64,000 nucleotides of DNA, taken from Candidatus Hydrogenedens sp. (lineage in GTDB: Bacteria > Hydrogenedentota > Hydrogenedentia > Hydrogenedentales > Hydrogenedentaceae). The stretch covers positions 96,001 through 160,000 of the forward strand of contig JBMFRC010000001.1 of the NCBI GenBank assembly GCA_049968235.1, given 5' to 3'. Every line of letters begins with the position of its first letter. The stretch's first letter is position 1. The notes beneath the pieces are model-generated. The model had not been told where the DNA came from and searched no databases. It saw only the letters and a program-made list of their open reading frames with translations. Of the stretch, positions 1 to 64,000 are shown one piece after another. The position numbers and the translations under genes are program-made.

Positions 1-307
1 CTTTACCTGCACACGAACCCGAAGGATACATGCCTTCATCGTAAAGAATTATTTTTATGTCCTTTTCATGTGCAAATTCAATAATAATTTTTAAGAAATA
101 AAGCCAACGCTCTGACATAAAACCAATGCTTTTAGGAAGTCCCATACGGGGATGTGGAATAAGTCCATATACACCATGCTTTATAAAATCATTTAAATAT
201 TCTTGAATTTTTTCCTCTTTTAATTCGTCATTTAAAAACCAGAAAGGCATTAATGAATACTTATGAGGAGGTTCTTTAATCAATTGGAGTAGTGTTTCTT
301 TTTCCAT
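1..307 (-). CDS. Partial gene running off the window edge, encoding a glycoside-hydrolase-like protein. The N-terminal 102 aa begin MEKETLLQLIKEPPHKYSLMPFWFLNDELKEEKIQEYLNDFIKHGVYGLIPHPRMGLP...ILYDEGMYPSGS.
   Basis: Manual translation of the minus strand from the ATG at 305-307 shows an open frame to position 1 and no in-frame stop for 10 codons upstream. The PFWFLNDEL...GxxGLIPHPRxGL...LYDEGxYPSG pattern is typical of the N-termini of secreted glycosidase-like TIM-barrel proteins. The family cannot be assigned from this fragment. The gene is absent from the ORF track because it is truncated. Confidence 0.35.
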   Translation of the reverse strand, partial: MEKETLLQLIKEPPHKYSLMPFWFLNDELKEEKIQEYLNDFIKHGVYGLIPHPRMGLPKSIGFMSERWLYFLKIIIEFAHEKDIKIILYDEGMYPSGSCAGK

Positions 308-369
308 GATGAATGAAACTCGATTTTTAATTGTTATATTCACAATAAAATTTCACATTTGTATATCAT

Positions 370-395
370 TATAATGTAAAATAATATATGGAGGA
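370..395 (+). promoter_or_regulatory. Candidate -10 box TATAAT at 370-375 and Shine-Dalgarno GGAGGA at 390-395, 13 nt upstream of the ATG at 409.
   Basis: Read directly from the sequence: cattataatg...atatggaggagtaaaatgaaaaaATGgca. No convincing -35 box lies at 17 bp spacing. Confidence 0.35.
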
Positions 396-408
396 GTAAA
401 ATGAAAAA

Positions 409-1260
409 ATGGCATTTGACACAGAAATATCGGAAGAAACAGTAGGTCAGGCAAGGTTATTTTCTGCAGATGTATCCCCTGACCTATGTGATGAGTTATT
501 GCGACAGTACGGGATGACTCTTTATGAAATCATTTGGTTCGAAAAAAATATAAACGATACTCAGATATTTAAATTATTGAGGCAAATATTAGACCGTGGT
601 TGTGAGCAAATCAATTCACCATCTATTTTAACTCCTAAAGTATCTCTCTTCTTTACTGCCCACCAGATTCTTAGTGAGACAATAAAAGATATAACAAATA
701 AAATTGAGACGAAAGACGATAATACTATTTTTTCAAATCCGTTAGTTCATGCCATTCGACAACTTCCGTTTGAGAAAAGATTTGTTTATTTATTAAGAAC
801 GAAAGAGAATTTTACATACAGGGATTTAGAAACGGTATCCATTCGACATCGTGATGAAATAGGTTTATTTCTTACGGAAACAAGGGAATTTTTAAGAATC
901 CAATTATGTAAAGAGTCGTTATTACCCTTTTCTAATAGTTCTGACTTATGTTCGGAAACTTATAAATATCTATCTCCGTATTTAGATAACGAACTCAATG
1001 CTCTGAATATTATGGAAATAGAGAAACACCTTTATAAGTGTGAAAAATGTCTTCAAATTCTTGCAAACCATCAATATATTCATAAACAGGTTAATAATTT
1101 ACATCTGATATCTGATAGAGAACTGTTATCTCACTTTTGGGCAGAAACGAATATAAACAAAAAACAAAAAGAATCGGCCTCCCCCGAAAATAATCAGAGA
1201 AAAACACCTCATAAAAAACATTCTCGCCTTTTCTCCTGGATACGAAACTTGTTTGGGTAG
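409..1260 (+). CDS. Regulatory protein with an ECF-sigma-like region 4 followed by a C-terminal zinc-finger anti-sigma (ZAS/zf-HC2-like) motif.
   Basis: LPFEKRFVYLLRTKENFTYRDLETVSIRHRDEIGLFLTETREFLR matches the sigma-70 region 4 pattern LPxxxRxVxLLxxxEGxSYxEIAxxLGxxxGTVKSRLHRAR. The C-terminal LSPYLDNELNALNIMEIEKHLYKCEKCLQIL matches the anti-sigma zinc-finger signature (YLDGEL...HLxxCxxC). This is the only plus-strand gene in the window, and its Shine-Dalgarno lies 13 nt upstream. Confidence 0.5.
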   Translation: MAFDTEISEETVGQARLFSADVSPDLCDELLRQYGMTLYEIIWFEKNINDTQIFKLLRQILDRGCEQINSPSILTPKVSLFFTAHQILSETIKDITNKIETKDDNTIFSNPLVHAIRQLPFEKRFVYLLRTKENFTYRDLETVSIRHRDEIGLFLTETREFLRIQLCKESLLPFSNSSDLCSETYKYLSPYLDNELNALNIMEIEKHLYKCEKCLQILANHQYIHKQVNNLHLISDRELLSHFWAETNINKKQKESASPENNQRKTPHKKHSRLFSWIRNLFG

Positions 1261-1302
1261 AAAAGGTAATGATTCTGTCTTTCAATTTATAAACGAAAGG
1301 GG

Positions 1303-2244
1303 TTATTCTTTTTGTCTTTTTTCGTTATTCTTTTGAGGAATAGCAGGCAAGTAATTGTAAACCCATTCTAAAAATTCGGGGGTATCTTTTATAATTTCAA
1401 GATCGGGGTCATTTTTGGCATCATATCGAAAATCTGGGTTTTTGTCGAGTGCTTTTTTCAAATATTCTAATGCAGATTTTTTATCTCCCTGTAAGGCTTT
1501 AACACATGCAAGGTTATAATAGGGTTTCCCATGTTCAGGATAAATAGAAATGGCTTTTTTATAGTTCTCTTCGGCTTTTGTATATTCCCCTATTTCCACT
1601 AAAAAGTTTGCATAATTGTTGTAAGCATTCAAATCTTCGGGGTCTAATTTTAATGCCACCTCAAAATTTTCTTCAGCTAACTGACGGTATTGGTTATCCT
1701 TTGTATTTATATATTGGTGGCGATAGACCGTGGCTAAGAAAGAGTGATAACGGGCTTTTTGAGGATTACATTCTACTGCCCTTCTTAAATATTCTATTGA
1801 TTTTTCAATAGAGATGATATTGTATTTAAAACCAATATATCCCAGATAACAATAGGCTTCACACCAATTGGGATTTTTAGAAATAATTTCATAAAGTTGG
1901 TCAAAGGATTTAGCAAATTCCTGTTCGCGAATAAGTTGAACGGAAGAAATAAATAACGCTTCTAAAGAGGTATCCTGTTTTTTATCGATAGCAACACAGG
2001 CTTCCCGAACAATTTTTTTGGTTTGTTCATAGTATACAAGAGGGTCGTCATCCAGAGCCAATAGAGCCTTTTTTAATAAAGTGGAATAATCTTCCTGTTT
2101 CAACATATACACTGGTCGATAGATATGAAAAATATTCTGGAATTGCCTTGTTATTATTGAGAAAGGATTAAAATGTAATATAAGTGAAAGAGATAAAAAA
2201 CACAATATGAAAATAACTATGATATTTCTTACCCCTTTACTCAT
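1303..2244 (-). CDS. TPR-repeat protein with an N-terminal transmembrane anchor.
   Basis: The N-terminal hydrophobic segment is IIVIFILCFLSLSLILHF. At least five TPR-like units follow, for example AYCYLGYIGFKYNIISIEKSIEYLRRAVECNP, AEENFEVALKLDPEDLNAYNNYANFL and AEENYKKAISIYPEHGKPYYNLACVKALQGDKKSALEYLKKALDKNPDF. Confidence 0.6.
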   Translation of the reverse strand: MSKGVRNIIVIFILCFLSLSLILHFNPFSIITRQFQNIFHIYRPVYMLKQEDYSTLLKKALLALDDDPLVYYEQTKKIVREACVAIDKKQDTSLEALFISSVQLIREQEFAKSFDQLYEIISKNPNWCEAYCYLGYIGFKYNIISIEKSIEYLRRAVECNPQKARYHSFLATVYRHQYINTKDNQYRQLAEENFEVALKLDPEDLNAYNNYANFLVEIGEYTKAEENYKKAISIYPEHGKPYYNLACVKALQGDKKSALEYLKKALDKNPDFRYDAKNDPDLEIIKDTPEFLEWVYNYLPAIPQKNNEKRQKE

Positions 2245-2334
2245 ATTTTTTCTCCTTTTTTATGAATCCATTTTTTTACTACTACATTGGAAGGATATAC
2301 TATCATAATAATAAGTAAGATTCAAATAATGGGA

Positions 2335-2802
2335 TTAATATTTTTCGGCATATCCCAATTTTTTAAGAATTTCAATTACAAAAAAGAGAGGTCCAATTAA
2401 TAGTTGTATAAGATTATCTGTAAAAGCAGGCTTTCTTTTCTCAAAAACAGTATGTCCGATGAATTGGAGTATCCATCCTCCGATAAAGAGCGTCAAAAAA
2501 AGAAGTATATTAATTTTCCAGGATAAAAGACTAACCCAAAATGCAAGTATTAGCAGAGGAGTAATAACAATTGCCATAACAATCGCAATAGTTTTGTCGA
2601 GTAATAAATAGTAGATAAAAACCGCTATTGCAAAGACTAAAGAAGCATTAATCCACCATGGTAAAGAAGGATAACGAAACCATGAAAAGAAAAGAAGTAT
2701 GGAAAATATAATTACGGGAATTCCGAAATAATGGGTTAATCTGTTATATGGATTTTTATGATAACTGGCATATATATTCACTTGTTCTTTTAAGGTTTTC
2801 AC
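2335..2802 (-). CDS. DUF962/Mpo1-like small integral membrane protein.
   Basis: The N-terminus YHKNPYNRLTHYFGIPVIIFSILLF resembles the conserved Hx(N/Q)PxNxxxHxxGxPxIxxS start of the DUF962 family. Four predicted TM helices follow. The assignment is made from memory of the family signature. Confidence 0.4.
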   Translation of the reverse strand: MKTLKEQVNIYASYHKNPYNRLTHYFGIPVIIFSILLFFSWFRYPSLPWWINASLVFAIAVFIYYLLLDKTIAIVMAIVITPLLILAFWVSLLSWKINILLFLTLFIGGWILQFIGHTVFEKRKPAFTDNLIQLLIGPLFFVIEILKKLGYAEKY

Positions 2803-2859
2803 CGTAAATCCCTTCTTTTATTATTAGAACAAGTAACTTCGTAATTTTTATTTCATTTT

Positions 2860-4176
2860 TTAAGGCAGGTTAAGGATAGCATTTGCTTTTTTCTCAAGAT
2901 TGTGACAAACAATTTCCGGGGTATTCATTAGCGTTAACACTTCCAATTCTGCACTTTCTACCATATCACGCACCTGTTGCCAGCCCGATAGATTGGGTTC
3001 AGGTCTCGCAAATTTAAGGCAGTCAAAGGGAACTCGGGCATAAGGTTTTTCCTGCCAGAATTTTTGTAGTGTGGGGTTCTCTGCGGAAGAGTAACGAATA
3101 GGAACATATCCTGTTTCAATAGCCCAGTTAACTGTATTTTCTTTTGATGTCATGAAACGAACAAACAACCAGGCTCTTTTTTGTTGCTCTGGAGTCGTTT
3201 TGAATATTGTGATGTTAGGACCAAATAGAACTGTAACAGGGGAAAGACCTGTAGTATGGGGTAAGGGGGCTATTCCCCAATGAAAAGCCTTTTCTTTTTC
3301 CAGTAATTCTAATGCAATACGGAGAGAACTGGAACGAATCATATAAGCAATTTCACCACGGGCAAATGCAATTTGGTCATCAAATGTACCGGGGGTAATT
3401 ACATAAGCAAGGTCTTCTTTTATCAGTTGCTGTAAGAAAGAAAAAACACGAATAGTTTCTGAAGAATTAAATAAAGTTTGATGTCCATTCATAATTTCTC
3501 CGCCAAAACTATAAATCATAGCACTAACTGTGGAACAATCTACAGAAATTGCATATCCTTTCTTTCCTGTTTTATTTTTTATTATTTGCAGGTGTTTATA
3601 AAACTCGTCCCATGTTTCAGGTGCATGTGGAATTTCTGATTCGTTTAAGACATTCTGGTTATAATACAGAACAAGCACACTTTTGGCTAAGGGGAACGAA
3701 TATAATTTGTTATCAAAATCTGAATACCGATTAGCGGAAATAACCGCTGGGAAAAAATCTTCCAATTCATCTTTTGACAAACCTATTTCAGGGTCGTTTA
3801 AATACTCATCAATAGGGACTACTGCACCTGTAGGGATATATTCACTGGTCATACTTTCGTATGAAACTGCAAGGGCGGGTAATTTGCGTGCCTGAATGCT
3901 TGCGGATACCTTACGGAATATTTCTGCATAACCACCTGCTTTCTCTACTTTAATAGGTAGACCGGGGTACCGTTCATTGAATTCATTGGCTTTGGTTTTG
4001 ATAAATACGGCACTTTCCGCTGTTTGTCTGTCCCAGAACACAATTTGTGATGAATTTAATGGCATAAACTCTGCTATAGATGGGGAAAAGCAACCATTTC
4101 CAGAGATTAATATCAATATTAAAAGTATGTAATAAATTAAAACTCTTTTCTTTTTTTTAGGGGAATACATTATCAT
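2860..4176 (-). CDS. Extracellular solute-binding protein of a carbohydrate-type ABC importer (family 1 SBP).
   Basis: It has an N-terminal signal or lipoprotein-like segment, LILISGNGC. It is about 440 aa long and lies immediately upstream of two MalF/MalG-type permeases, with a 4-nt overlap to the next gene. Confidence 0.6.
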   Translation of the reverse strand: MIMYSPKKKKRVLIYYILLILILISGNGCFSPSIAEFMPLNSSQIVFWDRQTAESAVFIKTKANEFNERYPGLPIKVEKAGGYAEIFRKVSASIQARKLPALAVSYESMTSEYIPTGAVVPIDEYLNDPEIGLSKDELEDFFPAVISANRYSDFDNKLYSFPLAKSVLVLYYNQNVLNESEIPHAPETWDEFYKHLQIIKNKTGKKGYAISVDCSTVSAMIYSFGGEIMNGHQTLFNSSETIRVFSFLQQLIKEDLAYVITPGTFDDQIAFARGEIAYMIRSSSLRIALELLEKEKAFHWGIAPLPHTTGLSPVTVLFGPNITIFKTTPEQQKRAWLFVRFMTSKENTVNWAIETGYVPIRYSSAENPTLQKFWQEKPYARVPFDCLKFARPEPNLSGWQQVRDMVESAELEVLTLMNTPEIVCHNLEKKANAILNLP

Positions 4177-5054
4177 CCTTTTAACCCAACACGTATGGAT
4201 TCCTGGAAGAAGTATTTCTGTGCAACTAAATAAATAATAATTGTTGGTAATGCCACAATAGTAGATGCTGTCATCAGGAGGTTCACACGAATTCCTGCAT
4301 CACCCGAGAACACCGTTAAACCCACCTGCACAACTCGCTTTGCCTCGTCTGCGGTAATTATTAAAGGCCAGAGTAATGAGTTGTAACTGTTCAGAAATGT
4401 AAATAAAGCCACTGTAATCAGTGCTGGTTTAACAAAAGGAACGGATAAATATAATAGGAATGAAAAATGTCCACATCCGTCAATTTGTGCAGATTCATAA
4501 TAATCTTCTGGAAGAATCATAAATGCTTGTCGAAGTAAAAGAATTGAAAAGGCATTAGCACACCATGGGGCAATCAGTCCCGGGTAAGTATTATACCAAC
4601 CTAATTTGCTGATTAGAATAAAATTAGGGATTAATACAGATTCAAATGGTACCATCATTGTGGCCATGATAATTGCAAAAAGTATTGATTTTCCCGGGAA
4701 TTTTAATCGTGCGAAAACATATCCTGCCAATATTGAATTTACACAAACGGTAATCGTAACAATACCTGCAACAAGAAAAGAATTAAAAAAATATTTCCCG
4801 AAAGGAGCAAATTGAAAAACGCGAATCCAATTTTCCCATTGCCACTGTGATGGAAAAATCCATAACGAAGGAGTTGTTGCTTCTTCTAATGTTTTAAACG
4901 AAGCAGTAAACATCCACAAAAAGGGGAAACTCACGATTAGCCCCAGTAAGAGTAGAATAATATATATAATCCATTTATAGAAATAGCGCTGCAATAGGGG
5001 ATTAAAAAACAAATGATGTGATTTTGTATTTTGTGTATTATTGATAGAAGACAT
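4173..5054 (-). CDS. ABC transporter permease of the MalG/UgpE type.
   Basis: It has six TM segments and the EAA-loop signature YESAQIDGCGHFSFLLYLSVPFVKPALITVALFTFLNSYNSLLWPLIIT. Confidence 0.8.
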   Translation of the reverse strand: MSSINNTQNTKSHHLFFNPLLQRYFYKWIIYIILLLLGLIVSFPFLWMFTASFKTLEEATTPSLWIFPSQWQWENWIRVFQFAPFGKYFFNSFLVAGIVTITVCVNSILAGYVFARLKFPGKSILFAIIMATMMVPFESVLIPNFILISKLGWYNTYPGLIAPWCANAFSILLLRQAFMILPEDYYESAQIDGCGHFSFLLYLSVPFVKPALITVALFTFLNSYNSLLWPLIITADEAKRVVQVGLTVFSGDAGIRVNLLMTASTIVALPTIIIYLVAQKYFFQESIRVGLKG

Positions 5055-5988
5055 ATCGCCGGGTCCACTGCCATTGAATAAAAGTTAAGGTCATAATCAT
5101 AATACTTAAAAAGATAGCAACCGCCGAGCCATATCCCCAATAACCGTATTCATAGAATTGTGAATAGATATGGAGCATTAGATTCTCCGTTGTACCCATT
5201 GTTCTTCCGCCTGCGGGACTTAGGGCATAAAAACTACTGAAAGACTGTAAAGAACGAATTAATTGCACGGTGATGAGGAAAAGCCATGTAGGGGTTAATA
5301 AAGGTAATTCGATATGAAAAAGAATATGTAGAGGACGGGCTCCGTCTATTTGGGCAGACTCATAATATTCTTTGGGTATTGTACTCATACCTGCGAGGAA
5401 AACAACTACCGCAAAACCAAAGGTGTGCCAGGCATCAAATAAGGAGATGCAAACTAATGCGAGACTGGGTCCGTATTGTGGGGCAATTATCCCTCCTGTA
5501 AGTATATGTAGTATTCCACGTGGTTCTAAAAGCCACCTTTGCATGGGAAATCCTAAATAATCCAGGATAAAATTAAAAAGCCCTGCTTGAGGGTTATAAA
5601 ATATCCGCCAAACCATAGCAACGGCGACTGTTGATGTTACATAAGGGACAAAGAACAGGATTCTTAAAAATCCTCTTCCGCGTGTGATTTTTGTAAGTAA
5701 ATAGGCAATAATAAAGCCCGATATTAAAGTAGCGGGAACCGTCATCATGGCATAGTAAATAGTTACTTTTAAACTTTGCCAGAATAATGGATTCTGAAAG
5801 GCAATCTGATAATTCTTTAGACCTACAAATTCTCCTATATTTCTTTTTCCACCCCATAGACTTAACTGGAAAGCATAAAACAATGGGAAAATAAAGAAAG
5901 GAATAAGAATTACAAAGGAAGGTGTAAGCATAATAATAGCGGGAATTAAATGAGATGGTCCTTTATTTTTTTTATTAGAAAATAGCAC
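5038..5988 (-). CDS. ABC transporter permease of the MalF/UgpA type.
   Basis: It carries the EAA loop YESAQIDGARPLHILFHIELPLLTPTWLFLITVQLIRSLQSF and multiple TM helices. It overlaps the downstream permease gene. Confidence 0.8.
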   Translation of the reverse strand: MLFSNKKNKGPSHLIPAIIMLTPSFVILIPFFIFPLFYAFQLSLWGGKRNIGEFVGLKNYQIAFQNPLFWQSLKVTIYYAMMTVPATLISGFIIAYLLTKITRGRGFLRILFFVPYVTSTVAVAMVWRIFYNPQAGLFNFILDYLGFPMQRWLLEPRGILHILTGGIIAPQYGPSLALVCISLFDAWHTFGFAVVVFLAGMSTIPKEYYESAQIDGARPLHILFHIELPLLTPTWLFLITVQLIRSLQSFSSFYALSPAGGRTMGTTENLMLHIYSQFYEYGYWGYGSAVAIFLSIMIMTLTFIQWQWTRRYVFYQ

Positions 5989-6067
5989 TTATTCGTTCCT
6001 TTATTCTCAATTATTATGCTATTTTCATATAAAATGCCTTGAAAATAAAAATTGCAATAACGTTATT

Positions 6068-7330
6068 TTATTTTGAGATACACCTGGCTAAAAAATTAAT
6101 GGTTTTTAATACAGCCCCTTGATTCTGCAAAATAATCTTTCGTGCTCGTGTCCCATAGTTTATCGATTCGTAAGGAGAAGCAAATAATCTTTCCAATATC
6201 GAGGAAAGTTCGTTATAATCACTTAATTGAATAGCTCCATTATCTTTTAATAACCTATCCGCAGGCTCCTGAAAATTTCTCATGTAGGGACCGAAAATAG
6301 GCACAACACCCAATCCTGCAGGTTCAAGCGGATTATGTCCATCAACGCCAGGGAACCAAGTTCCACCGATTATTGCCACAGTAGCAATAGAATAAAATTG
6401 AATTAACTCACCTAAAGTATCCACAATAATTATTCGTTCTCCCTGATTCTTCTTACCCTTTAAGTTTTCACTTCGCAAGAGGACATCCTTAGAATCAAAG
6501 TGATTTAGAATAATATCTTTTTTATCAGGATGTCGTGGAGCAAGGATAAACCATAGGTCTGAATATTTTTCTTTGAGTTCATCCCAGATTTTTTTTGCGA
6601 CTTTTTCATCTCCATCTCGAAGACTACCAAAAACAATTATTTTCCCATCAGATGGAATATCCAGGGAAGTTCGGAGCCGATTTCTTTTCCGGAAATCTAC
6701 TTCTGTTGTAACCGCATCATATTTAATATTTCCGACAATATATACTTTTTCTGCATCGGCACCTAATTCGATAAATCGTTTTGCATATTCTTCAGTCTGG
6801 ACTAAAATGAGAGAAAAACATTGCAAGAGTTTTTGATAAATTTTCCTCCAGCGTCGATATGTATGAAGGAATTTGTCGCTGATTCGTCCATTGATGATTG
6901 CTATCGGGATATTGAATTTTTTCGTCTTTAGTATTAAGTTAGGCCAGAGTTCTGTCTCAACTAAAACCAGGATATGGGGAGATACCTGTTTTAAAAATAA
7001 TTCTACCGATTTCGGATGGTCAAAAGGGCACCACGTAATATAAACAGGCATGTCTTTATATTTTTTTTCTGCCTGTTGGTAACCACTAATAGTATTTACT
7101 GTCAACAGAAGTGGGATTTCCCGAAATTGTCGTATCCATTGTTCAATGATAGGAGATACCTGGTTTACTTCTCCAAGACTACAAGCATGTATCCATAAAG
7201 GGTTTTTAATATTTGGAATAGGCGGTGTAAATCTGTTTTTGAGAAGAGAATTTTTTTTACTGAATTGAAGATAAATTTTTGCTAAAGGGGTTAGAACTCG
7301 CCATAGGAAATTATATAAAAATAACCACAT
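6068..7330 (-). CDS. waaA: 3-deoxy-D-manno-octulosonic acid (Kdo) transferase.
   Basis: The N-terminal motif PLWIHACSLGEVNQVSPII corresponds to the WxHAASVGE signature of KdtA/WaaA. The size is about 420 aa and the C-terminal part has a GT-B-like pattern. Confidence 0.8.
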   Translation of the reverse strand: MWLFLYNFLWRVLTPLAKIYLQFSKKNSLLKNRFTPPIPNIKNPLWIHACSLGEVNQVSPIIEQWIRQFREIPLLLTVNTISGYQQAEKKYKDMPVYITWCPFDHPKSVELFLKQVSPHILVLVETELWPNLILKTKKFNIPIAIINGRISDKFLHTYRRWRKIYQKLLQCFSLILVQTEEYAKRFIELGADAEKVYIVGNIKYDAVTTEVDFRKRNRLRTSLDIPSDGKIIVFGSLRDGDEKVAKKIWDELKEKYSDLWFILAPRHPDKKDIILNHFDSKDVLLRSENLKGKKNQGERIIIVDTLGELIQFYSIATVAIIGGTWFPGVDGHNPLEPAGLGVVPIFGPYMRNFQEPADRLLKDNGAIQLSDYNELSSILERLFASPYESINYGTRARKIILQNQGAVLKTINFLARCISK

Positions 7331-7419
7331 ATGAAATTGAATAATATCCTTTTAACCCCTTTTCATAATTTATAAATTCAATTTCAATAATTTAGCAAAA
7401 ATAGGGTAAAACTATTTAA

Positions 7420-10400
7420 TTAAGAAGATTCTTTTCCAACATTGAAGAATCTGGCACCTGTAGTATCAATAATATCAGGAGTCACGAAGATTAACAAGCT
7501 GGATTGTTGAACCTCTTTTGATTTTCCACGGAAGAAAAATCCGATTAAAGGAATATCCGCAAGATATGGCATTTTTTGATTGTTATGGATGGTTTTATCT
7601 TGAACTAGACCGCCCAATACCAGAGTATCACCATCATGGACAATAACATTGGTCCATGCTGCCTGCCATGAAGTAGTTGGAAGAATAATTTCTGTTTTTG
7701 TTTCTGTTGTCCCAACAACATTTTTCTGTTCAAATTTCTTTTCTCCAATTCGTGCGCGTACTTCAGGGTTTAACCATAGACGCACCTGGTCATTATCACG
7801 AATTTGTGGAGTTACAGAAAGAGCAATACCGAAGTTGAATGGACTGAATTGGGGTTGTGTAATTACGGATTGTGTTTGAGAACCTCCAAAACCTCCTTCG
7901 GTTACATATACTTCATTATATACTTGCGTGAGATAATATTCTGTCTGGAAATCAGCCACTACTGCTGGTTTTCGGTTCATCGTTGTAACACGTGGAGCGC
8001 TTAACAATTCGGACTCTCTCAAACTATTTAGGTAATCAAATGCTACACTTAACTGGTCACCATCAGCATTATCAATTATTTTGGTTATTAAACTTAAAGT
8101 TGATGCGGCCGCAGCAGGAGCAGGTGGGTTAACTAACCCTGAAATGGTTCCTTGCGTTACTGAATTACGAACTACATTACTACCATCGGGTCGAACATAG
8201 AAAGGAACTTCTTCATCAACACCATCACCATTTATATCGTAACTGTAAGTTTGTTGAGATAGATAATCATTCTGACGAACTCTATTATTTAAATCACTTA
8301 GATTTCCCGTCCAGTTGAAACCTATTTTCTTCAAATCCTCAATACGCACCGTTAAAAATTTTGCTTCAATACTTACCTGTTTGGGGGTAACATCAATCTG
8401 TCCTAAAATCTGTTCAAATTTGTCCAGGTTTGTAGGAGTATTTGTTACGATTAACATATTTGTGGCTTCATTATAAGCAATTTTAGACAACACCTCACCT
8501 GTATAGGGTTCTTTCACAGGAGGGATGGCATCGGCAAGAATCTGTAATCCGGATAATTCCGTTTCTTCAAAACCAGCACCAGCACCTAACTGTGCTGTTC
8601 CCTGGGCACCACCATAACCTGTGGCTGTGGTTCCCGTTGCTAATGTTCCTCTACCCCCCAAACCACCTATGCCGGCACCTGTACCAACTTGAGTAATACC
8701 GATAGGACCTAATTCACCAACTATTTGGTCACTAATGGTAGAAAACATATCCGAAATATTGCTTAATGTTGTAACATCTCTTCCATAACCGCCGCCATAT
8801 CCACCCATTCCACCACCATACATTCCGCCACCATATCCGCCATATCCACCCATTCCACCACCATACATTCCGCCACCATATCCGCCATATCCGCCCATTC
8901 CACCACGATATCCGCCCATTCCACCACCATACATCCCTCCGCCATATCCACCGCCATACATTCCACCGCCATATCCACCACCATACATTCCACCGCCATA
9001 TCCACCACCATATCCGCCACCGCCATACATCCCACCGCCATATCCACCGCCATACATTCCACCGCCATATCCGCCACCATATCCGCCACCGCCATACATC
9101 CCACCGCCATATCCGCCCATTCTACCTCCATAACTTACGCCATATCCGCCACCATAACCTCCACCTACCCCGCCAACACCACCGAATGGATTTCTTAATA
9201 CTAATTTAAATAGACGGTCAGAACCGACATTTCTCATTTCATAAAATCGTGTTTCTAATGCTTCGAAAGTTTCCTGACGGATAATTTCAGGTTTACTAAT
9301 CCATACAAATCCTGGTTGAACAGAGAAATCCAAACCTAAGGGACGGAGTAAAGCTTTTAATGCTTCTCTCAAAGTAACATCTTTAAGACTGATATAAGGA
9401 ACAATACCATTGGATTTTGTTCCATAATATACATCTGGAGATACTGCATAACCTTGTTGTCCGGGAGCACCCAGAGGAGCACCCAAGCCACCACCTTGAA
9501 GGCCACCCGGCGGGGCTCCGCCAGGACCTCCTCTTAAACCAATACCTCCAGGAGCGACACCGGGCCCTGCCATGGGGGGACGTACTCCTCCGGGAGCACC
9601 GAAGGGCTGTCCTGGAGCACCGGGCATACCCATCGCACCGGGTTGGGCTGGCTGGCCTGGTGTTTGTTGAGGTTGCTGTTTAGAAGGAGGTTCTACGGCA
9701 CGATTATCAATAACTATGTTTACACCGTAACTATCAGAAATAAATGTTGTAATTTCACTGATATGAATATCTTCGAACTCGATACTAACGATGGAATCTA
9801 AGGACTTCTCTATTTCACTTACTTTGGTTACGGGAGCGGTTTCTTCTTCTATTTCAGGTACTGTAAATTTATAAGGTTTTATTCCTCGTGCATCGGCACC
9901 TTCAGGAATTTGTTTCGATTTTTCTATAAATTCCCTCACTCGGGCACGGTCTTCTGAAACTTTTCTCTCTGATTCTTTTACAGATTCCTGGTGAAGTTTT
10001 ATTGTTGCTTGATGCAATCCTTCACGAGCTGTATCATTTTTAGGGTCAATCAGTAAAATATTGTTATAAATCTCTACTGCAATATCAAATTTTTGTGCTT
10101 CCATATACCGCTGGGCATCGGAAAGTAATTTTTGAACTCTTTCTTTCTTTAATTCTTCTGCATTTTTTTCGGGCATCTCACCGGGTTGCGCTGGTTGAAA
10201 GGTTTCAAAAGCGGGGAGTGGAGTCATTTCTTTCTTTTCGCCAATAGATAATTGTAGTTGAGCATTACATTTTTGTTGATAAACCTGTGCCTCTTTATGA
10301 TTTGGGTCCAATGCGAGAGCACGATTAAATTCTGTAAGGGCTTCACGATAAAGTTCTTTCTTGTATAGTCCGACACCTCTACGGAAATATGTTTCTGCGT

Positions 10401-10677
10401 TTTCTTCTGTTGCTGTATTTTCCGTAGAAGCATCGGAAAGAACTGCTTCCTGAACAGTCACCGGTGAGACAGGTGGAGATTTCTCTGCTTCCGTTTGTGC
10501 GCGAGCACCATGTGTTGTCATAAGGAATATGACAGTTATCATTGATACGAACATCATAAACCCAAAATAGAATTTTTTCGTGGTACGCATTCGTAATTTT
10601 TCCTCCCGTGGTCTTTTAACCGTTTGGAAGTTGTTATTATATCTATAATTATCTACTAAATGACATTCCTTTTTCAT
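7420..10677 (-). CDS. pilQ: PilQ-like secretin (1,085 aa) with an N-terminal signal peptide, a TPR region, a coiled coil, a Pro/Gly-rich segment, a Gly-Tyr tandem-repeat low-complexity domain and a C-terminal secretin domain.
   Basis: Secretin signatures are QVSIEAKFLTVRIEDLKKIGFNWTG, LSVAFDYLNSLRESELLSAPRVTTMNRKPAVV and DGDTLVLGGLVQDKTIHNNQKMPYLADIPLIGFFFRGKSKEVQQSSLLIFVTPDII. N0/STN-like modules are SLDSIVSIEFEDIHISEITTFISDSYGVNIVIDN and SLKDVTLREALKALLRPLGLDFSV. The gene is the last in a pilM-N-O-P-Q order. The probable true start is the internal MRTTKKFYFGFMMFVSMITVIFLMTTHGARAQ. Confidence 0.8.
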   Translation of the reverse strand: MKKECHLVDNYRYNNNFQTVKRPREEKLRMRTTKKFYFGFMMFVSMITVIFLMTTHGARAQTEAEKSPPVSPVTVQEAVLSDASTENTATEENAETYFRRGVGLYKKELYREALTEFNRALALDPNHKEAQVYQQKCNAQLQLSIGEKKEMTPLPAFETFQPAQPGEMPEKNAEELKKERVQKLLSDAQRYMEAQKFDIAVEIYNNILLIDPKNDTAREGLHQATIKLHQESVKESERKVSEDRARVREFIEKSKQIPEGADARGIKPYKFTVPEIEEETAPVTKVSEIEKSLDSIVSIEFEDIHISEITTFISDSYGVNIVIDNRAVEPPSKQQPQQTPGQPAQPGAMGMPGAPGQPFGAPGGVRPPMAGPGVAPGGIGLRGGPGGAPPGGLQGGGLGAPLGAPGQQGYAVSPDVYYGTKSNGIVPYISLKDVTLREALKALLRPLGLDFSVQPGFVWISKPEIIRQETFEALETRFYEMRNVGSDRLFKLVLRNPFGGVGGVGGGYGGGYGVSYGGRMGGYGGGMYGGGGYGGGYGGGMYGGGYGGGMYGGGGYGGGYGGGMYGGGYGGGMYGGGYGGGMYGGGMGGYRGGMGGYGGYGGGMYGGGMGGYGGYGGGMYGGGMGGYGGGYGRDVTTLSNISDMFSTISDQIVGELGPIGITQVGTGAGIGGLGGRGTLATGTTATGYGGAQGTAQLGAGAGFEETELSGLQILADAIPPVKEPYTGEVLSKIAYNEATNMLIVTNTPTNLDKFEQILGQIDVTPKQVSIEAKFLTVRIEDLKKIGFNWTGNLSDLNNRVRQNDYLSQQTYSYDINGDGVDEEVPFYVRPDGSNVVRNSVTQGTISGLVNPPAPAAAASTLSLITKIIDNADGDQLSVAFDYLNSLRESELLSAPRVTTMNRKPAVVADFQTEYYLTQVYNEVYVTEGGFGGSQTQSVITQPQFSPFNFGIALSVTPQIRDNDQVRLWLNPEVRARIGEKKFEQKNVVGTTETKTEIILPTTSWQAAWTNVIVHDGDTLVLGGLVQDKTIHNNQKMPYLADIPLIGFFFRGKSKEVQQSSLLIFVTPDIIDTTGARFFNVGKESS
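8760..9180. repeat. Tandem DNA repeat with a period of about 21-45 nt. It encodes the Gly-Tyr-Met repeat (GGYGGGMYGGGGYGGGYGGGMYGGG...) of the secretin.
   Basis: Units such as ccaccaccatacattccgccaccatatccgccatatccaccc recur many times between about 8810 and 9130. The alternate-frame ORF 8763..9131 (MAV..DMAV.. repeats) is an artefact of the same periodicity. Confidence 0.8.
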
Positions 10678-10689
10678 TTTTTTCCTACC

Positions 10690-11202
10690 TTATTTTTGCA
10701 TTTCTAATGTGAATCTTCTTCCATATTGTTCCGAATATATAACAACTGTTTTATCTTCAGGATTAACCTGTTCAAGAATAAACTGTTCAAATTCTTCACC
10801 TTCATCATACCATTTTGTTGTAGACCGGGTACGAAGTTGTGCTCGCCTCCGTTCTCCCACCTGGCGAATATTAAGTAAAGTAATTCCAAGGTCTTTGGCT
10901 GTAATTTCTTTTGAACCCGTAGAACCTGTAGATTCACCGGCAAAATACCAGAAGGGATTTTCTCTCCATAGAGAGGCATAAGTCCCGGGTATTGATGAGA
11001 GAGGAGGTGAAGGTGGCACAGGTGGTTTAAGTTCATCGGGGACCTCCTTCCGAGGAGGAGAATAAACTTCTTCTTTTTCCGGTGGAGGTGGATATGCAAT
11101 TACATATACCCGGTATCCTAAAATTCCTACCAGAATAAGTAAAACAAATCTTTCTTTGTTCCACCAGAACCATATTCCTATTTTTTGTATTTTGTCTATC
11201 AT
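10690..11202 (-). CDS. pilP: PilP-like pilus assembly protein with an N-terminal TM helix, a proline-rich linker and a C-terminal beta domain.
   Basis: It sits between the pilO-like and pilQ genes. The TM helix is FVLLILVGILGYRVYVIAY and the proline-rich segment is PPPPEKEEVYSPPRKEVPDELKPPVPPSPP. The C-terminus LLNIRQVGERRRAQLRTRSTTKWYDEGEEFEQFILEQVNPEDKTVVIY resembles the PilP/GspC-HR fold pattern, in which an R-rich strand is followed by a 'G...F..V...D.VV.' motif. Confidence 0.45.
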   Translation of the reverse strand: MIDKIQKIGIWFWWNKERFVLLILVGILGYRVYVIAYPPPPEKEEVYSPPRKEVPDELKPPVPPSPPLSSIPGTYASLWRENPFWYFAGESTGSTGSKEITAKDLGITLLNIRQVGERRRAQLRTRSTTKWYDEGEEFEQFILEQVNPEDKTVVIYSEQYGRRFTLEMQK

Positions 11203-11211
11203 AGTATATAT

Positions 11212-12183
11212 TTAATTTGTATATAAAATATATCGTTTAAACCATTTCCATGCTTTTGCAAAAAAACCTGCTTGTTCAGCAGAAGTATCTTTATTTACGG
11301 ATTGTCGTCTTTGTCCACCTGCTCCCATTTGTGTCTGATATTGAAGTTGAATATCAATACTCACCTCCTGAGGAGGTTTGTAATTTGCTTGTGAAATAAC
11401 CATTTCTATCTGGAGCAAAGGCTCTACATTATAAGCGATATAGGGATACTGAATTCTAAGGGCATTGATATGAAAATAACGGTCCGCTAATCGTAATTTC
11501 TGCTCTACAAAATTTACGAAATCTTTCATTGTCATATTACAGCGGACTCCAAACACAAAAAACGATAATAATTTCTCAAAATCGGGATGCTGTGAAATAG
11601 GAGGCCAGAAAACAATATCATCTATACTTACCATTTTGGAATCCAAAAGGTATTCACACATCTTGATACCAAAGGCGAGTTTTGCCAACTGTCTATTTAC
11701 TAATTCTTCCGTAACATCTGTTCTTGATATTTCATCAAGACTAAGTACTCCTAAAGATTTTCGTATATCCTGAGGGAACAGGTCATACCGACCCATCTTT
11801 TCTCCTACTTTTTCATACAGTTGTTTTACCATTTTTTGTGCTTGTTCTTCATACCAGAATTTTAATATAACACCTTCTTTAGGGGGAACTTCATGGTCTG
11901 TCCAGTTACTCAGATTAAAGAAGGAAGACCTTTTCTTTAAGGCATCTTCCCAGGGTATTACTTGGGCTCGCCATTCACGAATTAATACTTCGGGGTCTGT
12001 TCGTGAAAAGGTCTGTTCTAAGTCTTTCAGTGCATTTTCATATGCTTTTTTTAAATCTTCATCTTTCTTATAGGCTGTGAGTTGTTTCTGTAAGAAGAAA
12101 TAGTAAACACCTGTAAAAAGGAGGAATGAAAGGAGTAGAACGGTAATATAGATAAGGGTGCCTCTTGAAATAGTTATATTCAT
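11212..12183 (-). CDS. pilO: PilO-like bitopic inner-membrane protein, assigned by position and topology.
   Basis: It has an N-terminal TM helix (LIYITVLLLSFLLFTGVYYFFL) and then a coiled-coil region. It lies between pilMN and the pilP-like gene and overlaps pilMN by 4 nt. No family-specific motif was recognised, and at 323 aa it is longer than a typical PilO. Confidence 0.35.
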   Translation of the reverse strand: MNITISRGTLIYITVLLLSFLLFTGVYYFFLQKQLTAYKKDEDLKKAYENALKDLEQTFSRTDPEVLIREWRAQVIPWEDALKKRSSFFNLSNWTDHEVPPKEGVILKFWYEEQAQKMVKQLYEKVGEKMGRYDLFPQDIRKSLGVLSLDEISRTDVTEELVNRQLAKLAFGIKMCEYLLDSKMVSIDDIVFWPPISQHPDFEKLLSFFVFGVRCNMTMKDFVNFVEQKLRLADRYFHINALRIQYPYIAYNVEPLLQIEMVISQANYKPPQEVSIDIQLQYQTQMGAGGQRRQSVNKDTSAEQAGFFAKAWKWFKRYILYTN

Positions 12184-14270
12184 GACCCTGCTCCTCCTCC
12201 GGTGGGTGCTAAATCTTTTGCAGACACCCGTTCAAACTGCACTGTGATTATAAAGGTAAACAAATTTTGGCCGGTTGCTGAAAATGCTGCTGTCTGTCCT
12301 GTCTGCTGGGATAATGCCCCCAATCGTTGTTGACCCCCAAAACTTCCTGTTCCTGGAGCAGAACTACCTTGAAACGCAGACTGTGCATTATATAAAGAAC
12401 TCCAGGGAGTTACCTGTACGCTGGCTTCAGAAAAGTAAACTTCTTTAATTCTTAAAACACCTTCCGAAAGATTTAACGAGGCTTTCTTCAAATTATCCAC
12501 AAAACTTTTAATGATAGTATCCGAAGTCGCTAACCCTGTTATACGAAATCCATTTGAACGAGGTAGAGGTGGTGCCTGTTGTGTTCCCGGTGATTGCTGT
12601 GTTGTTGGGGGGGGAGGAACGTTATCTCTTCTAAAAAGCCCTCCACCACCTGTTCCGCCCATTCCTACCATAGGTCCATGTGAACCTATTCCGGGGAAGC
12701 CTGAAATATTAACTGGAGTTTGTTGTTGCGTTGGTATACCCATAGCCGGGATATTCCTGCCTGCTGGCATAGGTTGCCCTGCTTGCGGTTGCTGGATAAA
12801 AACCGTTTCGATGGAACTAAACCATATTCCGTCTTTATCGGTTCGGGGAGGTCTTGCGGATAGAACCAGAGACATTTCATCCAACCAATATCTTCTATTA
12901 TAAACCGCTTTATCCAGTGCCTTTACTTTGTTTTCTAAGATTTTAATTTCTGCCTGTGCCTTACTCAATTCCTGTTTTAGAGGAGACACAATCGTTGGAT
13001 TCTGGGCTACTTCGGGGTCGTACATTCGCACATATCGGCGGAGTTCTTCTATTCTAGCCTTGACAAACTTATTCTGTGATGCATGTACAGGAATCACAGA
13101 TGCCATTATCAAGGCAAGGGTAATCATGGACAATGCCCAGTAAATGGCTTGTTCTTTTCTCCTTCGTATTTCTATGATACGCGGGGGAATAAGATTAATT
13201 TCTAATGCGGTTGTTTCCCAATTACGGAGTGCTAATCCCAAAACGACGCAACTTCTTTCAGGATGTTGAGCAATGGATTGTGCATCAGGACCGATTGTAA
13301 TACCACTGAGAGGCTGGGCAATTCGCACATCTATCCCTAAGGCACGCTGGAGGAATGGCACAATATTCCGAAGAGCACATCCTCCTCCACATAAATAAAC
13401 TCGTGTTACCTGTCCTCCACCGGGAAGTGAACGGAAATAGGAAAAAGAACGTTGAATTTCGTTTACAAGACGGTTCAATACGCGTCCAATGGCTTCTCCT
13501 CCTTTACCGTCAATTTGAGGATTCCCTGTAGGTGCGAAGCCTTTTTCACATTTAATTTTCTCCGCTTCCTCAAAAGGAATATTGAAAGTATCTGCAATAG
13601 CCTGAGTAATATCATTTCCACCGATATTTAATGTTCTTGTATTACGGAAAATGCCGTCGCGTTCTACAACAATATTTGTGGTGGAAGCACCAAGGTCAAT
13701 TACTGCGACGCATTCACTATGTGCATGAAGTTCCCCGTTATATTTGAGCCAACTATACGAAGCGAAAGGAATAACATCCACAATGTCAGGACTTAATTTT
13801 AACCCTTCCACAATAGATAAGTATTTATCAACCACATCTGTTTTGATGGCAACCATCAGAACTTCATAACCCCCTCCTTCTGGATGGTCTAATATCTGAT
13901 AATCAATGGCTATCTGTTTCAAATCAAATGGAATTTGTTGTTGAATTTCATATCTAACAATCTGGTCTACTTTCCTCTCCGCTACGGGAGGAAGCGAACG
14001 AACACGAACAAATACGGATTGACCCGGAACGGCTAACATTAATTTTCTGGTTTTTACTTTTGCCTGTTTTAATAGTTCTGCAACTGCTTTCTTTCGTAAA
14101 TCTTTTCGTTCCTCTTCATCCATCCGAAAATCATTCGTTACAGGTTTCTCAAAATATTTTATCAACTGCAGTCCACTTTTTGTTTTCTTAAATTCGCAAA
14201 GACGAACCGCAGAAGTTCCTATCTCAATGATTACTCTCTTTTTTCCTTTTCTTGTCGTATATACTGACAT
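12180..14270 (-). CDS. pilMN: Fusion of PilM (actin-like ATPase fold) and PilN, with a C-terminal Gly/Pro/Gln/Thr-rich low-complexity tail of about 250 aa.
   Basis: PilM hallmarks are RVIIEIGTSAVRLCEF, VAVIDLGASTTNIVVERDG and VYLCGGGCALRNIVPFLQRALGIDVRIAQPL. The PilN hallmark EINLIPPRIIEIRRRKEQAIYWALSMITLALIMASVIPV is followed by a coiled coil. The tail begins QPMPAGRNIPAMGIPTQQQTPV and ends ...GSFGGQQRLGALSQQTGQTAAFSATGQN. Confidence 0.75.
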   Translation of the reverse strand: MSVYTTRKGKKRVIIEIGTSAVRLCEFKKTKSGLQLIKYFEKPVTNDFRMDEEERKDLRKKAVAELLKQAKVKTRKLMLAVPGQSVFVRVRSLPPVAERKVDQIVRYEIQQQIPFDLKQIAIDYQILDHPEGGGYEVLMVAIKTDVVDKYLSIVEGLKLSPDIVDVIPFASYSWLKYNGELHAHSECVAVIDLGASTTNIVVERDGIFRNTRTLNIGGNDITQAIADTFNIPFEEAEKIKCEKGFAPTGNPQIDGKGGEAIGRVLNRLVNEIQRSFSYFRSLPGGGQVTRVYLCGGGCALRNIVPFLQRALGIDVRIAQPLSGITIGPDAQSIAQHPERSCVVLGLALRNWETTALEINLIPPRIIEIRRRKEQAIYWALSMITLALIMASVIPVHASQNKFVKARIEELRRYVRMYDPEVAQNPTIVSPLKQELSKAQAEIKILENKVKALDKAVYNRRYWLDEMSLVLSARPPRTDKDGIWFSSIETVFIQQPQAGQPMPAGRNIPAMGIPTQQQTPVNISGFPGIGSHGPMVGMGGTGGGGLFRRDNVPPPPTTQQSPGTQQAPPLPRSNGFRITGLATSDTIIKSFVDNLKKASLNLSEGVLRIKEVYFSEASVQVTPWSSLYNAQSAFQGSSAPGTGSFGGQQRLGALSQQTGQTAAFSATGQNLFTFIITVQFERVSAKDLAPTGGGAGS

Positions 14271-14304
14271 ATCTTGTTTTTATCTATTCCTTGTATGTAA
14301 TCAT

Positions 14305-14332
14305 ATTATTTTACTATATCTTTCAATTTCAA
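14305..14332 (-). promoter_or_regulatory. Candidate sigma70-like promoter for the pilMN-O-P-Q operon on the minus strand, with -35 TTGAAA and -10 AATAAT.
   Basis: The reverse complement of 14327-14332 (tttcaa) is TTGAAA. After a spacer of about 16 nt, the reverse complement of 14305-14310 (attatt) is AATAAT. The boxes lie in the 254-nt AT-rich intergenic region upstream of the pilMN start at 14270. The call is weak because AT-rich DNA yields many such matches. Confidence 0.25.
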
Positions 14333-14524
14333 GTAAATTCTTTTCAACATTTCATTTTTTACACTTCTAATATCCTATGTTAATAATTGTATTACAAATA
14401 ATCTTTAAAGTCAAGAAAATTATTGACAAAAATAATTTATTTTTTTACCTATCCAATTTTTCTTGACATATTATTTTAATACATTTTTAATGTATATTAC
14501 ATCAAATATATTGCTGGATGGAAA

Positions 14525-15922
14525 TTACTTCTTCTGTGCAGATAAATTTTGGGATAAGTCTTTTACACATCGGAAGCCATAATCTGAACGATTTGAATCC
14601 ATTCTGTCAAAATGACGACGGGCACATCTTGCGTCAAATTTTTCTGTCATAAAGGAACCTCCCCTTAACACACGATAAATTTGCCCATACTCTTTTCGGA
14701 TATACTGATTTCCTTCATATCGCTGATACCAGTCTGAAACCCATTCATATGCATTCCCTGCCATATCAAAACAGCCATAAGGTGAAACGCCTCCAATATA
14801 ACTACCAATAGGGACAGGCATGTCAAGATTTTTTTCTTTTGTGTTACATAAATCTAATGAGAATTCGTTTCCCCATGGGTATTCTCTACCATCTTCACCA
14901 CGAGCGGCTTTCTCCCATTCAATTTCGGTGGGTAATCTTTTCCCCACTCTTGTCGCATATGACACAGCCTGGTCCCATGAAACACCCGTTACAGGGTAGC
15001 GCTCTTGTCCTTTGGGGAAAGTATACTCTGGAAAAACTTTTTTAAATTCTTCATTTGTTACTTCGTATTTATCAATATAAAATGCAGGAACAAAAACTTT
15101 TTTTCTTGGTGCTTCATCGGGAGAACGTTCATTTTCACCAAAAATAAATTCACCTGCTGGGACCAATACCATTCCTGGGGGGGTTTCTCCTTCTTTTAAT
15201 ACAAGTGTAATAGTTTGCTCTTTGTTTGGTTGAATAACAACTTTTGAATGTTCTTCAATAAAACCATCTGCAGAAATTGTGATTAAATATTCACCCGGCG
15301 CAAGTTGCAATTGTAAGGGTGTCTTTTGTGATTGAGGGACATTATTAATCCGAACAGTTCCACCTGTGGGACGAGATAGAATATTTATCGTTCCTTCCAT
15401 AGGTTTCAAGATATATTTTATTGGGTAGTGAAAATCTTCACGGACTTCTAAATCACCCTCAACAGGATAGTAATCTGCCAGTTGCAATTTATATGTTTTA
15501 TGTCCAATTTCTACAGGATATCGGAAAATGGGGGTATTTCCTATCTTCACCCCATCCAGATAAACTTCGGCTCCTGAGGGTTCGGTTTCAAAATTAATAT
15601 ATCCCTGTAACGGCTTTAATTGTAATAGATATTGAGAATGTTCTCCGGGACGAAGAAGCAATGTTTCCACTGTTCGTTGATAATGTTCCTTTTTTAATAT
15701 TACTTCGAGAGAACCGGGAGGGAGATCTGTCAATGTCAGAGGAGTAACTCCTTTTTCCTCTCCAAATACAATAACCGTTGCTCCCTGTTCTGGTGCAGTG
15801 TCTATTGTAACACTGCTTAATTGTTGTCTTTTCTTTTCAGAGGAACACGATAAAACAAGAGATACAACGACAATCCAACCTATACCCCATACTACAGCCT
15901 GCTTCATATTACTGTTAACCAT
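14525..15922 (-). CDS. Lipoprotein with PEGA-like beta domains and a C-terminal formylglycine-generating-enzyme (FGE-sulfatase/SUMF1, DUF323) domain.
   Basis: The lipobox-like sequence is SLVLSCSS. The FGE signature is GEFIFGENERSPDEAPRKKVFVPAFYIDKYEVTNEEFKKVF...YPVTGVSWDQAVSYATRVGKRLPTEIEWEKAARGEDGREYPWGNEF...LRGGSF. The N-terminal half has repeated PEGA-type modules (GATVIVFGEEKGVTP..., AEVYLDGVKIGNTP..., GTVRINNVPQSQKTP). Confidence 0.7.
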   Translation of the reverse strand: MVNSNMKQAVVWGIGWIVVVSLVLSCSSEKKRQQLSSVTIDTAPEQGATVIVFGEEKGVTPLTLTDLPPGSLEVILKKEHYQRTVETLLLRPGEHSQYLLQLKPLQGYINFETEPSGAEVYLDGVKIGNTPIFRYPVEIGHKTYKLQLADYYPVEGDLEVREDFHYPIKYILKPMEGTINILSRPTGGTVRINNVPQSQKTPLQLQLAPGEYLITISADGFIEEHSKVVIQPNKEQTITLVLKEGETPPGMVLVPAGEFIFGENERSPDEAPRKKVFVPAFYIDKYEVTNEEFKKVFPEYTFPKGQERYPVTGVSWDQAVSYATRVGKRLPTEIEWEKAARGEDGREYPWGNEFSLDLCNTKEKNLDMPVPIGSYIGGVSPYGCFDMAGNAYEWVSDWYQRYEGNQYIRKEYGQIYRVLRGGSFMTEKFDARCARRHFDRMDSNRSDYGFRCVKDLSQNLSAQKK

Positions 15923-15948
15923 TCATTATGAGCCTATAATTTATGAAT

Positions 15949-15971
15949 ACAATAATAATAATAATAATAAT
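15949..15971. repeat. (AAT)n / (ATA)n trinucleotide microsatellite of about 7-8 units in the 75-nt intergenic region upstream of the FGE-domain gene.
   Basis: The sequence reads acaataataataataataataatatac. It lies 27-50 nt upstream of the start codon of the FGE-domain gene on the minus strand. Confidence 0.8.
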
Positions 15972-15997
15972 ATACTAATAAATTGTGTATCTTATTT

Positions 15998-18900
15998 TCA
16001 TTCTCGCTGGAACATTTTTATTCTTTGCTCTTCTTTGGGTTGAGAAGGTGCAGTAATAGATCTTTCACTACTTCCTGCAGGAGGATATATTGTTACTGTA
16101 ACTTTTGCAGGAGTAGTATCCGCTACTAACGCTCCTGTTGTCGTATCCTGAACAAAGGCACGAACTACAAAATCATATTTCACTTCTCGTTTTCTAAATC
16201 CACCTTCAGGAGAGCCTTCATCTCCCAATCGGTCATTAAATACACCTGAACCACACTGAGTCGGTGGTAAATTTAAAAATTCAGGAGTTGATGTATACCA
16301 ATTTAAGTTGAATCGAGTACTTGCCTCATTGGGAGATAAGAAATCGGATGGGATACAAATCTCTGCAGTAGTATCTCCATATAACATCGATGCTGTTCCG
16401 CCTGCTACTAAATTAGAATCCTCAAATATTTGTATATCAAACCCTATTCTTCCAGAAACAAATCCTTCTGAAGGCAGGATACAAGACATATTTAATTTTA
16501 CTTCAATACGATAATCACAGGCATTTTCTAATGCAGGCAAAGGAACTCTTCGTGAGGAGCCAAATTCTCTTTCTCCAAAGTTATAATTTATAAATCTCCA
16601 TGTAGTTGGGTCAGCGGTAGAACGGTTCCACCAGGAGTTTATATCTAATTTAGTATCAATATCGAATTCACAGGGGTTACGCCAGATACAGAATGGGACA
16701 TTGTTCCCCGTTATTGTGCCTAATGAGTTAAATCTATTTCCGAACAAAATATTTGGGATTGGTTGGACATTTCCAGCTTCATCTGCACCAATAATTGTTG
16801 CCATTAAGAGGGCGCCACAATACCGTTTATCACTCAGAATATCATTAAGTGTTGTGATTGAGCCATCAGCGAACACTATTGGGGTATTCTTATCCATACT
16901 TTCACGATTAATAATCCAACCCCATCGACCTACAAATCTATCTACAGCCTCCCAGATAGAAGTTTCATAATTGAATGGGTCTATCGCAGACCATATACGA
17001 ATACCAAAAATAGGAAGGCAGGGGTCAGAATTTACAGGTTTATCCGATACACTTCTTGTCAACTTCCATTGTATATGTGGGTCCTTGTCCCACGCACCTA
17101 TCCGTGGAGCGGAGATAATTTCTATGACAGGGTCTCTCATCCACCATAATTCGAGAGCATCCTGTTGAGCAGGATTTTCTACCACTAAATTGCCCGACAA
17201 ATCTTTAACTAAAAACTTCATACGAATATGCCAATCCAAACCGAAACCAAGATTGAACCATCTCCATTTAACTAACGCAGACTGCCATGGTTGTGTATAT
17301 TCTGTTTGAGATGGGTCTGTTGTAGCAAAATATTCAACACCTGGATTCGATGTGTATGAAAGAACCCGACCTATATCGTTTAATGGAGCAATAAACGCAC
17401 ATCCCAGTCCTCTAAAAGGTTCAAGTCCTGTATATACAGGTCCATTTGTGAGTAAATCTATTATTGGCGTAACAGTAGTTGTAGATACATTGGACCTATT
17501 TGTAATAAATCCAGCAACTTCGACAATCCTCGGCGAGCCATTATATTCTGGATATGGGTCAGAGTAACCTGCTTGCAATATATATTCAAGAGGTGATTGA
17601 GGTAGATTATTGAAAAACATTTGTGCTGTCGGTGAAGTTTGATTACTTATTGTCCCATAAGAATATGCCAGAGGATTAAGAACTGCAGGACCCCAATTGG
17701 GTGGATAACTAAATTGAGATGGTGGAGAGATAACATCATTATTTTGTATAACGAATCCTACTGCAGTAGCATCATACAAATCATTTCTTAAACGCGGTGG
17801 GACCGTATCAATTACGAATTCTGTATCTTCTAAATAAAAGTTTATTCTATATTCTTGATTGGTTCCAATACCCATCAAAGTTTGATTTACTCGTAAATAA
17901 ATTCTCGCTCTACCATTTGTTGTGGATAGCACTCCATCTGTATCTGTTACAAATAATGAATCCATTGTGAACACACTTCTTCCTCTTTGACGAGTAGTAT
18001 CTATCGGGACAACCACTTGTTTTAATTCTGTTGGAAGTTTATTTAATTGTGATAACGGATTAGGATTATTTTTAACCAGAGGGACATATTCTTCGGGTAC
18101 GAGGTATAAGGTAGCATCATCAAGAGTTTCTCCCTGAATTCCTACTTCTACGGTAAATTCATTTCCGATACCTATATCTCTTTCCCTACCAGTAGCGCTA
18201 CGAGGAACTGTAGGACTTACATTACAATAACTCCACAAAAGTTCTGCACCTCCAATAATTACTTCATCGGCACTTACTTGAATGTTACGGATATCCCGAA
18301 CTTCATTTTCAAAGTCCGTATAAGGGGAGGGACTGGCACAACTTGTGAGACTTAAATAGGGTATAAATATATTTGGGACATAATTCAGAACTGCTTCGAG
18401 AGAGACCCGTGACGGGATAGGAGTTATCAATTTTCCTATCCATGGGCTATCATAGAAATGAACGGAAAGAGGGTCTATCGTTATAGGCGTTCCTACTTCT
18501 GTAACGCCCGTAATGATTGGAGGATACACAAGATTCCACCCACTTATTAGACTGGCTCCTGGCTCACATACCAATCCACCACCGGTGTTGTTCCAGACTA
18601 AGGTTGCCATAACATAGGTGCTTCCCGTTCCTTTGCTTTCAACACCTATACCTCCATTAGAATAAATTGTGCTTTGTACTATTGCAGTGGTTCCATTATT
18701 CAATACACCATCGTTCAAACTCCCATAGATAACCGTTTGTAAAATGGAAGCCTTTCCATCTGGCATAACCACAACGCCATCATCAAGTTTAGGACCTATA
18801 AAAGAACGACTCACTTTACTCATTCCTTGTATATTTAGGATACCAGCACTACCCTGGGTAAGGGAAAGGTTCTCAATGCATAAATTACCATTGAGGTGAA

Positions 18901-21900
18901 CTTCTATCAATGGGAATTTATCTCTTGCAATTGCAATATCATCGACCATAAATATAGATTGGTCAAGAAACCTACAATTTTCGTAAACGAAATACAGAGT
19001 ATGGGGATTCGGTAATACTAATAACAATGGGATTTCCTGCAGAGACCAATCTCCTTCTTCAATACTTCCGGCATCCTTAACCCATACAGGTGTTCCCGTT
19101 GTGTCATCCCAGTAAACTTTTAACTTCGTTTGCTCGGGCGAAGTTCCTTTTTCAACACGGACATAAAATTGGAGTTTTGTTGCACTGGGAGGAATGTTTA
19201 TCCCTGTTTGCCATAGCATACGTTTATCGAGTTTTGGACTCTTTAATTGAGCATACCACACACCGGTGTGAGCATCAATAAAACCTGTTGGACCGCCCTG
19301 AATTATCTGGCTTTTATCGGGAGTAGCATCCCATGGTGTTGCTAATCCGGATTCAAATCCGGGGTCTAACAGTATGTTATCCAAACACACTATTGGAATA
19401 GCAGGCATAAGTATTTCATAACCTAAACATACATCATCAATAAGAAAACGCACAGGAGTTTTATCACACTCTGTCATTGCCACTCGAATTGTAAGACTAT
19501 GCGGTTGCATATCCAAGTAGGGTAATAATTCATTATCTACCATTACCAATGTATAGTTATTCCAGTAGAAAGTATCATTGGCTCTTATTTTCTTTATGAC
19601 ATGGTCATCCACTAAAATTTCTAATTCTGTGTTTGATGTACTGGTTGCATCAAGGATTTTTAACCAAAAACTCAATACAGGTAATGGATTAACAGCACCA
19701 AATCGTAAGGCTCGTGTTCCTGTTATAGGGGGTTCTGGCAGAATGCAATCAACAGGATATGCTTTGTCATAACAATGAATAGGTCCCATAAGTAAAGCGG
19801 TAGCATTTTTGTTCCATGCGGAATCGGGATTCGTTTCAAATGAAGGATTCTGCACTGCATTATCAGGACATACCCCAAATGGGTCTATCAGGACTCCTAA
19901 TTCACCATAAGGGCTTACGCAGAAATCATCAAATAGAATAGATGAGCCTGGATTTAATGAAAAGATTCTTGCTTTTATATGAATTGAAAAACTACTAATA
20001 CTCTCTTCCAGTAACGGAGGAACTAACCATCTCTCTATTTTTGTCCAGACTCCATCTACTGGCATCCCTGAAACCCGAGAGTCATAAACAATTTTCGTTA
20101 CTATGTTCTCATCATCATCTAACCATACCTTAAAGAAATCTTGACTTCCGTCTACATTTACAGGTTTAACTTGAAAGGAAATCTTTGCTGGAGGAACTCC
20201 TCCCAATTCTGCACAGAAAGGAGCCTTATTTCCGCCTGTGGGTTTAATTATAGTTGCGATAGTTCTTTCGGGTATAGGAGGGTTGGTAACTAATACCCAG
20301 GACTCATCATTTCCTGCTTCAAAATTTCCATTGGGAACACTAATGCCATTCTCAGGCAACCTTAAATTCATTAAAGGACCCACAAGAAAACGGACATCAT
20401 CTATATCAAAAGTGGTCGTATTAAAATCAACACTATCGGGTGTAAGAGCACAGGGAGAAACGGTGCTTTCAATATGAAAAGTATGTTTCGCATTATCATT
20501 TGTTAAAGGTGATGGTATTTTAACTAAAATACGGGTGTATTCTCCGGCGTTTGGAATTAAATCGGGTCTATATTCAGGGATAGGTATCCAGTTACCAGGG
20601 CTAATCTCCGCAAATATCTCTGAAGCCATTAACATACTATCAAAATAAAACCTTAATATATCTGTTGTTTTTCCACTGAATATTTTTATTTTTATGAACA
20701 TCTCTACCCAGACTTCCCTCGGGGATATAGGAGAAGGACCTAAAATAAGGCATCTATCAGGAGGGAGACCCAACGGGTCATTTCCAATAGACCAATTCCC
20801 TTCGCCTGACCAGCCGATACATCCAACATCATCAAAGCTACCACAGACAATTGGAATTTCGGCAGTACTCATTCCCATATCTAAAAATATACGGAAATCA
20901 TCCAGATAAACAGTATTTTCACCTATACCCAATTTTGAAATCCGAAGCACAACGATAGGTACATCTAATGGATTATACTGTTGAATTAATGAAGTAACAT
21001 CGATATTCCATGTTATCCAATTCATTGGATTGGGTATTGCGGACAAAGGAATGGTATAAGTAGTAGATTCGTTCAACATTTCAATATATATTTCGACTTT
21101 ATCTCCGGAATCCACAGGGTCCGCACTACGCATAATTTCAAATTTCAGTTGTGCGGAAACAAGGTTCGGAAGGTCAATAGGCAATTGAGCAGAAAGAGAA
21201 AGGGTATTCTCCATATAGGAGATACCTGTTGGTTCTGTGCCTTTAGGGAAATCTATAGGTTGTGTCTGAAGTATATCTATAGCAGAGAGAACCTTAGGAA
21301 AAGTAATATCTTGCCAGACTTCCGGATAACCTGCTATGAGATAGGGGTCTCCTGATAAAGGGTCTTCTGTGAACTGGAAATTTTGATATATCTGGTCAGG
21401 TTCAAAGGGTTCATTTATTCCCTTAAACGAGGCTAAATGTGTGGGACTTAAAGCAAGAGTATTTTCCTCAATAATAGAGTAGGCCGGGTCATCCGGGTCT
21501 GGTGGGTCTACAAGTATATTCCAATCTGTCGAAGGAGATAGTTCAAAATTACTATTTTTTATAACTCCTTTGAATATATTATTTCCCATGATAATGACAT
21601 CCGTAGGTAAGATAGCAGAAGAAGGAGTTGTAGGGTTAGGAACACCTTTAAGCGTAATATCGCGATTGATGATAATCGGTTGTTTAATTTCATAAATGGT
21701 AGGAGTAGTAGTATCTGCCTCAATATGAAAAGTAGTTTCTAATGGGTTATTTAAAATAATATCAATGATATTATCTCCGGGATGTATAATAGTCTCTGCT
21801 TTTATACTTGAATGTAATGTTATGAATAGCAGTAGGAAAAATAAAGGGATATTTTTTGATAACTTCTCATTTACAGAATCCGTTTTATAACCCCTTTTTC

Positions 21901-21919
21901 GTCTTATTTGTTTTTTCAT
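15998..21919 (-). CDS. Giant secreted protein (1,973 aa) at the pilY1 position of the minor-pilin operon. It is a candidate pilus-associated adhesin.
   Basis: It has a Sec-type signal peptide (NIPLFFLLLFITLHSSIKAETI) and a long uninterrupted ORF immediately downstream of the PilX_N-type giant gene, separated by a 3-nt gap. No catalytic motifs were recognised. The PilY1-like role is inferred from synteny only. Confidence 0.5.
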   Translation of the reverse strand: MKKQIRRKRGYKTDSVNEKLSKNIPLFFLLLFITLHSSIKAETIIHPGDNIIDIILNNPLETTFHIEADTTTPTIYEIKQPIIINRDITLKGVPNPTTPSSAILPTDVIIMGNNIFKGVIKNSNFELSPSTDWNILVDPPDPDDPAYSIIEENTLALSPTHLASFKGINEPFEPDQIYQNFQFTEDPLSGDPYLIAGYPEVWQDITFPKVLSAIDILQTQPIDFPKGTEPTGISYMENTLSLSAQLPIDLPNLVSAQLKFEIMRSADPVDSGDKVEIYIEMLNESTTYTIPLSAIPNPMNWITWNIDVTSLIQQYNPLDVPIVVLRISKLGIGENTVYLDDFRIFLDMGMSTAEIPIVCGSFDDVGCIGWSGEGNWSIGNDPLGLPPDRCLILGPSPISPREVWVEMFIKIKIFSGKTTDILRFYFDSMLMASEIFAEISPGNWIPIPEYRPDLIPNAGEYTRILVKIPSPLTNDNAKHTFHIESTVSPCALTPDSVDFNTTTFDIDDVRFLVGPLMNLRLPENGISVPNGNFEAGNDESWVLVTNPPIPERTIATIIKPTGGNKAPFCAELGGVPPAKISFQVKPVNVDGSQDFFKVWLDDDENIVTKIVYDSRVSGMPVDGVWTKIERWLVPPLLEESISSFSIHIKARIFSLNPGSSILFDDFCVSPYGELGVLIDPFGVCPDNAVQNPSFETNPDSAWNKNATALLMGPIHCYDKAYPVDCILPEPPITGTRALRFGAVNPLPVLSFWLKILDATSTSNTELEILVDDHVIKKIRANDTFYWNNYTLVMVDNELLPYLDMQPHSLTIRVAMTECDKTPVRFLIDDVCLGYEILMPAIPIVCLDNILLDPGFESGLATPWDATPDKSQIIQGGPTGFIDAHTGVWYAQLKSPKLDKRMLWQTGINIPPSATKLQFYVRVEKGTSPEQTKLKVYWDDTTGTPVWVKDAGSIEEGDWSLQEIPLLLVLPNPHTLYFVYENCRFLDQSIFMVDDIAIARDKFPLIEVHLNGNLCIENLSLTQGSAGILNIQGMSKVSRSFIGPKLDDGVVVMPDGKASILQTVIYGSLNDGVLNNGTTAIVQSTIYSNGGIGVESKGTGSTYVMATLVWNNTGGGLVCEPGASLISGWNLVYPPIITGVTEVGTPITIDPLSVHFYDSPWIGKLITPIPSRVSLEAVLNYVPNIFIPYLSLTSCASPSPYTDFENEVRDIRNIQVSADEVIIGGAELLWSYCNVSPTVPRSATGRERDIGIGNEFTVEVGIQGETLDDATLYLVPEEYVPLVKNNPNPLSQLNKLPTELKQVVVPIDTTRQRGRSVFTMDSLFVTDTDGVLSTTNGRARIYLRVNQTLMGIGTNQEYRINFYLEDTEFVIDTVPPRLRNDLYDATAVGFVIQNNDVISPPSQFSYPPNWGPAVLNPLAYSYGTISNQTSPTAQMFFNNLPQSPLEYILQAGYSDPYPEYNGSPRIVEVAGFITNRSNVSTTTVTPIIDLLTNGPVYTGLEPFRGLGCAFIAPLNDIGRVLSYTSNPGVEYFATTDPSQTEYTQPWQSALVKWRWFNLGFGLDWHIRMKFLVKDLSGNLVVENPAQQDALELWWMRDPVIEIISAPRIGAWDKDPHIQWKLTRSVSDKPVNSDPCLPIFGIRIWSAIDPFNYETSIWEAVDRFVGRWGWIINRESMDKNTPIVFADGSITTLNDILSDKRYCGALLMATIIGADEAGNVQPIPNILFGNRFNSLGTITGNNVPFCIWRNPCEFDIDTKLDINSWWNRSTADPTTWRFINYNFGEREFGSSRRVPLPALENACDYRIEVKLNMSCILPSEGFVSGRIGFDIQIFEDSNLVAGGTASMLYGDTTAEICIPSDFLSPNEASTRFNLNWYTSTPEFLNLPPTQCGSGVFNDRLGDEGSPEGGFRKREVKYDFVVRAFVQDTTTGALVADTTPAKVTVTIYPPAGSSERSITAPSQPKEEQRIKMFQRE

Positions 21920-21922
21920 TTT

Positions 21923-24900
21923 TTAATCCTCCTCATATCGGGCTGTGGGCACGCTCCTTTCATATATAACACTTGCTCTTGCTTCTGATTGAACAACAAA
22001 TTCGTCATTTGTCCGATAGCTATAACAACCGTCATTATTTCCATCTACACCGTAACCTAACTGTACCAGTGCTGTTATTTTGAAGACATCGGACCGTAGA
22101 CTAACATGGTCTGCAACAGATTCATATCTCGGGAGAACATCTGCTATCCTGCCGTTATAGTTTGTATTTACACTTAAAGGTAATAGATATTTAGAATTGA
22201 TTGTATTTGCAAGTTCTATGGGTGACAAATAATAGCGACCATCCGCATATTCCGGACGGTTTGTCATTAATAGATAAGATAATTGGAAAGCAGATAAAAT
22301 TGTGTCACTTACATTGTCAGCATAAACGGCATTGGTTGGTGGAATTGGGTTAACTCCATAAACAGGATTATTCAGGTCTTGATTTTTAGGGAGGATATTT
22401 GACCTATAATAGAAGCCTGGTAGACACATGGAAGATGCGAATATTCTCTTCTGACTTCCATCTGTATAGATATAGGGTCCGATGGTATTTACATTAATTT
22501 TGTGAAGGGAAGATTTCGCAGGGACTAAAGTAATATGTGTAAGAAAACACGGAGTATCACCTATGTTTCTTACTCGCAATGCTACAAATTTTTGTGTAAC
22601 TCGAACCATCTGGGGCTGCCAGCTGGCTGCGGCTTGCTGCCCATATAATATTATACCATCTTCATTCGGAGAAAAGTCAACAACATCTTCGTAATACCCC
22701 CCAACTTCTGTCCGATACCAGTCATCTGGATGTGTCAAACCTGTCTCAATTGTAGAACCTCTGGGCTTTAATCCTCTTGCTTTTGCAGGGTCTGTAATTA
22801 TTTCAAGAGCCAATCGTACCCTTGTTGTGTCATATTCTTTATTAATCCATAATTTGCCAAATTCTTGAGAGAATAATTCGTAAGGTGGATTACCCGAAGC
22901 ATGTAGTTGTTCATCATATTGTTGTAGTCGTCTTAATTGTTTTTCATTTACTACATTAATATAGACATAATAATCTCCATTTTCTAATCCATCATTAACA
23001 TCCCATACGAACAGTGCCTCAGGACGATTTTGTTCGGGATAAACGCTTCTATAACTACTTACATAGGCAAAAATGCGTTTAGGAATTTCCCATCGCTGAG
23101 CAATATCATTAATGTCTATTTGAGGTCTACCAAAGGCACTGTTGTTATTAAATAACCAACTGCCATTAGGTTGTGCATTGAATAAAGTGTTATATGGTGT
23201 AGGAAATGTTCCATTCCATAATGAGCCATCAACAAATCGGGGATAATTATATATTTCGCCTGGAAGCATAAATAGAAATAATGGGACCCATGCCTCAGGA
23301 TAGGTATTGCTGGCTAACTCACAGCGTAGTATATCTGTAAGGTTCGAACCGGAAGGGAAAACATCTGTTTCCGCAGGATTAGGTCTTATCGGAATAAAAT
23401 CTGCGGTTCCGACAGTAAGGATTTTTTCTGCTATTGTTATCATTGAAGAAGCACCCTTCAGAACTCTGCTTAATTCGTCCTTACCTTGAAGTTGACAGGC
23501 AAGGACATTTGCACTTGTCCATACCTGACGCCAGAATGTTTCACCTCCAACAACGGGATACAACGTTAAGTTCTGACGGTTTAAATCAAACAAGTATCTG
23601 TAATCTGGATTTGGGAATACCTGCCTTAATCGGTATAAGGAGTATAAGTATTCTCTCTGGATTGGTATTCCAACCTGGCTTAATGTCCCTGTATAGATTG
23701 TTCCTACATCTCGCCTCTGTTCTATATTCCAGTAAGGATACAATAGAGTGATGCTCCTGCCATTAATTACAGGAGAATCAGGTAAGGAGACGATTGGGAA
23801 TGAAAAATCTTTTCCTGATAGAGCAATTTCTGTATACGATTTGCCTAAGGGTGTCCCTCGATATGTATTGACAACAAAATCAATGTCCCTCTTATCACGA
23901 TAGGGATTATTATTCGTATACTGGAACAACGGGAAATTATTGGGTGCCACATTATCCAACATAACCAGTACGAGTTGTTCCAGATAGTGAGGTGATTCTT
24001 CCCAATCATCATAGAATCCATCTGTTGCCTCCCAACGGTTCGATAATCCAAAACGGTCTCCACTTAATTCTGGACTCTTGCGATTCAGGGAACGATAGAA
24101 ATCCCATAACATACAATCGGGTATCCACCAGGAAGAAAAATCGGCATTTAATTGCATACTACTATTGGGTGCAGGAAGTATGTCATCGATACAGCGGTTT
24201 ATAACATCATATTCATTATAAGAAACTCCATCTACCTGATTACCCTTAGTATCATATAAAGCCACGACGACACAATCGCCGGGATTCCATCGTCTTTCTA
24301 CAAAATATTTCCATTGGGGAGGGTCGTTGTCTGTTCCGAAGTAAGGCTCTATAAGATTGGGATTGCCAATATAATTGAACCCTGTTGTTATATTAATAGG
24401 TTGAACCTGGTCGTAAGGGTCAGTTATAAAGTCAACATCTACATTTCCTCCTATAACAGACATGTCTTTCAAATGGAAAATCGGCATCATACCTTGCTCA
24501 TAAGACCCATATCCATAAACCCTACCGTTAGTATAGGTGGTACCAGGTTCTACTCTACCTTCGTCAACTCCTTCGTTAAAGAAAACATTTAAAGGATTAT
24601 TAAAATCTGTCGGTCTATCGTCAATAACACCGTTTTGATTATTATCCACACCATCTTTTTCCAATGTCCCTAATATATAACTTCCCATACCTGTTAAATA
24701 ACCACCATCTCCATCATTGTCGTATCCATCATGCTCTGGATAATCCGGTAACATGCCTCCTTGCAGGACCAATTTAGCAAGGTCATTTAGCGTGGTTATT
24801 TCTTCTGTTTTTCTGCGTTCTGTATTTTCTCCATCAATAAGCGGAAACTCAACAGCATATAATGGGACAATCCTATCCCATGCTTTTCTGGGTCCAACTA

Positions 24901-27900
24901 TATTAAAATTGTTATCATTAGGAGTACTTCGTATTTCATTATCCGCAGGATTGTCTCCCGGTGTTCCATCTCCATTATAATCTGTAAAATCCTCTTCAAG
25001 ACCATTATTTATATATTCCCTGTGGAATACATTATTTGTTTCGTTCAGGGCCATAAACGGCGTCGTTATACCTACAAGGGGTTCTAACTCTGGAGGTACA
25101 GGAGCGGTAGGAATCACATCACAAAGTCCTATACCATTCCTTTTTATCAGAGATGCAGGGGTTAAATTGGGGTCCCGATAATGGTCAAATTTATCTCCAA
25201 TAAGATCTGAAGAAGAATCAAATGTCAGTAATAATCTCCCTTTGGGAGCAATAATATATCTATTATTTACATCATTTTCATCACCTATTTTAGCTGTTAC
25301 TTTAAAGGGGTCTGTGCGAACCCCTGAGTTATCTCGGGGAATACCAATCTCAATAGTATAGCCCGTTAAATCGATAGGATTATTTGAAATATTAGTAATT
25401 TCGATATACTCATGGTCGGGTTCCTGGCTGAAATCGAGAAAGTTTAATGCAATAGGTTCGTTATTAGGATTCTGTTCTAACCAAAAAGCAATACATACTG
25501 CATAATCGTTGGCTTGTCCATCAGCAGGGGTATATGGAGGAACTGTAATTGTAAAGGTCTTTCCACTAAGAGGTTGATTTTCAGGTAGAATTCCATCCAT
25601 CCAATAATAGTTAGGTGGAATTAATGTTCCTGATTCTAATTGTCCGGGTAAAAATACCATGCCTGTAGTCTCTCCACGAGCATTAACACCTATCCAGGTA
25701 TCCTGAACTCGCTGGAATACTGCATCATTAGTAACAATGGTGGGGTCTGCAAAAACATCGTCGAGAATAGAAGGTTCTATTAAAGTATCATCTGTGGTAT
25801 CCGCAGGATTATTTACATTGATAGGACAATATTTAATTGCGTATTTTATTCGTTTATTACTTCCACGTTGTAATGTTGGCTCTCCTGAAAGGTTTTGGGT
25901 ATTCAACATAAGATAATATCGACCTGCAGGTAAAGAATTTGTAGCACGGATTCGATACTCTACCACATTCGGAACACTAATTGTTTGTGGAGGAACTGTT
26001 GTCCTATCAATATATTGGAAAACAGGTAAGTTTGTTTCATAATAATTCCCTTTTCCCAATACATTATTATTGGCTAAATTCCATGGATTTGCTGGAATAA
26101 TGTCATGATTATTATCATCAGGGAAACGGTTACTCAGAGGTTCAAAATCAGTAAGGAATAAAGGGATTCCAGGTGGATAATTGGACCTATATGAATTATA
26201 AATGCTTTGATAAACAGGCACCTCCGCTTCTACTCTACGAACAGGTCTTACCATCAACTCGGTAATACGAATAGAGTCAACTCCAGCAACAGTATAGCTA
26301 ATAGAACGAAGGTCTTTCATAGGTGTTCCATCTTCACTGTTGGTCCCATTTTGTACTCGTTCTGACCACCAATAATCATTAATTACCCAATCAATATTAA
26401 ATTCTCCCAAAGTATTCTTAGCATATTGTTCTATTTCACGAAGTGAGAAATTCGATGGATGATAGCCTTTTTCATACGGGGACAATGAATTTATATTTTG
26501 GCTGGGAAGATAGACTCGTTTTTCTATTGAAGTCATCGGGTCGGGGACTTTTTCCGTAGTTAATCTTGTCTGTGCGACATCGGTATCACGTATATCTATC
26601 AGATTTACAGCTAACTGCATTGTTTTTAATACTGCATCCACAGGGAATACATAATTCGTTGTTGAATTGATTGCGGATATAGGTTCATTTGTGCCGTCAT
26701 CATAGTAAAAGAGGAAACCTACTTCATTTTTATCAGCACCAAACCATGTGTTCCATTCATGTTCATAACTCCGCAATCCTTGTGCGAAGTAATAAGCATC
26801 TTCTCCCATCGGCATTCTCCACGACATTGTATTGATACTGGGTACAGGTTTTTCTGATAAAAATATCGTTGATGCTAATTGCTGTGGAGTTGTGTAATTT
26901 ACATTCACCGGATTAATTCCTCTTAAAGAGGTGCCAAACTTCCGAATTTGAGTATTTTTTGATAAACCCATTGTGGTTATTACAGGCTTTACCTTTTCAA
27001 ATGCCTTTGTTCCTGGTGTCCCATAATCCGATAACTCACTAATCTGGTCGAGCGTGCTAATAATTCTGTCCCCTAATTCTCCGCTTTCATCTACATTGTT
27101 ATTGGTATTATTATCAACACGGTCTCTCTCTGCTAATTTGTTAACATAAGGCAATGTGTACTGAAATTCACCGGGTTCATCTATACCTTCCAAAATTCCC
27201 AGCAGGTCATTCACGCCATTATCAATAATTCCGTCTCCATCATCATCCAGTCCATTGGTAAATAGAAGAAACGCATTGGCATTGTCATCCACTGCCCCAT
27301 AACCCGGAAAAGCCACATCGTAATATAGGGCATTGGAATTCGTATTAAGAATATAGTCTGATTGCGAACTATCTATCTGCCCTCCGGGAGCACCGGTTAA
27401 TAAATTCCATAGTTTCCGCGCACGAATAACACCCATATCCGGTAAGTATCGAGTGTCCAGACCATAACCTATCAACCACGGAGATGAAATGCCCGGAATA
27501 AAATACGAATGAAACAATCTACTGGCAAGTAATGGATTCGGAGCAGAAAAATTAAAATCTATTGGATAATGCCCACCTGCAATATTTAGATTTACCTTTT
27601 TACTCTCATCCTCAATGTAAACAGCCATTCTTCCAACAAGGTCACAAACAGGTTCTCCAGTGTGTGTTATATGGATATAAGGAATTAGTCTTGTATAGTT
27701 TATAGTTCGAGTAATTCCTGCTATACCATCTCTATAAATCCCACGACCGGGAAAAACCTGCACACCGGGAAGAAATGGATTTCCCCCGGAATCTTTAAAT
27801 TTATTAATTTCTATGTAACTTGCTTCTCGAACAGCAGAAAATTTGGATTTATCTGCAGGGTTCCAATTACCGGGCATTGCAAACTTGGCAAAGCTATAAT

Positions 27901-29533
27901 CATAATTTTGGGTGTCCTCTTGATTCTTTTTGGTACGGTCATACATGGGGACACCCTGGTAAGGACCGCTGGGAACGAACCCTCTCAGCACAAACGGAGG
28001 TCCTGGTAACTGAATCGGTTCTGTATCTACTGATTCTTTAATTGTAAAGAAATCTATTATATTATTGGGACCTATATATGCGTAAGATTCAAAATTATTT
28101 ACTAACAAATCATAATCGTTGTCCAGACAATCTACATCATCCGCAGTTAAGGTATACCGCATTGAACCTGAAGGAGTATATCGAACCACATCTATAGAGG
28201 AAGGCATAATCACTTCCAGATACACTAAGTTTCCATTTTCATCGGGCACCATATCATTACGGTCTATTATCCCATCAGCATTCCAATCAACTTTCATCCG
28301 TAAACCCGGCAAAGGTGCTGTAAAAAAAACCTTTTGTTCGGCACTATCATCTACAATTCCATCACAGTTATTATCTAATCCATCATCACCTCCCCAATAT
28401 ACAAAAGCACCTACTTCAAACATTTCTTCGGGGTCCACTGTTTCATCGGGGGATTTATCTGTTGGGTCTTCTTGTGGTAATGCTTCATTCTGGAGGAAGA
28501 AAGGTCCCATTTCTTCATTAATCCCATTATCCGGTGTTTCGTCAATCAAACCATTTAAATTATTGTCCAAACCATCATTATGGCTCTGATGAATCTCTCC
28601 TGCAGAATCATAGACAACACCACTAAACAATTTATCTCCTGCCATTGGCATCCACACTGCATCTTTATAACCGTCACCATCTAAATCTACATCTGCCCAT
28701 GCATTTACCCATTCGGGAGTATACAAACTACTTGTAGCATAAGAATTTCCATTTCTGTCAAAACCTGTAAAAACAGGAGTACCATCCGGATTACGGACTG
28801 TTCCAAACATTGAGGGGAGAAGAAATGGTGCAGAACTTTTGGGAATGTCTCCTTCGCGAGTAATATCATCAAAAGTTTCTGCATTTACATTAAAACGGTA
28901 ATACAGAAAATTAGAGCCATCTTTTTGTGGAACCGAAACCCAACTGGATGAATTGGGTCCGGGAACAACTAATTCTGCATTTAAATCATAAAGAATAGGA
29001 GCATTGAAATCTTCAAGGCGTGGATAAAATAACCATTCTCGACTACGCGGTCCATTATATAACATTTCTGAGTAACCATCGGCAAAACGGACATACAAGA
29101 AACGATTTTCCGGGGGTAAACTTAACATAAACCCTTGCAAATTGGGGAAATTAATCCATAACCGTGCAATGTCAACATGCGGAATACTTCCCTTCCACTG
29201 CATTGAAGAACGGAGTGCAAAATATCCCCTACCTGCACCGGAATTTCTAAGTGCCCAGGGTTTGCCCGCAACCCAGGCACCGCTAAAAAAAGAACGCCAT
29301 ACATGGTCAGTCGAAGAAGCATAAGGGTGCTGATTTATATCGTTGTTCAATACAGAAATACCGATATTTAGTGCTCCTCTTAAAAGTTGGTCCGCCTGTG
29401 CTTGACGGAGCGATAATTCCGCTGTGTATAATTCACCCCTTGTTACAAAATAAAAAGTAAAACCGATGGCAAGAAGAATGGCAATAATTCCAATAGCAAG
29501 GACTAATGCCGCGCCCGTTTCAGGTTTTCGCAT
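21923..29533 (-). CDS. pilX: Giant protein (2,536 aa) with a PilX_N-type N-terminal domain (type IV pilus minor-pilin PilX-like) and multiple DxDxDG calcium-binding-loop motifs.
   Basis: The N-terminus MRKPETGAALVLAIGIIAILLAIGFTFYFVTRGELYTAELSLRQAQADQLLRGAL matches the PilX_N pattern, in which a hydrophobic helix is followed by 'A...AE.GL'. Repeated loops include DVDLDGDGYKD, DGLDNNCDGIVDD, NGLDDDGDGIIDNG, DGYDNDGDGGY and DGVDNNQNGVIDD. An AAGGAGAG Shine-Dalgarno lies 7 nt upstream of the ATG. The gene sits directly after the PilW-like gene, which is the canonical pilX slot. Confidence 0.6.
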   Translation of the reverse strand: MRKPETGAALVLAIGIIAILLAIGFTFYFVTRGELYTAELSLRQAQADQLLRGALNIGISVLNNDINQHPYASSTDHVWRSFFSGAWVAGKPWALRNSGAGRGYFALRSSMQWKGSIPHVDIARLWINFPNLQGFMLSLPPENRFLYVRFADGYSEMLYNGPRSREWLFYPRLEDFNAPILYDLNAELVVPGPNSSSWVSVPQKDGSNFLYYRFNVNAETFDDITREGDIPKSSAPFLLPSMFGTVRNPDGTPVFTGFDRNGNSYATSSLYTPEWVNAWADVDLDGDGYKDAVWMPMAGDKLFSGVVYDSAGEIHQSHNDGLDNNLNGLIDETPDNGINEEMGPFFLQNEALPQEDPTDKSPDETVDPEEMFEVGAFVYWGGDDGLDNNCDGIVDDSAEQKVFFTAPLPGLRMKVDWNADGIIDRNDMVPDENGNLVYLEVIMPSSIDVVRYTPSGSMRYTLTADDVDCLDNDYDLLVNNFESYAYIGPNNIIDFFTIKESVDTEPIQLPGPPFVLRGFVPSGPYQGVPMYDRTKKNQEDTQNYDYSFAKFAMPGNWNPADKSKFSAVREASYIEINKFKDSGGNPFLPGVQVFPGRGIYRDGIAGITRTINYTRLIPYIHITHTGEPVCDLVGRMAVYIEDESKKVNLNIAGGHYPIDFNFSAPNPLLASRLFHSYFIPGISSPWLIGYGLDTRYLPDMGVIRARKLWNLLTGAPGGQIDSSQSDYILNTNSNALYYDVAFPGYGAVDDNANAFLLFTNGLDDDGDGIIDNGVNDLLGILEGIDEPGEFQYTLPYVNKLAERDRVDNNTNNNVDESGELGDRIISTLDQISELSDYGTPGTKAFEKVKPVITTMGLSKNTQIRKFGTSLRGINPVNVNYTTPQQLASTIFLSEKPVPSINTMSWRMPMGEDAYYFAQGLRSYEHEWNTWFGADKNEVGFLFYYDDGTNEPISAINSTTNYVFPVDAVLKTMQLAVNLIDIRDTDVAQTRLTTEKVPDPMTSIEKRVYLPSQNINSLSPYEKGYHPSNFSLREIEQYAKNTLGEFNIDWVINDYWWSERVQNGTNSEDGTPMKDLRSISYTVAGVDSIRITELMVRPVRRVEAEVPVYQSIYNSYRSNYPPGIPLFLTDFEPLSNRFPDDNNHDIIPANPWNLANNNVLGKGNYYETNLPVFQYIDRTTVPPQTISVPNVVEYRIRATNSLPAGRYYLMLNTQNLSGEPTLQRGSNKRIKYAIKYCPINVNNPADTTDDTLIEPSILDDVFADPTIVTNDAVFQRVQDTWIGVNARGETTGMVFLPGQLESGTLIPPNYYWMDGILPENQPLSGKTFTITVPPYTPADGQANDYAVCIAFWLEQNPNNEPIALNFLDFSQEPDHEYIEITNISNNPIDLTGYTIEIGIPRDNSGVRTDPFKVTAKIGDENDVNNRYIIAPKGRLLLTFDSSSDLIGDKFDHYRDPNLTPASLIKRNGIGLCDVIPTAPVPPELEPLVGITTPFMALNETNNVFHREYINNGLEEDFTDYNGDGTPGDNPADNEIRSTPNDNNFNIVGPRKAWDRIVPLYAVEFPLIDGENTERRKTEEITTLNDLAKLVLQGGMLPDYPEHDGYDNDGDGGYLTGMGSYILGTLEKDGVDNNQNGVIDDRPTDFNNPLNVFFNEGVDEGRVEPGTTYTNGRVYGYGSYEQGMMPIFHLKDMSVIGGNVDVDFITDPYDQVQPINITTGFNYIGNPNLIEPYFGTDNDPPQWKYFVERRWNPGDCVVVALYDTKGNQVDGVSYNEYDVINRCIDDILPAPNSSMQLNADFSSWWIPDCMLWDFYRSLNRKSPELSGDRFGLSNRWEATDGFYDDWEESPHYLEQLVLVMLDNVAPNNFPLFQYTNNNPYRDKRDIDFVVNTYRGTPLGKSYTEIALSGKDFSFPIVSLPDSPVINGRSITLLYPYWNIEQRRDVGTIYTGTLSQVGIPIQREYLYSLYRLRQVFPNPDYRYLFDLNRQNLTLYPVVGGETFWRQVWTSANVLACQLQGKDELSRVLKGASSMITIAEKILTVGTADFIPIRPNPAETDVFPSGSNLTDILRCELASNTYPEAWVPLFLFMLPGEIYNYPRFVDGSLWNGTFPTPYNTLFNAQPNGSWLFNNNSAFGRPQIDINDIAQRWEIPKRIFAYVSSYRSVYPEQNRPEALFVWDVNDGLENGDYYVYINVVNEKQLRRLQQYDEQLHASGNPPYELFSQEFGKLWINKEYDTTRVRLALEIITDPAKARGLKPRGSTIETGLTHPDDWYRTEVGGYYEDVVDFSPNEDGIILYGQQAAASWQPQMVRVTQKFVALRVRNIGDTPCFLTHITLVPAKSSLHKINVNTIGPYIYTDGSQKRIFASSMCLPGFYYRSNILPKNQDLNNPVYGVNPIPPTNAVYADNVSDTILSAFQLSYLLMTNRPEYADGRYYLSPIELANTINSKYLLPLSVNTNYNGRIADVLPRYESVADHVSLRSDVFKITALVQLGYGVDGNNDGCYSYRTNDEFVVQSEARASVIYERSVPTARYEED

Positions 29534-29639
29534 AAGAAAAACTCTCCTTAAAAATTTAATCTCTCTTTGTTCTAAACTTTCTATTCAGAACAAAGTTTAT
29601 TAAATTTTACGATAGATTGAGTTGTTTAATAAAATTTCT

Positions 29640-31427
29640 TTACATTCCTGCGGGCATTCTCCTTGGTTGAGGAGTTCGTAGTCCGCACGGAATATCAATA
29701 GATTGACTAAACCAGCGCCTGAAATCAGAAACACCGGGCTGCGGCTTTTCGGTACAAACCCAGGCACTGACAGTGATTCTAACTGGTAAACGCTCAAAGA
29801 AAACAGTTGCAAAGGGTGATGTCTGACTGGGGTCTGTCCCTTTCATCTCGGTCCAGACCCTGTCTAAAAAGGCTGTTAAACATTCTGCTTGAGGAACCGT
29901 TAAAGATTCTGGTGGCAAAGAGAGGTAATGGGAGAAAAGAGGGATACTTCGTATATCATTAAAATACATTACGGTCTGGTTTTCTTCTGATTGATACGAA
30001 AAAATATTTCCGGGGAAAAGCATATCTGTTGAAGTTATTAAGCCATTGATTTCATCAATCCAGTAGGCATGAGCCCCAAAGCCATCTGCTAACACATAAT
30101 CCAGCGGGTTCTGTCCATTTGTTTCCCAGAAATTGTATAAGACTTCTGTGTTCGGGTATGGATTACCTGTCCCTCCGGTTAGTAGTTGATACAAATACAT
30201 CTGGTCTCGCCGTGCAATAGATAGGTCATAACTCCAGATATAAGGAGACAAATTTAATATACCTCCCTGACCTGTAATTGCGAGAACATTGGTTGGATTT
30301 CTTAATAGATTAAACCACTCGTTACAGAATTGTCGTGAATTATAAACTTGCATTAATAAAAGTCGTAATTCCGCTTTTCGGATGGTTATTAAATCATTTA
30401 CAAAATTTGTATCAATCGTTTGATAATTAGGATTATTTATGTAATTTCTTAAATCTTTAACAACATTCACAGAAGGGGTCTGAGTTTCTACCGGACTGAC
30501 CATACTCACACCGCTTTGTGTACCCGTTCCTTCAATTATAAAAGCATGTAATAGAGCATCAATAGTCGAATAACCTGTATAGGAAAACGGATTTTCAACC
30601 GTAGACAAATCAGGGTCGGGCATTGATTGGATTGCTGTTCCTGAAGAATCTATAAAACCTTTCTTTAATTCTATATCGATAATGTTTGCTTTTGTAGTTT
30701 CTTCGATACGGAATAAAGCCATTGGTTGAACACGAACGCGATATGCCTGTTCTTCTGATGACAATTGACCAATTACATTTGCCTCAGATTGCACTTCTGG
30801 AAATGGGTCTCCTGTGGTGAGCAGACTATCCAGATTGTTTACGATTGTAGTTACATCACAACCCGCGGGCAAACCCGCCTGAATTTTGGGAAGAATATCA
30901 TCAAAGAAATAAACGGCACTTTCATTGGGAATTTTATTGGCTTCTCGCTTCATTCCCTTTTCTTTGGAAATCCTATCCGGCAAATTATCCTTTGGTCCTA
31001 TTGGTAACCATGTTTCAAATACCGGGATGGATGGACTTGGAGCAAAGAAGTATGTTACTCTTCCTACCTGTCCATTATCCAGCATAGTTACAAAAGTTAA
31101 AGCGGTAGGAGTCCCATAAAATTGGACTTTTTCTCCGCGATTAGCAAGTGTACAAGCCCGTTCCAGATCGCGAGATAATATTTCCATAGCAGACCGTGCA
31201 TTCCCATAACTCTCTTTTACCATGTATCCCTGATGGGTAGATTCGATAGCCGAAACAAACATTGTAACCAGCCCTGTCAAAATAATGGATAATATAGCCA
31301 TCGCCACCACAAGTTCGATAAGTGTCATACCTGTTCTATATTTCGTATCACTTGTATATAACAACTCTACTTGTTTTTTATTGTTGTTCTGTAACATAGG
31401 TAACGAACCTTTCTTCTCTCCCATCAT
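29640..31427 (-). CDS. pilW: PilW/GspJ-family minor pilin (type IV prepilin-like N-terminus), enlarged to about 560-595 aa.
   Basis: The prepilin motif is YRTG|MTLIELVVAMAILSIILTGLVTMFVSAIE, with Glu at +5 after the Gly cleavage site. It continues ...ARSAMEILSRDLERA, as in the PilW family. The real start is probably the internal MLQNNNKK..., since the annotated start overlaps the upstream gene by 50 nt. Confidence 0.55.
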   Translation of the reverse strand: MMGEKKGSLPMLQNNNKKQVELLYTSDTKYRTGMTLIELVVAMAILSIILTGLVTMFVSAIESTHQGYMVKESYGNARSAMEILSRDLERACTLANRGEKVQFYGTPTALTFVTMLDNGQVGRVTYFFAPSPSIPVFETWLPIGPKDNLPDRISKEKGMKREANKIPNESAVYFFDDILPKIQAGLPAGCDVTTIVNNLDSLLTTGDPFPEVQSEANVIGQLSSEEQAYRVRVQPMALFRIEETTKANIIDIELKKGFIDSSGTAIQSMPDPDLSTVENPFSYTGYSTIDALLHAFIIEGTGTQSGVSMVSPVETQTPSVNVVKDLRNYINNPNYQTIDTNFVNDLITIRKAELRLLLMQVYNSRQFCNEWFNLLRNPTNVLAITGQGGILNLSPYIWSYDLSIARRDQMYLYQLLTGGTGNPYPNTEVLYNFWETNGQNPLDYVLADGFGAHAYWIDEINGLITSTDMLFPGNIFSYQSEENQTVMYFNDIRSIPLFSHYLSLPPESLTVPQAECLTAFLDRVWTEMKGTDPSQTSPFATVFFERLPVRITVSAWVCTEKPQPGVSDFRRWFSQSIDIPCGLRTPQPRRMPAGM

Positions 31428-31803
31428 TGAGCCTTACCTTAAAGGTTACCCGATACAACCCTTTACCCATAGGAACGCGTGATGCAGAAGCCCCATAATG
31501 TTGATATAGTTCATAAGCACTGGCGGTTGTTTCTATTTGCTGAAAGGCATTATCTTTTAACCATGAATTTAGACCTGTGGATAAAGCCCCGCCTACACGA
31601 ACACGACTCATTTCTGTTCGTGCTAAATTGGATATATTAGCATTTGCAGATGCATCAATTAATAATTTTTGTGCTGAGGGAAACAATGTGAATATTGCCA
31701 CCAATCCACCTGCAATAATAGCAAGGGCAATAACAATCTCTAAAATAGAGAAGCCTAATTCTTTATTTCTATAATTATTTGTATGTATTATATTTTTTTT
31801 CAT
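31378..31803 (-). CDS. pilV: PilV/GspI-like small minor pilin (141 aa).
   Basis: The prepilin N-terminus is ELGFSILEIVIALAIIAGGLVAIFTLF. It has the small size typical of PilV/GspI and sits between the FimU-like and PilW-like genes. Confidence 0.55.
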   Translation of the reverse strand: MKKNIIHTNNYRNKELGFSILEIVIALAIIAGGLVAIFTLFPSAQKLLIDASANANISNLARTEMSRVRVGGALSTGLNSWLKDNAFQQIETTASAYELYQHYGASASRVPMGKGLYRVTFKVRLNDGREERFVTYVTEQQ

Positions 31804-32684
31804 ATTTCTATCTTTATCCTGCCTGTTACCCGAAACAGATTCAACAAACTCATTTTATGCGTTACCCACAAACTATCCCCAGGGATTTGTCCTTGAATGT
31901 TTTCAGGGAGAATCATAGGTTCTGAGTTAGTCGTATCTACTAATGCAAGAATATATCGTTCTTTTATCATCGTATTAGAAGTGGGAAGAAGTTTTCCATC
32001 CGGTCCAAAAATATGGGCATACCATGAAAATTTAGCACCGGAGTTTAAATATGTTATAGGGGCTTGTGCCGTTTGTTCTAAGTCTAAAAATGGAACTTTC
32101 ACTATGGATAATCCGAGCAAACTCATGGAATTTCCCTCGTCAATAGAACGCAAAATAGGAACTGTCACTGTAAGAGAATTGGGGACAATAACATTTTCTC
32201 GAAACTCTACATTACAAAGAATTACACCCTCTTCAAATCGTTTATTCATACCGTATTCTGATTTAGCCTCAATAGGGACATAAATACTATCCCAATCACT
32301 GGGAAATCCCAATCTATCACGAATATCATCAAAACCTTCATTATTCTTCTTACTAATTTCATACATTACCGCCGCAGAGACCAATGCATGTATATGTCTC
32401 TCCCCTGGAATAACTCCTTGATTTGTTTCTACATTCGTTGTAGGAACGGGCACGAATACATCTCCATATACAACGGCGGTATTCACACGATAGGTCGTAG
32501 CATAGATTTTTGCCACCTGCATAATTTGAGCCAGTTCTCTTGCTGTGCGTTTTACCGGGTCTGTTGCGTCTTTATAAAAGCGGAAAATAGAAGGAATGGA
32601 AATGAGAGTTAACATTCCCACAATTCCCATTACAACCAGTAGTTCCGTTAATGTGTAACCTTGTTTTCTTTTTCTGGCAAACAT
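31800..32684 (-). CDS. fimU: FimU/FimT/GspH-family minor pilin (294 aa).
   Basis: The prepilin N-terminus is KQGYTLTELLVVMGIVGMLTLISIPSIFRFYKDATDPVKRTARELAQIMQVAKIYA. The leading helix followed by 'AR..A..........A' is typical of GspH/FimU. It is the first gene of the minor-pilin set. Confidence 0.5.
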   Translation of the reverse strand: MFARKRKQGYTLTELLVVMGIVGMLTLISIPSIFRFYKDATDPVKRTARELAQIMQVAKIYATTYRVNTAVVYGDVFVPVPTTNVETNQGVIPGERHIHALVSAAVMYEISKKNNEGFDDIRDRLGFPSDWDSIYVPIEAKSEYGMNKRFEEGVILCNVEFRENVIVPNSLTVTVPILRSIDEGNSMSLLGLSIVKVPFLDLEQTAQAPITYLNSGAKFSWYAHIFGPDGKLLPTSNTMIKERYILALVDTTNSEPMILPENIQGQIPGDSLWVTHKMSLLNLFRVTGRIKIEI

Positions 32685-32766
32685 TTTATAACAAGTCTTT
32701 CATATTTAGAAGGGCAATGTATGTTCTACCTTCCCATACATTGCCCTTATATTAGTCAAATATTCA

Positions 32767-33639
32767 TTAACTATAGAAACGCATCCAACTCTGACCGGGG
32801 TCCCAATTATTAATATCATCTCCACCCCCTTTATATTCTTCTTCTTGGTCTGCGTAGTTTGCAGAACCTTGATAATTTCCACCGGGGAGTGGATTTGCCA
32901 AATTAGGATCGTAAACAGCCTGACCTGAAATCATATTAGCACCATTAGACCAGATAAAAGCCAATTTCCCTTTATCTGCGGGGAAACCTACTTCTATTGG
33001 TAAATTGGTTTCCGGGTCTGTTGTTGAAAATGTTAAAGTATCACTTCTTCTCCCACCTGACACACCTGGTAAAGTTTTTTCTTTTTCTCCTAACATATAA
33101 ATACGGAAGGGAATGGGTCCATTTCTTGGAGTCCAGGGACCCGGATAAATATTATACAAATTTCCCCATGGGTCAAAAGCAATATCTTCAAGATAACCAA
33201 CACCAAGTCTCATTACAACATCCTTATCTAAAATATCTGCATATATGATATTTAAATCATTGTCCGTTCTGCCATCCAGTACCCTACGACCTTCTCTTAA
33301 TAATGCGTACAGGGTATTTGTATATAATTTAATAACGGATTGAAATTGCTGGGAGGTCATAATATAAGGTGTATTATCTGCAAAATTAAAAATACTTCTG
33401 CGAATATAATCTGCATCAAACAGATAATTTAAGTTCTGCACATTGGCATCGGTAACCATTTTTGTTAGTGCAAGTTCAATACTTTTAATGTCCCCTAAAG
33501 CCCGTGTAGCTCTCCCTCGAGCAATATACCGGGCAACATTGGGAACTATGATAGCAGCAAGAATTGAGATAATTGCCATCACGACCAATAGTTCTACGAG
33601 TGTAAATCCTTTGTTTCTTTTCATACTGTCTTCCTCCAC
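32767..33639 (-). CDS. Type IV pilin (290 aa). It is a candidate major pilin or an additional pseudopilin.
   Basis: It has the classic class III signal-peptide motif MKRNKGFTLVELLVVMAIISILAAIIVPNVARYIARGRATRALGDIKSIELAL. It lies between pilC and the minor-pilin genes. Confidence 0.6.
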   Translation of the reverse strand: MEEDSMKRNKGFTLVELLVVMAIISILAAIIVPNVARYIARGRATRALGDIKSIELALTKMVTDANVQNLNYLFDADYIRRSIFNFADNTPYIMTSQQFQSVIKLYTNTLYALLREGRRVLDGRTDNDLNIIYADILDKDVVMRLGVGYLEDIAFDPWGNLYNIYPGPWTPRNGPIPFRIYMLGEKEKTLPGVSGGRRSDTLTFSTTDPETNLPIEVGFPADKGKLAFIWSNGANMISGQAVYDPNLANPLPGGNYQGSANYADQEEEYKGGGDDINNWDPGQSWMRFYS

Positions 33640-33763
33640 TCAGGTTTGTAGACGAACTTGTTTTTAATCTCGTCCTTTCTGTTATGAGTTCTTGTAAATA
33701 ATTTAACTGTTACTATATTTATACCACAAATACAGCTTTTGTTGCCGTATTTTTGTCTTATTT

Positions 33764-35005
33764 TTATTGTGTACCATTGATGGTATCTCCGAGTGTAAAT
33801 ATCGGTAAGTATAAGGATACTACAATAAAACCGATAATACCACCTAAAACGATAATAATTGCGGGTTCCATTAATGACAACATAGCCTCGACAGCCGCTT
33901 CTACCTCTGCATCGTAGATGTCTGCTACCTTATGGAGCATAGCATCAAGGCTACCCGTTTCTTCACCTACATCAATCATATTAACGACCATTGCTGGAAA
34001 TACTTTGGTCTGGTCCAGCGGTGCAGCAATTGTATCTCCTTCTTTTACACTATCATGGACTTTATCAACGGCGTCCTGAATAATTTCGTTTCCGATGGTT
34101 TCCTTTGTAATTTTTAATGCCTGTAAAATAGGTACACCGGAAGTAATTAGCGTTCCTAATGTTCGGGCAAATCGTGCCACAGCTACTTTAGTAACCAAAT
34201 CCCCAATTAAAGGCAATTTTAGAACAACCCGGTCCCGAAATCGTCGAACTGCATGAAATTTAAAAAGAATTTTTATAAAAATAATCGTCCACGATACAAT
34301 GGCAATAAGCATCCACCAGTTATATATCATAAAGTCCCCGGCTTTCATAAGAAATTGTGTTGGCCAGGGTAATTGTCCTCCGAATTCTTTGAAAATGTCT
34401 GCAAAAACAGGGACGACTTTTATTAACAGAAACATCACAATGGCCGAAGCGATAATAAGAACGGCAATAGGATAAATCATGGCGGATTTTACACGTCGTT
34501 TTAATGCTTCTCTTCGTTCCATAAATTGTGCTATTCGTTGAAGCACAATTTCTAACATACCACCAACTTCACCCGCTTTAACCATATTTACAAAAAGGCG
34601 GTCAAATTGCTTGGGATGTTTTGCCAATGCTTCGGAAAATGTGCTACCTGACTGAATATCCGTTGATATTTCTCGTAAAATATCCTTTAATTTACTGGGT
34701 TTCATTTGCGCAATCAGCACATTCAGGCTTCGTAGTAACGGCAAACCTGCATCAATCAGGGTAGATAATTGGCGTGTCATAACCACAAGTTGTTTGGTCT
34801 TTACGCCACCGAAATAGAGTTCGCTTAATCCTTTCTTCTCACCTCTTGCCCTTCGCTCATCACTCCGACGGGCTTCACGGACGTGTGTGGGAAACAGTCC
34901 TAAACTTCTTACATCATTAATCGCAAGGGCAACACTATCCGCTTGGATAATACCAAAGATTTCTTTTCCTTCACGATTAATTGCTCGATAAGCATATTTA
35001 GGCAT
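33764..35005 (-). CDS. pilC: Type IV pilus inner-membrane platform protein PilC (GspF family).
   Basis: It has two T2SSF repeats (LSTLIDAGLPLLRSLNVLIAQ... and LGTLITSGVPILQALKITKETIGN...) and three TM segments. Its 413-aa size is typical. It follows the PilB gene. Confidence 0.85.
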   Translation of the reverse strand: MPKYAYRAINREGKEIFGIIQADSVALAINDVRSLGLFPTHVREARRSDERRARGEKKGLSELYFGGVKTKQLVVMTRQLSTLIDAGLPLLRSLNVLIAQMKPSKLKDILREISTDIQSGSTFSEALAKHPKQFDRLFVNMVKAGEVGGMLEIVLQRIAQFMERREALKRRVKSAMIYPIAVLIIASAIVMFLLIKVVPVFADIFKEFGGQLPWPTQFLMKAGDFMIYNWWMLIAIVSWTIIFIKILFKFHAVRRFRDRVVLKLPLIGDLVTKVAVARFARTLGTLITSGVPILQALKITKETIGNEIIQDAVDKVHDSVKEGDTIAAPLDQTKVFPAMVVNMIDVGEETGSLDAMLHKVADIYDAEVEAAVEAMLSLMEPAIIIVLGGIIGFIVVSLYLPIFTLGDTINGTQ

Positions 35006-35022
35006 GGTTCCAATTCCTTTTT

Positions 35023-36801
35023 TTAATCTTCATAATAGTCTGTATGGGCTATCACTTCTTTTGCAGAAGTAACACCCTGAACACATTTTATTATACCTTC
35101 CTCGCGTAATGTTCGCATACCTAATTTCTTTCTCGCATATCTACGAATATCATACGCCATTGCACGGTCTAAAATCATTTCACAAACAGTTTCATCTACC
35201 TGTAAAATTTCAAATAAACCTGTTCTGCCCATATAACCAATATAATCACATGCGGGGCATCCTTTGGGTCGGAACAATTGAAGTTTCGGGTCATCCTGCC
35301 AATTTTTCGGTAAGCCTAATTCTTGCATCTCTTCTTTTGATGGACGATACCGTTCTCTGCAATGCCTGCAAAGACAACGCACCAACCGTTGTGCCAATAC
35401 CGCCTCTAAGGAAGCGGTTATCAGGTAGGGTTCAACATCCATATCCAGTAGACGGGTAATTGTTTCAGGAGCACTATTGGTATGCAAGGTACTTAACACA
35501 AGGTGCCCTGTTAATGATGCCTCTACTGCAATTTGTGCCGTTTCAAGGTCACGGATTTCACCGACCATTACAATATCCGGGTCCTGACGCAAGATAGAAC
35601 GCAAACCTGCTGCGAAGGTTAGTCCTACTTCTTCATTTACCTGACATTGCATTACCCTATCTATTTGCAATTCTACGGGGTCTTCCATCGTAATAATTTT
35701 TACTTCTTCGCTATTTAATTTTGCAATACACCCATATAAGGTAGTTGTCTTTCCTGAACCCGTAGGACCTGTAACTAACAAGATACCATTAGGACGGGCT
35801 AAAACATCATCCAACTTTGCTTTTACATTTTCACTTAACCCTAAACGGTCTAAATCGATACGGACCGCAGTTCGGTCCAAAATACGCATTACCACTCCTT
35901 CACCATACAATGTAGGAAGTGTCGCAACACGGATATCTATAATACTATCCCCAACTTTCAATTCAATACGCGAGTCTTGTGGTAATCGTCGTTCACCAAT
36001 ATCCATATTACACATAATTTTTACACGGGATACTAATGCAATTGCTAAAGTCTTGGGAGGATTGACAATTTCATGCAGAACGCCATCTACACGGATACGA
36101 ATACGAAAACGGTCTTCATATACTTCAAAATGAATGTCGGACGCCCTTTTCTTTACCGCTTCTAAAAATACCAGATTAACGATTTTAATAACTTCGGGCA
36201 ATTGTGCCAATTCCACCAAATTTTCAGTATCTTTGACAATTTCCTGTGTTCCCAATTCTTCAAGAGATAAATCTGAAGAACCTACTTTATCCTGCAATTC
36301 GGAAATCATCTCATGGATAGAATCGGTTTCGAAGGAATAATTATTTTTCCATGCGATGGCAATATCCTGCGGATTGCTAATAGCCCCCCGAACAGGCTGA
36401 CCGGTAATATGTCGTAAATCATCTAAAATTTGTAAATTTAAGGGGTCTGCCATTGCCACTACAAGGACACCATCTACCTCTTTGATAGGAATAACATTGT
36501 AAAAGCGAGCCACATCAGACGAAATTTTTCGTATAATATTTTCGGGGATTTTCAGTCGGGTAACATCAATCTTTTCCATCCCCAGTTGTGTTCCCAGCGC
36601 CTCGACAATTGCTTGCTCATCGCAATAGCCCATAGATACCAGCACACGACCTAAGAAATCGCCTGTTAATCGCTGTCGCTGGAGTGCTTCGTCCAATTGA
36701 AGTGGAATAATTATTCCCTGTTCTACCAGAATATCACCTAATCGACGCTGGTTAATTTGTGTGGTCTTTGTTTGACTGTGTTTCGCTAATGCACTTGACA
36801 T
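35023..36801 (-). CDS. pilB: Type IV pilus extension ATPase PilB (GspE family), with an N-terminal T2SSE_N domain.
   Basis: It has the Walker A motif [16 protein letters not shown], Asp and His boxes (DPDIVMVGEIRDLETAQIAVEASLTGHLVLSTLHTNSA), and the tetracysteine motif CRHCRERY...CPACDYIGYMGR. Confidence 0.85.
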   Translation of the reverse strand: MSSALAKHSQTKTTQINQRRLGDILVEQGIIIPLQLDEALQRQRLTGDFLGRVLVSMGYCDEQAIVEALGTQLGMEKIDVTRLKIPENIIRKISSDVARFYNVIPIKEVDGVLVVAMADPLNLQILDDLRHITGQPVRGAISNPQDIAIAWKNNYSFETDSIHEMISELQDKVGSSDLSLEELGTQEIVKDTENLVELAQLPEVIKIVNLVFLEAVKKRASDIHFEVYEDRFRIRIRVDGVLHEIVNPPKTLAIALVSRVKIMCNMDIGERRLPQDSRIELKVGDSIIDIRVATLPTLYGEGVVMRILDRTAVRIDLDRLGLSENVKAKLDDVLARPNGILLVTGPTGSGKTTTLYGCIAKLNSEEVKIITMEDPVELQIDRVMQCQVNEEVGLTFAAGLRSILRQDPDIVMVGEIRDLETAQIAVEASLTGHLVLSTLHTNSAPETITRLLDMDVEPYLITASLEAVLAQRLVRCLCRHCRERYRPSKEEMQELGLPKNWQDDPKLQLFRPKGCPACDYIGYMGRTGLFEILQVDETVCEMILDRAMAYDIRRYARKKLGMRTLREEGIIKCVQGVTSAKEVIAHTDYYED

Positions 36802-36831
36802 ATTACAAACTTTCTTTTATGTCTTCTTAAA

Positions 36832-37941
36832 CTATGCAACTTCTCCTTCTTTCTTGGGAGCAGGTCCACCTTCAATACCCAAAGCACGCGCAGCCGCTTC
36901 AAATTCATCCGGCATCTGTGCTTTGGCAAGGCAGTCTTCATATTTGCAAATACCCTTACGATACAGGGCAAGTAGATGTTCATCCAGCAAATTCATACCA
37001 TACTTATGTCCCGTCTGAATAGCGGATGTAATACGATAGGTTTTATTTTCACGAATTAAGTTTTGAATAGCAGGGGTACAATACATAATTTCATACGCAG
37101 CCACACGACCAAAACCACTTTTCCGGGGGACAAGAGTCTGGGAAATCACTGCTTTTAAGTTACCTGCTAACTGGGTCCGAATTTGTTCCTGCTGGTTTGA
37201 TGGGAAAGCGTCCACGACACGGTCTACCGTTCTCACCGCACCTGTGGTGTGAAGGGTTGCGAATACAAGGTGCCCCGTTTCGGCTGCGGTAATTGCCGCT
37301 TCGATAGTTTCGAGGTCACGCATTTCCCCGACGAGAATTACATCCGGGTCCATACGCAATGCTCTTCTCAAAGCCTCTGCGAAAGTCGGTACATCTACAC
37401 CTACTTCACGCTGGGTAATAATTCCTTTTTTATGGGTGTGATAGTATTCTATTGGGTCTTCAATAGTAATAATATGAGAATCTAAATTAGTATTAATCCA
37501 ATCAAGCATGGTAGCCAATGTTGTTGTTTTTCCGGAACCCGTGGGTCCTGTAATCAGAACCAATCCACGCGGTTGTCGGAGTAAGTTTTCTATATGTCGG
37601 GGCAAACCTAATTCTTCAAAAGTTAGTATTTTGCGAGGGATTAGTCGCAATACGATACCTACATACCCCTTTTGTTTAAAAATAGCCACACGGAAACGTG
37701 CAATATCCTCAAATGCGAAACCGAAGTCAGAACCACCTACTTCTTGCAATTCTTGTTGATTATCTACAGAAGCAATACTTTTCATTAATCGTTCGGTATC
37801 TTCGGGCGTTAATGGGTCTTCACCAAAGAAAACCAATCGACCGTGAACTCTTCCCACAGGAGGATTATCCACCGCAAGATGTAAGTCAGAGCCTTCACGG
37901 TCTATCAACATCCGCAATAAACTTACCATTTCATAAGCCAT
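36832..37941 (-). CDS. pilT: Twitching-motility retraction ATPase PilT.
   Basis: The whole 369-aa protein is close to canonical PilT: [77 protein letters not shown] and AIQNLIRE. The size is typical. Confidence 0.9.
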
Positions 37942-37963
37942 ATATGTATCTCCTTATATTCAA

Positions 37964-39805
37964 TTATACTGCAACAGCAGGTTTGCGAAGAGGTTCATCA
38001 ATTCGTGTCCGTTTATTAACTTCTTCGACTGTAGTAATACCCATAGTCGCTTTACGCCATGCATCTTCACGCATGGTGGACATTCCCGATAAGCGGGCTT
38101 CTCTTCGAATTGCCGTCGCGGACTCTCCTCGCATGACCATTTCACGAATACGGTCTGTCGTTTGTAACAATTCATAAACGCCCAATCGTCCTTGATAACC
38201 CGTCTGATTACAATTGTCACAGCCCGCACCATGATATAACTCAATTGTAGAGAGGTCTACAGGAAAACCCAATCGGCGAATTTCAAATTCCGGAGGAACG
38301 CAGGGTTCTTTACAAACAGTGCAAATTGTTCTCACCAATCGTTGAGCAAGTATTGCGCGAATACCGGATGCCACAAGGAACGGTTTCACGCCGATATCCA
38401 CCAATCGGGTAAATGCGGTAGCGGTATCATTGGTGTGTAATGTTGAGAAAACCAGATGCCCTGTTAATGCGGCTTTAATAGCAATTTCAGCAGTCTCTAA
38501 GTCACGGATTTCACCGACCATTACAATATCGGGGTCCTGGCGGAATATAGCACGCAAAGCCCGGGCAAAATCCCAGCCAATTTCATGGTTGATTTGCACC
38601 TGATTAATCCCTGTAATTTGATACTCCACAGGGTCTTCTAAAGTAATAATTTTTACATCGGGCTGATTTAGATTATGGAGAGAAGCATAAAGGGTGGTGG
38701 TCTTCCCTGAACCTGTAGGTCCCGTAACCAGAACAACACCTGTAGCATGCTGAATTATTCGCTCCCAATTGTTTTGGACCTCTGGACTAAAGCCTAACTG
38801 CCCCAAACCTAACATAAGCCCGCTTTTGTCAAGAATACGCATAACGACACTTTCACCGAACACAGCTGGCAGAGAACTCACACGAAGGTCTATCACTTTA
38901 TTCCCTAATGTCATTTTGATTCGTCCATCCTGTGGAACCCGCCTTTCGGAAATATCCATCCCTGCCATAATTTTAAGTCGGGATATAATAGCTGCCTGTG
39001 CCCGTTTGGGGGGTAACGGCATTAAATGCATTACACCGTCTATACGATACCTTACTTTTACATCGGTTTTTCCAGGTTCGATATGTATATCACTTGCTCG
39101 TAAACGAAATGCTTCTAATATCATCTGATGAACATACTTTACCACAGGATTATCTGCATCCCCTTCTTCCATACCTTCTGTTGTTATGGATGTAGAAGGA
39201 AGATTCGCATCATCCATACTAACACTGCTTAAAGAAATATCGCTGGCACTAAAACTTGATGAAGAAGCCAAGGAACTATCAAACGAACTTACATTGGACA
39301 TCGAAGATAAGGAACTTACACTGCTGGCACTACTCGCAGAACTTAACAAGCTCTCTACTGTGGCTTCATGAACTCCATAATATTTCCCTAAAGCCATCGT
39401 TATTTCCTCAGGAGAAGCAAGAACTGGCTCTATGGGACGGTCAAGAAGTCGGGAAATATTATCCAGATTATTGACATTGGTCGGGTCCGATGTCGCAATA
39501 ATAACTTTATCCCCTCGCACTTCCACAGGCACTACTTTATAAAGTGTCGCTATGCTTCCATCCATAATATTACGAACACGCTCCGGCACATCCCTCTCAC
39601 TTAATTTTATTATAGGAATACCTAATTGTTCCGATAATGTCTCGATAATATGACTTTTGCTGATATACCCTAAACGAACAAGGATTTCTCCTATTTTTCG
39701 ATGCGACATCGTTGTTTGCTGGCGATGTATTGCTTCTCGAAGTTGCTCTTCGGATATTATTTTCTTCTCAACAAGTATCTGACCGAATAACTTATAAGTA
39801 CTCAT
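37964..39805 (-). CDS. pilB: Second PilB/GspE-family ATPase. It carries a serine-rich low-complexity linker between the T2SSE_N domain and the ATPase core.
   Basis: It has the Walker A motif [17 protein letters not shown], the core DPDIVMVGEIRDLETAEIAIKAALTGHLVFSTLHTND, and the Cys motif CTVCKEPC...CDNCNQTGYQGR. The insert reads SLLSSASSASSVSSLSSMSNVSSFDSSLASSSSFSASDISLSSVSMDDANLPSTS. Confidence 0.85.
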   Translation of the reverse strand: MSTYKLFGQILVEKKIISEEQLREAIHRQQTTMSHRKIGEILVRLGYISKSHIIETLSEQLGIPIIKLSERDVPERVRNIMDGSIATLYKVVPVEVRGDKVIIATSDPTNVNNLDNISRLLDRPIEPVLASPEEITMALGKYYGVHEATVESLLSSASSASSVSSLSSMSNVSSFDSSLASSSSFSASDISLSSVSMDDANLPSTSITTEGMEEGDADNPVVKYVHQMILEAFRLRASDIHIEPGKTDVKVRYRIDGVMHLMPLPPKRAQAAIISRLKIMAGMDISERRVPQDGRIKMTLGNKVIDLRVSSLPAVFGESVVMRILDKSGLMLGLGQLGFSPEVQNNWERIIQHATGVVLVTGPTGSGKTTTLYASLHNLNQPDVKIITLEDPVEYQITGINQVQINHEIGWDFARALRAIFRQDPDIVMVGEIRDLETAEIAIKAALTGHLVFSTLHTNDTATAFTRLVDIGVKPFLVASGIRAILAQRLVRTICTVCKEPCVPPEFEIRRLGFPVDLSTIELYHGAGCDNCNQTGYQGRLGVYELLQTTDRIREMVMRGESATAIRREARLSGMSTMREDAWRKATMGITTVEEVNKRTRIDEPLRKPAVAV

Positions 39806-39880
39806 ATTCTATATCCATGTTTTCTCTATATACTTTAACATAATTTTAAACAAAAATCAATGTTAAAAATGCGGATTTAG

Positions 39881-39914
39881 TTATAATTACATAAAAAATA
39901 TATTTTGATGTCAA
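39881..39914 (-). promoter_or_regulatory. Candidate promoter for the pilB-pilT-pilB-pilC-pilin operon on the minus strand. The -35 box is a perfect TTGACA.
   Basis: Reverse-complementing 39880-39914 gives TTGACAtcaaaatatattttttatGTAATTATAAc. TTGACA is followed, after a 17-nt spacer, by TGTAAT, and TATAAC follows after 23 nt. These lie in the 213-nt intergenic gap between the gspM-like stop and the pilB start at 39805. The -10 box is ambiguous. Confidence 0.3.
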
Positions 39915-40018
39915 TAATTTATTACAAATCTTTGTGACCCCTATTTATTTTTATATCTTCTATTATATATTATAAAAGTCAGGCGAACCTTTTTTACAAT
40001 ACGAAAATATGGTTTTTC

Positions 40019-40531
40019 TTATTTTAATGTTACAAGGGTTAATTCGCAATCAATGCCTTTCCCGCTTTGATTGGGTTTTAATTTATCCATTTTATACACA
40101 GCTAATAAATAGGAATCGTCATAAATACGCTTTAAGAATTCGGAAAACCGTTTTAAGGACACCCCTTCTAGTTTAATTTGCACCATCGGTTGGCGGGAAC
40201 TACTTGCTCGTGCACGATAATTATCAAGTTTGGCTCTATCGGTTAATTGAGTTTCTTTGAGTAATTGGTTCACATAGGAAAAGAAGTCAAAATTTGGAGG
40301 TCTCTTTTCTATTATACGAAGTAACATTTCCTGAGTTTTTAAACTTTCTTCTTGTTCTTTCTTTAGTTTCTCTACCATTTGCAATTGATTATATGATTGA
40401 GTTAGTTCATTTCTGGATTGCAAAAATTTTCGATAAGGTCCTCTATGGAGATATATTGCCATGCTTATAACAGCGATAAAACTCACAATCATTGTAATTA
40501 AATAAATTCGATCAAGAAGAGTTTGGTTCAT
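40019..40531 (-). CDS. gspM: GspM-like bitopic inner-membrane protein, assigned by position and topology.
   Basis: It is 170 aa long, with one N-terminal TM helix (IYLITMIVSFIAVISMAIYL) and a periplasmic coiled-coil/alpha-beta region. It is the last gene after the gspL-like gene in an otherwise canonical gspC-M array. No family-specific motif was recognised. Confidence 0.35.
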   Translation of the reverse strand: MNQTLLDRIYLITMIVSFIAVISMAIYLHRGPYRKFLQSRNELTQSYNQLQMVEKLKKEQEESLKTQEMLLRIIEKRPPNFDFFSYVNQLLKETQLTDRAKLDNYRARASSSRQPMVQIKLEGVSLKRFSEFLKRIYDDSYLLAVYKMDKLKPNQSGKGIDCELTLVTLK

Positions 40532-40548
40532 TTTCTCTACCTCATTTG

Positions 40549-42108
40549 TTATTTTTTCTCTGCACTGGTTTGAGGTGAAGCATTATTTTTTTGTGGGAGC
40601 GAAGACTTTTGTACTTTTTGTATTCGTATTGCAAAACTGGTTTGATTTCCTTGAGCACTTAATTCTGGCTCATCCACAATATTAAAATAACTTACCTTCT
40701 TTAATTCAGAAATCGCCTGATTTATAAAAGCGGAATCGCCGGTTGTTCCCTGTATTCGAATCCACCAACTTTGCACATCAGGCGAACTTAATTTAATTTC
40801 TGTAATATTCACTTTATCCGAGGGCAGTTTTTCGGCAATGGTATTTAGTATATCCAGAAGAGGGGGGTCAAAGAAGGGAGATAAATCTATATTCTCATCC
40901 AGCCCTTTCTCCTGATTAACTCGATCTATTTCCTGGGTTAATTCATTTGCCTTTGCTTTATATAGATTACTATAAACAAGATTATTTAGTGTTAATTGTT
41001 GAAGGAAAAAGGCACCGCATACAAGCCCGGTCAGGATAAGACAATTGGTAAATATCAAATGACGGGATAAAGAGGATAAATAGGAATATAAGGATTGGTT
41101 TTCTTTTAGCAAATTAAATGAAAAGTAGGGGTCTAATGTTATTCCTGCTATACCCATGAGAGGATACCAGCGGGAAAGTGATTCCTCGGATTCTGCTTTC
41201 ATAGTATTTGGGAAAAGTAAAGATTGAGATAAAGAAACAGGCTCCACTTCCATCTTTACCAATCGTGAAAAAACACCTATCTCTTCATCGGATAAAGATA
41301 ATCCACTAATTTCTAATTTTTCTATTCCTTCTTTACTTTTCCATCGGGCAAGAAATGCTCTTAGGCTATTTTGTACTTCCCGGGCAAAAATTTCAGGATT
41401 CTCATAATAATTCTGAACACCTAATACCAGATGCCGTATAAAAACGAGTTTTCCTTCGTAAAGAACAGCAAGCGTAGAGAAATCTTTATGAACCACCAAA
41501 GCAGATTTTAATTTTTTTGTTTCTTTGCTTGCCTTTTCCCAGAGATATACTAAACCGAGTGAATTAATAACTGCAGTTTCGGGTTCTACAGAAAATTCCC
41601 GTAGGTATTGGATATAGTTTTGTATATGCTGTTTGCGGACACCCATCGTCAATACTTCTGTCTCTTTTTTTGTTTCATTCACCACAGTAAAATCAAGCAT
41701 TAACTCTTCAATGGGGAAAGGAATATGGGGTTCTAATTCAAAGCGAAGAGCAGACACTACTTTCTTCATTCCCCGAAATGGAACTGTTAATGACCGCACG
41801 ATACTTACAGAACACGGAACGGAAAGGGCAAAACATGTTGGTTTATGTTTTAATTGTTTAAAGGCTTCCTCTAATGCATTCAATACAGGTTCATCTTTAT
41901 TGGGCGTTTCTTCTGCTGAAATTACAGGCACTTCAATATCTTGAAGTAATTCAAGATTTTTACCTTTTTTTCGAACGGTTGCTAATCGAACCACATTTTC
42001 GCAAATCTCAATTGTTGTTACCAAATTTCCCATGTGTCTTTCTTTCGTTTTTATGGCTTTTATGGCTATATATTTTTTATTTTTCCCTATTATTTTATAA
42101 CTTTCCAA
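40549..42108 (-). CDS. gspL: GspL-like protein. It has a cytoplasmic actin-like domain, a single TM helix and a periplasmic domain, and may be a PilM/PilN-type fusion.
   Basis: The topology matches. The N-terminal about 300 aa are soluble (LVTTIEICENVVRLATVRKKGKNLELLQDIEVPV...). The TM helix is LIFTNCLILTGLVCGAFFLQQL and a C-terminal domain of about 170 aa follows. It sits between gspK and the gspM-like gene. The annotated start overlaps gspK by 19 nt, so the alternative start MGNLVTT (about 42033) is plausible. Confidence 0.5.
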   Translation of the reverse strand: MESYKIIGKNKKYIAIKAIKTKERHMGNLVTTIEICENVVRLATVRKKGKNLELLQDIEVPVISAEETPNKDEPVLNALEEAFKQLKHKPTCFALSVPCSVSIVRSLTVPFRGMKKVVSALRFELEPHIPFPIEELMLDFTVVNETKKETEVLTMGVRKQHIQNYIQYLREFSVEPETAVINSLGLVYLWEKASKETKKLKSALVVHKDFSTLAVLYEGKLVFIRHLVLGVQNYYENPEIFAREVQNSLRAFLARWKSKEGIEKLEISGLSLSDEEIGVFSRLVKMEVEPVSLSQSLLFPNTMKAESEESLSRWYPLMGIAGITLDPYFSFNLLKENQSLYSYLSSLSRHLIFTNCLILTGLVCGAFFLQQLTLNNLVYSNLYKAKANELTQEIDRVNQEKGLDENIDLSPFFDPPLLDILNTIAEKLPSDKVNITEIKLSSPDVQSWWIRIQGTTGDSAFINQAISELKKVSYFNIVDEPELSAQGNQTSFAIRIQKVQKSSLPQKNNASPQTSAEKK

Positions 42109-43364
42109 TCCAAAATACGGAATGGCTCTGGAGGTAGCCCTCCTTGATTTTGGACTGTTGTGGAATTATTGTTTGTTCGTTGCATATTTCGAGTTAAATT
42201 TTGTTGATTTGTTTTGTTGGTAGCAGGGTTTATGTTGGGGTTCAGTCCTGAGTTACTGACATCACCTAACTCCATAGGATTACGGAAGACATACGTTTCA
42301 ATTCGCACCATTCTTTTTTGATAAAGCCCATCACCATATATTCGAAAAGCATTGCTCTGGAGAGTAAAAATTTGTCCTGACATAACATAGCGTTGAGTGC
42401 GATTATCCGGTCTTTCGGCAGGTGTAATAACTGGTTTCCCTGCTTGTTGGGGAGTATTTCTTCTCTGTGTTGTCGGTGGTTTGGGTAAAATACCATAGGC
42501 ATCTAGTTGGCTTAAATCTGTAAACGGTTGTGTATGTGCATCATCAAAAATTCGCTGTCCTAAACCTAAATCTGCGGGATTTCCTGTATAACCACTGACA
42601 ATTGCTGCTATTACTTCAGGTTGGGCAGAATTAATGTTTACCCTACCCAGCCAATCTCCATGAACAGTAAAATATTCCGATAGAGGTAACTGATTCTTCT
42701 CCGGGTCACCAAAATATATTTCCGGTGTAATTCCTTTAATCAACAGCAATTCCTCGATTGAATCCATAGGACCATTCTTACATGAGTATGGATTTTCCAA
42801 TCCCATATAATAATCGTTCTCTGCTCCTTGAGGTCTTTCAGAATCGCCCTCATTGTAATCTAACCAGTCGAGAATAGAATCAACAATAATATCCGGACTG
42901 GCACCTTTTCCTGTATCACGTAAGGCAAAAAATTCTTTTAAAGCATTAACTAGAGGTGTCCGTTCTTGAGGTTCTCCTCCAGATTGTGGAACCAGTAAAG
43001 CATTCAAATTTATTTTCCCATATTCATCTGATATTGAAGCATGCATAAGAGCATTATTTAATGGCTCTGTTCCTGCACTCATATTAAAAGAAAGAAGGTC
43101 AAAATCGCTATCTATGGGTGGAGCACCACTCATCATGGTATTTAAATTATCCTCTGCAAGATATGCAATTGCTTTAGCCACTGCAGATTTCGCAGCCAGA
43201 TACGCTTCCAGGTCTCCCTGTTGACTATATGCTAAAGAAGCCTCAACTTCTGCCTCATATAAAAATTCAACTACAATAATGGACAGTAAAGCGATAAATA
43301 CTAATGCAAGAATAATGGCTACTCCTGTCCTTTTGCAAAGTTGAATTTTCGATTTTAATTTCAT
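42090..43364 (-). CDS. gspK: Type II secretion minor pseudopilin GspK.
   Basis: The N-terminus KRTGVAIILALVFIALLSIIVVEF matches the GspK 'RGxALxxVLxxxALL' start, which lacks the +5 Glu. The C-terminal GITPEIYFGD...VNINSAQPEVIAAIV corresponds to the GspK helix-hairpin-helix 'iNiNtA' motif. It lies between the gspJ-like and gspL-like genes. Confidence 0.7.
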   Translation of the reverse strand: MKLKSKIQLCKRTGVAIILALVFIALLSIIVVEFLYEAEVEASLAYSQQGDLEAYLAAKSAVAKAIAYLAEDNLNTMMSGAPPIDSDFDLLSFNMSAGTEPLNNALMHASISDEYGKINLNALLVPQSGGEPQERTPLVNALKEFFALRDTGKGASPDIIVDSILDWLDYNEGDSERPQGAENDYYMGLENPYSCKNGPMDSIEELLLIKGITPEIYFGDPEKNQLPLSEYFTVHGDWLGRVNINSAQPEVIAAIVSGYTGNPADLGLGQRIFDDAHTQPFTDLSQLDAYGILPKPPTTQRRNTPQQAGKPVITPAERPDNRTQRYVMSGQIFTLQSNAFRIYGDGLYQKRMVRIETYVFRNPMELGDVSNSGLNPNINPATNKTNQQNLTRNMQRTNNNSTTVQNQGGLPPEPFRILDWKVIK

Positions 43365-43372
43365 GGTAATTT

Positions 43373-44260
43373 TTACCTTCTATTTCTGAACTTATCGCGT
43401 GCAGTAGTATTCGGAGTTGCACCTTTGGTTTTATTGCTATCCATCTTAAACAGGGAACCGACATCCCGGAAATGATTGGGGTCATCCATAGGTTGGACTG
43501 TTCCTACTGTTGTAGGTAGAACAATCACAAGGTCTATATCTCCTTCCCCATTTGCAGAGGCGTTGTTGACATCTCCATATTCATCAAATAGGTTCGCAAT
43601 AATATGTACCGCCCATGGCATCTGTTGAACTGATAGCGAATCCCATTCTTCTACCCAATCCTGTTTAATGGGGTCATAATAATAGATGTCTAACGAAGCA
43701 AGCGGAACTTTTATTACATTTACAGGCAGAGAATTAATATCGCTCGAAAAGCCACCGGATTCTTCATCCAGAATAAGTGGTGATTCTGTAATAGTCAAAA
43801 ATTGGGGAGCGTTATTTGAAATACCATATATATCTGTGGCAAAGCCCGACAGACCTTCAGGTGGAGATGTATCCTCAAAAGAATAGGTAACTACCCTACG
43901 AATACCCGGTAAGGCAGTGGGTCCTGGCATCGGTAATGAAGTGCAAAAACGGATGGAATCCGCAGGTCCATACTGTCCTGATTCGTTTTTTCCTATAAAT
44001 TGATAACCCGAAGAGGAATAGGAAGAGTCGATATACAGGGCATTAAAAGAATTGAAAAAATGATTTACTAAGAATCGTTGTATCCTCATTTTTTCCGCCG
44101 ATAACCGTGCTAAATCAGTCCCTTTTGATATAGAATCCAACCCTAAATAAACAATGATTACGATAATAGACATTATGGTAAAAGCAATGAGCAACTCCAG
44201 AAGTGTGAAACCATTGGCTTTTTTAGGGTAAGGATATTTATTTTCTTTTTTAATCCACAT
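43373..44260 (-). CDS. gspJ: GspJ-like pseudopilin (295 aa).
   Basis: The prepilin motif is KANGFTLLELLIAFTIMSIIVIIVYLG. It is followed by ...LARLSAEKMRIQRFLVNHF, typical of GspJ/PilW-family minor pseudopilins. It lies between gspI and gspK. Confidence 0.55.
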   Translation of the reverse strand: MWIKKENKYPYPKKANGFTLLELLIAFTIMSIIVIIVYLGLDSISKGTDLARLSAEKMRIQRFLVNHFFNSFNALYIDSSYSSSGYQFIGKNESGQYGPADSIRFCTSLPMPGPTALPGIRRVVTYSFEDTSPPEGLSGFATDIYGISNNAPQFLTITESPLILDEESGGFSSDINSLPVNVIKVPLASLDIYYYDPIKQDWVEEWDSLSVQQMPWAVHIIANLFDEYGDVNNASANGEGDIDLVIVLPTTVGTVQPMDDPNHFRDVGSLFKMDSNKTKGATPNTTARDKFRNRR

Positions 44261-44263
44261 AAA

Positions 44264-44827
44264 TTAATTTCCCAACAGGGAATTCCTTCTTGCAGAGAAG
44301 CCACTGGCAGGGGCTTTCATAGGGTTTGTAGTTCCTCCTCGATTGGTTTTATTGGTATCACCGGTTAAATCATTTGTTTGATTTTCCATAGTCAGGTCAT
44401 AACACAAAAAGGTCAAGTTTTTGCTTTCATTCTCCGGAGTGTATAAGGTTACATTTACAGAATATAAGAGAATAGATGGGTCAGAACCTATTGCAGTGGC
44501 AGAATAACTCCATGAGTAGCCTTCATAACTTGTTCCGAAATCGCCATTTCCTTCCAGTGTCCCCGTCAGCACTCCTATTTCTGCACGGGAGCAAGCCGCA
44601 TAAACCAATTGATTTTCATCTGTCTGATTTATAGTAATCTGGTGAAGTTTCATTGCATTAAAGTAGACATTAAACAGAATAAAAGCGGAACCTCCTAAGA
44701 TGGCTAATGCCGTCAAAATCTCCATCAGCGTGAAACCAACTTTTGTTTTTTTATCTTTTATAGCGAATAAAAATATTTTCATTGGGCTCCTTCCAGCACA
44801 TAAGCACCTGCGGAAACAGGGTCCCAT
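44264..44827 (-). CDS. gspI: GspI-like pseudopilin. The probable true start is MKIFLF... at about 44782, which gives about 172 aa.
   Basis: The prepilin motif is KTKVGFTLMEILTALAILGGSAFILFNVY. With the internal start, the overlap with the upstream gene is 4 nt, indicating translational coupling. It lies between gspH and gspJ. Confidence 0.5.
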   Translation of the reverse strand: MGPCFRRCLCAGRSPMKIFLFAIKDKKTKVGFTLMEILTALAILGGSAFILFNVYFNAMKLHQITINQTDENQLVYAACSRAEIGVLTGTLEGNGDFGTSYEGYSWSYSATAIGSDPSILLYSVNVTLYTPENESKNLTFLCYDLTMENQTNDLTGDTNKTNRGGTTNPMKAPASGFSARRNSLLGN

Positions 44828-45597
44828 ACAACGGTATAATAATCATTATTTGCGTTTCTTACATAAAAACCAATTGATTCTGTTAACCCGAGAGGTGTTA
44901 CAGGTATTTCTACAAGACCTCTGGAAAACTTATTTCCACCGATAAAAACGCTTTCAATCGTTATATTTTCGGACAAACGAACCGGAGATAGACCCGGTTC
45001 ATTGACTTCTTCTATTACTGGCTCTATATTAAATATATCCACATTATTCTTTTTATCAAAAAGAGGTCCTATCTCATCCATTAGGCTATCTTCATGTTTC
45101 ACATTTTTTGCTTGTTCTATTAATTTCCTTTTTGCCAATTTTTCAAATCGGTCATTAATCTGTCGGTTCATGGCTTCTGTATCAAAACCTCCTGGAGCAG
45201 GAGTGTTTCTCGTGTTTTTTGTAGTGCCTGTTCCCGTAGCAGAATTCATAAAAAGTTCTGCCATTTGTTCCGGGGACATGCCCTGCTCTTTCATACTTTC
45301 AAACAGCCCTAATTGGTCTTGTTCTCCCTCATTTGCCTCAGGATAAGTAACTTTTAAACAATAATATTTCTGTTGGTCTAAATCAATTTCTACATAGAAT
45401 TCATCTCCCAATAAAGCGGATGTTGACATTACTGCTCTACCGAAATATGCTAATCGCCTGGCTTCGCTTTCCAACTCCGAAGATAATGCAAGGGGAAGCA
45501 AATAAGGAACAGTAATAGTTGCCATTAAGGCAATAATAAAAATAACAATCCCCAATTCAAGCAATGTAAAGCCATCTTTTCCCCGTAAAGCAACCAT
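44779..45597 (-). CDS. gspH: GspH-like pseudopilin (272 aa).
   Basis: The prepilin motif is GKDGFTLLELGIVIFIIALMATITVPY. It continues ...ESEARRLAYFGRAVMSTSA (GspH/FimT 'AR..A' helix). It lies directly after gspG. Confidence 0.55.
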   Translation of the reverse strand: MVALRGKDGFTLLELGIVIFIIALMATITVPYLLPLALSSELESEARRLAYFGRAVMSTSALLGDEFYVEIDLDQQKYYCLKVTYPEANEGEQDQLGLFESMKEQGMSPEQMAELFMNSATGTGTTKNTRNTPAPGGFDTEAMNRQINDRFEKLAKRKLIEQAKNVKHEDSLMDEIGPLFDKKNNVDIFNIEPVIEEVNEPGLSPVRLSENITIESVFIGGNKFSRGLVEIPVTPLGLTESIGFYVRNANNDYYTVVWDPVSAGAYVLEGAQ

Positions 45598-45642
45598 AAT
45601 TTTAATATTTATACCTCATGCAAAAAATAATATCCTGCGGAA

Positions 45643-46038
45643 TTAATCTTCGCTGGAAATGTCCGCATTGACTCCACTCCCCCCGGGACTTCCATCTCCA
45701 CCATAGGACATAATCTTATAAGAAGAGTTTCCTTCTTTTTGATAGACATATGCGTTACCCCACGGATCTAACGGAACTTTGGGTGGGTCAAGAAATGGAG
45801 CAATTTCTTCTAAAGTGTTCGGCAAACGTTTGTTTTTTATCCGATACATCTGGATGGCAGTCTTCATATTACTGATTTCTGCTTTTGCTTTTGCCTGGTC
45901 CGCATCATCCAACGCACCAAATACATAAATACCGACGGTCGTGGCAAGAATTGCAATAATGGCTATAACTACCATTAGTTCTACCAGTGTAAAGCCCAAT
46001 AAATTCTTTATTTTTTTCTTCGTTTTTTCTTGTGTCAT
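45643..46038 (-). CDS. gspG: Type II secretion major pseudopilin GspG.
   Basis: It is near-canonical: LLGFTLVELMVVIAIIAILATTVGIYVFGALDDADQAKAKAEISNMKTAIQMYRIKNKRLPNTLEEI...DPWGNAYVY. The DPWGNxYxY calcium-loop motif is present and the 131-aa size is typical. Confidence 0.9.
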   Translation of the reverse strand: MTQEKTKKKIKNLLGFTLVELMVVIAIIAILATTVGIYVFGALDDADQAKAKAEISNMKTAIQMYRIKNKRLPNTLEEIAPFLDPPKVPLDPWGNAYVYQKEGNSSYKIMSYGGDGSPGGSGVNADISSED

Positions 46039-46041
46039 GTT

Positions 46042-47280
46042 TCATCCTCCAACATGTGTACTCATTTTTAGTATAGGCAATAAAATCGCCAGAACCAGAA
46101 ATCCGACGAAAATACCCATTACTACTATTATAACGGGTTCTATCAGTCCAACGATAGCATCAACGGTCAAACGAACATCTTCATCATAGGTATCTGCTAT
46201 CTGAATTAACATATTTTCCAGTTCACCACTTCGTTGCCCTAATTCAACCATATGAATCATCATAGATGGAAATATTCCGGAATCTTTCATAGGCTGAGCC
46301 AGGTCTCTACCTCTACGGACACCTGCTTTTATATCATCCAGATGCATTTGAATGAACCGATTATCCATAATACTATAAACAACATCCAGAGCAGGAAGCA
46401 TGGTTAAACCGCTTTGAAGCATTGTCCCCAATGTCCGTGAGAATCTTGCACAAAGTAATTTTTGAAGTAAAGTACCATAGAGCGGAATTTTAAATTTCCA
46501 TCGGTCCCATTTTTTTTTGCCTTCTTCGCGACTAACCCATATCCGCCATATTATTATCAGAAAAAATAAAAAGCCTATGAAGAATATGCCGTATTTCCCT
46601 AAAAAGGAGCTTACCCCTATAAGCACATCGGTAATGAAAGGTAGTTCTGATTGTTGTTTCTTAAAAATAGTCGTGATTCGAGGGACAATAACAGTCATCA
46701 TAAAAGTAATAACCGTAATAGCAAAAACGGTCATAAAAGCAGGGTAGGCAATGGATGATAGTATCTGTGCTTTTATCTTTGCCTGTCGGTCTAAAACATC
46801 TGCCAGACGATTTAATACCTGCTCTAATGTTCCACTGGCTTCTCCAGCACGAACCATATTTACATAAAGAGAACTAAAAATACGGGGATGCTCTGCCAGT
46901 GCGTCTGCGAGATTTTTCCCGGCATTTACTTTATCACGGACATCCAGTATTGCGGTTTTTAATCGTTGACGGGATGTTTGATTTATTAATGCATTCAGGG
47001 CTTCTACCAGAGGCATACCGGCACGGAGTAGCACTGCAAACTGTCGTGTCATTAAGGCTACGTCTCTTGTTGAAACACCGCCACCAAACAGGAAAAACTG
47101 CGATTTTCCTTTCCCTCCTTCTTTTAAACTAACACCATCTGTAACTTCTTTTAGTTCGGTGGGATAAAGGTCTAACTCCCGTAATTTCATTCGTGCTAAT
47201 GCAGGTGAATCCGCGTCAATTACGCCACGCGTTGTTTTTCCACTATCTTTTATTAGTGCTTTATATTGATAAACAGGCAT
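46042..47280 (-). CDS. gspF: Type II secretion platform protein GspF.
   Basis: It has two T2SSF repeats (FAVLLRAGMPLVEALNALINQT... and LGTMLQSGLTMLPALDVVYSIMDN...) and three TM segments. It is 412 aa long and follows gspE. Confidence 0.85.
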   Translation of the reverse strand: MPVYQYKALIKDSGKTTRGVIDADSPALARMKLRELDLYPTELKEVTDGVSLKEGGKGKSQFFLFGGGVSTRDVALMTRQFAVLLRAGMPLVEALNALINQTSRQRLKTAILDVRDKVNAGKNLADALAEHPRIFSSLYVNMVRAGEASGTLEQVLNRLADVLDRQAKIKAQILSSIAYPAFMTVFAITVITFMMTVIVPRITTIFKKQQSELPFITDVLIGVSSFLGKYGIFFIGFLFFLIIIWRIWVSREEGKKKWDRWKFKIPLYGTLLQKLLCARFSRTLGTMLQSGLTMLPALDVVYSIMDNRFIQMHLDDIKAGVRRGRDLAQPMKDSGIFPSMMIHMVELGQRSGELENMLIQIADTYDEDVRLTVDAIVGLIEPVIIVVMGIFVGFLVLAILLPILKMSTHVGG

Positions 47281-47327
47281 ATTTTCTCAAAATATTATAA
47301 AGGGGTGTTTTTTTTCTTGCTTTCTTT

Positions 47328-49067
47328 TTAATAGGTTTCTTCAAATACATCGTCTCTGGTTACCCGAAGGACTTCTTCCAATGTTGTTAATCCTTTCAAC
47401 ATTTTTTCTGCTCCGTCTTCACGGAGGGTACGCATTCCTTCTTTATGTGCTTCTCGTTTAATTACATTTGAGTCCGCTCCTTCAAGAACTAATTCTTGTA
47501 TCCTCGGACTCATCATTAATAGTTCAAATATTCCCGTTCTGCCATAATAACCCCGTTCCATACACTTTTGACATCCTTTACCTCGCCATAAAGTTTCTGC
47601 TCGTGGGTCGGGCTTTTTTATACCTAATTCTTCTAATGGATTTCGGTCAGGTTTATATGGTTCCTTACATTGGGTACAAATTTTACGCACCAATCGCTGG
47701 GCTTGAATTGCAATACAGGAAGAGGTAACAAGAAAAGGTTCAATTCCCATATTCGTAAGTCGGGTGATAGCACCTGCACTATCATTTGTATGTAATGTTG
47801 CAAAAACGAGATGTCCTGTTAAAGATGCTTGAACTGCCATTTCGGCTGTTTCTAAATCACGAATTTCACCTACAAGAATAATATCCGGGTCCTGTCTCAA
47901 AATACTTCTTAAACCTGCTGCAAAGGTCAATCCTATTTTGGGACGAACCTGTATCTGTCCAATCCCCGCAATTAAATATTCTATAGGGTCTTCTAAGGTA
48001 ATAATATTTTTGTCGGGAGAATTAACCCTCTGCAAGGAAGCATATAAAGTTGTAGATTTTCCAGAACCAGTAGGTCCTGTAACTAAAATAATTCCGTGGG
48101 AGACTGTAATAATGCGGTCAAACATCTTGTGGTCGCGTTCATCCATTCCCAAATCTTCCAGGCTGAACAGGAAATTCCCTTTTTCAAGGATACGTAAAAC
48201 CACGCGTTCACCAAAAGCGGTTGGGAGTATGGACACACGAATATCAATTTCTTTGCCACTTAACTTAATTTTTATACGTCCATCCTGTGGTAAACGATGC
48301 TCTGCAATATTGAGATTGGACATGATTTTAATACGCGAAATCACCGCTGCCTGCTGAGATTTGGGTATTGTAAATTTCTCATACAGAACGCCGTCAATAC
48401 GATAGCGGACACGGACTTCGCGTTCAAATGGCTCAATATGAATATCCGACGCCCTTTCTTTAACCGCTCCTGTAATAAGTAAGTTGATAAGTTTAATAAT
48501 CGGTGCTTCATTAGCAAGGTCCAGCAGGTCCTTTTCGGTCTCTGTTCCATCTAAGGTATGGATGGTTGTCGCACCGTCTTCTTCTGCCATTGCTATTGTA
48601 TCTATCATCTCAGCGGTATTTTGCGTTTGACTGTCAAAATAAGAATCTACAATTTTTTGTATATCTGATTTACGGCATAAAACGGGCTGAACTGAACCAC
48701 CGAGAAGTACCCGTAGGTCATCCAGAGGCAGGAGATTTATAGGGTCATTTAAGGCAACCAGATAACCGTTCCCGTTTTGTTTAAACGGAACCATAAAATA
48801 TTCGCGAATAAAATTTATTGGAACTTTCGTAATCAGGTTCATATCCACCTGTTGTGAAAGATTTAATTCCATTGGGATTCCAAACTGTTCGCTTAATGCT
48901 TCCAGAACATGTTCTTCTTCTACAAAACCGAGGTCCAGCAAAATCTCTCCTAACCGGCGCGGTTTAATCTTCTGGAGTTCTAAAGCCTCCGTTATTTGCT
49001 CCGGATGAACATATCCTTTTTGGAGTAAAATTTCTCCAAACTGCATTTCAGCGAGTAACTTATCCAT
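47328..49067 (-). CDS. gspE: Type II secretion ATPase GspE.
   Basis: The N-terminal T2SSE_N motif is GEILLQKGYVHPEQITEALELQ. It has Walker [19 protein letters not shown], the core [39 protein letters not shown], and the tetracysteine CTQCKEPY...CQKCMERGYYGR. It overlaps the gspD stop by 1 nt. Confidence 0.85.
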   Translation of the reverse strand: MDKLLAEMQFGEILLQKGYVHPEQITEALELQKIKPRRLGEILLDLGFVEEEHVLEALSEQFGIPMELNLSQQVDMNLITKVPINFIREYFMVPFKQNGNGYLVALNDPINLLPLDDLRVLLGGSVQPVLCRKSDIQKIVDSYFDSQTQNTAEMIDTIAMAEEDGATTIHTLDGTETEKDLLDLANEAPIIKLINLLITGAVKERASDIHIEPFEREVRVRYRIDGVLYEKFTIPKSQQAAVISRIKIMSNLNIAEHRLPQDGRIKIKLSGKEIDIRVSILPTAFGERVVLRILEKGNFLFSLEDLGMDERDHKMFDRIITVSHGIILVTGPTGSGKSTTLYASLQRVNSPDKNIITLEDPIEYLIAGIGQIQVRPKIGLTFAAGLRSILRQDPDIILVGEIRDLETAEMAVQASLTGHLVFATLHTNDSAGAITRLTNMGIEPFLVTSSCIAIQAQRLVRKICTQCKEPYKPDRNPLEELGIKKPDPRAETLWRGKGCQKCMERGYYGRTGIFELLMMSPRIQELVLEGADSNVIKREAHKEGMRTLREDGAEKMLKGLTTLEEVLRVTRDDVFEETY

Positions 49068-51724
49068 TATTTTCTATAAATTGTCCCACGGTTAAATTCT
49101 TCTTGTTCTACCTGTCCGGTTAACGCTTCTGTCCTATCTAAAGTAGGACGATAATTTTTTCGCATATCTGCCTTTGCCTTAACTTTTTTGAAAAACCCGC
49201 CCTTGAATAACTCTTGTATATTTACATCTTGATATTCTGTAACCTTATACTGTGTAACCCGCTCCATATCACTGGATTCTTTTACAATATGTGGTGTAAC
49301 CAGAACTACCATATTACGTTTTTCTCGCGATACGGATTTATTACGAAATAGGAAACCTAATAAAGGAATATCTCCCATAATTGGAACTTGTGTCCTATTC
49401 CGGTCTGCGGTATCTCTTATTAAACCGGCTAAAACTGCTGTTGAACCATCTTTTACAAGCACTTGATTTTTAAATAGAGATTTATTTGTTGTCGGACCTA
49501 AAATATTTACATCCCCTACAGATTGAGTACCTCCAGCCACTGCAGATACTTCTATCTCAATTTTCATCAAAACATTATCGCCCTCACTGATTTGAGGGGT
49601 TACCGTGAGTTTGATACCTACCTCATGTCGTTCTACACGAGTATAACCGCCCCATGTGCTTCCTATAACCTCTCCCGTCGTTGTGCGTTGAGGACTTGCT
49701 GTGCTTGTAATGAATGGGACTTCCTGACCTACGACTATGGATGCCTCTTCATTATCTACCGTAACCAAACTGGGTTGAGAAAGCACTTCTAAATCGGAAA
49801 CAGTCTCTATTGCTTGTAACAGGAGTGGGACAAAAGGAACCCGTAACCGCTGGGTCTTGCTGATTGGAATAACAATGTCGTCATATATCCCTGTTGTGAG
49901 ACCTCCTCCGGAACCTAAACTTAACGCTCCTAACATACGATTCAGTCGGCTCGGGCTGGTAATTTTATTCGCCGCATCTGCTGCAGGTTTTAAGGAATCT
50001 ACAATTTTTTGTATATTTTGTGTTCCTGTAACAGCAAATCCGGAATTTCCACTAATACTTGCGGAATCTACTTTGACCCCATAATCATTGTTCAATCGCA
50101 CGTCCATGACTACTGCATCAACAAGCACCTGTCTTTGGGGTACATCCAGACGGGCAATAAATGCTTCTAACACTTTATAATCCTGTGGGGAAGCAACAAC
50201 AAGCAGTGAATTGGTCTGGTCATATCTTGTAATTTGAACTCGCTGTTCAAACGGTTGCACATCTCCCGGAGCAGAAGACATGGTTGAAGGGGCTATTGTT
50301 CCACCAGCACCTGGCACCGCACCCCCTGGAGTTGTTCCGGCACCTGTAGGTCGTCTTGTTGAACCAGAACCACCAATGAGTGGTTGTAATGCCTGCTCTA
50401 CTTTCTCTGCATCGGCATTTAGTAGTTCATAAATATGCAAATTATTGGCTTCATAAGGAGTAGGACAGTCTAACCGTTTTATCAGGTCACGAACTTTTTC
50501 CATCATACCTTCAGTTGCAACAACGATTAACGCATTCAATCTCGTATCGGGAACCATACGAAGGACTTCCTGTCGCGAACCAATAATTTGCATGGACGGC
50601 GCACCTGGTACAGAACGTGTCGGAGGTCTTACCACAGGTTGTGGGGTCATAGGAGTTCCCGGAACTCTACCACCCGCAGTTGTGGTTTTCGTTTCGGATA
50701 AAACTTGTTCAATCTGTTGGGCTAAGGCTTCTGCACGGGTATATTCGAGCATAAATATTTCCATTTCCGTTTCATTTCCGGAAACATCTATTTCTTGTAG
50801 AAATGAAAATATGCGTTTTAGCCCATCTGCAGTGTCTGTAATAATCAATGTATTTGTAGGTGCGTAGGCAGAAATACGACATGATTTGGAACCCAATACC
50901 TGTAAAGCGGTAGATACTTCGGAGGCATCTGCATACTTTAAGGTAATAATATGAGTAGCAAATTTGTCATACCCTTCTGGAAGTTTTTCGGTTCCTCTGA
51001 TTAAGGGTGTTTTTTCAGAGGCAACAGCGTCGGGAGTTGCAATTATCTTGATTAATTTTCCATCTAGCGTCTCAACCATAGAGAAGCCTCGAGATGCCAG
51101 TATAGATTCAAGAACCTGATATGCCATTTCAGGGGGAATTTTATCATGAGTTATAACAGTAACAGTTGTCGCTCCAATGTTCGGGTCAACATCAAAGTTT
51201 CTGCCCGTTAAACGAGCAATTGCTGCTATAACATCATATAAAGGGGCATCGTGAAAATCGAAGGAAATCGGTTCGGAAGGAGTTTCACCTGTTTTGGGTC
51301 CTGTTTCTGCGGCAATACCGATAGGGGTCTTTCCCGATGTATCACCTCCCGGAGGAGTTTTCCTTGGTCCAGGAGGGAGGGGGGGGTGATTTCCTCTTCT
51401 CATTGTGGGGAAAGAAGGTATAGGTGGTCTTGAGGAACCTGGAGGGGAGACAGGTTCCGGCATTGTAATAGGAGGGCGAACTGCTTCTGGTGCGGTTTGA
51501 GGAGGCATTTCTGGAGGATTTTCTGGAACCGAAGGTGCATCCACAATCTGCGGTATTTCGATATTTGTCGGAGGAGCATCCTGCGGAACCTGCTCTACAT
51601 CCTGACCATAGCCAGAATATACAAACATATTAACAAACAGTAATAAAAAAATAATTATTCTTTTCCCAGAGAAAAAGAAACAGCGATTCTTATAGTTTGA
51701 TATAAACTCAATTGGATTTCGCAA
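49067..51724 (-). CDS. gspD: Type II secretion secretin GspD with a proline-rich N-terminal extension of about 120 aa.
   Basis: The N0 domain is FDFHDAPLYDVIAAIARLTGRNFDVDP. The secretin domain includes QRVQITRYDQTNSLLVVASPQDYKVLEAFIARLD...VLVDAVVMDV and AVLAGLIRDTADRNRTQVPIMGDIPLLGFLFRNKSVSREKRNMVVLVTPHIV. The proline-rich stretch begins PQDAPPTNIEIPQIVDAPSVPENPPEMPPQTAPEAVRPPITMPEPVSPPGSSRPPIPSFP. Confidence 0.85.
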   Translation of the reverse strand: MRNPIEFISNYKNRCFFFSGKRIIIFLLLFVNMFVYSGYGQDVEQVPQDAPPTNIEIPQIVDAPSVPENPPEMPPQTAPEAVRPPITMPEPVSPPGSSRPPIPSFPTMRRGNHPPLPPGPRKTPPGGDTSGKTPIGIAAETGPKTGETPSEPISFDFHDAPLYDVIAAIARLTGRNFDVDPNIGATTVTVITHDKIPPEMAYQVLESILASRGFSMVETLDGKLIKIIATPDAVASEKTPLIRGTEKLPEGYDKFATHIITLKYADASEVSTALQVLGSKSCRISAYAPTNTLIITDTADGLKRIFSFLQEIDVSGNETEMEIFMLEYTRAEALAQQIEQVLSETKTTTAGGRVPGTPMTPQPVVRPPTRSVPGAPSMQIIGSRQEVLRMVPDTRLNALIVVATEGMMEKVRDLIKRLDCPTPYEANNLHIYELLNADAEKVEQALQPLIGGSGSTRRPTGAGTTPGGAVPGAGGTIAPSTMSSAPGDVQPFEQRVQITRYDQTNSLLVVASPQDYKVLEAFIARLDVPQRQVLVDAVVMDVRLNNDYGVKVDSASISGNSGFAVTGTQNIQKIVDSLKPAADAANKITSPSRLNRMLGALSLGSGGGLTTGIYDDIVIPISKTQRLRVPFVPLLLQAIETVSDLEVLSQPSLVTVDNEEASIVVGQEVPFITSTASPQRTTTGEVIGSTWGGYTRVERHEVGIKLTVTPQISEGDNVLMKIEIEVSAVAGGTQSVGDVNILGPTTNKSLFKNQVLVKDGSTAVLAGLIRDTADRNRTQVPIMGDIPLLGFLFRNKSVSREKRNMVVLVTPHIVKESSDMERVTQYKVTEYQDVNIQELFKGGFFKKVKAKADMRKNYRPTLDRTEALTGQVEQEEFNRGTIYRK

Positions 51725-51768
51725 GTTTCAACTCCTAATATATAAATATTTGTTGTTCATATCTATAA

Positions 51769-52731
51769 CTAATCTTGTATTCTATAGATTATTTCCATCG
51801 GGTTTCCATTTCTAAGGATGGATACTTTAACAGAGGGAAGTGTAACATCACTGTATTTTTTTATCAAGTCTATTACCTTTTCATCACTATCAATAATATC
51901 GTCGTTTACTGCGGTAAGGACATCTCCTTCCTTAAACCCTAATTTTACTGCAATCGGAATTTCACTAATATTTTTTGCAGTAATGCCGAGTACTTTGCCT
52001 TCCGCATCTTTATACAATTCCGGCTTAACACGCGTAACCAAATCTGCATAACTTGCAAAAAAGTCCTGTACGATTTCATCTCGATTTAAATCTACTTGCT
52101 TTTTCTCAGGCTCATTCGTTTTTGCAGGTTTCGAATCAGTTTTACTGGGTGGTTTTTCCTCTTTTGCTTTTAATAATTCTAAAGATTTATCTTCTAATTT
52201 CAATCGTTCTCTTTTAGGGGGATGGGTTTTTTTATTTAACAATATCACTTCTTTAGGATATACCTCTTCTAAAACTACCTGCTCAACGACTTCCTGTCCA
52301 ATAGCAAAAGCAGCGGTAATTCTTTTGTCGGAATTTTCAATGAAAGCGGATGCAAATCGGTCTTTAGGAGACAGGGCAATGGTCCCTATTAATTTTAAGT
52401 TTAATTGAGTATCTTCAAGAGTATCCTGAGGAGACAGTTGTTCTGTTTTTTCTTCTTTTTTAGGAACTGTATCCTCTGTCCATCTACCTGCATTTCCAAA
52501 TAAACCTGATTGTGTTATTTTGTTGAAAAGACTTTTAGCATCAATATTTATTAACTCATTCTGCACAGTTCCTTCTTCCTCACCGGCTATACCTGTTTTT
52601 TTGGCTATTTTCTGGGCAGGATTGTAGGTATAAATAATAAAAAAGAAAACTCCAAGTGCAATAAGTATTGAAAAAATCAGTATGATATGAATAAGAAAAA
52701 ATAGTCTTTTAATTTCTAACGAATGAACCAT
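51769..52731 (-). CDS. gspC: GspC-like protein with an N-terminal TM helix, an HR (secretin-interacting) domain and a C-terminal PDZ-like domain.
   Basis: The TM helix is FFLIHIILIFSILIALGVFFFII. The HR-like segment is LNLKLIGTIALSPKDRFASAFIENSDKRITAAFAIGQEVVEQVVLEEVYPKEVILLN. The PDZ-like C-terminus is ITAKNISEIPIAVKLGFKEGDVLTAVNDDIIDSDEKVIDLIKKY. It is the first gene of the gspC-M array. Confidence 0.6.
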   Translation of the reverse strand: MVHSLEIKRLFFLIHIILIFSILIALGVFFFIIYTYNPAQKIAKKTGIAGEEEGTVQNELINIDAKSLFNKITQSGLFGNAGRWTEDTVPKKEEKTEQLSPQDTLEDTQLNLKLIGTIALSPKDRFASAFIENSDKRITAAFAIGQEVVEQVVLEEVYPKEVILLNKKTHPPKRERLKLEDKSLELLKAKEEKPPSKTDSKPAKTNEPEKKQVDLNRDEIVQDFFASYADLVTRVKPELYKDAEGKVLGITAKNISEIPIAVKLGFKEGDVLTAVNDDIIDSDEKVIDLIKKYSDVTLPSVKVSILRNGNPMEIIYRIQD

Positions 52732-52914
52732 ACTGCCCTTTCATAGGAAAAATAACTCCTTGCAGTAAATCATGAATTGAACGGAATTTAGCCATTATTA
52801 GTTGACTAAATTCTCATGATAAGTTTAAACGAAATATCCTCCCTTTCGCAAAGTCTATTTACTATTGTAAGAAGTTTTTATAGTAATGGCTAACAGGTTA
52901 ATAAATTGAGAATC

Positions 52915-55332
52915 TTATTGTTTCTTTCTCACAAGGCTTTTGAGATATAACAAATAGTCTTCAAGCGATATATTCGTATTGGTTTCATCCATTTTCTGAA
53001 CAGAAGACATGGATTGAATTGCCTTTTTATCTGTATTATAGAAAATGCTGTCATACTCACTATAGGGTTTTACAAATTGTTTGCCCGTTTGAGGATTTTC
53101 TGTAACTACAGTTACACTTCTTGTTCCTGCATATAAAGTCCATTTACTGCTTTTAGGCAAATAACGCAAATAAATAATGGCTTTGTCTCCGACTTTAAAT
53201 TCGGGCATCTCCGAGCAAACCATAGCATAGCCATTCACTCTACCCCCGGGGATGGTAAAGATTACAGAACTATTCTCGTTAACAGGTCCTTTTATTGTTT
53301 CTATCACTTTAACTTCAACATCTGTGTATATTCTCATATTTTCTGTCATATAACTGTTTAGCGAAAGGACTTCTGCATTGACTACTGCATCGGATTGGTT
53401 CGTAAGTTCGTCTGTATTAAGAAAGGCGATTCTCGCAGAAGCATTAGAAAGAAATCCAAAAATAGACACTGCAATAATAATGAAAAGTATTGTGGTTTTT
53501 GCTTTTGTTTTAACAGATTGCATTTTCTTTATCTTCCTCCATATAACAAGCAGAATCATAATTGCTATGAGGGAACTCCAGATATTATTTTTAACTAACC
53601 ATGCAAGACTATATACGGTGCCGGCAAATATATATCGCATCATTTCTGATCTTAATATTACCTTAGAAATCATCGGAGCCATTGTATAATATATATCAAC
53701 AAAGGCAATTCCCATACCTGAATTCATCAAATAATTATCTCTAAAAATTCTCAAATCGTTAGACAAAGAAATCGAACCTAATGTGCCAGTAGTCGTTGTC
53801 GTTGTAGTAGTTCCTGTTGGGACTTCAATAATATTCATAGGACAGACATCATTGGGGTCTCCAAACATAGGTTTTCGATTTGTCCTCATTTGAGGGAGTG
53901 TTTTACCTGTAGTACTACTTACAACCACATTTTTTGTAAAACTCCATACCAATCCGGTACCTGCATCTTTACTGCTTACATCCAGTACATTTTCAACTTC
54001 GTGAAACACCTCTGACATAAAGTTCGTTTGATAATCTGTATCAGCACGAGTTGTTACAGAATAACTATTGGGTCCCTGAATACTATCTACATCAGAGGGG
54101 GGTATTCCTTCTGGAGCCTGACGGTCTAATCCCGTTCCGTTCAAAGCATTTAAGGTTAATGTGTAGGAAGGGGTAAACAATTCGCCATCTTTACCGGGAA
54201 CTTCCATGGTTTTCCATAAACCGATGAGATTAAATTTACCTTGAAGTTGCTTATTAATGAGTGGCTCGTATAAACCTACCATTGTACTGAATAAAGGCAC
54301 ACGCGAGGTATTGGGATTATTATCTACATCTGCCCAGGCGACAACATGTCCACCGGGGAGTGGAATAGAAGGAATTCCAGACCCTCTTCGTGTTCTGCTT
54401 CTTGCTTCATGTTTTATATCAAAGAAATTTTCCTGAGCACCCCTTGGATAAAGCCATGAAATACCTGAAATATCATCCGGAGCAAGGTCTTTCCCGCCAT
54501 CTTCTCGTTGACCATTCGGTAGTTCTACTTCAAAATAAATAGGGAACATAGTCGGTGTTGCTCCGATATACTGATGCAGACCATCGGGCATTGTCCTCCA
54601 CACGACAGGATTTTCTATAAGGTAAGAAGGTAATTCATCCCCTTCATTTAAATAAATAGCTCTTAAATTGTTCAAGGGGGTATGGTCTAATCCTAAAAAA
54701 TGCCCCAATTCATGAACAAGTGTTCCTTTTAAATCTGCTAATGGTTCATCACCGGATTCTGAATTATATCGGTGTGCCGTTGCAGATATAACAATATCAC
54801 GGTCAACAACTGTCCCCGCAGAAATAGGGTATATCTGCCCGTTATGTTCGTATACTGTATCGGTAACTGTAAAAAGTGTGAGTGTTACTCCCAATATTCC
54901 TCCACCCACATCCACTGTTTCCGGGTCCGGTTCAACATTCTCACCGGTATCATCTGCTTCGGTAACATACATGGATATCGTGGGCAGGGAATCGGGCACT
55001 GTCAGGGAAATAGGGTCTTCGTAATAACCTATAATCCGAAAGCAGGCGTAGGAAGTTGTAACTTCCTCCCAGACCTTTAATGCTTCTTTAACTTTTTCTA
55101 TTTCATCATCGGTAAAGCCTCTTTTCCCTCTTTCTATATAAATACCGATACCTTCTCCTGTGGTTATTTTACCATCGTTGTTCGTATCAAATTCGTAGAA
55201 GGGCCATCGTGCCAATCGTAATACATTAAATGCATCAAATCCACCGGAGGGGAAAAATGCATAACTATTCCATTGGCAAATAGAAATAATTAATAATGTT
55301 AATGAATATACAAATAATAGTTGTTTTTTCAC
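52915..55332 (-). CDS. Secreted metzincin-type zinc metalloprotease (805 aa; probable GTG start). A C-terminal region contains two hydrophobic segments and a domain of about 180 aa.
   Basis: It has the signal peptide MKKQLLFVYSLTLLIISICQWNSYA and the zinc motif LVHELGHFLGLDHTP (HExxHxxGxxH, M10/serralysin-like). A Thr-rich linker (TTTTTTTTGT) follows. The C-terminal hydrophobic segments are ...IWSSLIAIMILLVIWRKIKK followed by MQSVKTKAKTTILFIIIAVSIFGFLSNASA|RIA. An AAAGGAGT Shine-Dalgarno lies 7 nt upstream of the GTG. Confidence 0.65.
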   Translation of the reverse strand: MKKQLLFVYSLTLLIISICQWNSYAFFPSGGFDAFNVLRLARWPFYEFDTNNDGKITTGEGIGIYIERGKRGFTDDEIEKVKEALKVWEEVTTSYACFRIIGYYEDPISLTVPDSLPTISMYVTEADDTGENVEPDPETVDVGGGILGVTLTLFTVTDTVYEHNGQIYPISAGTVVDRDIVISATAHRYNSESGDEPLADLKGTLVHELGHFLGLDHTPLNNLRAIYLNEGDELPSYLIENPVVWRTMPDGLHQYIGATPTMFPIYFEVELPNGQREDGGKDLAPDDISGISWLYPRGAQENFFDIKHEARSRTRRGSGIPSIPLPGGHVVAWADVDNNPNTSRVPLFSTMVGLYEPLINKQLQGKFNLIGLWKTMEVPGKDGELFTPSYTLTLNALNGTGLDRQAPEGIPPSDVDSIQGPNSYSVTTRADTDYQTNFMSEVFHEVENVLDVSSKDAGTGLVWSFTKNVVVSSTTGKTLPQMRTNRKPMFGDPNDVCPMNIIEVPTGTTTTTTTTGTLGSISLSNDLRIFRDNYLMNSGMGIAFVDIYYTMAPMISKVILRSEMMRYIFAGTVYSLAWLVKNNIWSSLIAIMILLVIWRKIKKMQSVKTKAKTTILFIIIAVSIFGFLSNASARIAFLNTDELTNQSDAVVNAEVLSLNSYMTENMRIYTDVEVKVIETIKGPVNENSSVIFTIPGGRVNGYAMVCSEMPEFKVGDKAIIYLRYLPKSSKWTLYAGTRSVTVVTENPQTGKQFVKPYSEYDSIFYNTDKKAIQSMSSVQKMDETNTNISLEDYLLYLKSLVRKKQ

Positions 55333-55398
55333 GGTCCGAACTCCTTTCTTTCGTCCGGAATTATCAATCTTTGTTTTTTCATTTATAATTTCATCTCC

Positions 55399-58300
55399 TT
55401 ATGTTGTCTGTTTTTTCTTTGCAGACAGGAGAAACAGCAAAACTGCAATTACCAGACCTATATCAAAGGCATAAGCACTGAAACTTGATTGTTGAGTATC
55501 TTGTCTTTCAGCACAACCAAACATATAAAAACGTTTTTTAGGTGTCTGGGCATCATTTGCATATTCGAAACCTCCTACGAGCGTTTTTTCTGTCCCCTGG
55601 TCTATATTTTTCACAGTAACATCCAGAGATCCTACTGTTGGAATACCGCCCAATGGGAAAGTTATCAGGATGGATGTCCCGTCTGCTGATACAGATTGGA
55701 CAGGCATTAATGTATTTCCGAAATATACCTGTATATTTTCAATCGTTGAGAAATTGGATCCTTGTATGGTTACCGGAAATTCTTTTGATGTACCTTTGTT
55801 CGGATTTATGGAATTGATAATAGGTATCCGTCCCACAGGCTTCGATGTAAGTGTAAATAAATCGGTCCGTGAGGCTTCATCTCCGTTAGAAGTGTTCCGT
55901 ACCAATAAAACTATAGGCTCCATAGGAACAACTCCGGGCATTGTACTAACGGCTATAGTTATGCTGGTATCCGTTGCCTGAATAACACGAACTTGATAAC
56001 CGGATAAACGCACTACAGGGTTGTTTCCAAAATTCCTTCCATATATAACCAATGTAATTTCCTGCCCTTCAAGGGTCTGTATGGGTAATTCAGAGATAGA
56101 TGTGGATTCTATTACCAGTGAAGATGGGGCTATGATTCTATTTATAGAATTAATTACACCGGTTCTCCGTTTCTTGGTGCAATGGGAACGAACCCAGTTT
56201 ACACCCGAATTATCGGCTTTTGCTCCTGCTTTTTTCCCATCCATATAATATCGAACAGGAGGCTCTTTGAAATAGGTAATGAATCCCAGTCCTCTAACGC
56301 CCCATGGAAATTCTCTAAATTTACGGAAATCATTTCTTTGCTCACCTGACAGACGAGCCCAGGTATCGGGGTCAGGTTCTGTTGGTGTATTAGGTCCCCA
56401 GTTAACCACTCCAATTCTGAAATTCACACCGGTTCTCATTTTATCTGAGGCACGTAATATAACAAAGAAATCGGGACCATAAAAAGGATTCTTGTTATTT
56501 GAACCAAACGATGTAGGTATCCATTGACGATTACGAGATTGTTGCACACGAGGAATAGGCACATCATCTGTACCCGGACTGGAAAACACAAATTTAACCT
56601 GGGTGGCTTCACCTGTTTGACCGATATAATAAGGTGTTGCATCTAAGGGTATTGGAATATCTATGTCTGCATCAAAGATGCCATTCCTGTTTCTTGGGTC
56701 AGCGTCATTATCTCGATATAAAGCAATACCACTAATCTGTGGGTCAATATGAAGAGGTAACAAATCATTCAATGGATTAAAGTTCGCATTTGTACCTTCA
56801 TCATAAAATTCCAATGTAACTTCTTCTAAGAAACTGGGATTGCGTTCAATCCGCCAGGAACCATTGCGTGGAGTCCCGCTCAGTAAATACACCTGATTCG
56901 TTGTATTCCCCACAATTTCATAAGATTCAAAAGCAGAATCTATCAAGAAATCTCCAATAAGTGAGTTCGGTTCAAAAGTCACACCGGATACTGTAAATGT
57001 TTTTTCAGAACCTACACCATTTGTTCCTTGATAAAGACTATCTTCGGGTCTGTTCGTTGAAATATCAAATCCCATTACACAAAAGGAGGGACCTCCGGGA
57101 ACAATTGCTTGTTGTTGACTTGTAAAGTCATATATTTGCACGGGTATATTTGTCTCAAGCATATCGTTCCCGTAGAAGTCCTGGACAGGGTCTTCTTCCG
57201 GACTTGATTTAATATATGCAGTGGAACTAGTATTAACCTGTGGGAAGAATTGAATACCTGCTTTTTTCTCCGAATCGCTTCTTCCGGGTAGTGTTGCTGG
57301 TATTACCGCTCTGAAGGATTGGAATCGTTTCCCTTTATCATTCAGTCGAACAGTAATGAAGAGGTCATCTCCGGGATTATTTCCGGTTTCATTCGTTATT
57401 TGTTTCTCTAAGGATTGATTTGTGGTATTTGTCTCTTCGCTCGATTTCTCTTTTATATTCTTTTCAAATATGACATCGCTGAAATCTATATTTCCACATT
57501 CTATTGGAACAGTACCAAAAAGGAAATTCATAAAATCATCCGTAGGTAATCGCCACTTTTCTTTTGGATACATGGTAAGAACCCATGCATAATCTCGCTG
57601 GTCGATTAGACCATTACCATCCATATCATCCGGAGAACCATCTCCATCAATATCAATAGGTTCAGGCCAAGAACTCCATTGTAAATTATTCAATGGGACA
57701 GGCTTATCTCCTATATTTGGCATTGGCAAATCCCAGTAGGTTGCCAATAGTTTGGGTTCAAAGAAAATTCCATTCTGGTCGGTATCTTCCCAAAGCAAGA
57801 CACCCGAGTCGTAACTCTTACCATCCGGGTCCAGTGGCATAAGTAAATCCGGAGAGAAATCAGGTCCCCAGAACGCAACAACAATTTTTGCTACAGATGG
57901 GGCTTCCTGCCCTTCATTGTTTACGACATAATCACCCGAACCTACCAAATTAATACCTAACATAGCGGTATGTTCCGAGTTAATATCTGTTTTTTGTGTA
58001 AGTAATCTTGCTCGATTAAACTCCGAAGCCCACTGACTTGCCCGCGGATATTCATTAGGACCTATATTGCGAGACCATGTAGTATAATCCGGTAAGGCAG
58101 GTTGGTCTAAGGGATTTACATACGCAGAGGAACGCGTGTCCGGACCCAAAATATTCACATGGTCAAACGGAACTGTCTCATAAGCATATTGCCCTCTACT
58201 ATGAGTATAGTCAAAACTAACGGTAAATGTGTTATTATCTGTAATAGAATAAGTAAATCCACCAAATTCACGCCATCTTGTTACACCTACCGAATGTAAA

Positions 58301-61300
58301 TTCAAGAATTGTGTCCTTATCTTTCCTTCGGGGTCCATCCACTTATCAAAATCTTTTGGATAATCGTATAATCCGACGGAATAGCCAAGACAATTTCCTA
58401 AATTAATAGAACCGGAACCATAGAATATATCTGATTCAAATTTATAAGGGGAATCGGATGTATAAGTTAACACTAAGTCATGGACATCCAACCCTACTTT
58501 CATAGGTTTTGTAGATTTTTCATTTACTGTTCGTTGATTCCACCACGGTTCTTGTTGTCCCCATCTCAAATCTGATTGCCAGGGAGGACCTCCCCCATCC
58601 AAAAGTCCGCCTAATGGAGGAATCTGGGAATCTACATAAATACCTCCTGTAGGTTTACCATTATTATCAACCCGTCTTGGCTCTATAAAGACGCGGAAAT
58701 CTGCACCCATCATAACACCATTACCATCAGGTACGGTCTGAGAAACATCCTTAAATCCACTGTCTGTTCTTATTACAACGAAGTAATCACTCGCATATTC
58801 ACTTCCTGTAGCCACACCAACATAATTATCCGGTATCGGCTCAACAAAACCGGAGACATCGTTATCACTGGGAGTAACATATCTCCTTCGTCCATAGAAG
58901 AAACGAAGATTTATCTTCCACCATGGGTCTCCTCCTCCCGGTGGGAATGGTATGTATTCCCAATTGAGTAGTTGACCTGTAGGCAAAATAAAACCTTCAG
59001 ACAGATTAATTCCGATTACCGTCTCGGGTAATAATGGATAGTCACCGTTTAACTGGACTCCTTGTCCATCAGGAAGTGGTGTCGGTGGGTCAAATTTACC
59101 GTTATTATTTGTATCATGCCACACCCAAACACCATTAAAAACAATATCCTGGAATAACACCTTGTCACTATTTATCAAAAGTCCATTTATTTGAGTAGAA
59201 ACTTTATCCAAAGATTCACGAGGGTCAAAACCTCCATTGCCGGGAGGACCGTATGGGTCTGCTCCAATATCTGTAAAAATAACATTTACCTCTCGAAGTT
59301 GTGACCATATCCTCTTCTCTGCGGTATAACGCGGTCCTACTAACGTGTCATATCCATCTGCATGCACAGATTTTGTAGAATGGACATTTATTCCTATCAC
59401 AGGTTTCCATGTATCCATAGCAACCAGGCGACGGAACGACAATAGTTCTCCGGCATACATATATAACAGTTGGTTAAACTTTGACCACTTGGGGCGTGTA
59501 TGTTCTGCAAGAGGTGTATATAACCGCGTCGGATAATTCCATGCATCAAAACCACTATACTCCCATTGCTCAGGATTGATAATACCGTTCAAATCCCAAA
59601 CAGTAAAACTGGCAGAATAGCCTGTGTCGGATATCATTTTTTCTGGTTTTTTCGCATCATAGAAGTTTGGGTCATACTCATCTATTGCATCTCCATCTGT
59701 ATTTCTTGGAAAGATACCATTAAGTTTTATCATCTCCGCACGAAGAACATCACAAGCCATAGTAATCTGGCTTCGCCATGTGGCAGATGTTCGAACGGCG
59801 ACAATATAGGAATTTCCATCAAATCCTTCATCTTGATTGGGAGCCGTTACAACAGGATAATCCGGTTTATCTGGTGTTCCACTCCCAATAAAGTTCAGCC
59901 TATAAGTAATACCCTCCGGAGAATATGGATTTTGCGTCAGAATTTGTGCTAATGGCGTTCCATCCGAATTCCACTTAAATAACAATTCATCATAATAGGG
60001 GTCTAATTGATTATTATATTCTTCTTTCTTTGAATAGTTTTCCCTGAATAAGGCAAATTCTAATAAATCAGAAATATTGGGACCTCCCTGATTCCCATAA
60101 TTTAACTCACCTTGACTTCTTTTATCCGCTCGAATTCGATATACTAACGATTTCAAAACTCGTGGAGCCGGATTTTCCGGGTCATAGCCCATTGTAAAAT
60201 TAAATAATGGAACCCAGTCTGTCAAGGGCAAAAGTGCTTCTTTATCTTTGATTATAGATTGGACAGAGAATTTGGCACTTGGCTCCTCTTGATTTTCACC
60301 TTCTGTTGTTCCTTCTGTTTGCCCTTCTCCTTCTGTCGTTGATGGACAACCAATACATGGACCTACAGTTATATAATTAGGTATCAGATAACATAGTTTC
60401 ATGGTCTCATTAGTATTTACATTTTTAAATGTTACTTCAAGAGTGACAGAATAGAATCCTTCTTTAGTGTATCTATGTATCGGGTTCTGTTGTGTGGATT
60501 CTATAGCAGGGACATTATCTCCAAAACTCCAGGACCATGCAGTAACTTTCCAGATATCTGTTCCGACGGACATATCCCTAAACTGCACATCCAGGCCCGG
60601 TTCTTTTTCACCCATAGCATCCGGCGTTATGTATCCTGAATTGGGTTGGGCAGTGAAGCTAACATAGGGAGCACTTAATATTTCTATATAATCTCTTTTA
60701 ATTTTAGATGCACTTAATCCATTCTTATCTTTTATAACGACGCTGACGGTATATGTTCCTGCCTGGGAATATGTATGTGTTGGATTTCTATCTGTGGATT
60801 GTGTACCATCTCCGAAATCCCACTGAACGGAAGCCAGCGTTATTCCACTACCCGGAACTAATGTAAATTTAATTTGTCCTCCGGGTATCTGTCTCTGTCT
60901 ATCCGCCGTAAAATCAACGGTTGGTACCTGCAAAGCCACTATTGTCTTGGTACGACCGGAAGCAACCGGATTTGTGCGAATCCAGTTTAATCCCAATCTG
61001 TCCGATTGAGCCTGGCTCATGTCCACTTCCGCTCGTGCTGTCCATTTGCGGAGTCTATCATTATATGCCCAATAACGATAAATAAGTGGGTCCTTAAAGA
61101 AACTAATAAACCCTAATGCACGATTTCCCCATGGGAATTCGGAATATAGGTAGAACAATCCATCGTTAATATCACCGGCACCCGGATATATACGAACAAA
61201 ATTATCCGGGTCGGGTTCCGTAGGGGTATCTCCACCAAACGAGACTATTGCTGCCTGGAATGCATCTCCTGCACTTATTGCAGATGATGTTCGGATTACC

Positions 61301-64000
61301 ACAAAGAAGTCGGGACCGTATCCATTTTCACTGGGACAATCTCCAAAGCATACCGGAATAGGTTGCCGGAGCCGAGGCTGAGAAATATACGGTGTTCCTC
61401 CTTGTGTTGGGTCTCGTCCAACACTATTATCGGTACCGGGTGAAGAGAACACAAAGCGAACCTGATAACGTGGGTCTCCCGGACGGGAATACCACACTGG
61501 TGAATTATCCAATCGTAATGGCAAATCAATATAATCAACAGTTCCATCATTATTAATAATCGGTGGGTCAAATACTCCATTTGTATTTCTCGGGTCCCAA
61601 TCATTGTCCCGCCAGATTGAAACACCACTTTCTTTCCCATTTGCAGGGTCTTCTTCATTTAACGGTAATAAATCGTTATATGGGTCAAATCCACGAACTG
61701 TTGTTTGCGTATTCGCATTATAAAATTCAACAATTACCTGCTCTAAGAAGGTAGGGTCTTTAACCACATACCAGGGACTACCATTCTTCGGAGTTCCTGC
61801 TCTTAGCCGTAAAGTCCTTCCCTGAGCACCTGTAATTTCAAAGGCTTCCACCCGTTTATTTACTTCCTGGTCCGCCTGACCATAAGCGATCAGCCACATA
61901 CCCACTATATTCTGTGTCCATGCACCATTAGAATAGAAATCTTTAAGGCTCGTTTCAGGAATAATAATATCTCGAGCATCAGGACTGAATGCCTTATCTC
62001 CAGCAGATGCACCGGTACCATTTCCGTAAGCAATTAAATTTTCAACACGGTTCATTGATGCGTCAATACCTAAAATAGCAATAGGCTGTCCACCGGGAAT
62101 TATAACCGGTGTTGTAATACCACTGGTTGAAGGAGGAAGTAATGCATCCGTCATATCTACAATTCGTGACGGTACACTCACCTGCAACATATCATGTCCA
62201 TAGAAATCCTGCAAACCACCTTCTTCCGGATTTGTCTTAACAACAGCTCCTCGCGATGTTAAACCACCCTGAGAAAACACAACCCCTGCGAATTGTGCTG
62301 TTGTAGGAGTTCTATCCGGTAACCGTGCAGGAACTAAACAACGAAACTCCTCAAAAGCACTTACTGTATCGGATGTTCGGATTACCACAAATAAATCATC
62401 TCCCCTATGTCCTCCTGCTGTAAGTGCCTTTGCATCCTTTTCCATCGGGACAACATTTGCAACACCTTCATCATCATATTCTGGAGATACTATATCCAAA
62501 AGCAAAGATTTCTTTGCCGAAGATGTTATCTTTTCTGTATCTTTAACATCTTTTATTATTTCCGGAGATAACGGAAGTGATAAATTGCTATTTGCTTCTA
62601 AACTCTTTGCAGTTATAGGTGGATTGGCTCCTCCGGAGCGTATATCGGATTGAGGCACTGTCCATGGCTGTGCAGGTGTTAATTTTAATACCCATGCAAG
62701 GTCTTTTAATCCATCCCATGCTTTCTTCTGGGCAGAAGTAAGTTGCGGTCTTTCCAGGTCAGATAAATCAACATTTCCATCTGTTACAATACCGTCACCA
62801 CTCAAATCATCTGGAATATTATCTCCATCTAAATCTACAGGTTCCGGTTTAATACCCCATTCTAAGGAGCCCGGAACCAGAGGGACGATTCTATCCGTAA
62901 AGACAGGAACAGATACAGTATCTAAAAACACAGGACCTGTAAACACCCCATCCGCATTTGTATCCTCATAAAGCAAGACACCTGAAGATGGGAGTGTTCC
63001 ACCTGTGCTATCCAATGGAGTTAAGTCAGATGGGTCAAATTCCGGTCCCCAGAACGCAACATATATGCTATTTAAAGCTACGGGACCTGAACGATTTACT
63101 ACGGGGTCATCTGCACCGGATAAGTTAAATCCTAACACTGCTACGGGTTGCGATTTATATTCTACCTTCTGTCTCAAAATTCGAGCGGAACGGGACTCAC
63201 CATTGGGTCCTGAACTTACTGTGTTATTGCCCCATCCTGCTGGCCAATCTGCCATTTGCGGATAACGATTGCGAACCATTGTGTTTTGTGTAACTAACCA
63301 GGGACCCCGTTCTACCGCATTGGCTCGTCCTCCTCTAACACCATAAGGATACTGAGAGACCGATAATTTGTTCCCATTCATCATATAAGGAGATATATAG
63401 GCTGAATGTCCATTCTCAAGTTCTAATATATTCCCACTGTTACTCTTTATATAGTATCTACCTCCATTATTATCTATAAACCACCAGCCCGATAAATCTA
63501 CTCCTGCGAAATTACCATCTAATAATTCTGCATAATAGACATCATCCTTGTATCCTGCCCAGACACCTTGCCATGTTTCTATAACATTAGGGTCTTCGCT
63601 TGGGTCGAAATGATAGTATTCAAGGTTATCCCCAAGTGTCCCTTCATCTGCATATACAATACAACGCGAACCAAAGTTTACAAGACCTAATCTCATGGGC
63701 CATGTATAATAATCCGGTAAAGTTGGTTGAATAAATGGTTTAGGATATGCTGTACTTCGTGGAGTTAAAGAACGAGGTAATAATGGGTCATCAAAGGTAG
63801 GTTCAAAAGGTACGGTTTCAAAAGCATACTGAAACGATGTTAACTCATCTAAATTAGGAACAGGCTGACCTGTCCAGAAAATCGCCTCTGAATAGTCCGG
63901 TAAGATACCCGGATTATATAAATATCCTAGCGCAGAACTGGAATTTAATAAAGGATTCGTATTGGGGTCAAGAATCAGGTCAGAAGGAGGTGCTAATCCC
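55399..64000 (-). CDS. Giant surface protein, 5'-truncated at the window edge and longer than 2,860 aa. It contains PKD domains, IPT/TIG domains, internal super-repeats and a C-terminal TM helix plus Lys-rich tail.
   Basis: Manual translation shows the reading frame stays open from the annotated Met (63696) to the window end at 64000, where the protein reads ...NPGILPDYSEAIFWTGQPVPNLDELTSFQYAFETVPFEPTFDDPLLPRSLTPRSTAYPKPFIQPTLPDYYTWPMRLGLVNF.... The PKD domains are WDFGDGTQSTDRNPTHTYSQAGTYTVSVVIKDKNG and WSFGDNVPAIESTQQNPIHRYTKEGFYSVTLEVTF. IPT-like modules lie near the C-terminus. The C-terminal tail is FGCAERQDTQQSSFSAYAFDIGLVIAVLLFLLSAKKKQTT*. Confidence 0.75.
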   Translation of the reverse strand, partial: GLAPPSDLILDPNTNPLLNSSSALGYLYNPGILPDYSEAIFWTGQPVPNLDELTSFQYAFETVPFEPTFDDPLLPRSLTPRSTAYPKPFIQPTLPDYYTWPMRLGLVNFGSRCIVYADEGTLGDNLEYYHFDPSEDPNVIETWQGVWAGYKDDVYYAELLDGNFAGVDLSGWWFIDNNGGRYYIKSNSGNILELENGHSAYISPYMMNGNKLSVSQYPYGVRGGRANAVERGPWLVTQNTMVRNRYPQMADWPAGWGNNTVSSGPNGESRSARILRQKVEYKSQPVAVLGFNLSGADDPVVNRSGPVALNSIYVAFWGPEFDPSDLTPLDSTGGTLPSSGVLLYEDTNADGVFTGPVFLDTVSVPVFTDRIVPLVPGSLEWGIKPEPVDLDGDNIPDDLSGDGIVTDGNVDLSDLERPQLTSAQKKAWDGLKDLAWVLKLTPAQPWTVPQSDIRSGGANPPITAKSLEANSNLSLPLSPEIIKDVKDTEKITSSAKKSLLLDIVSPEYDDEGVANVVPMEKDAKALTAGGHRGDDLFVVIRTSDTVSAFEEFRCLVPARLPDRTPTTAQFAGVVFSQGGLTSRGAVVKTNPEEGGLQDFYGHDMLQVSVPSRIVDMTDALLPPSTSGITTPVIIPGGQPIAILGIDASMNRVENLIAYGNGTGASAGDKAFSPDARDIIIPETSLKDFYSNGAWTQNIVGMWLIAYGQADQEVNKRVEAFEITGAQGRTLRLRAGTPKNGSPWYVVKDPTFLEQVIVEFYNANTQTTVRGFDPYNDLLPLNEEDPANGKESGVSIWRDNDWDPRNTNGVFDPPIINNDGTVDYIDLPLRLDNSPVWYSRPGDPRYQVRFVFSSPGTDNSVGRDPTQGGTPYISQPRLRQPIPVCFGDCPSENGYGPDFFVVIRTSSAISAGDAFQAAIVSFGGDTPTEPDPDNFVRIYPGAGDINDGLFYLYSEFPWGNRALGFISFFKDPLIYRYWAYNDRLRKWTARAEVDMSQAQSDRLGLNWIRTNPVASGRTKTIVALQVPTVDFTADRQRQIPGGQIKFTLVPGSGITLASVQWDFGDGTQSTDRNPTHTYSQAGTYTVSVVIKDKNGLSASKIKRDYIEILSAPYVSFTAQPNSGYITPDAMGEKEPGLDVQFRDMSVGTDIWKVTAWSWSFGDNVPAIESTQQNPIHRYTKEGFYSVTLEVTFKNVNTNETMKLCYLIPNYITVGPCIGCPSTTEGEGQTEGTTEGENQEEPSAKFSVQSIIKDKEALLPLTDWVPLFNFTMGYDPENPAPRVLKSLVYRIRADKRSQGELNYGNQGGPNISDLLEFALFRENYSKKEEYNNQLDPYYDELLFKWNSDGTPLAQILTQNPYSPEGITYRLNFIGSGTPDKPDYPVVTAPNQDEGFDGNSYIVAVRTSATWRSQITMACDVLRAEMIKLNGIFPRNTDGDAIDEYDPNFYDAKKPEKMISDTGYSASFTVWDLNGIINPEQWEYSGFDAWNYPTRLYTPLAEHTRPKWSKFNQLLYMYAGELLSFRRLVAMDTWKPVIGINVHSTKSVHADGYDTLVGPRYTAEKRIWSQLREVNVIFTDIGADPYGPPGNGGFDPRESLDKVSTQINGLLINSDKVLFQDIVFNGVWVWHDTNNNGKFDPPTPLPDGQGVQLNGDYPLLPETVIGINLSEGFILPTGQLLNWEYIPFPPGGGDPWWKINLRFFYGRRRYVTPSDNDVSGFVEPIPDNYVGVATGSEYASDYFVVIRTDSGFKDVSQTVPDGNGVMMGADFRVFIEPRRVDNNGKPTGGIYVDSQIPPLGGLLDGGGPPWQSDLRWGQQEPWWNQRTVNEKSTKPMKVGLDVHDLVLTYTSDSPYKFESDIFYGSGSINLGNCLGYSVGLYDYPKDFDKWMDPEGKIRTQFLNLHSVGVTRWREFGGFTYSITDNNTFTVSFDYTHSRGQYAYETVPFDHVNILGPDTRSSAYVNPLDQPALPDYTTWSRNIGPNEYPRASQWASEFNRARLLTQKTDINSEHTAMLGINLVGSGDYVVNNEGQEAPSVAKIVVAFWGPDFSPDLLMPLDPDGKSYDSGVLLWEDTDQNGIFFEPKLLATYWDLPMPNIGDKPVPLNNLQWSSWPEPIDIDGDGSPDDMDGNGLIDQRDYAWVLTMYPKEKWRLPTDDFMNFLFGTVPIECGNIDFSDVIFEKNIKEKSSEETNTTNQSLEKQITNETGNNPGDDLFITVRLNDKGKRFQSFRAVIPATLPGRSDSEKKAGIQFFPQVNTSSTAYIKSSPEEDPVQDFYGNDMLETNIPVQIYDFTSQQQAIVPGGPSFCVMGFDISTNRPEDSLYQGTNGVGSEKTFTVSGVTFEPNSLIGDFLIDSAFESYEIVGNTTNQVYLLSGTPRNGSWRIERNPSFLEEVTLEFYDEGTNANFNPLNDLLPLHIDPQISGIALYRDNDADPRNRNGIFDADIDIPIPLDATPYYIGQTGEATQVKFVFSSPGTDDVPIPRVQQSRNRQWIPTSFGSNNKNPFYGPDFFVILRASDKMRTGVNFRIGVVNWGPNTPTEPDPDTWARLSGEQRNDFRKFREFPWGVRGLGFITYFKEPPVRYYMDGKKAGAKADNSGVNWVRSHCTKKRRTGVINSINRIIAPSSLVIESTSISELPIQTLEGQEITLVIYGRNFGNNPVVRLSGYQVRVIQATDTSITIAVSTMPGVVPMEPIVLLVRNTSNGDEASRTDLFTLTSKPVGRIPIINSINPNKGTSKEFPVTIQGSNFSTIENIQVYFGNTLMPVQSVSADGTSILITFPLGGIPTVGSLDVTVKNIDQGTEKTLVGGFEYANDAQTPKKRFYMFGCAERQDTQQSSFSAYAFDIGLVIAVLLFLLSAKKKQTT

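What the first reader, a model, noticed from the sequence alone, without database searches (positions are those of the whole stretch)
55399..64000. Giant PKD/IPT surface protein built from super-repeats of about 1,000 aa, with an unclassified C-terminal TM plus KKK sorting-like tail, immediately upstream of the T2SS
The protein, more than 2,860 aa and 5'-truncated by the window, shows an internal duplication. For example, ...VAFWGPEFDPSDLTPLDSTGG...VLLYEDTNADGVF...PEPVDLDGDNIPDDLSGDGIVTDG... is matched later by ...VAFWGPDFSPDLLMPLDPDGK...VLLWEDTDQNGIF...PEPIDIDGDGSPDDMDGNGLIDQ.... A recurring module, 'D(D/Y)(F/L)FVVIRT(S/D)', appears at least six times: DDLFVVIRTSDT, DDLFITVRLNDK, PDFFVVIRTSSA, PDFFVILRASDK, SDYFVVIRTDSG and NSYIVAVRTSAT. 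This may define an undescribed domain. The C-terminus ends in a hydrophobic helix plus a basic tail (DIGLVIAVLLFLLSAKKKQTT). That is the architecture of sortase, exosortase and rhombosortase sorting signals. The preceding motif (MFGCAERQ) is none of the known LPXTG, PEP or GlyGly signatures, and no sortase-like gene is in the window. Its placement directly upstream of a metzincin gene and gspC, with a 66-nt gap to the protease gene, suggests it is T2SS-associated cargo or a surface partner.
Basis: seen in the sequence. Interest (0 to 1): 0.7.

Follow-up and report, generated by a model that had tools for sequence, protein, structure and literature searches.

The report
Giant surface protein, new cysteine sorting tail
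The gene at the head of a type II secretion operon in an uncultured Hydrogenedentota bacterium encodes a roughly 3,800-residue chain of beta-sandwich domains, and it ends in an uncatalogued cysteine-containing C-terminal sorting tag that unrelated surface proteins of the same genomes also carry.

Summary
The ORF (minus strand, 55399 to beyond 64000) is open to the window edge. A 92%-identical homologue is 3,843 aa, so about 977 aa are missing.

The layout is [B-A]-PKD-PKD-[B'-A']-TIG-TIG-tail, with units of about 1,400-1,750 aa.

The tail is not a plain anchor. In about 45 orthologues it reads [FL][FL][GSA]-C-[AGS]-x(11-16)-D-TM-R/K, with invariant Cys and Asp. A profile of it finds 38 proteins among 1.84 billion, always at the extreme C-terminus. 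About 20 are unrelated surface proteins, some from the same MAGs, and several carry a choice-of-anchor D domain just before it. Other orthologues carry a CFI-box-CTERM domain at the same position.

The gene is almost always followed by a metzincin-like partner (54 of 57 loci). gspC-gspF follow in 40 of 57.

Best reading: a MYXO-CTERM-like, Cys-dependent tag that directs T2SS-dependent surface display. The sorting enzyme is unidentified.

The parts
55399..64000 (-). Giant protein gene, 5'-truncated by the window edge. It has 2,866 codons here and about 3,840 in full-length orthologues.
   Evidence: Open frame. P0001 is 92% identical over 3,843 aa.
60925..63834 (-). Repeat unit A (aa 56-1025). 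It contains two FVVIRT-type domains.
   Evidence: Self-BLAST against A'. phmmer across the family.
60385..60942 (-). Two PKD domains (aa about 1020-1205) that separate the two mega-repeats.
   Evidence: Pfam PKD_4 at 8.4e-26 and PKD at 7.3e-20. PDB sequence hits to ColH PKD domains.
58195..60387 (-). Repeat unit B' (aa 1205-1935). Its paralogue B lies beyond the window edge. This is the most conserved part of the family, with motifs such as PFPPGGGDPWWK, TDIGADPxGPPGNGGFNP and GADFRAFIEPRR.
   Evidence: Self-BLAST of P0001. phmmer. Invariant columns. AF2 model with pLDDT 60.8, where aa 40-270 form a confident beta-sandwich.
56125..58197 (-). Repeat unit A' (aa 1935-2625), the paralogue of A.
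62374..62394 (-). FVVIRT strand 1 (LFVVIRT, aa 536-542), in domain A1.
   Evidence: hhalign A1~A'1 100%, A1~A2 97%, A1~A'2 95%.
61288..61308 (-). FVVIRT strand 2 (FFVVIRT, aa 898-904), in domain A2.
   Evidence: hhalign A2~B'2 98% over 162 columns, A2~B2 96%.
59788..59808 (-). Look-alike strand (YIVAVRT, aa 1398-1404) in domain B'1. It is not demonstrably homologous to the other five.
   Evidence: hhalign probability below 7% against every other module type.
58765..58785 (-). FVVIRT strand 4 (YFVVIRT, aa 1739-1745), in domain B'2.
57343..57363 (-). FVVIRT strand 5 (LFITVRL, aa 2213-2219), in domain A'1.
   Evidence: It is strand E279-283 of the A' model.
56449..56469 (-). FVVIRT strand 6 (FFVILRA, aa 2511-2517), in domain A'2.
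   Evidence: It is strand E577-581 of the A' model.
55585..56082 (-). Two TIG/IPT domains (aa about 2640-2805). The second also matches the 'choice-of-anchor Z' repeat.
   Evidence: Pfam TIG at 1.2e-9, two stretches. NCBIfam NF058597 scores 32.9 bits against a cut-off of 30.
55402..55533 (-). C-terminal tripartite tail (aa 2823-2866). It comprises MFG-C(2829)-A, a 16-aa spacer, D2846, a TM helix (2847-2860) and KKK (2861-2863).
   Evidence: Sequence. Motif statistics. Tail HMM score of 40.9 bits. Exhaustive profile search.
52915..55332 (-). Conserved partner gene (805 aa). It comprises a signal peptide, an EF-hand-like loop, a metzincin domain (HELGHFLGLDH, TPTMFP), an internal CFI-box domain (aa 526-572), a TM helix, a basic loop, a second TM helix and a C-terminal domain of about 190 aa.
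   Evidence: NF041770 scores 40.4 bits against a cut-off of 40. It is adjacent to the giant gene in 54 of 57 loci and fused to it in the other three.
40019..52731 (-). T2SS operon: gspC (51769-52731), gspD (49067-51724), gspE (47328-49067), gspF (46042-47280), gspG (45643-46038), pseudopilins (43373-45597), gspK (42090-43364), a gspL/PilM-N-like gene (40549-42108) and a small ORF with no Pfam match (40019-40531).
   Evidence: Pfam. The same order occurs in orthologous loci.

Best explanation
The gene encodes a giant cell-envelope protein of Candidatus Hydrogenedentota, about 400 kDa when complete. It is a chain of beta-sandwich modules and looks like an adhesin or surface-scaffold protein, not an enzyme.

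Proposed pathway:
1. The protein is exported by Sec through an N-terminal signal. This signal lies outside the window and is seen only in orthologues.
2. It is first held in the inner membrane by the C-terminal helix, with the KKK cluster in the cytoplasm.
3. The conserved motif [FL][FL][GSA]-C-[AGS]-x(11-16)-D just outside the membrane is a lineage-specific, MYXO-CTERM-like sorting tag. The Cys is modified, probably lipidated, and the helix is cut off by a housekeeping sorting protease that is still unidentified. By analogy this would be a CPBP-type myxosortase.
4. The T2SS encoded immediately downstream carries the folded protein across the outer membrane, where it stays attached to the cell surface.
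5. The always-adjacent partner carries the related CFI-box tag and acts as its companion. This parallels the TraA/TraB gene pair of Myxococcus.

Shown here: the architecture, the conservation of the motif, the portability of the tag, the exchange of tag type between orthologues, and the synteny.

Inferred only: Cys modification, cleavage, the identity of the protease, T2SS dependence and surface location.
For: (a) Tag conservation. In 45 aligned tails only Cys and Asp are invariant. Position -2 is F or L in 32 of 40 tails, position -1 is G, S or A in 38 of 40, and position +1 is A, G or S in 39 of 40. The spacer from Cys to the helix is 12-15 aa in 39 of 40.

(b) Portability. A 42-position profile of the tail was searched against all 1.84 billion representatives. 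It gave 38 proteins at E <= 1e-3, every match within a few residues of the C-terminus. About 20 share nothing else with the giant family. They include small proteins of 209-217 aa with signal peptides, Ig-like or LapB-repeat proteins of 634-1,524 aa, and a 2,809-aa RHS/YD protein.

(c) Same genomes. P0097 is on WGMK01000003.1 and the giant orthologue L022 is on WGMK01000027.1. P0072 is on CAYMLC010000002.1 and L072 is on CAYMLC010000027.1. Neighbouring genes in L081 and L084 carry the tail too.

(e) Tag swapping. Of 69 complete C-termini, 41 have this tail and 25 have a CFI-box-CTERM domain whose Cys sits at the same place after GFxYxN.

(f) Topology. In three species the giant ORF runs in frame through the tag, the TM helix and the basic loop into the partner's signal peptide. 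This is the arrangement described for the internal MYXO-CTERM of MXAN_5598 (PMC11980579).

(g) T2SS link. gspC-D-E-F follow directly in 40 of 57 loci across the phylum. MYXO-CTERM and GlyGly-CTERM proteins need a T2SS, and Synerg-CTERM co-occurs with one (Haft 2023; Guo et al. 2025).

(i) N-termini. 36 of 38 full-length relatives begin with a hydrophobic stretch of 12 or more uncharged residues, usually preceded by basic residues.
Against: No sorting protease was found. There is no CPBP (PF02517), rhomboid, sortase or exosortase gene in the window. None appears in the called genes of ten related loci. No recurrent extra neighbour exists.

No NCBIfam CTERM model reaches its cut-off. The best is MYXO-CTERM at 16.8 bits against 20. 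The TraA tag does not score above shuffles against the tail HMM. The relationship to MYXO-CTERM is therefore architectural, not demonstrated homology.

The window's own clade has an atypical tail, with a 16-aa spacer and FD instead of GD.

In 17 of 57 loci the T2SS is not adjacent.

Whether a protein of about 400 kDa can pass a secretin is untested. The N-terminal hydrophobic stretch is long and lacks an obvious AXA cleavage site, so it could be an uncleaved anchor.

The taxonomy of most unrelated tail carriers was not established.
Confidence: 0.6

Rival explanations
1. The tail is a permanent stop-transfer anchor. The giant protein stays tethered to the inner membrane and fills or spans the periplasm, for example as a structural accessory of the T2SS. 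The conserved Cys and Asp would serve contacts with the partner or the machine, not sorting.
For: No sorting enzyme was identified. The gene sits at the head of the T2SS operon like a component. The partner also has membrane helices.
Against: The same tail sits on about 20 unrelated secreted proteins, including proteins of about 210 aa and RHS/YD proteins. Several have choice-of-anchor D domains before it. Orthologues replace it with a different C-terminal sorting-type domain at the same residue. In 17 of 57 loci no T2SS gene is adjacent.
Confidence: 0.15
2. The tag is a real, processed sorting signal, but delivery does not use the neighbouring T2SS. The protein is retained as an inner- or outer-membrane lipoprotein-like molecule by another route, and the synteny with gsp genes reflects co-regulation only.
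For: Other tail-bearing genes are not next to complete T2SS operons. 17 of 57 giant loci lack adjacent gsp genes. The motif resembles a lipobox.
Against: T2SS adjacency holds across orthologues that are only 38-50% identical and for both tag types: 19 Cys-tail and 19 CFI-box loci. Every Cys-type or GlyGly-type tag studied so far is tied to a T2SS.
Confidence: 0.15
3. The adjacent metzincin is the dedicated processing protease. It would cut the giant protein near its Cys motif, as dedicated sorting enzymes sit next to single-client tags such as JDVT-CTERM.
For: The partner is adjacent in 54 of 57 loci and fused in three. The window copy has intact HExxHxxGxxH and Met-turn-like motifs. Haft 2023 found dedicated enzymes adjacent in 16 of 17 JDVT loci.
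Against: The zinc-binding motif is lost in 27 of 56 species, including many whose giant protein has the Cys tail. The tag has many clients per genome, which argues for a housekeeping enzyme. The catalytic domain is soluble and periplasmic, not intramembrane.
Confidence: 0.07

Closest known systems
MYXO-CTERM (TIGR03901) proteins such as TraA of Myxococcus xanthus, with myxosortase MrtX and the T2SS
   Same: Both have a tripartite C-terminal tag: a short motif with an invariant Cys preceded by F and G/A (TraA has GAFCCG), a spacer of about 13 residues, a TM helix and an Arg/Lys cluster. Both are present on many unrelated surface proteins per genome. The carrier is a large adhesin-like protein with an adjacent partner gene (TraA/TraB). 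Fusions with the tag internal exist (MXAN_5598). Both are linked to a T2SS (PMC11980579).
   Different: The organism is in a different phylum. The HMM score is below its cut-off, at best 16.8 bits against 20. TraA's tag does not score against this tail's HMM. There is an invariant Asp at the helix boundary and never a GCGC doublet in the giant family. No myxosortase was identified. Here the T2SS operon is physically adjacent to the client gene.
JDVT-CTERM (NF033191) with MrtJ
   Same: Both have a single invariant Cys followed at a fixed distance by a conserved Asp-containing motif next to or within the TM helix.
   Different: JDVT-CTERM has DP nine residues after the Cys, inside the helix. It usually occurs on one client per genome, with a CPBP protease gene adjacent in 16 of 17 cases. 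Here the motif is G-D, 12-17 residues after the Cys and before the helix. There are several clients per genome and no adjacent protease. The HMM scores 9.7 bits against a cut-off of 27.
CFI-box-CTERM (NCBIfam NF041770), an orphan C-terminal domain with no published sorting enzyme
   Same: It occupies exactly the same position in 25 of 69 orthologues, beginning with a Cys right after GFxYxN..P. It is also present in the partner protein of this window, at 40.4 bits against a cut-off of 40. It too ends in a TM helix and an Arg cluster.
   Different: The CFI-box has a conserved stretch of about 45 aa (CFIATAAYG...FRDxxLL...YYxxSP...) between the Cys and the helix. The window's tail lacks this stretch and gives no NF041770 hit.
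GlyGly-CTERM with rhombosortase (VesB of Vibrio cholerae)
   Same: A C-terminal tripartite tag and T2SS-dependent surface retention of a secreted protein (Haft 2023 introduction). Some tail carriers have the HYDIN/VesB-like Ig domain.
   Different: There is no GlyGly motif and no rhomboid gene. The signature here is Cys-based.

Membership tests
MYXO-CTERM (TIGR03901.2) | HMM score at or above the curated cut-off of 20 bits | tested here: not met
   The window tail gives no hit. The best of ten family tails scores 12.5 bits. The best unrelated carrier, P0097, scores 16.8 bits.
MYXO-CTERM (TIGR03901.2) | Tripartite architecture at the extreme C-terminus with an invariant Cys in the signature motif | tested here: met
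   Cys is invariant in 45 tails, followed by a TM helix and an R/K cluster. All 38 profile hits end within a few residues of the C-terminus.
MYXO-CTERM (TIGR03901.2) | Several unrelated client proteins in one genome | tested here: met
   MAG WGMK01 carries giant orthologue L022, P0097 and the 328-aa neighbour in L081. MAG CAYMLC01 carries L072 and P0072. Full per-genome counts could not be made.
MYXO-CTERM (TIGR03901.2) | Cognate CPBP-family myxosortase (MrtX, MrtC or MrtP) in the genome | not testable with these tools
   No PF02517 gene is in the window or among the called genes of ten related loci. Whole genomes could not be scanned.
MYXO-CTERM (TIGR03901.2) | Restricted to Myxococcota (curated range, Haft 2023) | tested here: not met
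   Related loci are titled Candidatus Hydrogenedentota, Hydrogenedentes or Hydrogenedentales.
JDVT-CTERM (NF033191) | HMM at or above 27 bits, with a DP motif nine residues after the single Cys | tested here: not met
   The best score is 9.7 bits. The conserved Asp lies 12-17 residues after the Cys and is preceded by G, not followed by P.
JDVT-CTERM (NF033191) | Dedicated CPBP protease gene adjacent to the client gene | tested here: not met
   The adjacent conserved gene is the metzincin/CFI-box partner. No recurrent membrane protease is present.
CFI-box-CTERM (NF041770) | HMM at or above 40 bits, with a CFIATAAYG box and an FRDxxLL...YYxxSP stretch before the helix | tested here: not met
   The window giant protein gives no hit. 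The partner gene meets it at 40.4 bits. Orthologues P0039, P0040 and P0045-52 carry the full CFIATAAYG/FRD/YY..SP motifs; their truncated 70-aa tails scored 31.3-38.3 bits, just below the cut-off.
LPXTG/sortase, PEP-CTERM/exosortase, GlyGly-CTERM/rhombosortase | Signature motif directly before the helix, with the cognate enzyme gene present | tested here: not met
   No NCBIfam hit to any of these models on the whole protein or its last 83 aa at E <= 1. No such enzyme is in the window.
PKD / IPT-TIG domain surface proteins | Pfam PKD and TIG domains above the gathering score | tested here: met
   PKD_4 scores 90.3 bits, PKD 71.2 bits and TIG 38.4 bits. They cover only four domains of the protein.
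Choice-of-anchor Z repeat (NF058597) | HMM at or above 30 bits on the domain preceding a C-terminal anchor | tested here: met
   32.9 bits at aa 2725-2805, two stretches.
T2SS-dependent surface-anchored substrate | Sec signal, a folded periplasmic intermediate, and export that requires GspD/GspE | not testable with these tools
   Only indirect evidence is available. Orthologues have N-terminal hydrophobic signals. gspC-F are adjacent in 40 of 57 loci.

The most novel reading that the evidence does not exclude
The giant protein, its pseudo-metzincin partner and the adjacent T2SS would form a dedicated surface apparatus specific to Hydrogenedentota. In long forms it would also include the upstream GldG-like ABC transporter. 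Two interchangeable Cys-first tags would feed this apparatus: the short tail and the orphan CFI-box-CTERM. The tags would also work as internal 'cut here' junctions followed by a second signal peptide, so that one precursor yields several surface proteins. This would give CFI-box-CTERM its first pathway. It might also reveal a sorting enzyme outside the CPBP family, or an adhesion or gliding machine built on a T2SS.
Probability: 0.2. Interest if true: 0.75.

Novelty: new variant of a known kind. Interest (0 to 1): 0.6.

Why it matters
Cys-containing C-terminal sorting tags were tied to processing enzymes only recently. Myxosortase was predicted in 2023 and shown experimentally in 2025, and the tags are catalogued for only a few lineages.

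This finding adds a fifth, uncatalogued tag from an uncultured phylum. Its largest client is physically wired to a T2SS operon, which gives direct genomic support to the idea that such tags are T2SS addresses.

Orthologues swap this tag for CFI-box-CTERM at the same residue. That makes the orphan CFI-box domain testable as a related, T2SS-linked sorting signal.

The finding also defines a phylum-wide family of about 400-kDa proteins. About 85% of their sequence is unannotated, including an undescribed repeated beta-sandwich domain. It improves the current annotation, which is only 'PKD domain-containing protein' or 'hypothetical protein'.

Tried and rejected
- **Tail profile against the 5.8-billion-protein word-indexed database.** The E-value ceiling of 10 returned only a fragment of P0021. 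This was a dead end. The exhaustive representative search succeeded instead.
- **First hand-in of the tail alignment to the representative search.** It was rebuilt from window and P-protein tails only.
- **Scan of all ORFs in about 1.5 Mb of orthologous loci for the tail on unrelated proteins.** None were found, because the sample repeats the same neighbourhood.
- **Search for a sorting enzyme.** I used Pfam on window ORFs, precomputed Pfam in ten loci, and clustering of recurrent neighbours. Nothing was found.
- **Homology of the tail to TraA's MYXO-CTERM.** It does not score above shuffles.
- **Partner as the obligate protease.** Rejected because HExxH is lost in 27 of 56 species.
- **Relationship to the two other giant ORFs in the window.** None was found.
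- **Other attempts.** The afdb50 fold library was unavailable. Literature searches for CFI-box, CFIATAAYG, Hydrogenedentes plus T2SS and Hydrogenedentes plus CTERM found nothing relevant.
Full report
**1. What is in the window**

On the minus strand the frame is open from 63999 down to the stop codon at 55399-55401. It has 2,866 codons and no internal stop. The ORF listing starts the ORF at the first ATG, at 63696, but nothing closes the frame upstream. GC content is 0.40-0.42, like the surroundings.

Pfam finds only two PKD domains (aa about 1020-1205) and two TIG domains (aa about 2640-2805). NCBIfam adds a 'choice-of-anchor Z' repeat on the last TIG, at 32.9 bits against a cut-off of 30. 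The remaining 85% or so has no match. PDB sequence search hits only PKD domains.

Downstream on the same strand, after a 66-nt gap, lies an 805-aa protein. Then come GspC, D, E, F and G, pseudopilins, GspK and a PilM/GspL-like protein.

**2. The family and the missing N-terminus**

A search of 5.8 billion proteins returns about 52 relatives and otherwise only PKD-only hits. Most relatives are 3,650-4,380 aa long. Named ones are 'PKD domain-containing protein' or 'hypothetical protein' from Candidatus Hydrogenedentes.

P0001 is 92% identical and 3,843 aa long. The window protein equals its residues 980-3842, so about 977 codons lie beyond the window edge.

The 73 loci kept are nearly all titled Hydrogenedentota, Hydrogenedentes or Hydrogenedentales. 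Some MAGs are labelled 'uncultured Nitrospirales' and one 'Bathyarchaeia', presumably mislabelled or mis-binned.

36 of 38 full-length members begin with a hydrophobic stretch of 12 or more uncharged residues, usually after basic residues. This is compatible with a Sec signal or a signal anchor. I could not run SignalP.

**3. The repeats**

Window aa 57-1024 match aa 1937-2620 at 30-42% identity, with E-values down to 1e-36.

In full-length P0001 the duplicated unit is larger: aa 251-2001 match aa 2217-3597. The architecture is signal-(PKD-like)-[B-A]-PKD-PKD-[B'-A']-TIG-TIG-tail.

The window holds A, the PKD pair, B', A', the TIG pair and the tail. The partner of B' lies outside the window. 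Every family member shows both copies, so the duplication predates the family's radiation. Shorter relatives of 1,650-2,100 aa have a single [B-A] unit.

**4. The FVVIRT module**

The full protein has eight.

Profile-profile comparison of family sub-alignments gives these results:
- The four positional pairs created by the mega-duplication match at 100% probability.
- Cross-homology links B2, A1 and A2: B2~A2 96%, A2~B'2 98% over 162 columns, B'2~A'2 95%, A1~A2 97%, A1~A'2 95%.
- The B1/B'1 strand (YIVAVRT) is not significantly related to any of them (below 7%).

There is therefore one repeated domain of about 170-260 aa, three copies per mega-repeat and five in the window. It begins with a strand such as ITVAFWGP or VIVEFY. 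Next come FDPxDLxPLD and SGVxLYxDxDxxNGxFD, an Asp/Asn-rich loop of the calcium-binding type (my inference). It closes with DFFVVxRTS.

The AF2 model of A' is all-beta, with pLDDT 75.6 and pTM 0.78. The model of B' is weaker at pLDDT 60.8, though aa 40-270 form a confident sandwich.

The module is thus an undescribed sequence family with a common fold class. At the sensitivity it was not seen outside this protein family.

**5. The tail**

I compared 40 non-redundant short tails and aligned 45.
- Cys and Asp are the only invariant residues.
- The consensus is [FL][FL][GSA]-C-[AGS]-x(11-14)-G-D, then a helix of about 18 residues, then an R/K cluster.
- The Cys-to-helix spacer is 12-15 aa in 39 of 40 tails.
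- The window's low-GC clade has a longer spacer (16 aa) and FD in place of GD.

No NCBIfam C-terminal sorting model reaches its cut-off. MYXO-CTERM scores 12.5 and 16.8 bits against 20, and JDVT-CTERM 9.7 against 27.

The decisive test was an exhaustive HMMER search with a 42-position tail profile against 1.84 billion representatives. It found 38 proteins at E <= 1e-3, and every match lay at the extreme C-terminus.

About 20 of these have no other similarity to the giant family:
- proteins of 209 and 217 aa with signal peptides (P0097, P0069);
- surface proteins of 634-1,524 aa with LapB repeats, OmpL47-type barrels and Bact_surface_Ig-like domains;
- a 2,809-aa RHS/YD protein.

Five of eight tested carry a choice-of-anchor D domain immediately before the tail; only P0088 passes the cut-off, at 47.2 bits against 45. 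That domain family is defined by sitting next to alternative C-terminal anchors.

Two carriers are in the same MAGs as a giant orthologue:
- P0097 and L022 are both in WGMK01, Candidatus Hydrogenedens sp. RI_113.
- P0072 and L072 are both in CAYMLC01.

Genes adjacent to P0097 and to P0079 carry the tail as well.

**6. Tag swapping and fusions**

Among 69 complete C-termini from related loci, the tails fall into three groups:
- 41 have the short Cys tail.
- 25 have a full CFI-box-CTERM domain: CFIATAAYG...FRDxxLL...YYxxSP..., then a helix and RRR. Its Cys sits at the same place after the last TIG (GFxYxNxP...C).
- 3 are in-frame fusions.

In the fusions the giant ORF continues through the tag, the helix and the basic loop into the partner's signal peptide and the whole partner (L056, L063, L071). 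That topology requires the tail helix to cross the membrane with its C-terminus inside.

The arrangement mirrors the internal MYXO-CTERM of the fused adhesin MXAN_5598. Guo et al. compare that fusion to the TraA/TraB gene pair (PMC11980579).

One MAG (CAZPMT01) carries three paralogues. One has the CFI-box with partner and T2SS; two have the Cys tail and no partner.

**7. Neighbourhood**

I used phmmer with the window's proteins on 57 loci that have a complete giant C-terminus and at least 4.5 kb downstream. One contig is counted twice, as L004 and L067. The partner follows in 54 and is fused in the other three. gspC and usually gspD-E-F follow in 40: 19 Cys-tail loci, 19 CFI-box loci and 2 others.

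Long forms have an ABC ATPase, a permease, a GldG-like ABC_transp_aux protein and a DUF4340 protein directly upstream in 19 of 26 loci. Short forms have them in 2 of 24.

The partner has these parts:
- a signal peptide followed by a conserved AFFPxGG start;
- an EF-hand-like DTNNDG loop;
- a metzincin signature (HExxHxxGxxH) and a TPTMFP Met-turn-like motif;
- an internal CFI-box domain (NF041770, 40.4 bits against a cut-off of 40);
- a helix and a basic loop;
- a second helix that resembles a signal peptide;
- a C-terminal domain of about 190 aa.

The zinc-binding motif is intact in only 29 of 56 species, with no relation to the tag type of the giant protein. The partner's conserved role is therefore not catalysis.

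No CPBP, rhomboid, sortase or exosortase gene is in the window or in the ten loci with precomputed Pfam. No other recurrent neighbour exists.

**8. Mechanism**

The literature gives a precise precedent. [quoted passage not shown] They are predicted to be cut by CPBP-family myxosortases (Haft 2023), and for MrtX this has been shown experimentally.

The working model has five steps: Sec export, anchoring by the C-terminal helix, Cys lipidation by an unknown enzyme, cleavage distal to the Cys, and T2SS-dependent transfer to the cell surface (Guo, Haft & Wall 2025). GlyGly-CTERM proteins also need a T2SS, and Synerg-CTERM co-occurs with one.

The present tail has the same architecture. TraA has GAFCCG, about 13 residues, a helix and RPRRPAR. 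It also has the same multi-client distribution, and its largest client sits at the head of a T2SS operon.

I therefore propose the same pathway, at confidence 0.6. The architecture, conservation, portability, tag swapping, fusion topology and synteny are shown. Modification, cleavage, the identity of the protease, T2SS dependence and surface location are inferred.

Rivals:
- a permanent inner-membrane anchor (0.15);
- a processed tag delivered independently of the T2SS (0.15);
- the partner as the dedicated protease (0.07).

**9. Novelty and verdict**

No paper in the searchable library mentions this family, the CFI-box or a Hydrogenedentota sorting tag. The kind of system is known, so this is not categorically new.

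It is a new variant for these reasons:
- The tag is missed by all curated models.
- It is interchangeable with an orphan tag at the same residue.
- It sits on a giant, mostly unannotated protein family conserved across the phylum.
- That family is coupled to a partner gene and a T2SS.

Interest is 0.6.

Noticed in passing
window 52915-55332 (-): The 805-aa neighbour looks like two secreted proteins joined by a sorting tag. The first is a signal peptide, a metzincin domain, a CFI-box (NF041770, aa 526-572), a TM helix and an R/K loop. Then come a second signal-peptide-like helix and a 190-aa domain. The sequence pattern of that last domain (..YTDVxVxVxExIKG....GG..) reminds me of TIMP/OB-like inhibitor domains; this is from memory and untested. 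The zinc-binding motif is lost in 27 of 56 species.
   Followed up: partly
L056:6902-20998, L063:9012-15464, L071:2-14515: In three species the giant gene and its partner form one ORF. It reads through the Cys or CFI tag, the TM helix and the basic loop into the partner's signal peptide. This is a natural fusion with the tag internal.
   Followed up: partly
window 7420-39805 (-): A second pilus- or T2SS-like cluster is present. It has three T2SSE-family ATPases, a T2SSF-family (GspF/PilC-type) protein, N-methyl pseudopilins, a PilM-like protein and a 1,085-aa TPR-secretin. It also has two further giant ORFs of 2,536 aa (21923-29533, prepilin-like N-terminus, only a weak LTD hit) and 1,973 aa (15998-21919, no Pfam hit). 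Neither is related to the giant protein studied here.
   Followed up: partly
L001:3765-8901, L003:4288-9398, L007:4070-9196 (upstream of the giant gene, outside the window): Long forms of the giant gene are preceded in 19 of 26 loci by an ABC ATPase, an ABC-2 permease, a GldG-like ABC_transp_aux protein and a DUF4340 protein. In Bacteroidota this gene set is associated with gliding (from memory). Short forms lack it.
   Followed up: partly
L081:8817-10630 and L084:6022-10910: Tail-bearing genes occur in adjacent pairs. In Candidatus Hydrogenedens sp. RI_113 the pair encodes 328-aa and 209-aa proteins, both with GFCGCAP...GD-TM. In a JGI contig the pair encodes 705-aa and 849-aa Flg_new_2 proteins.
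   Followed up: partly
L009, L011, L013, L018, L019 and others; L041 (record titles): Many MAGs that carry this Hydrogenedentota-specific locus are deposited as 'uncultured Nitrospirales' or 'Nitrospiraceae', and one as 'Candidatus Bathyarchaeia archaeon'. These are probably taxonomic mislabels or binning contamination.
   Followed up: no
[not shown]
   Followed up: no
window 14525-15922 (-) and L081:20344-20630: A protein with PEGA repeats and an FGE-sulfatase domain appears both in the window and near the small tail-bearing genes of another Hydrogenedens MAG.
   Followed up: no
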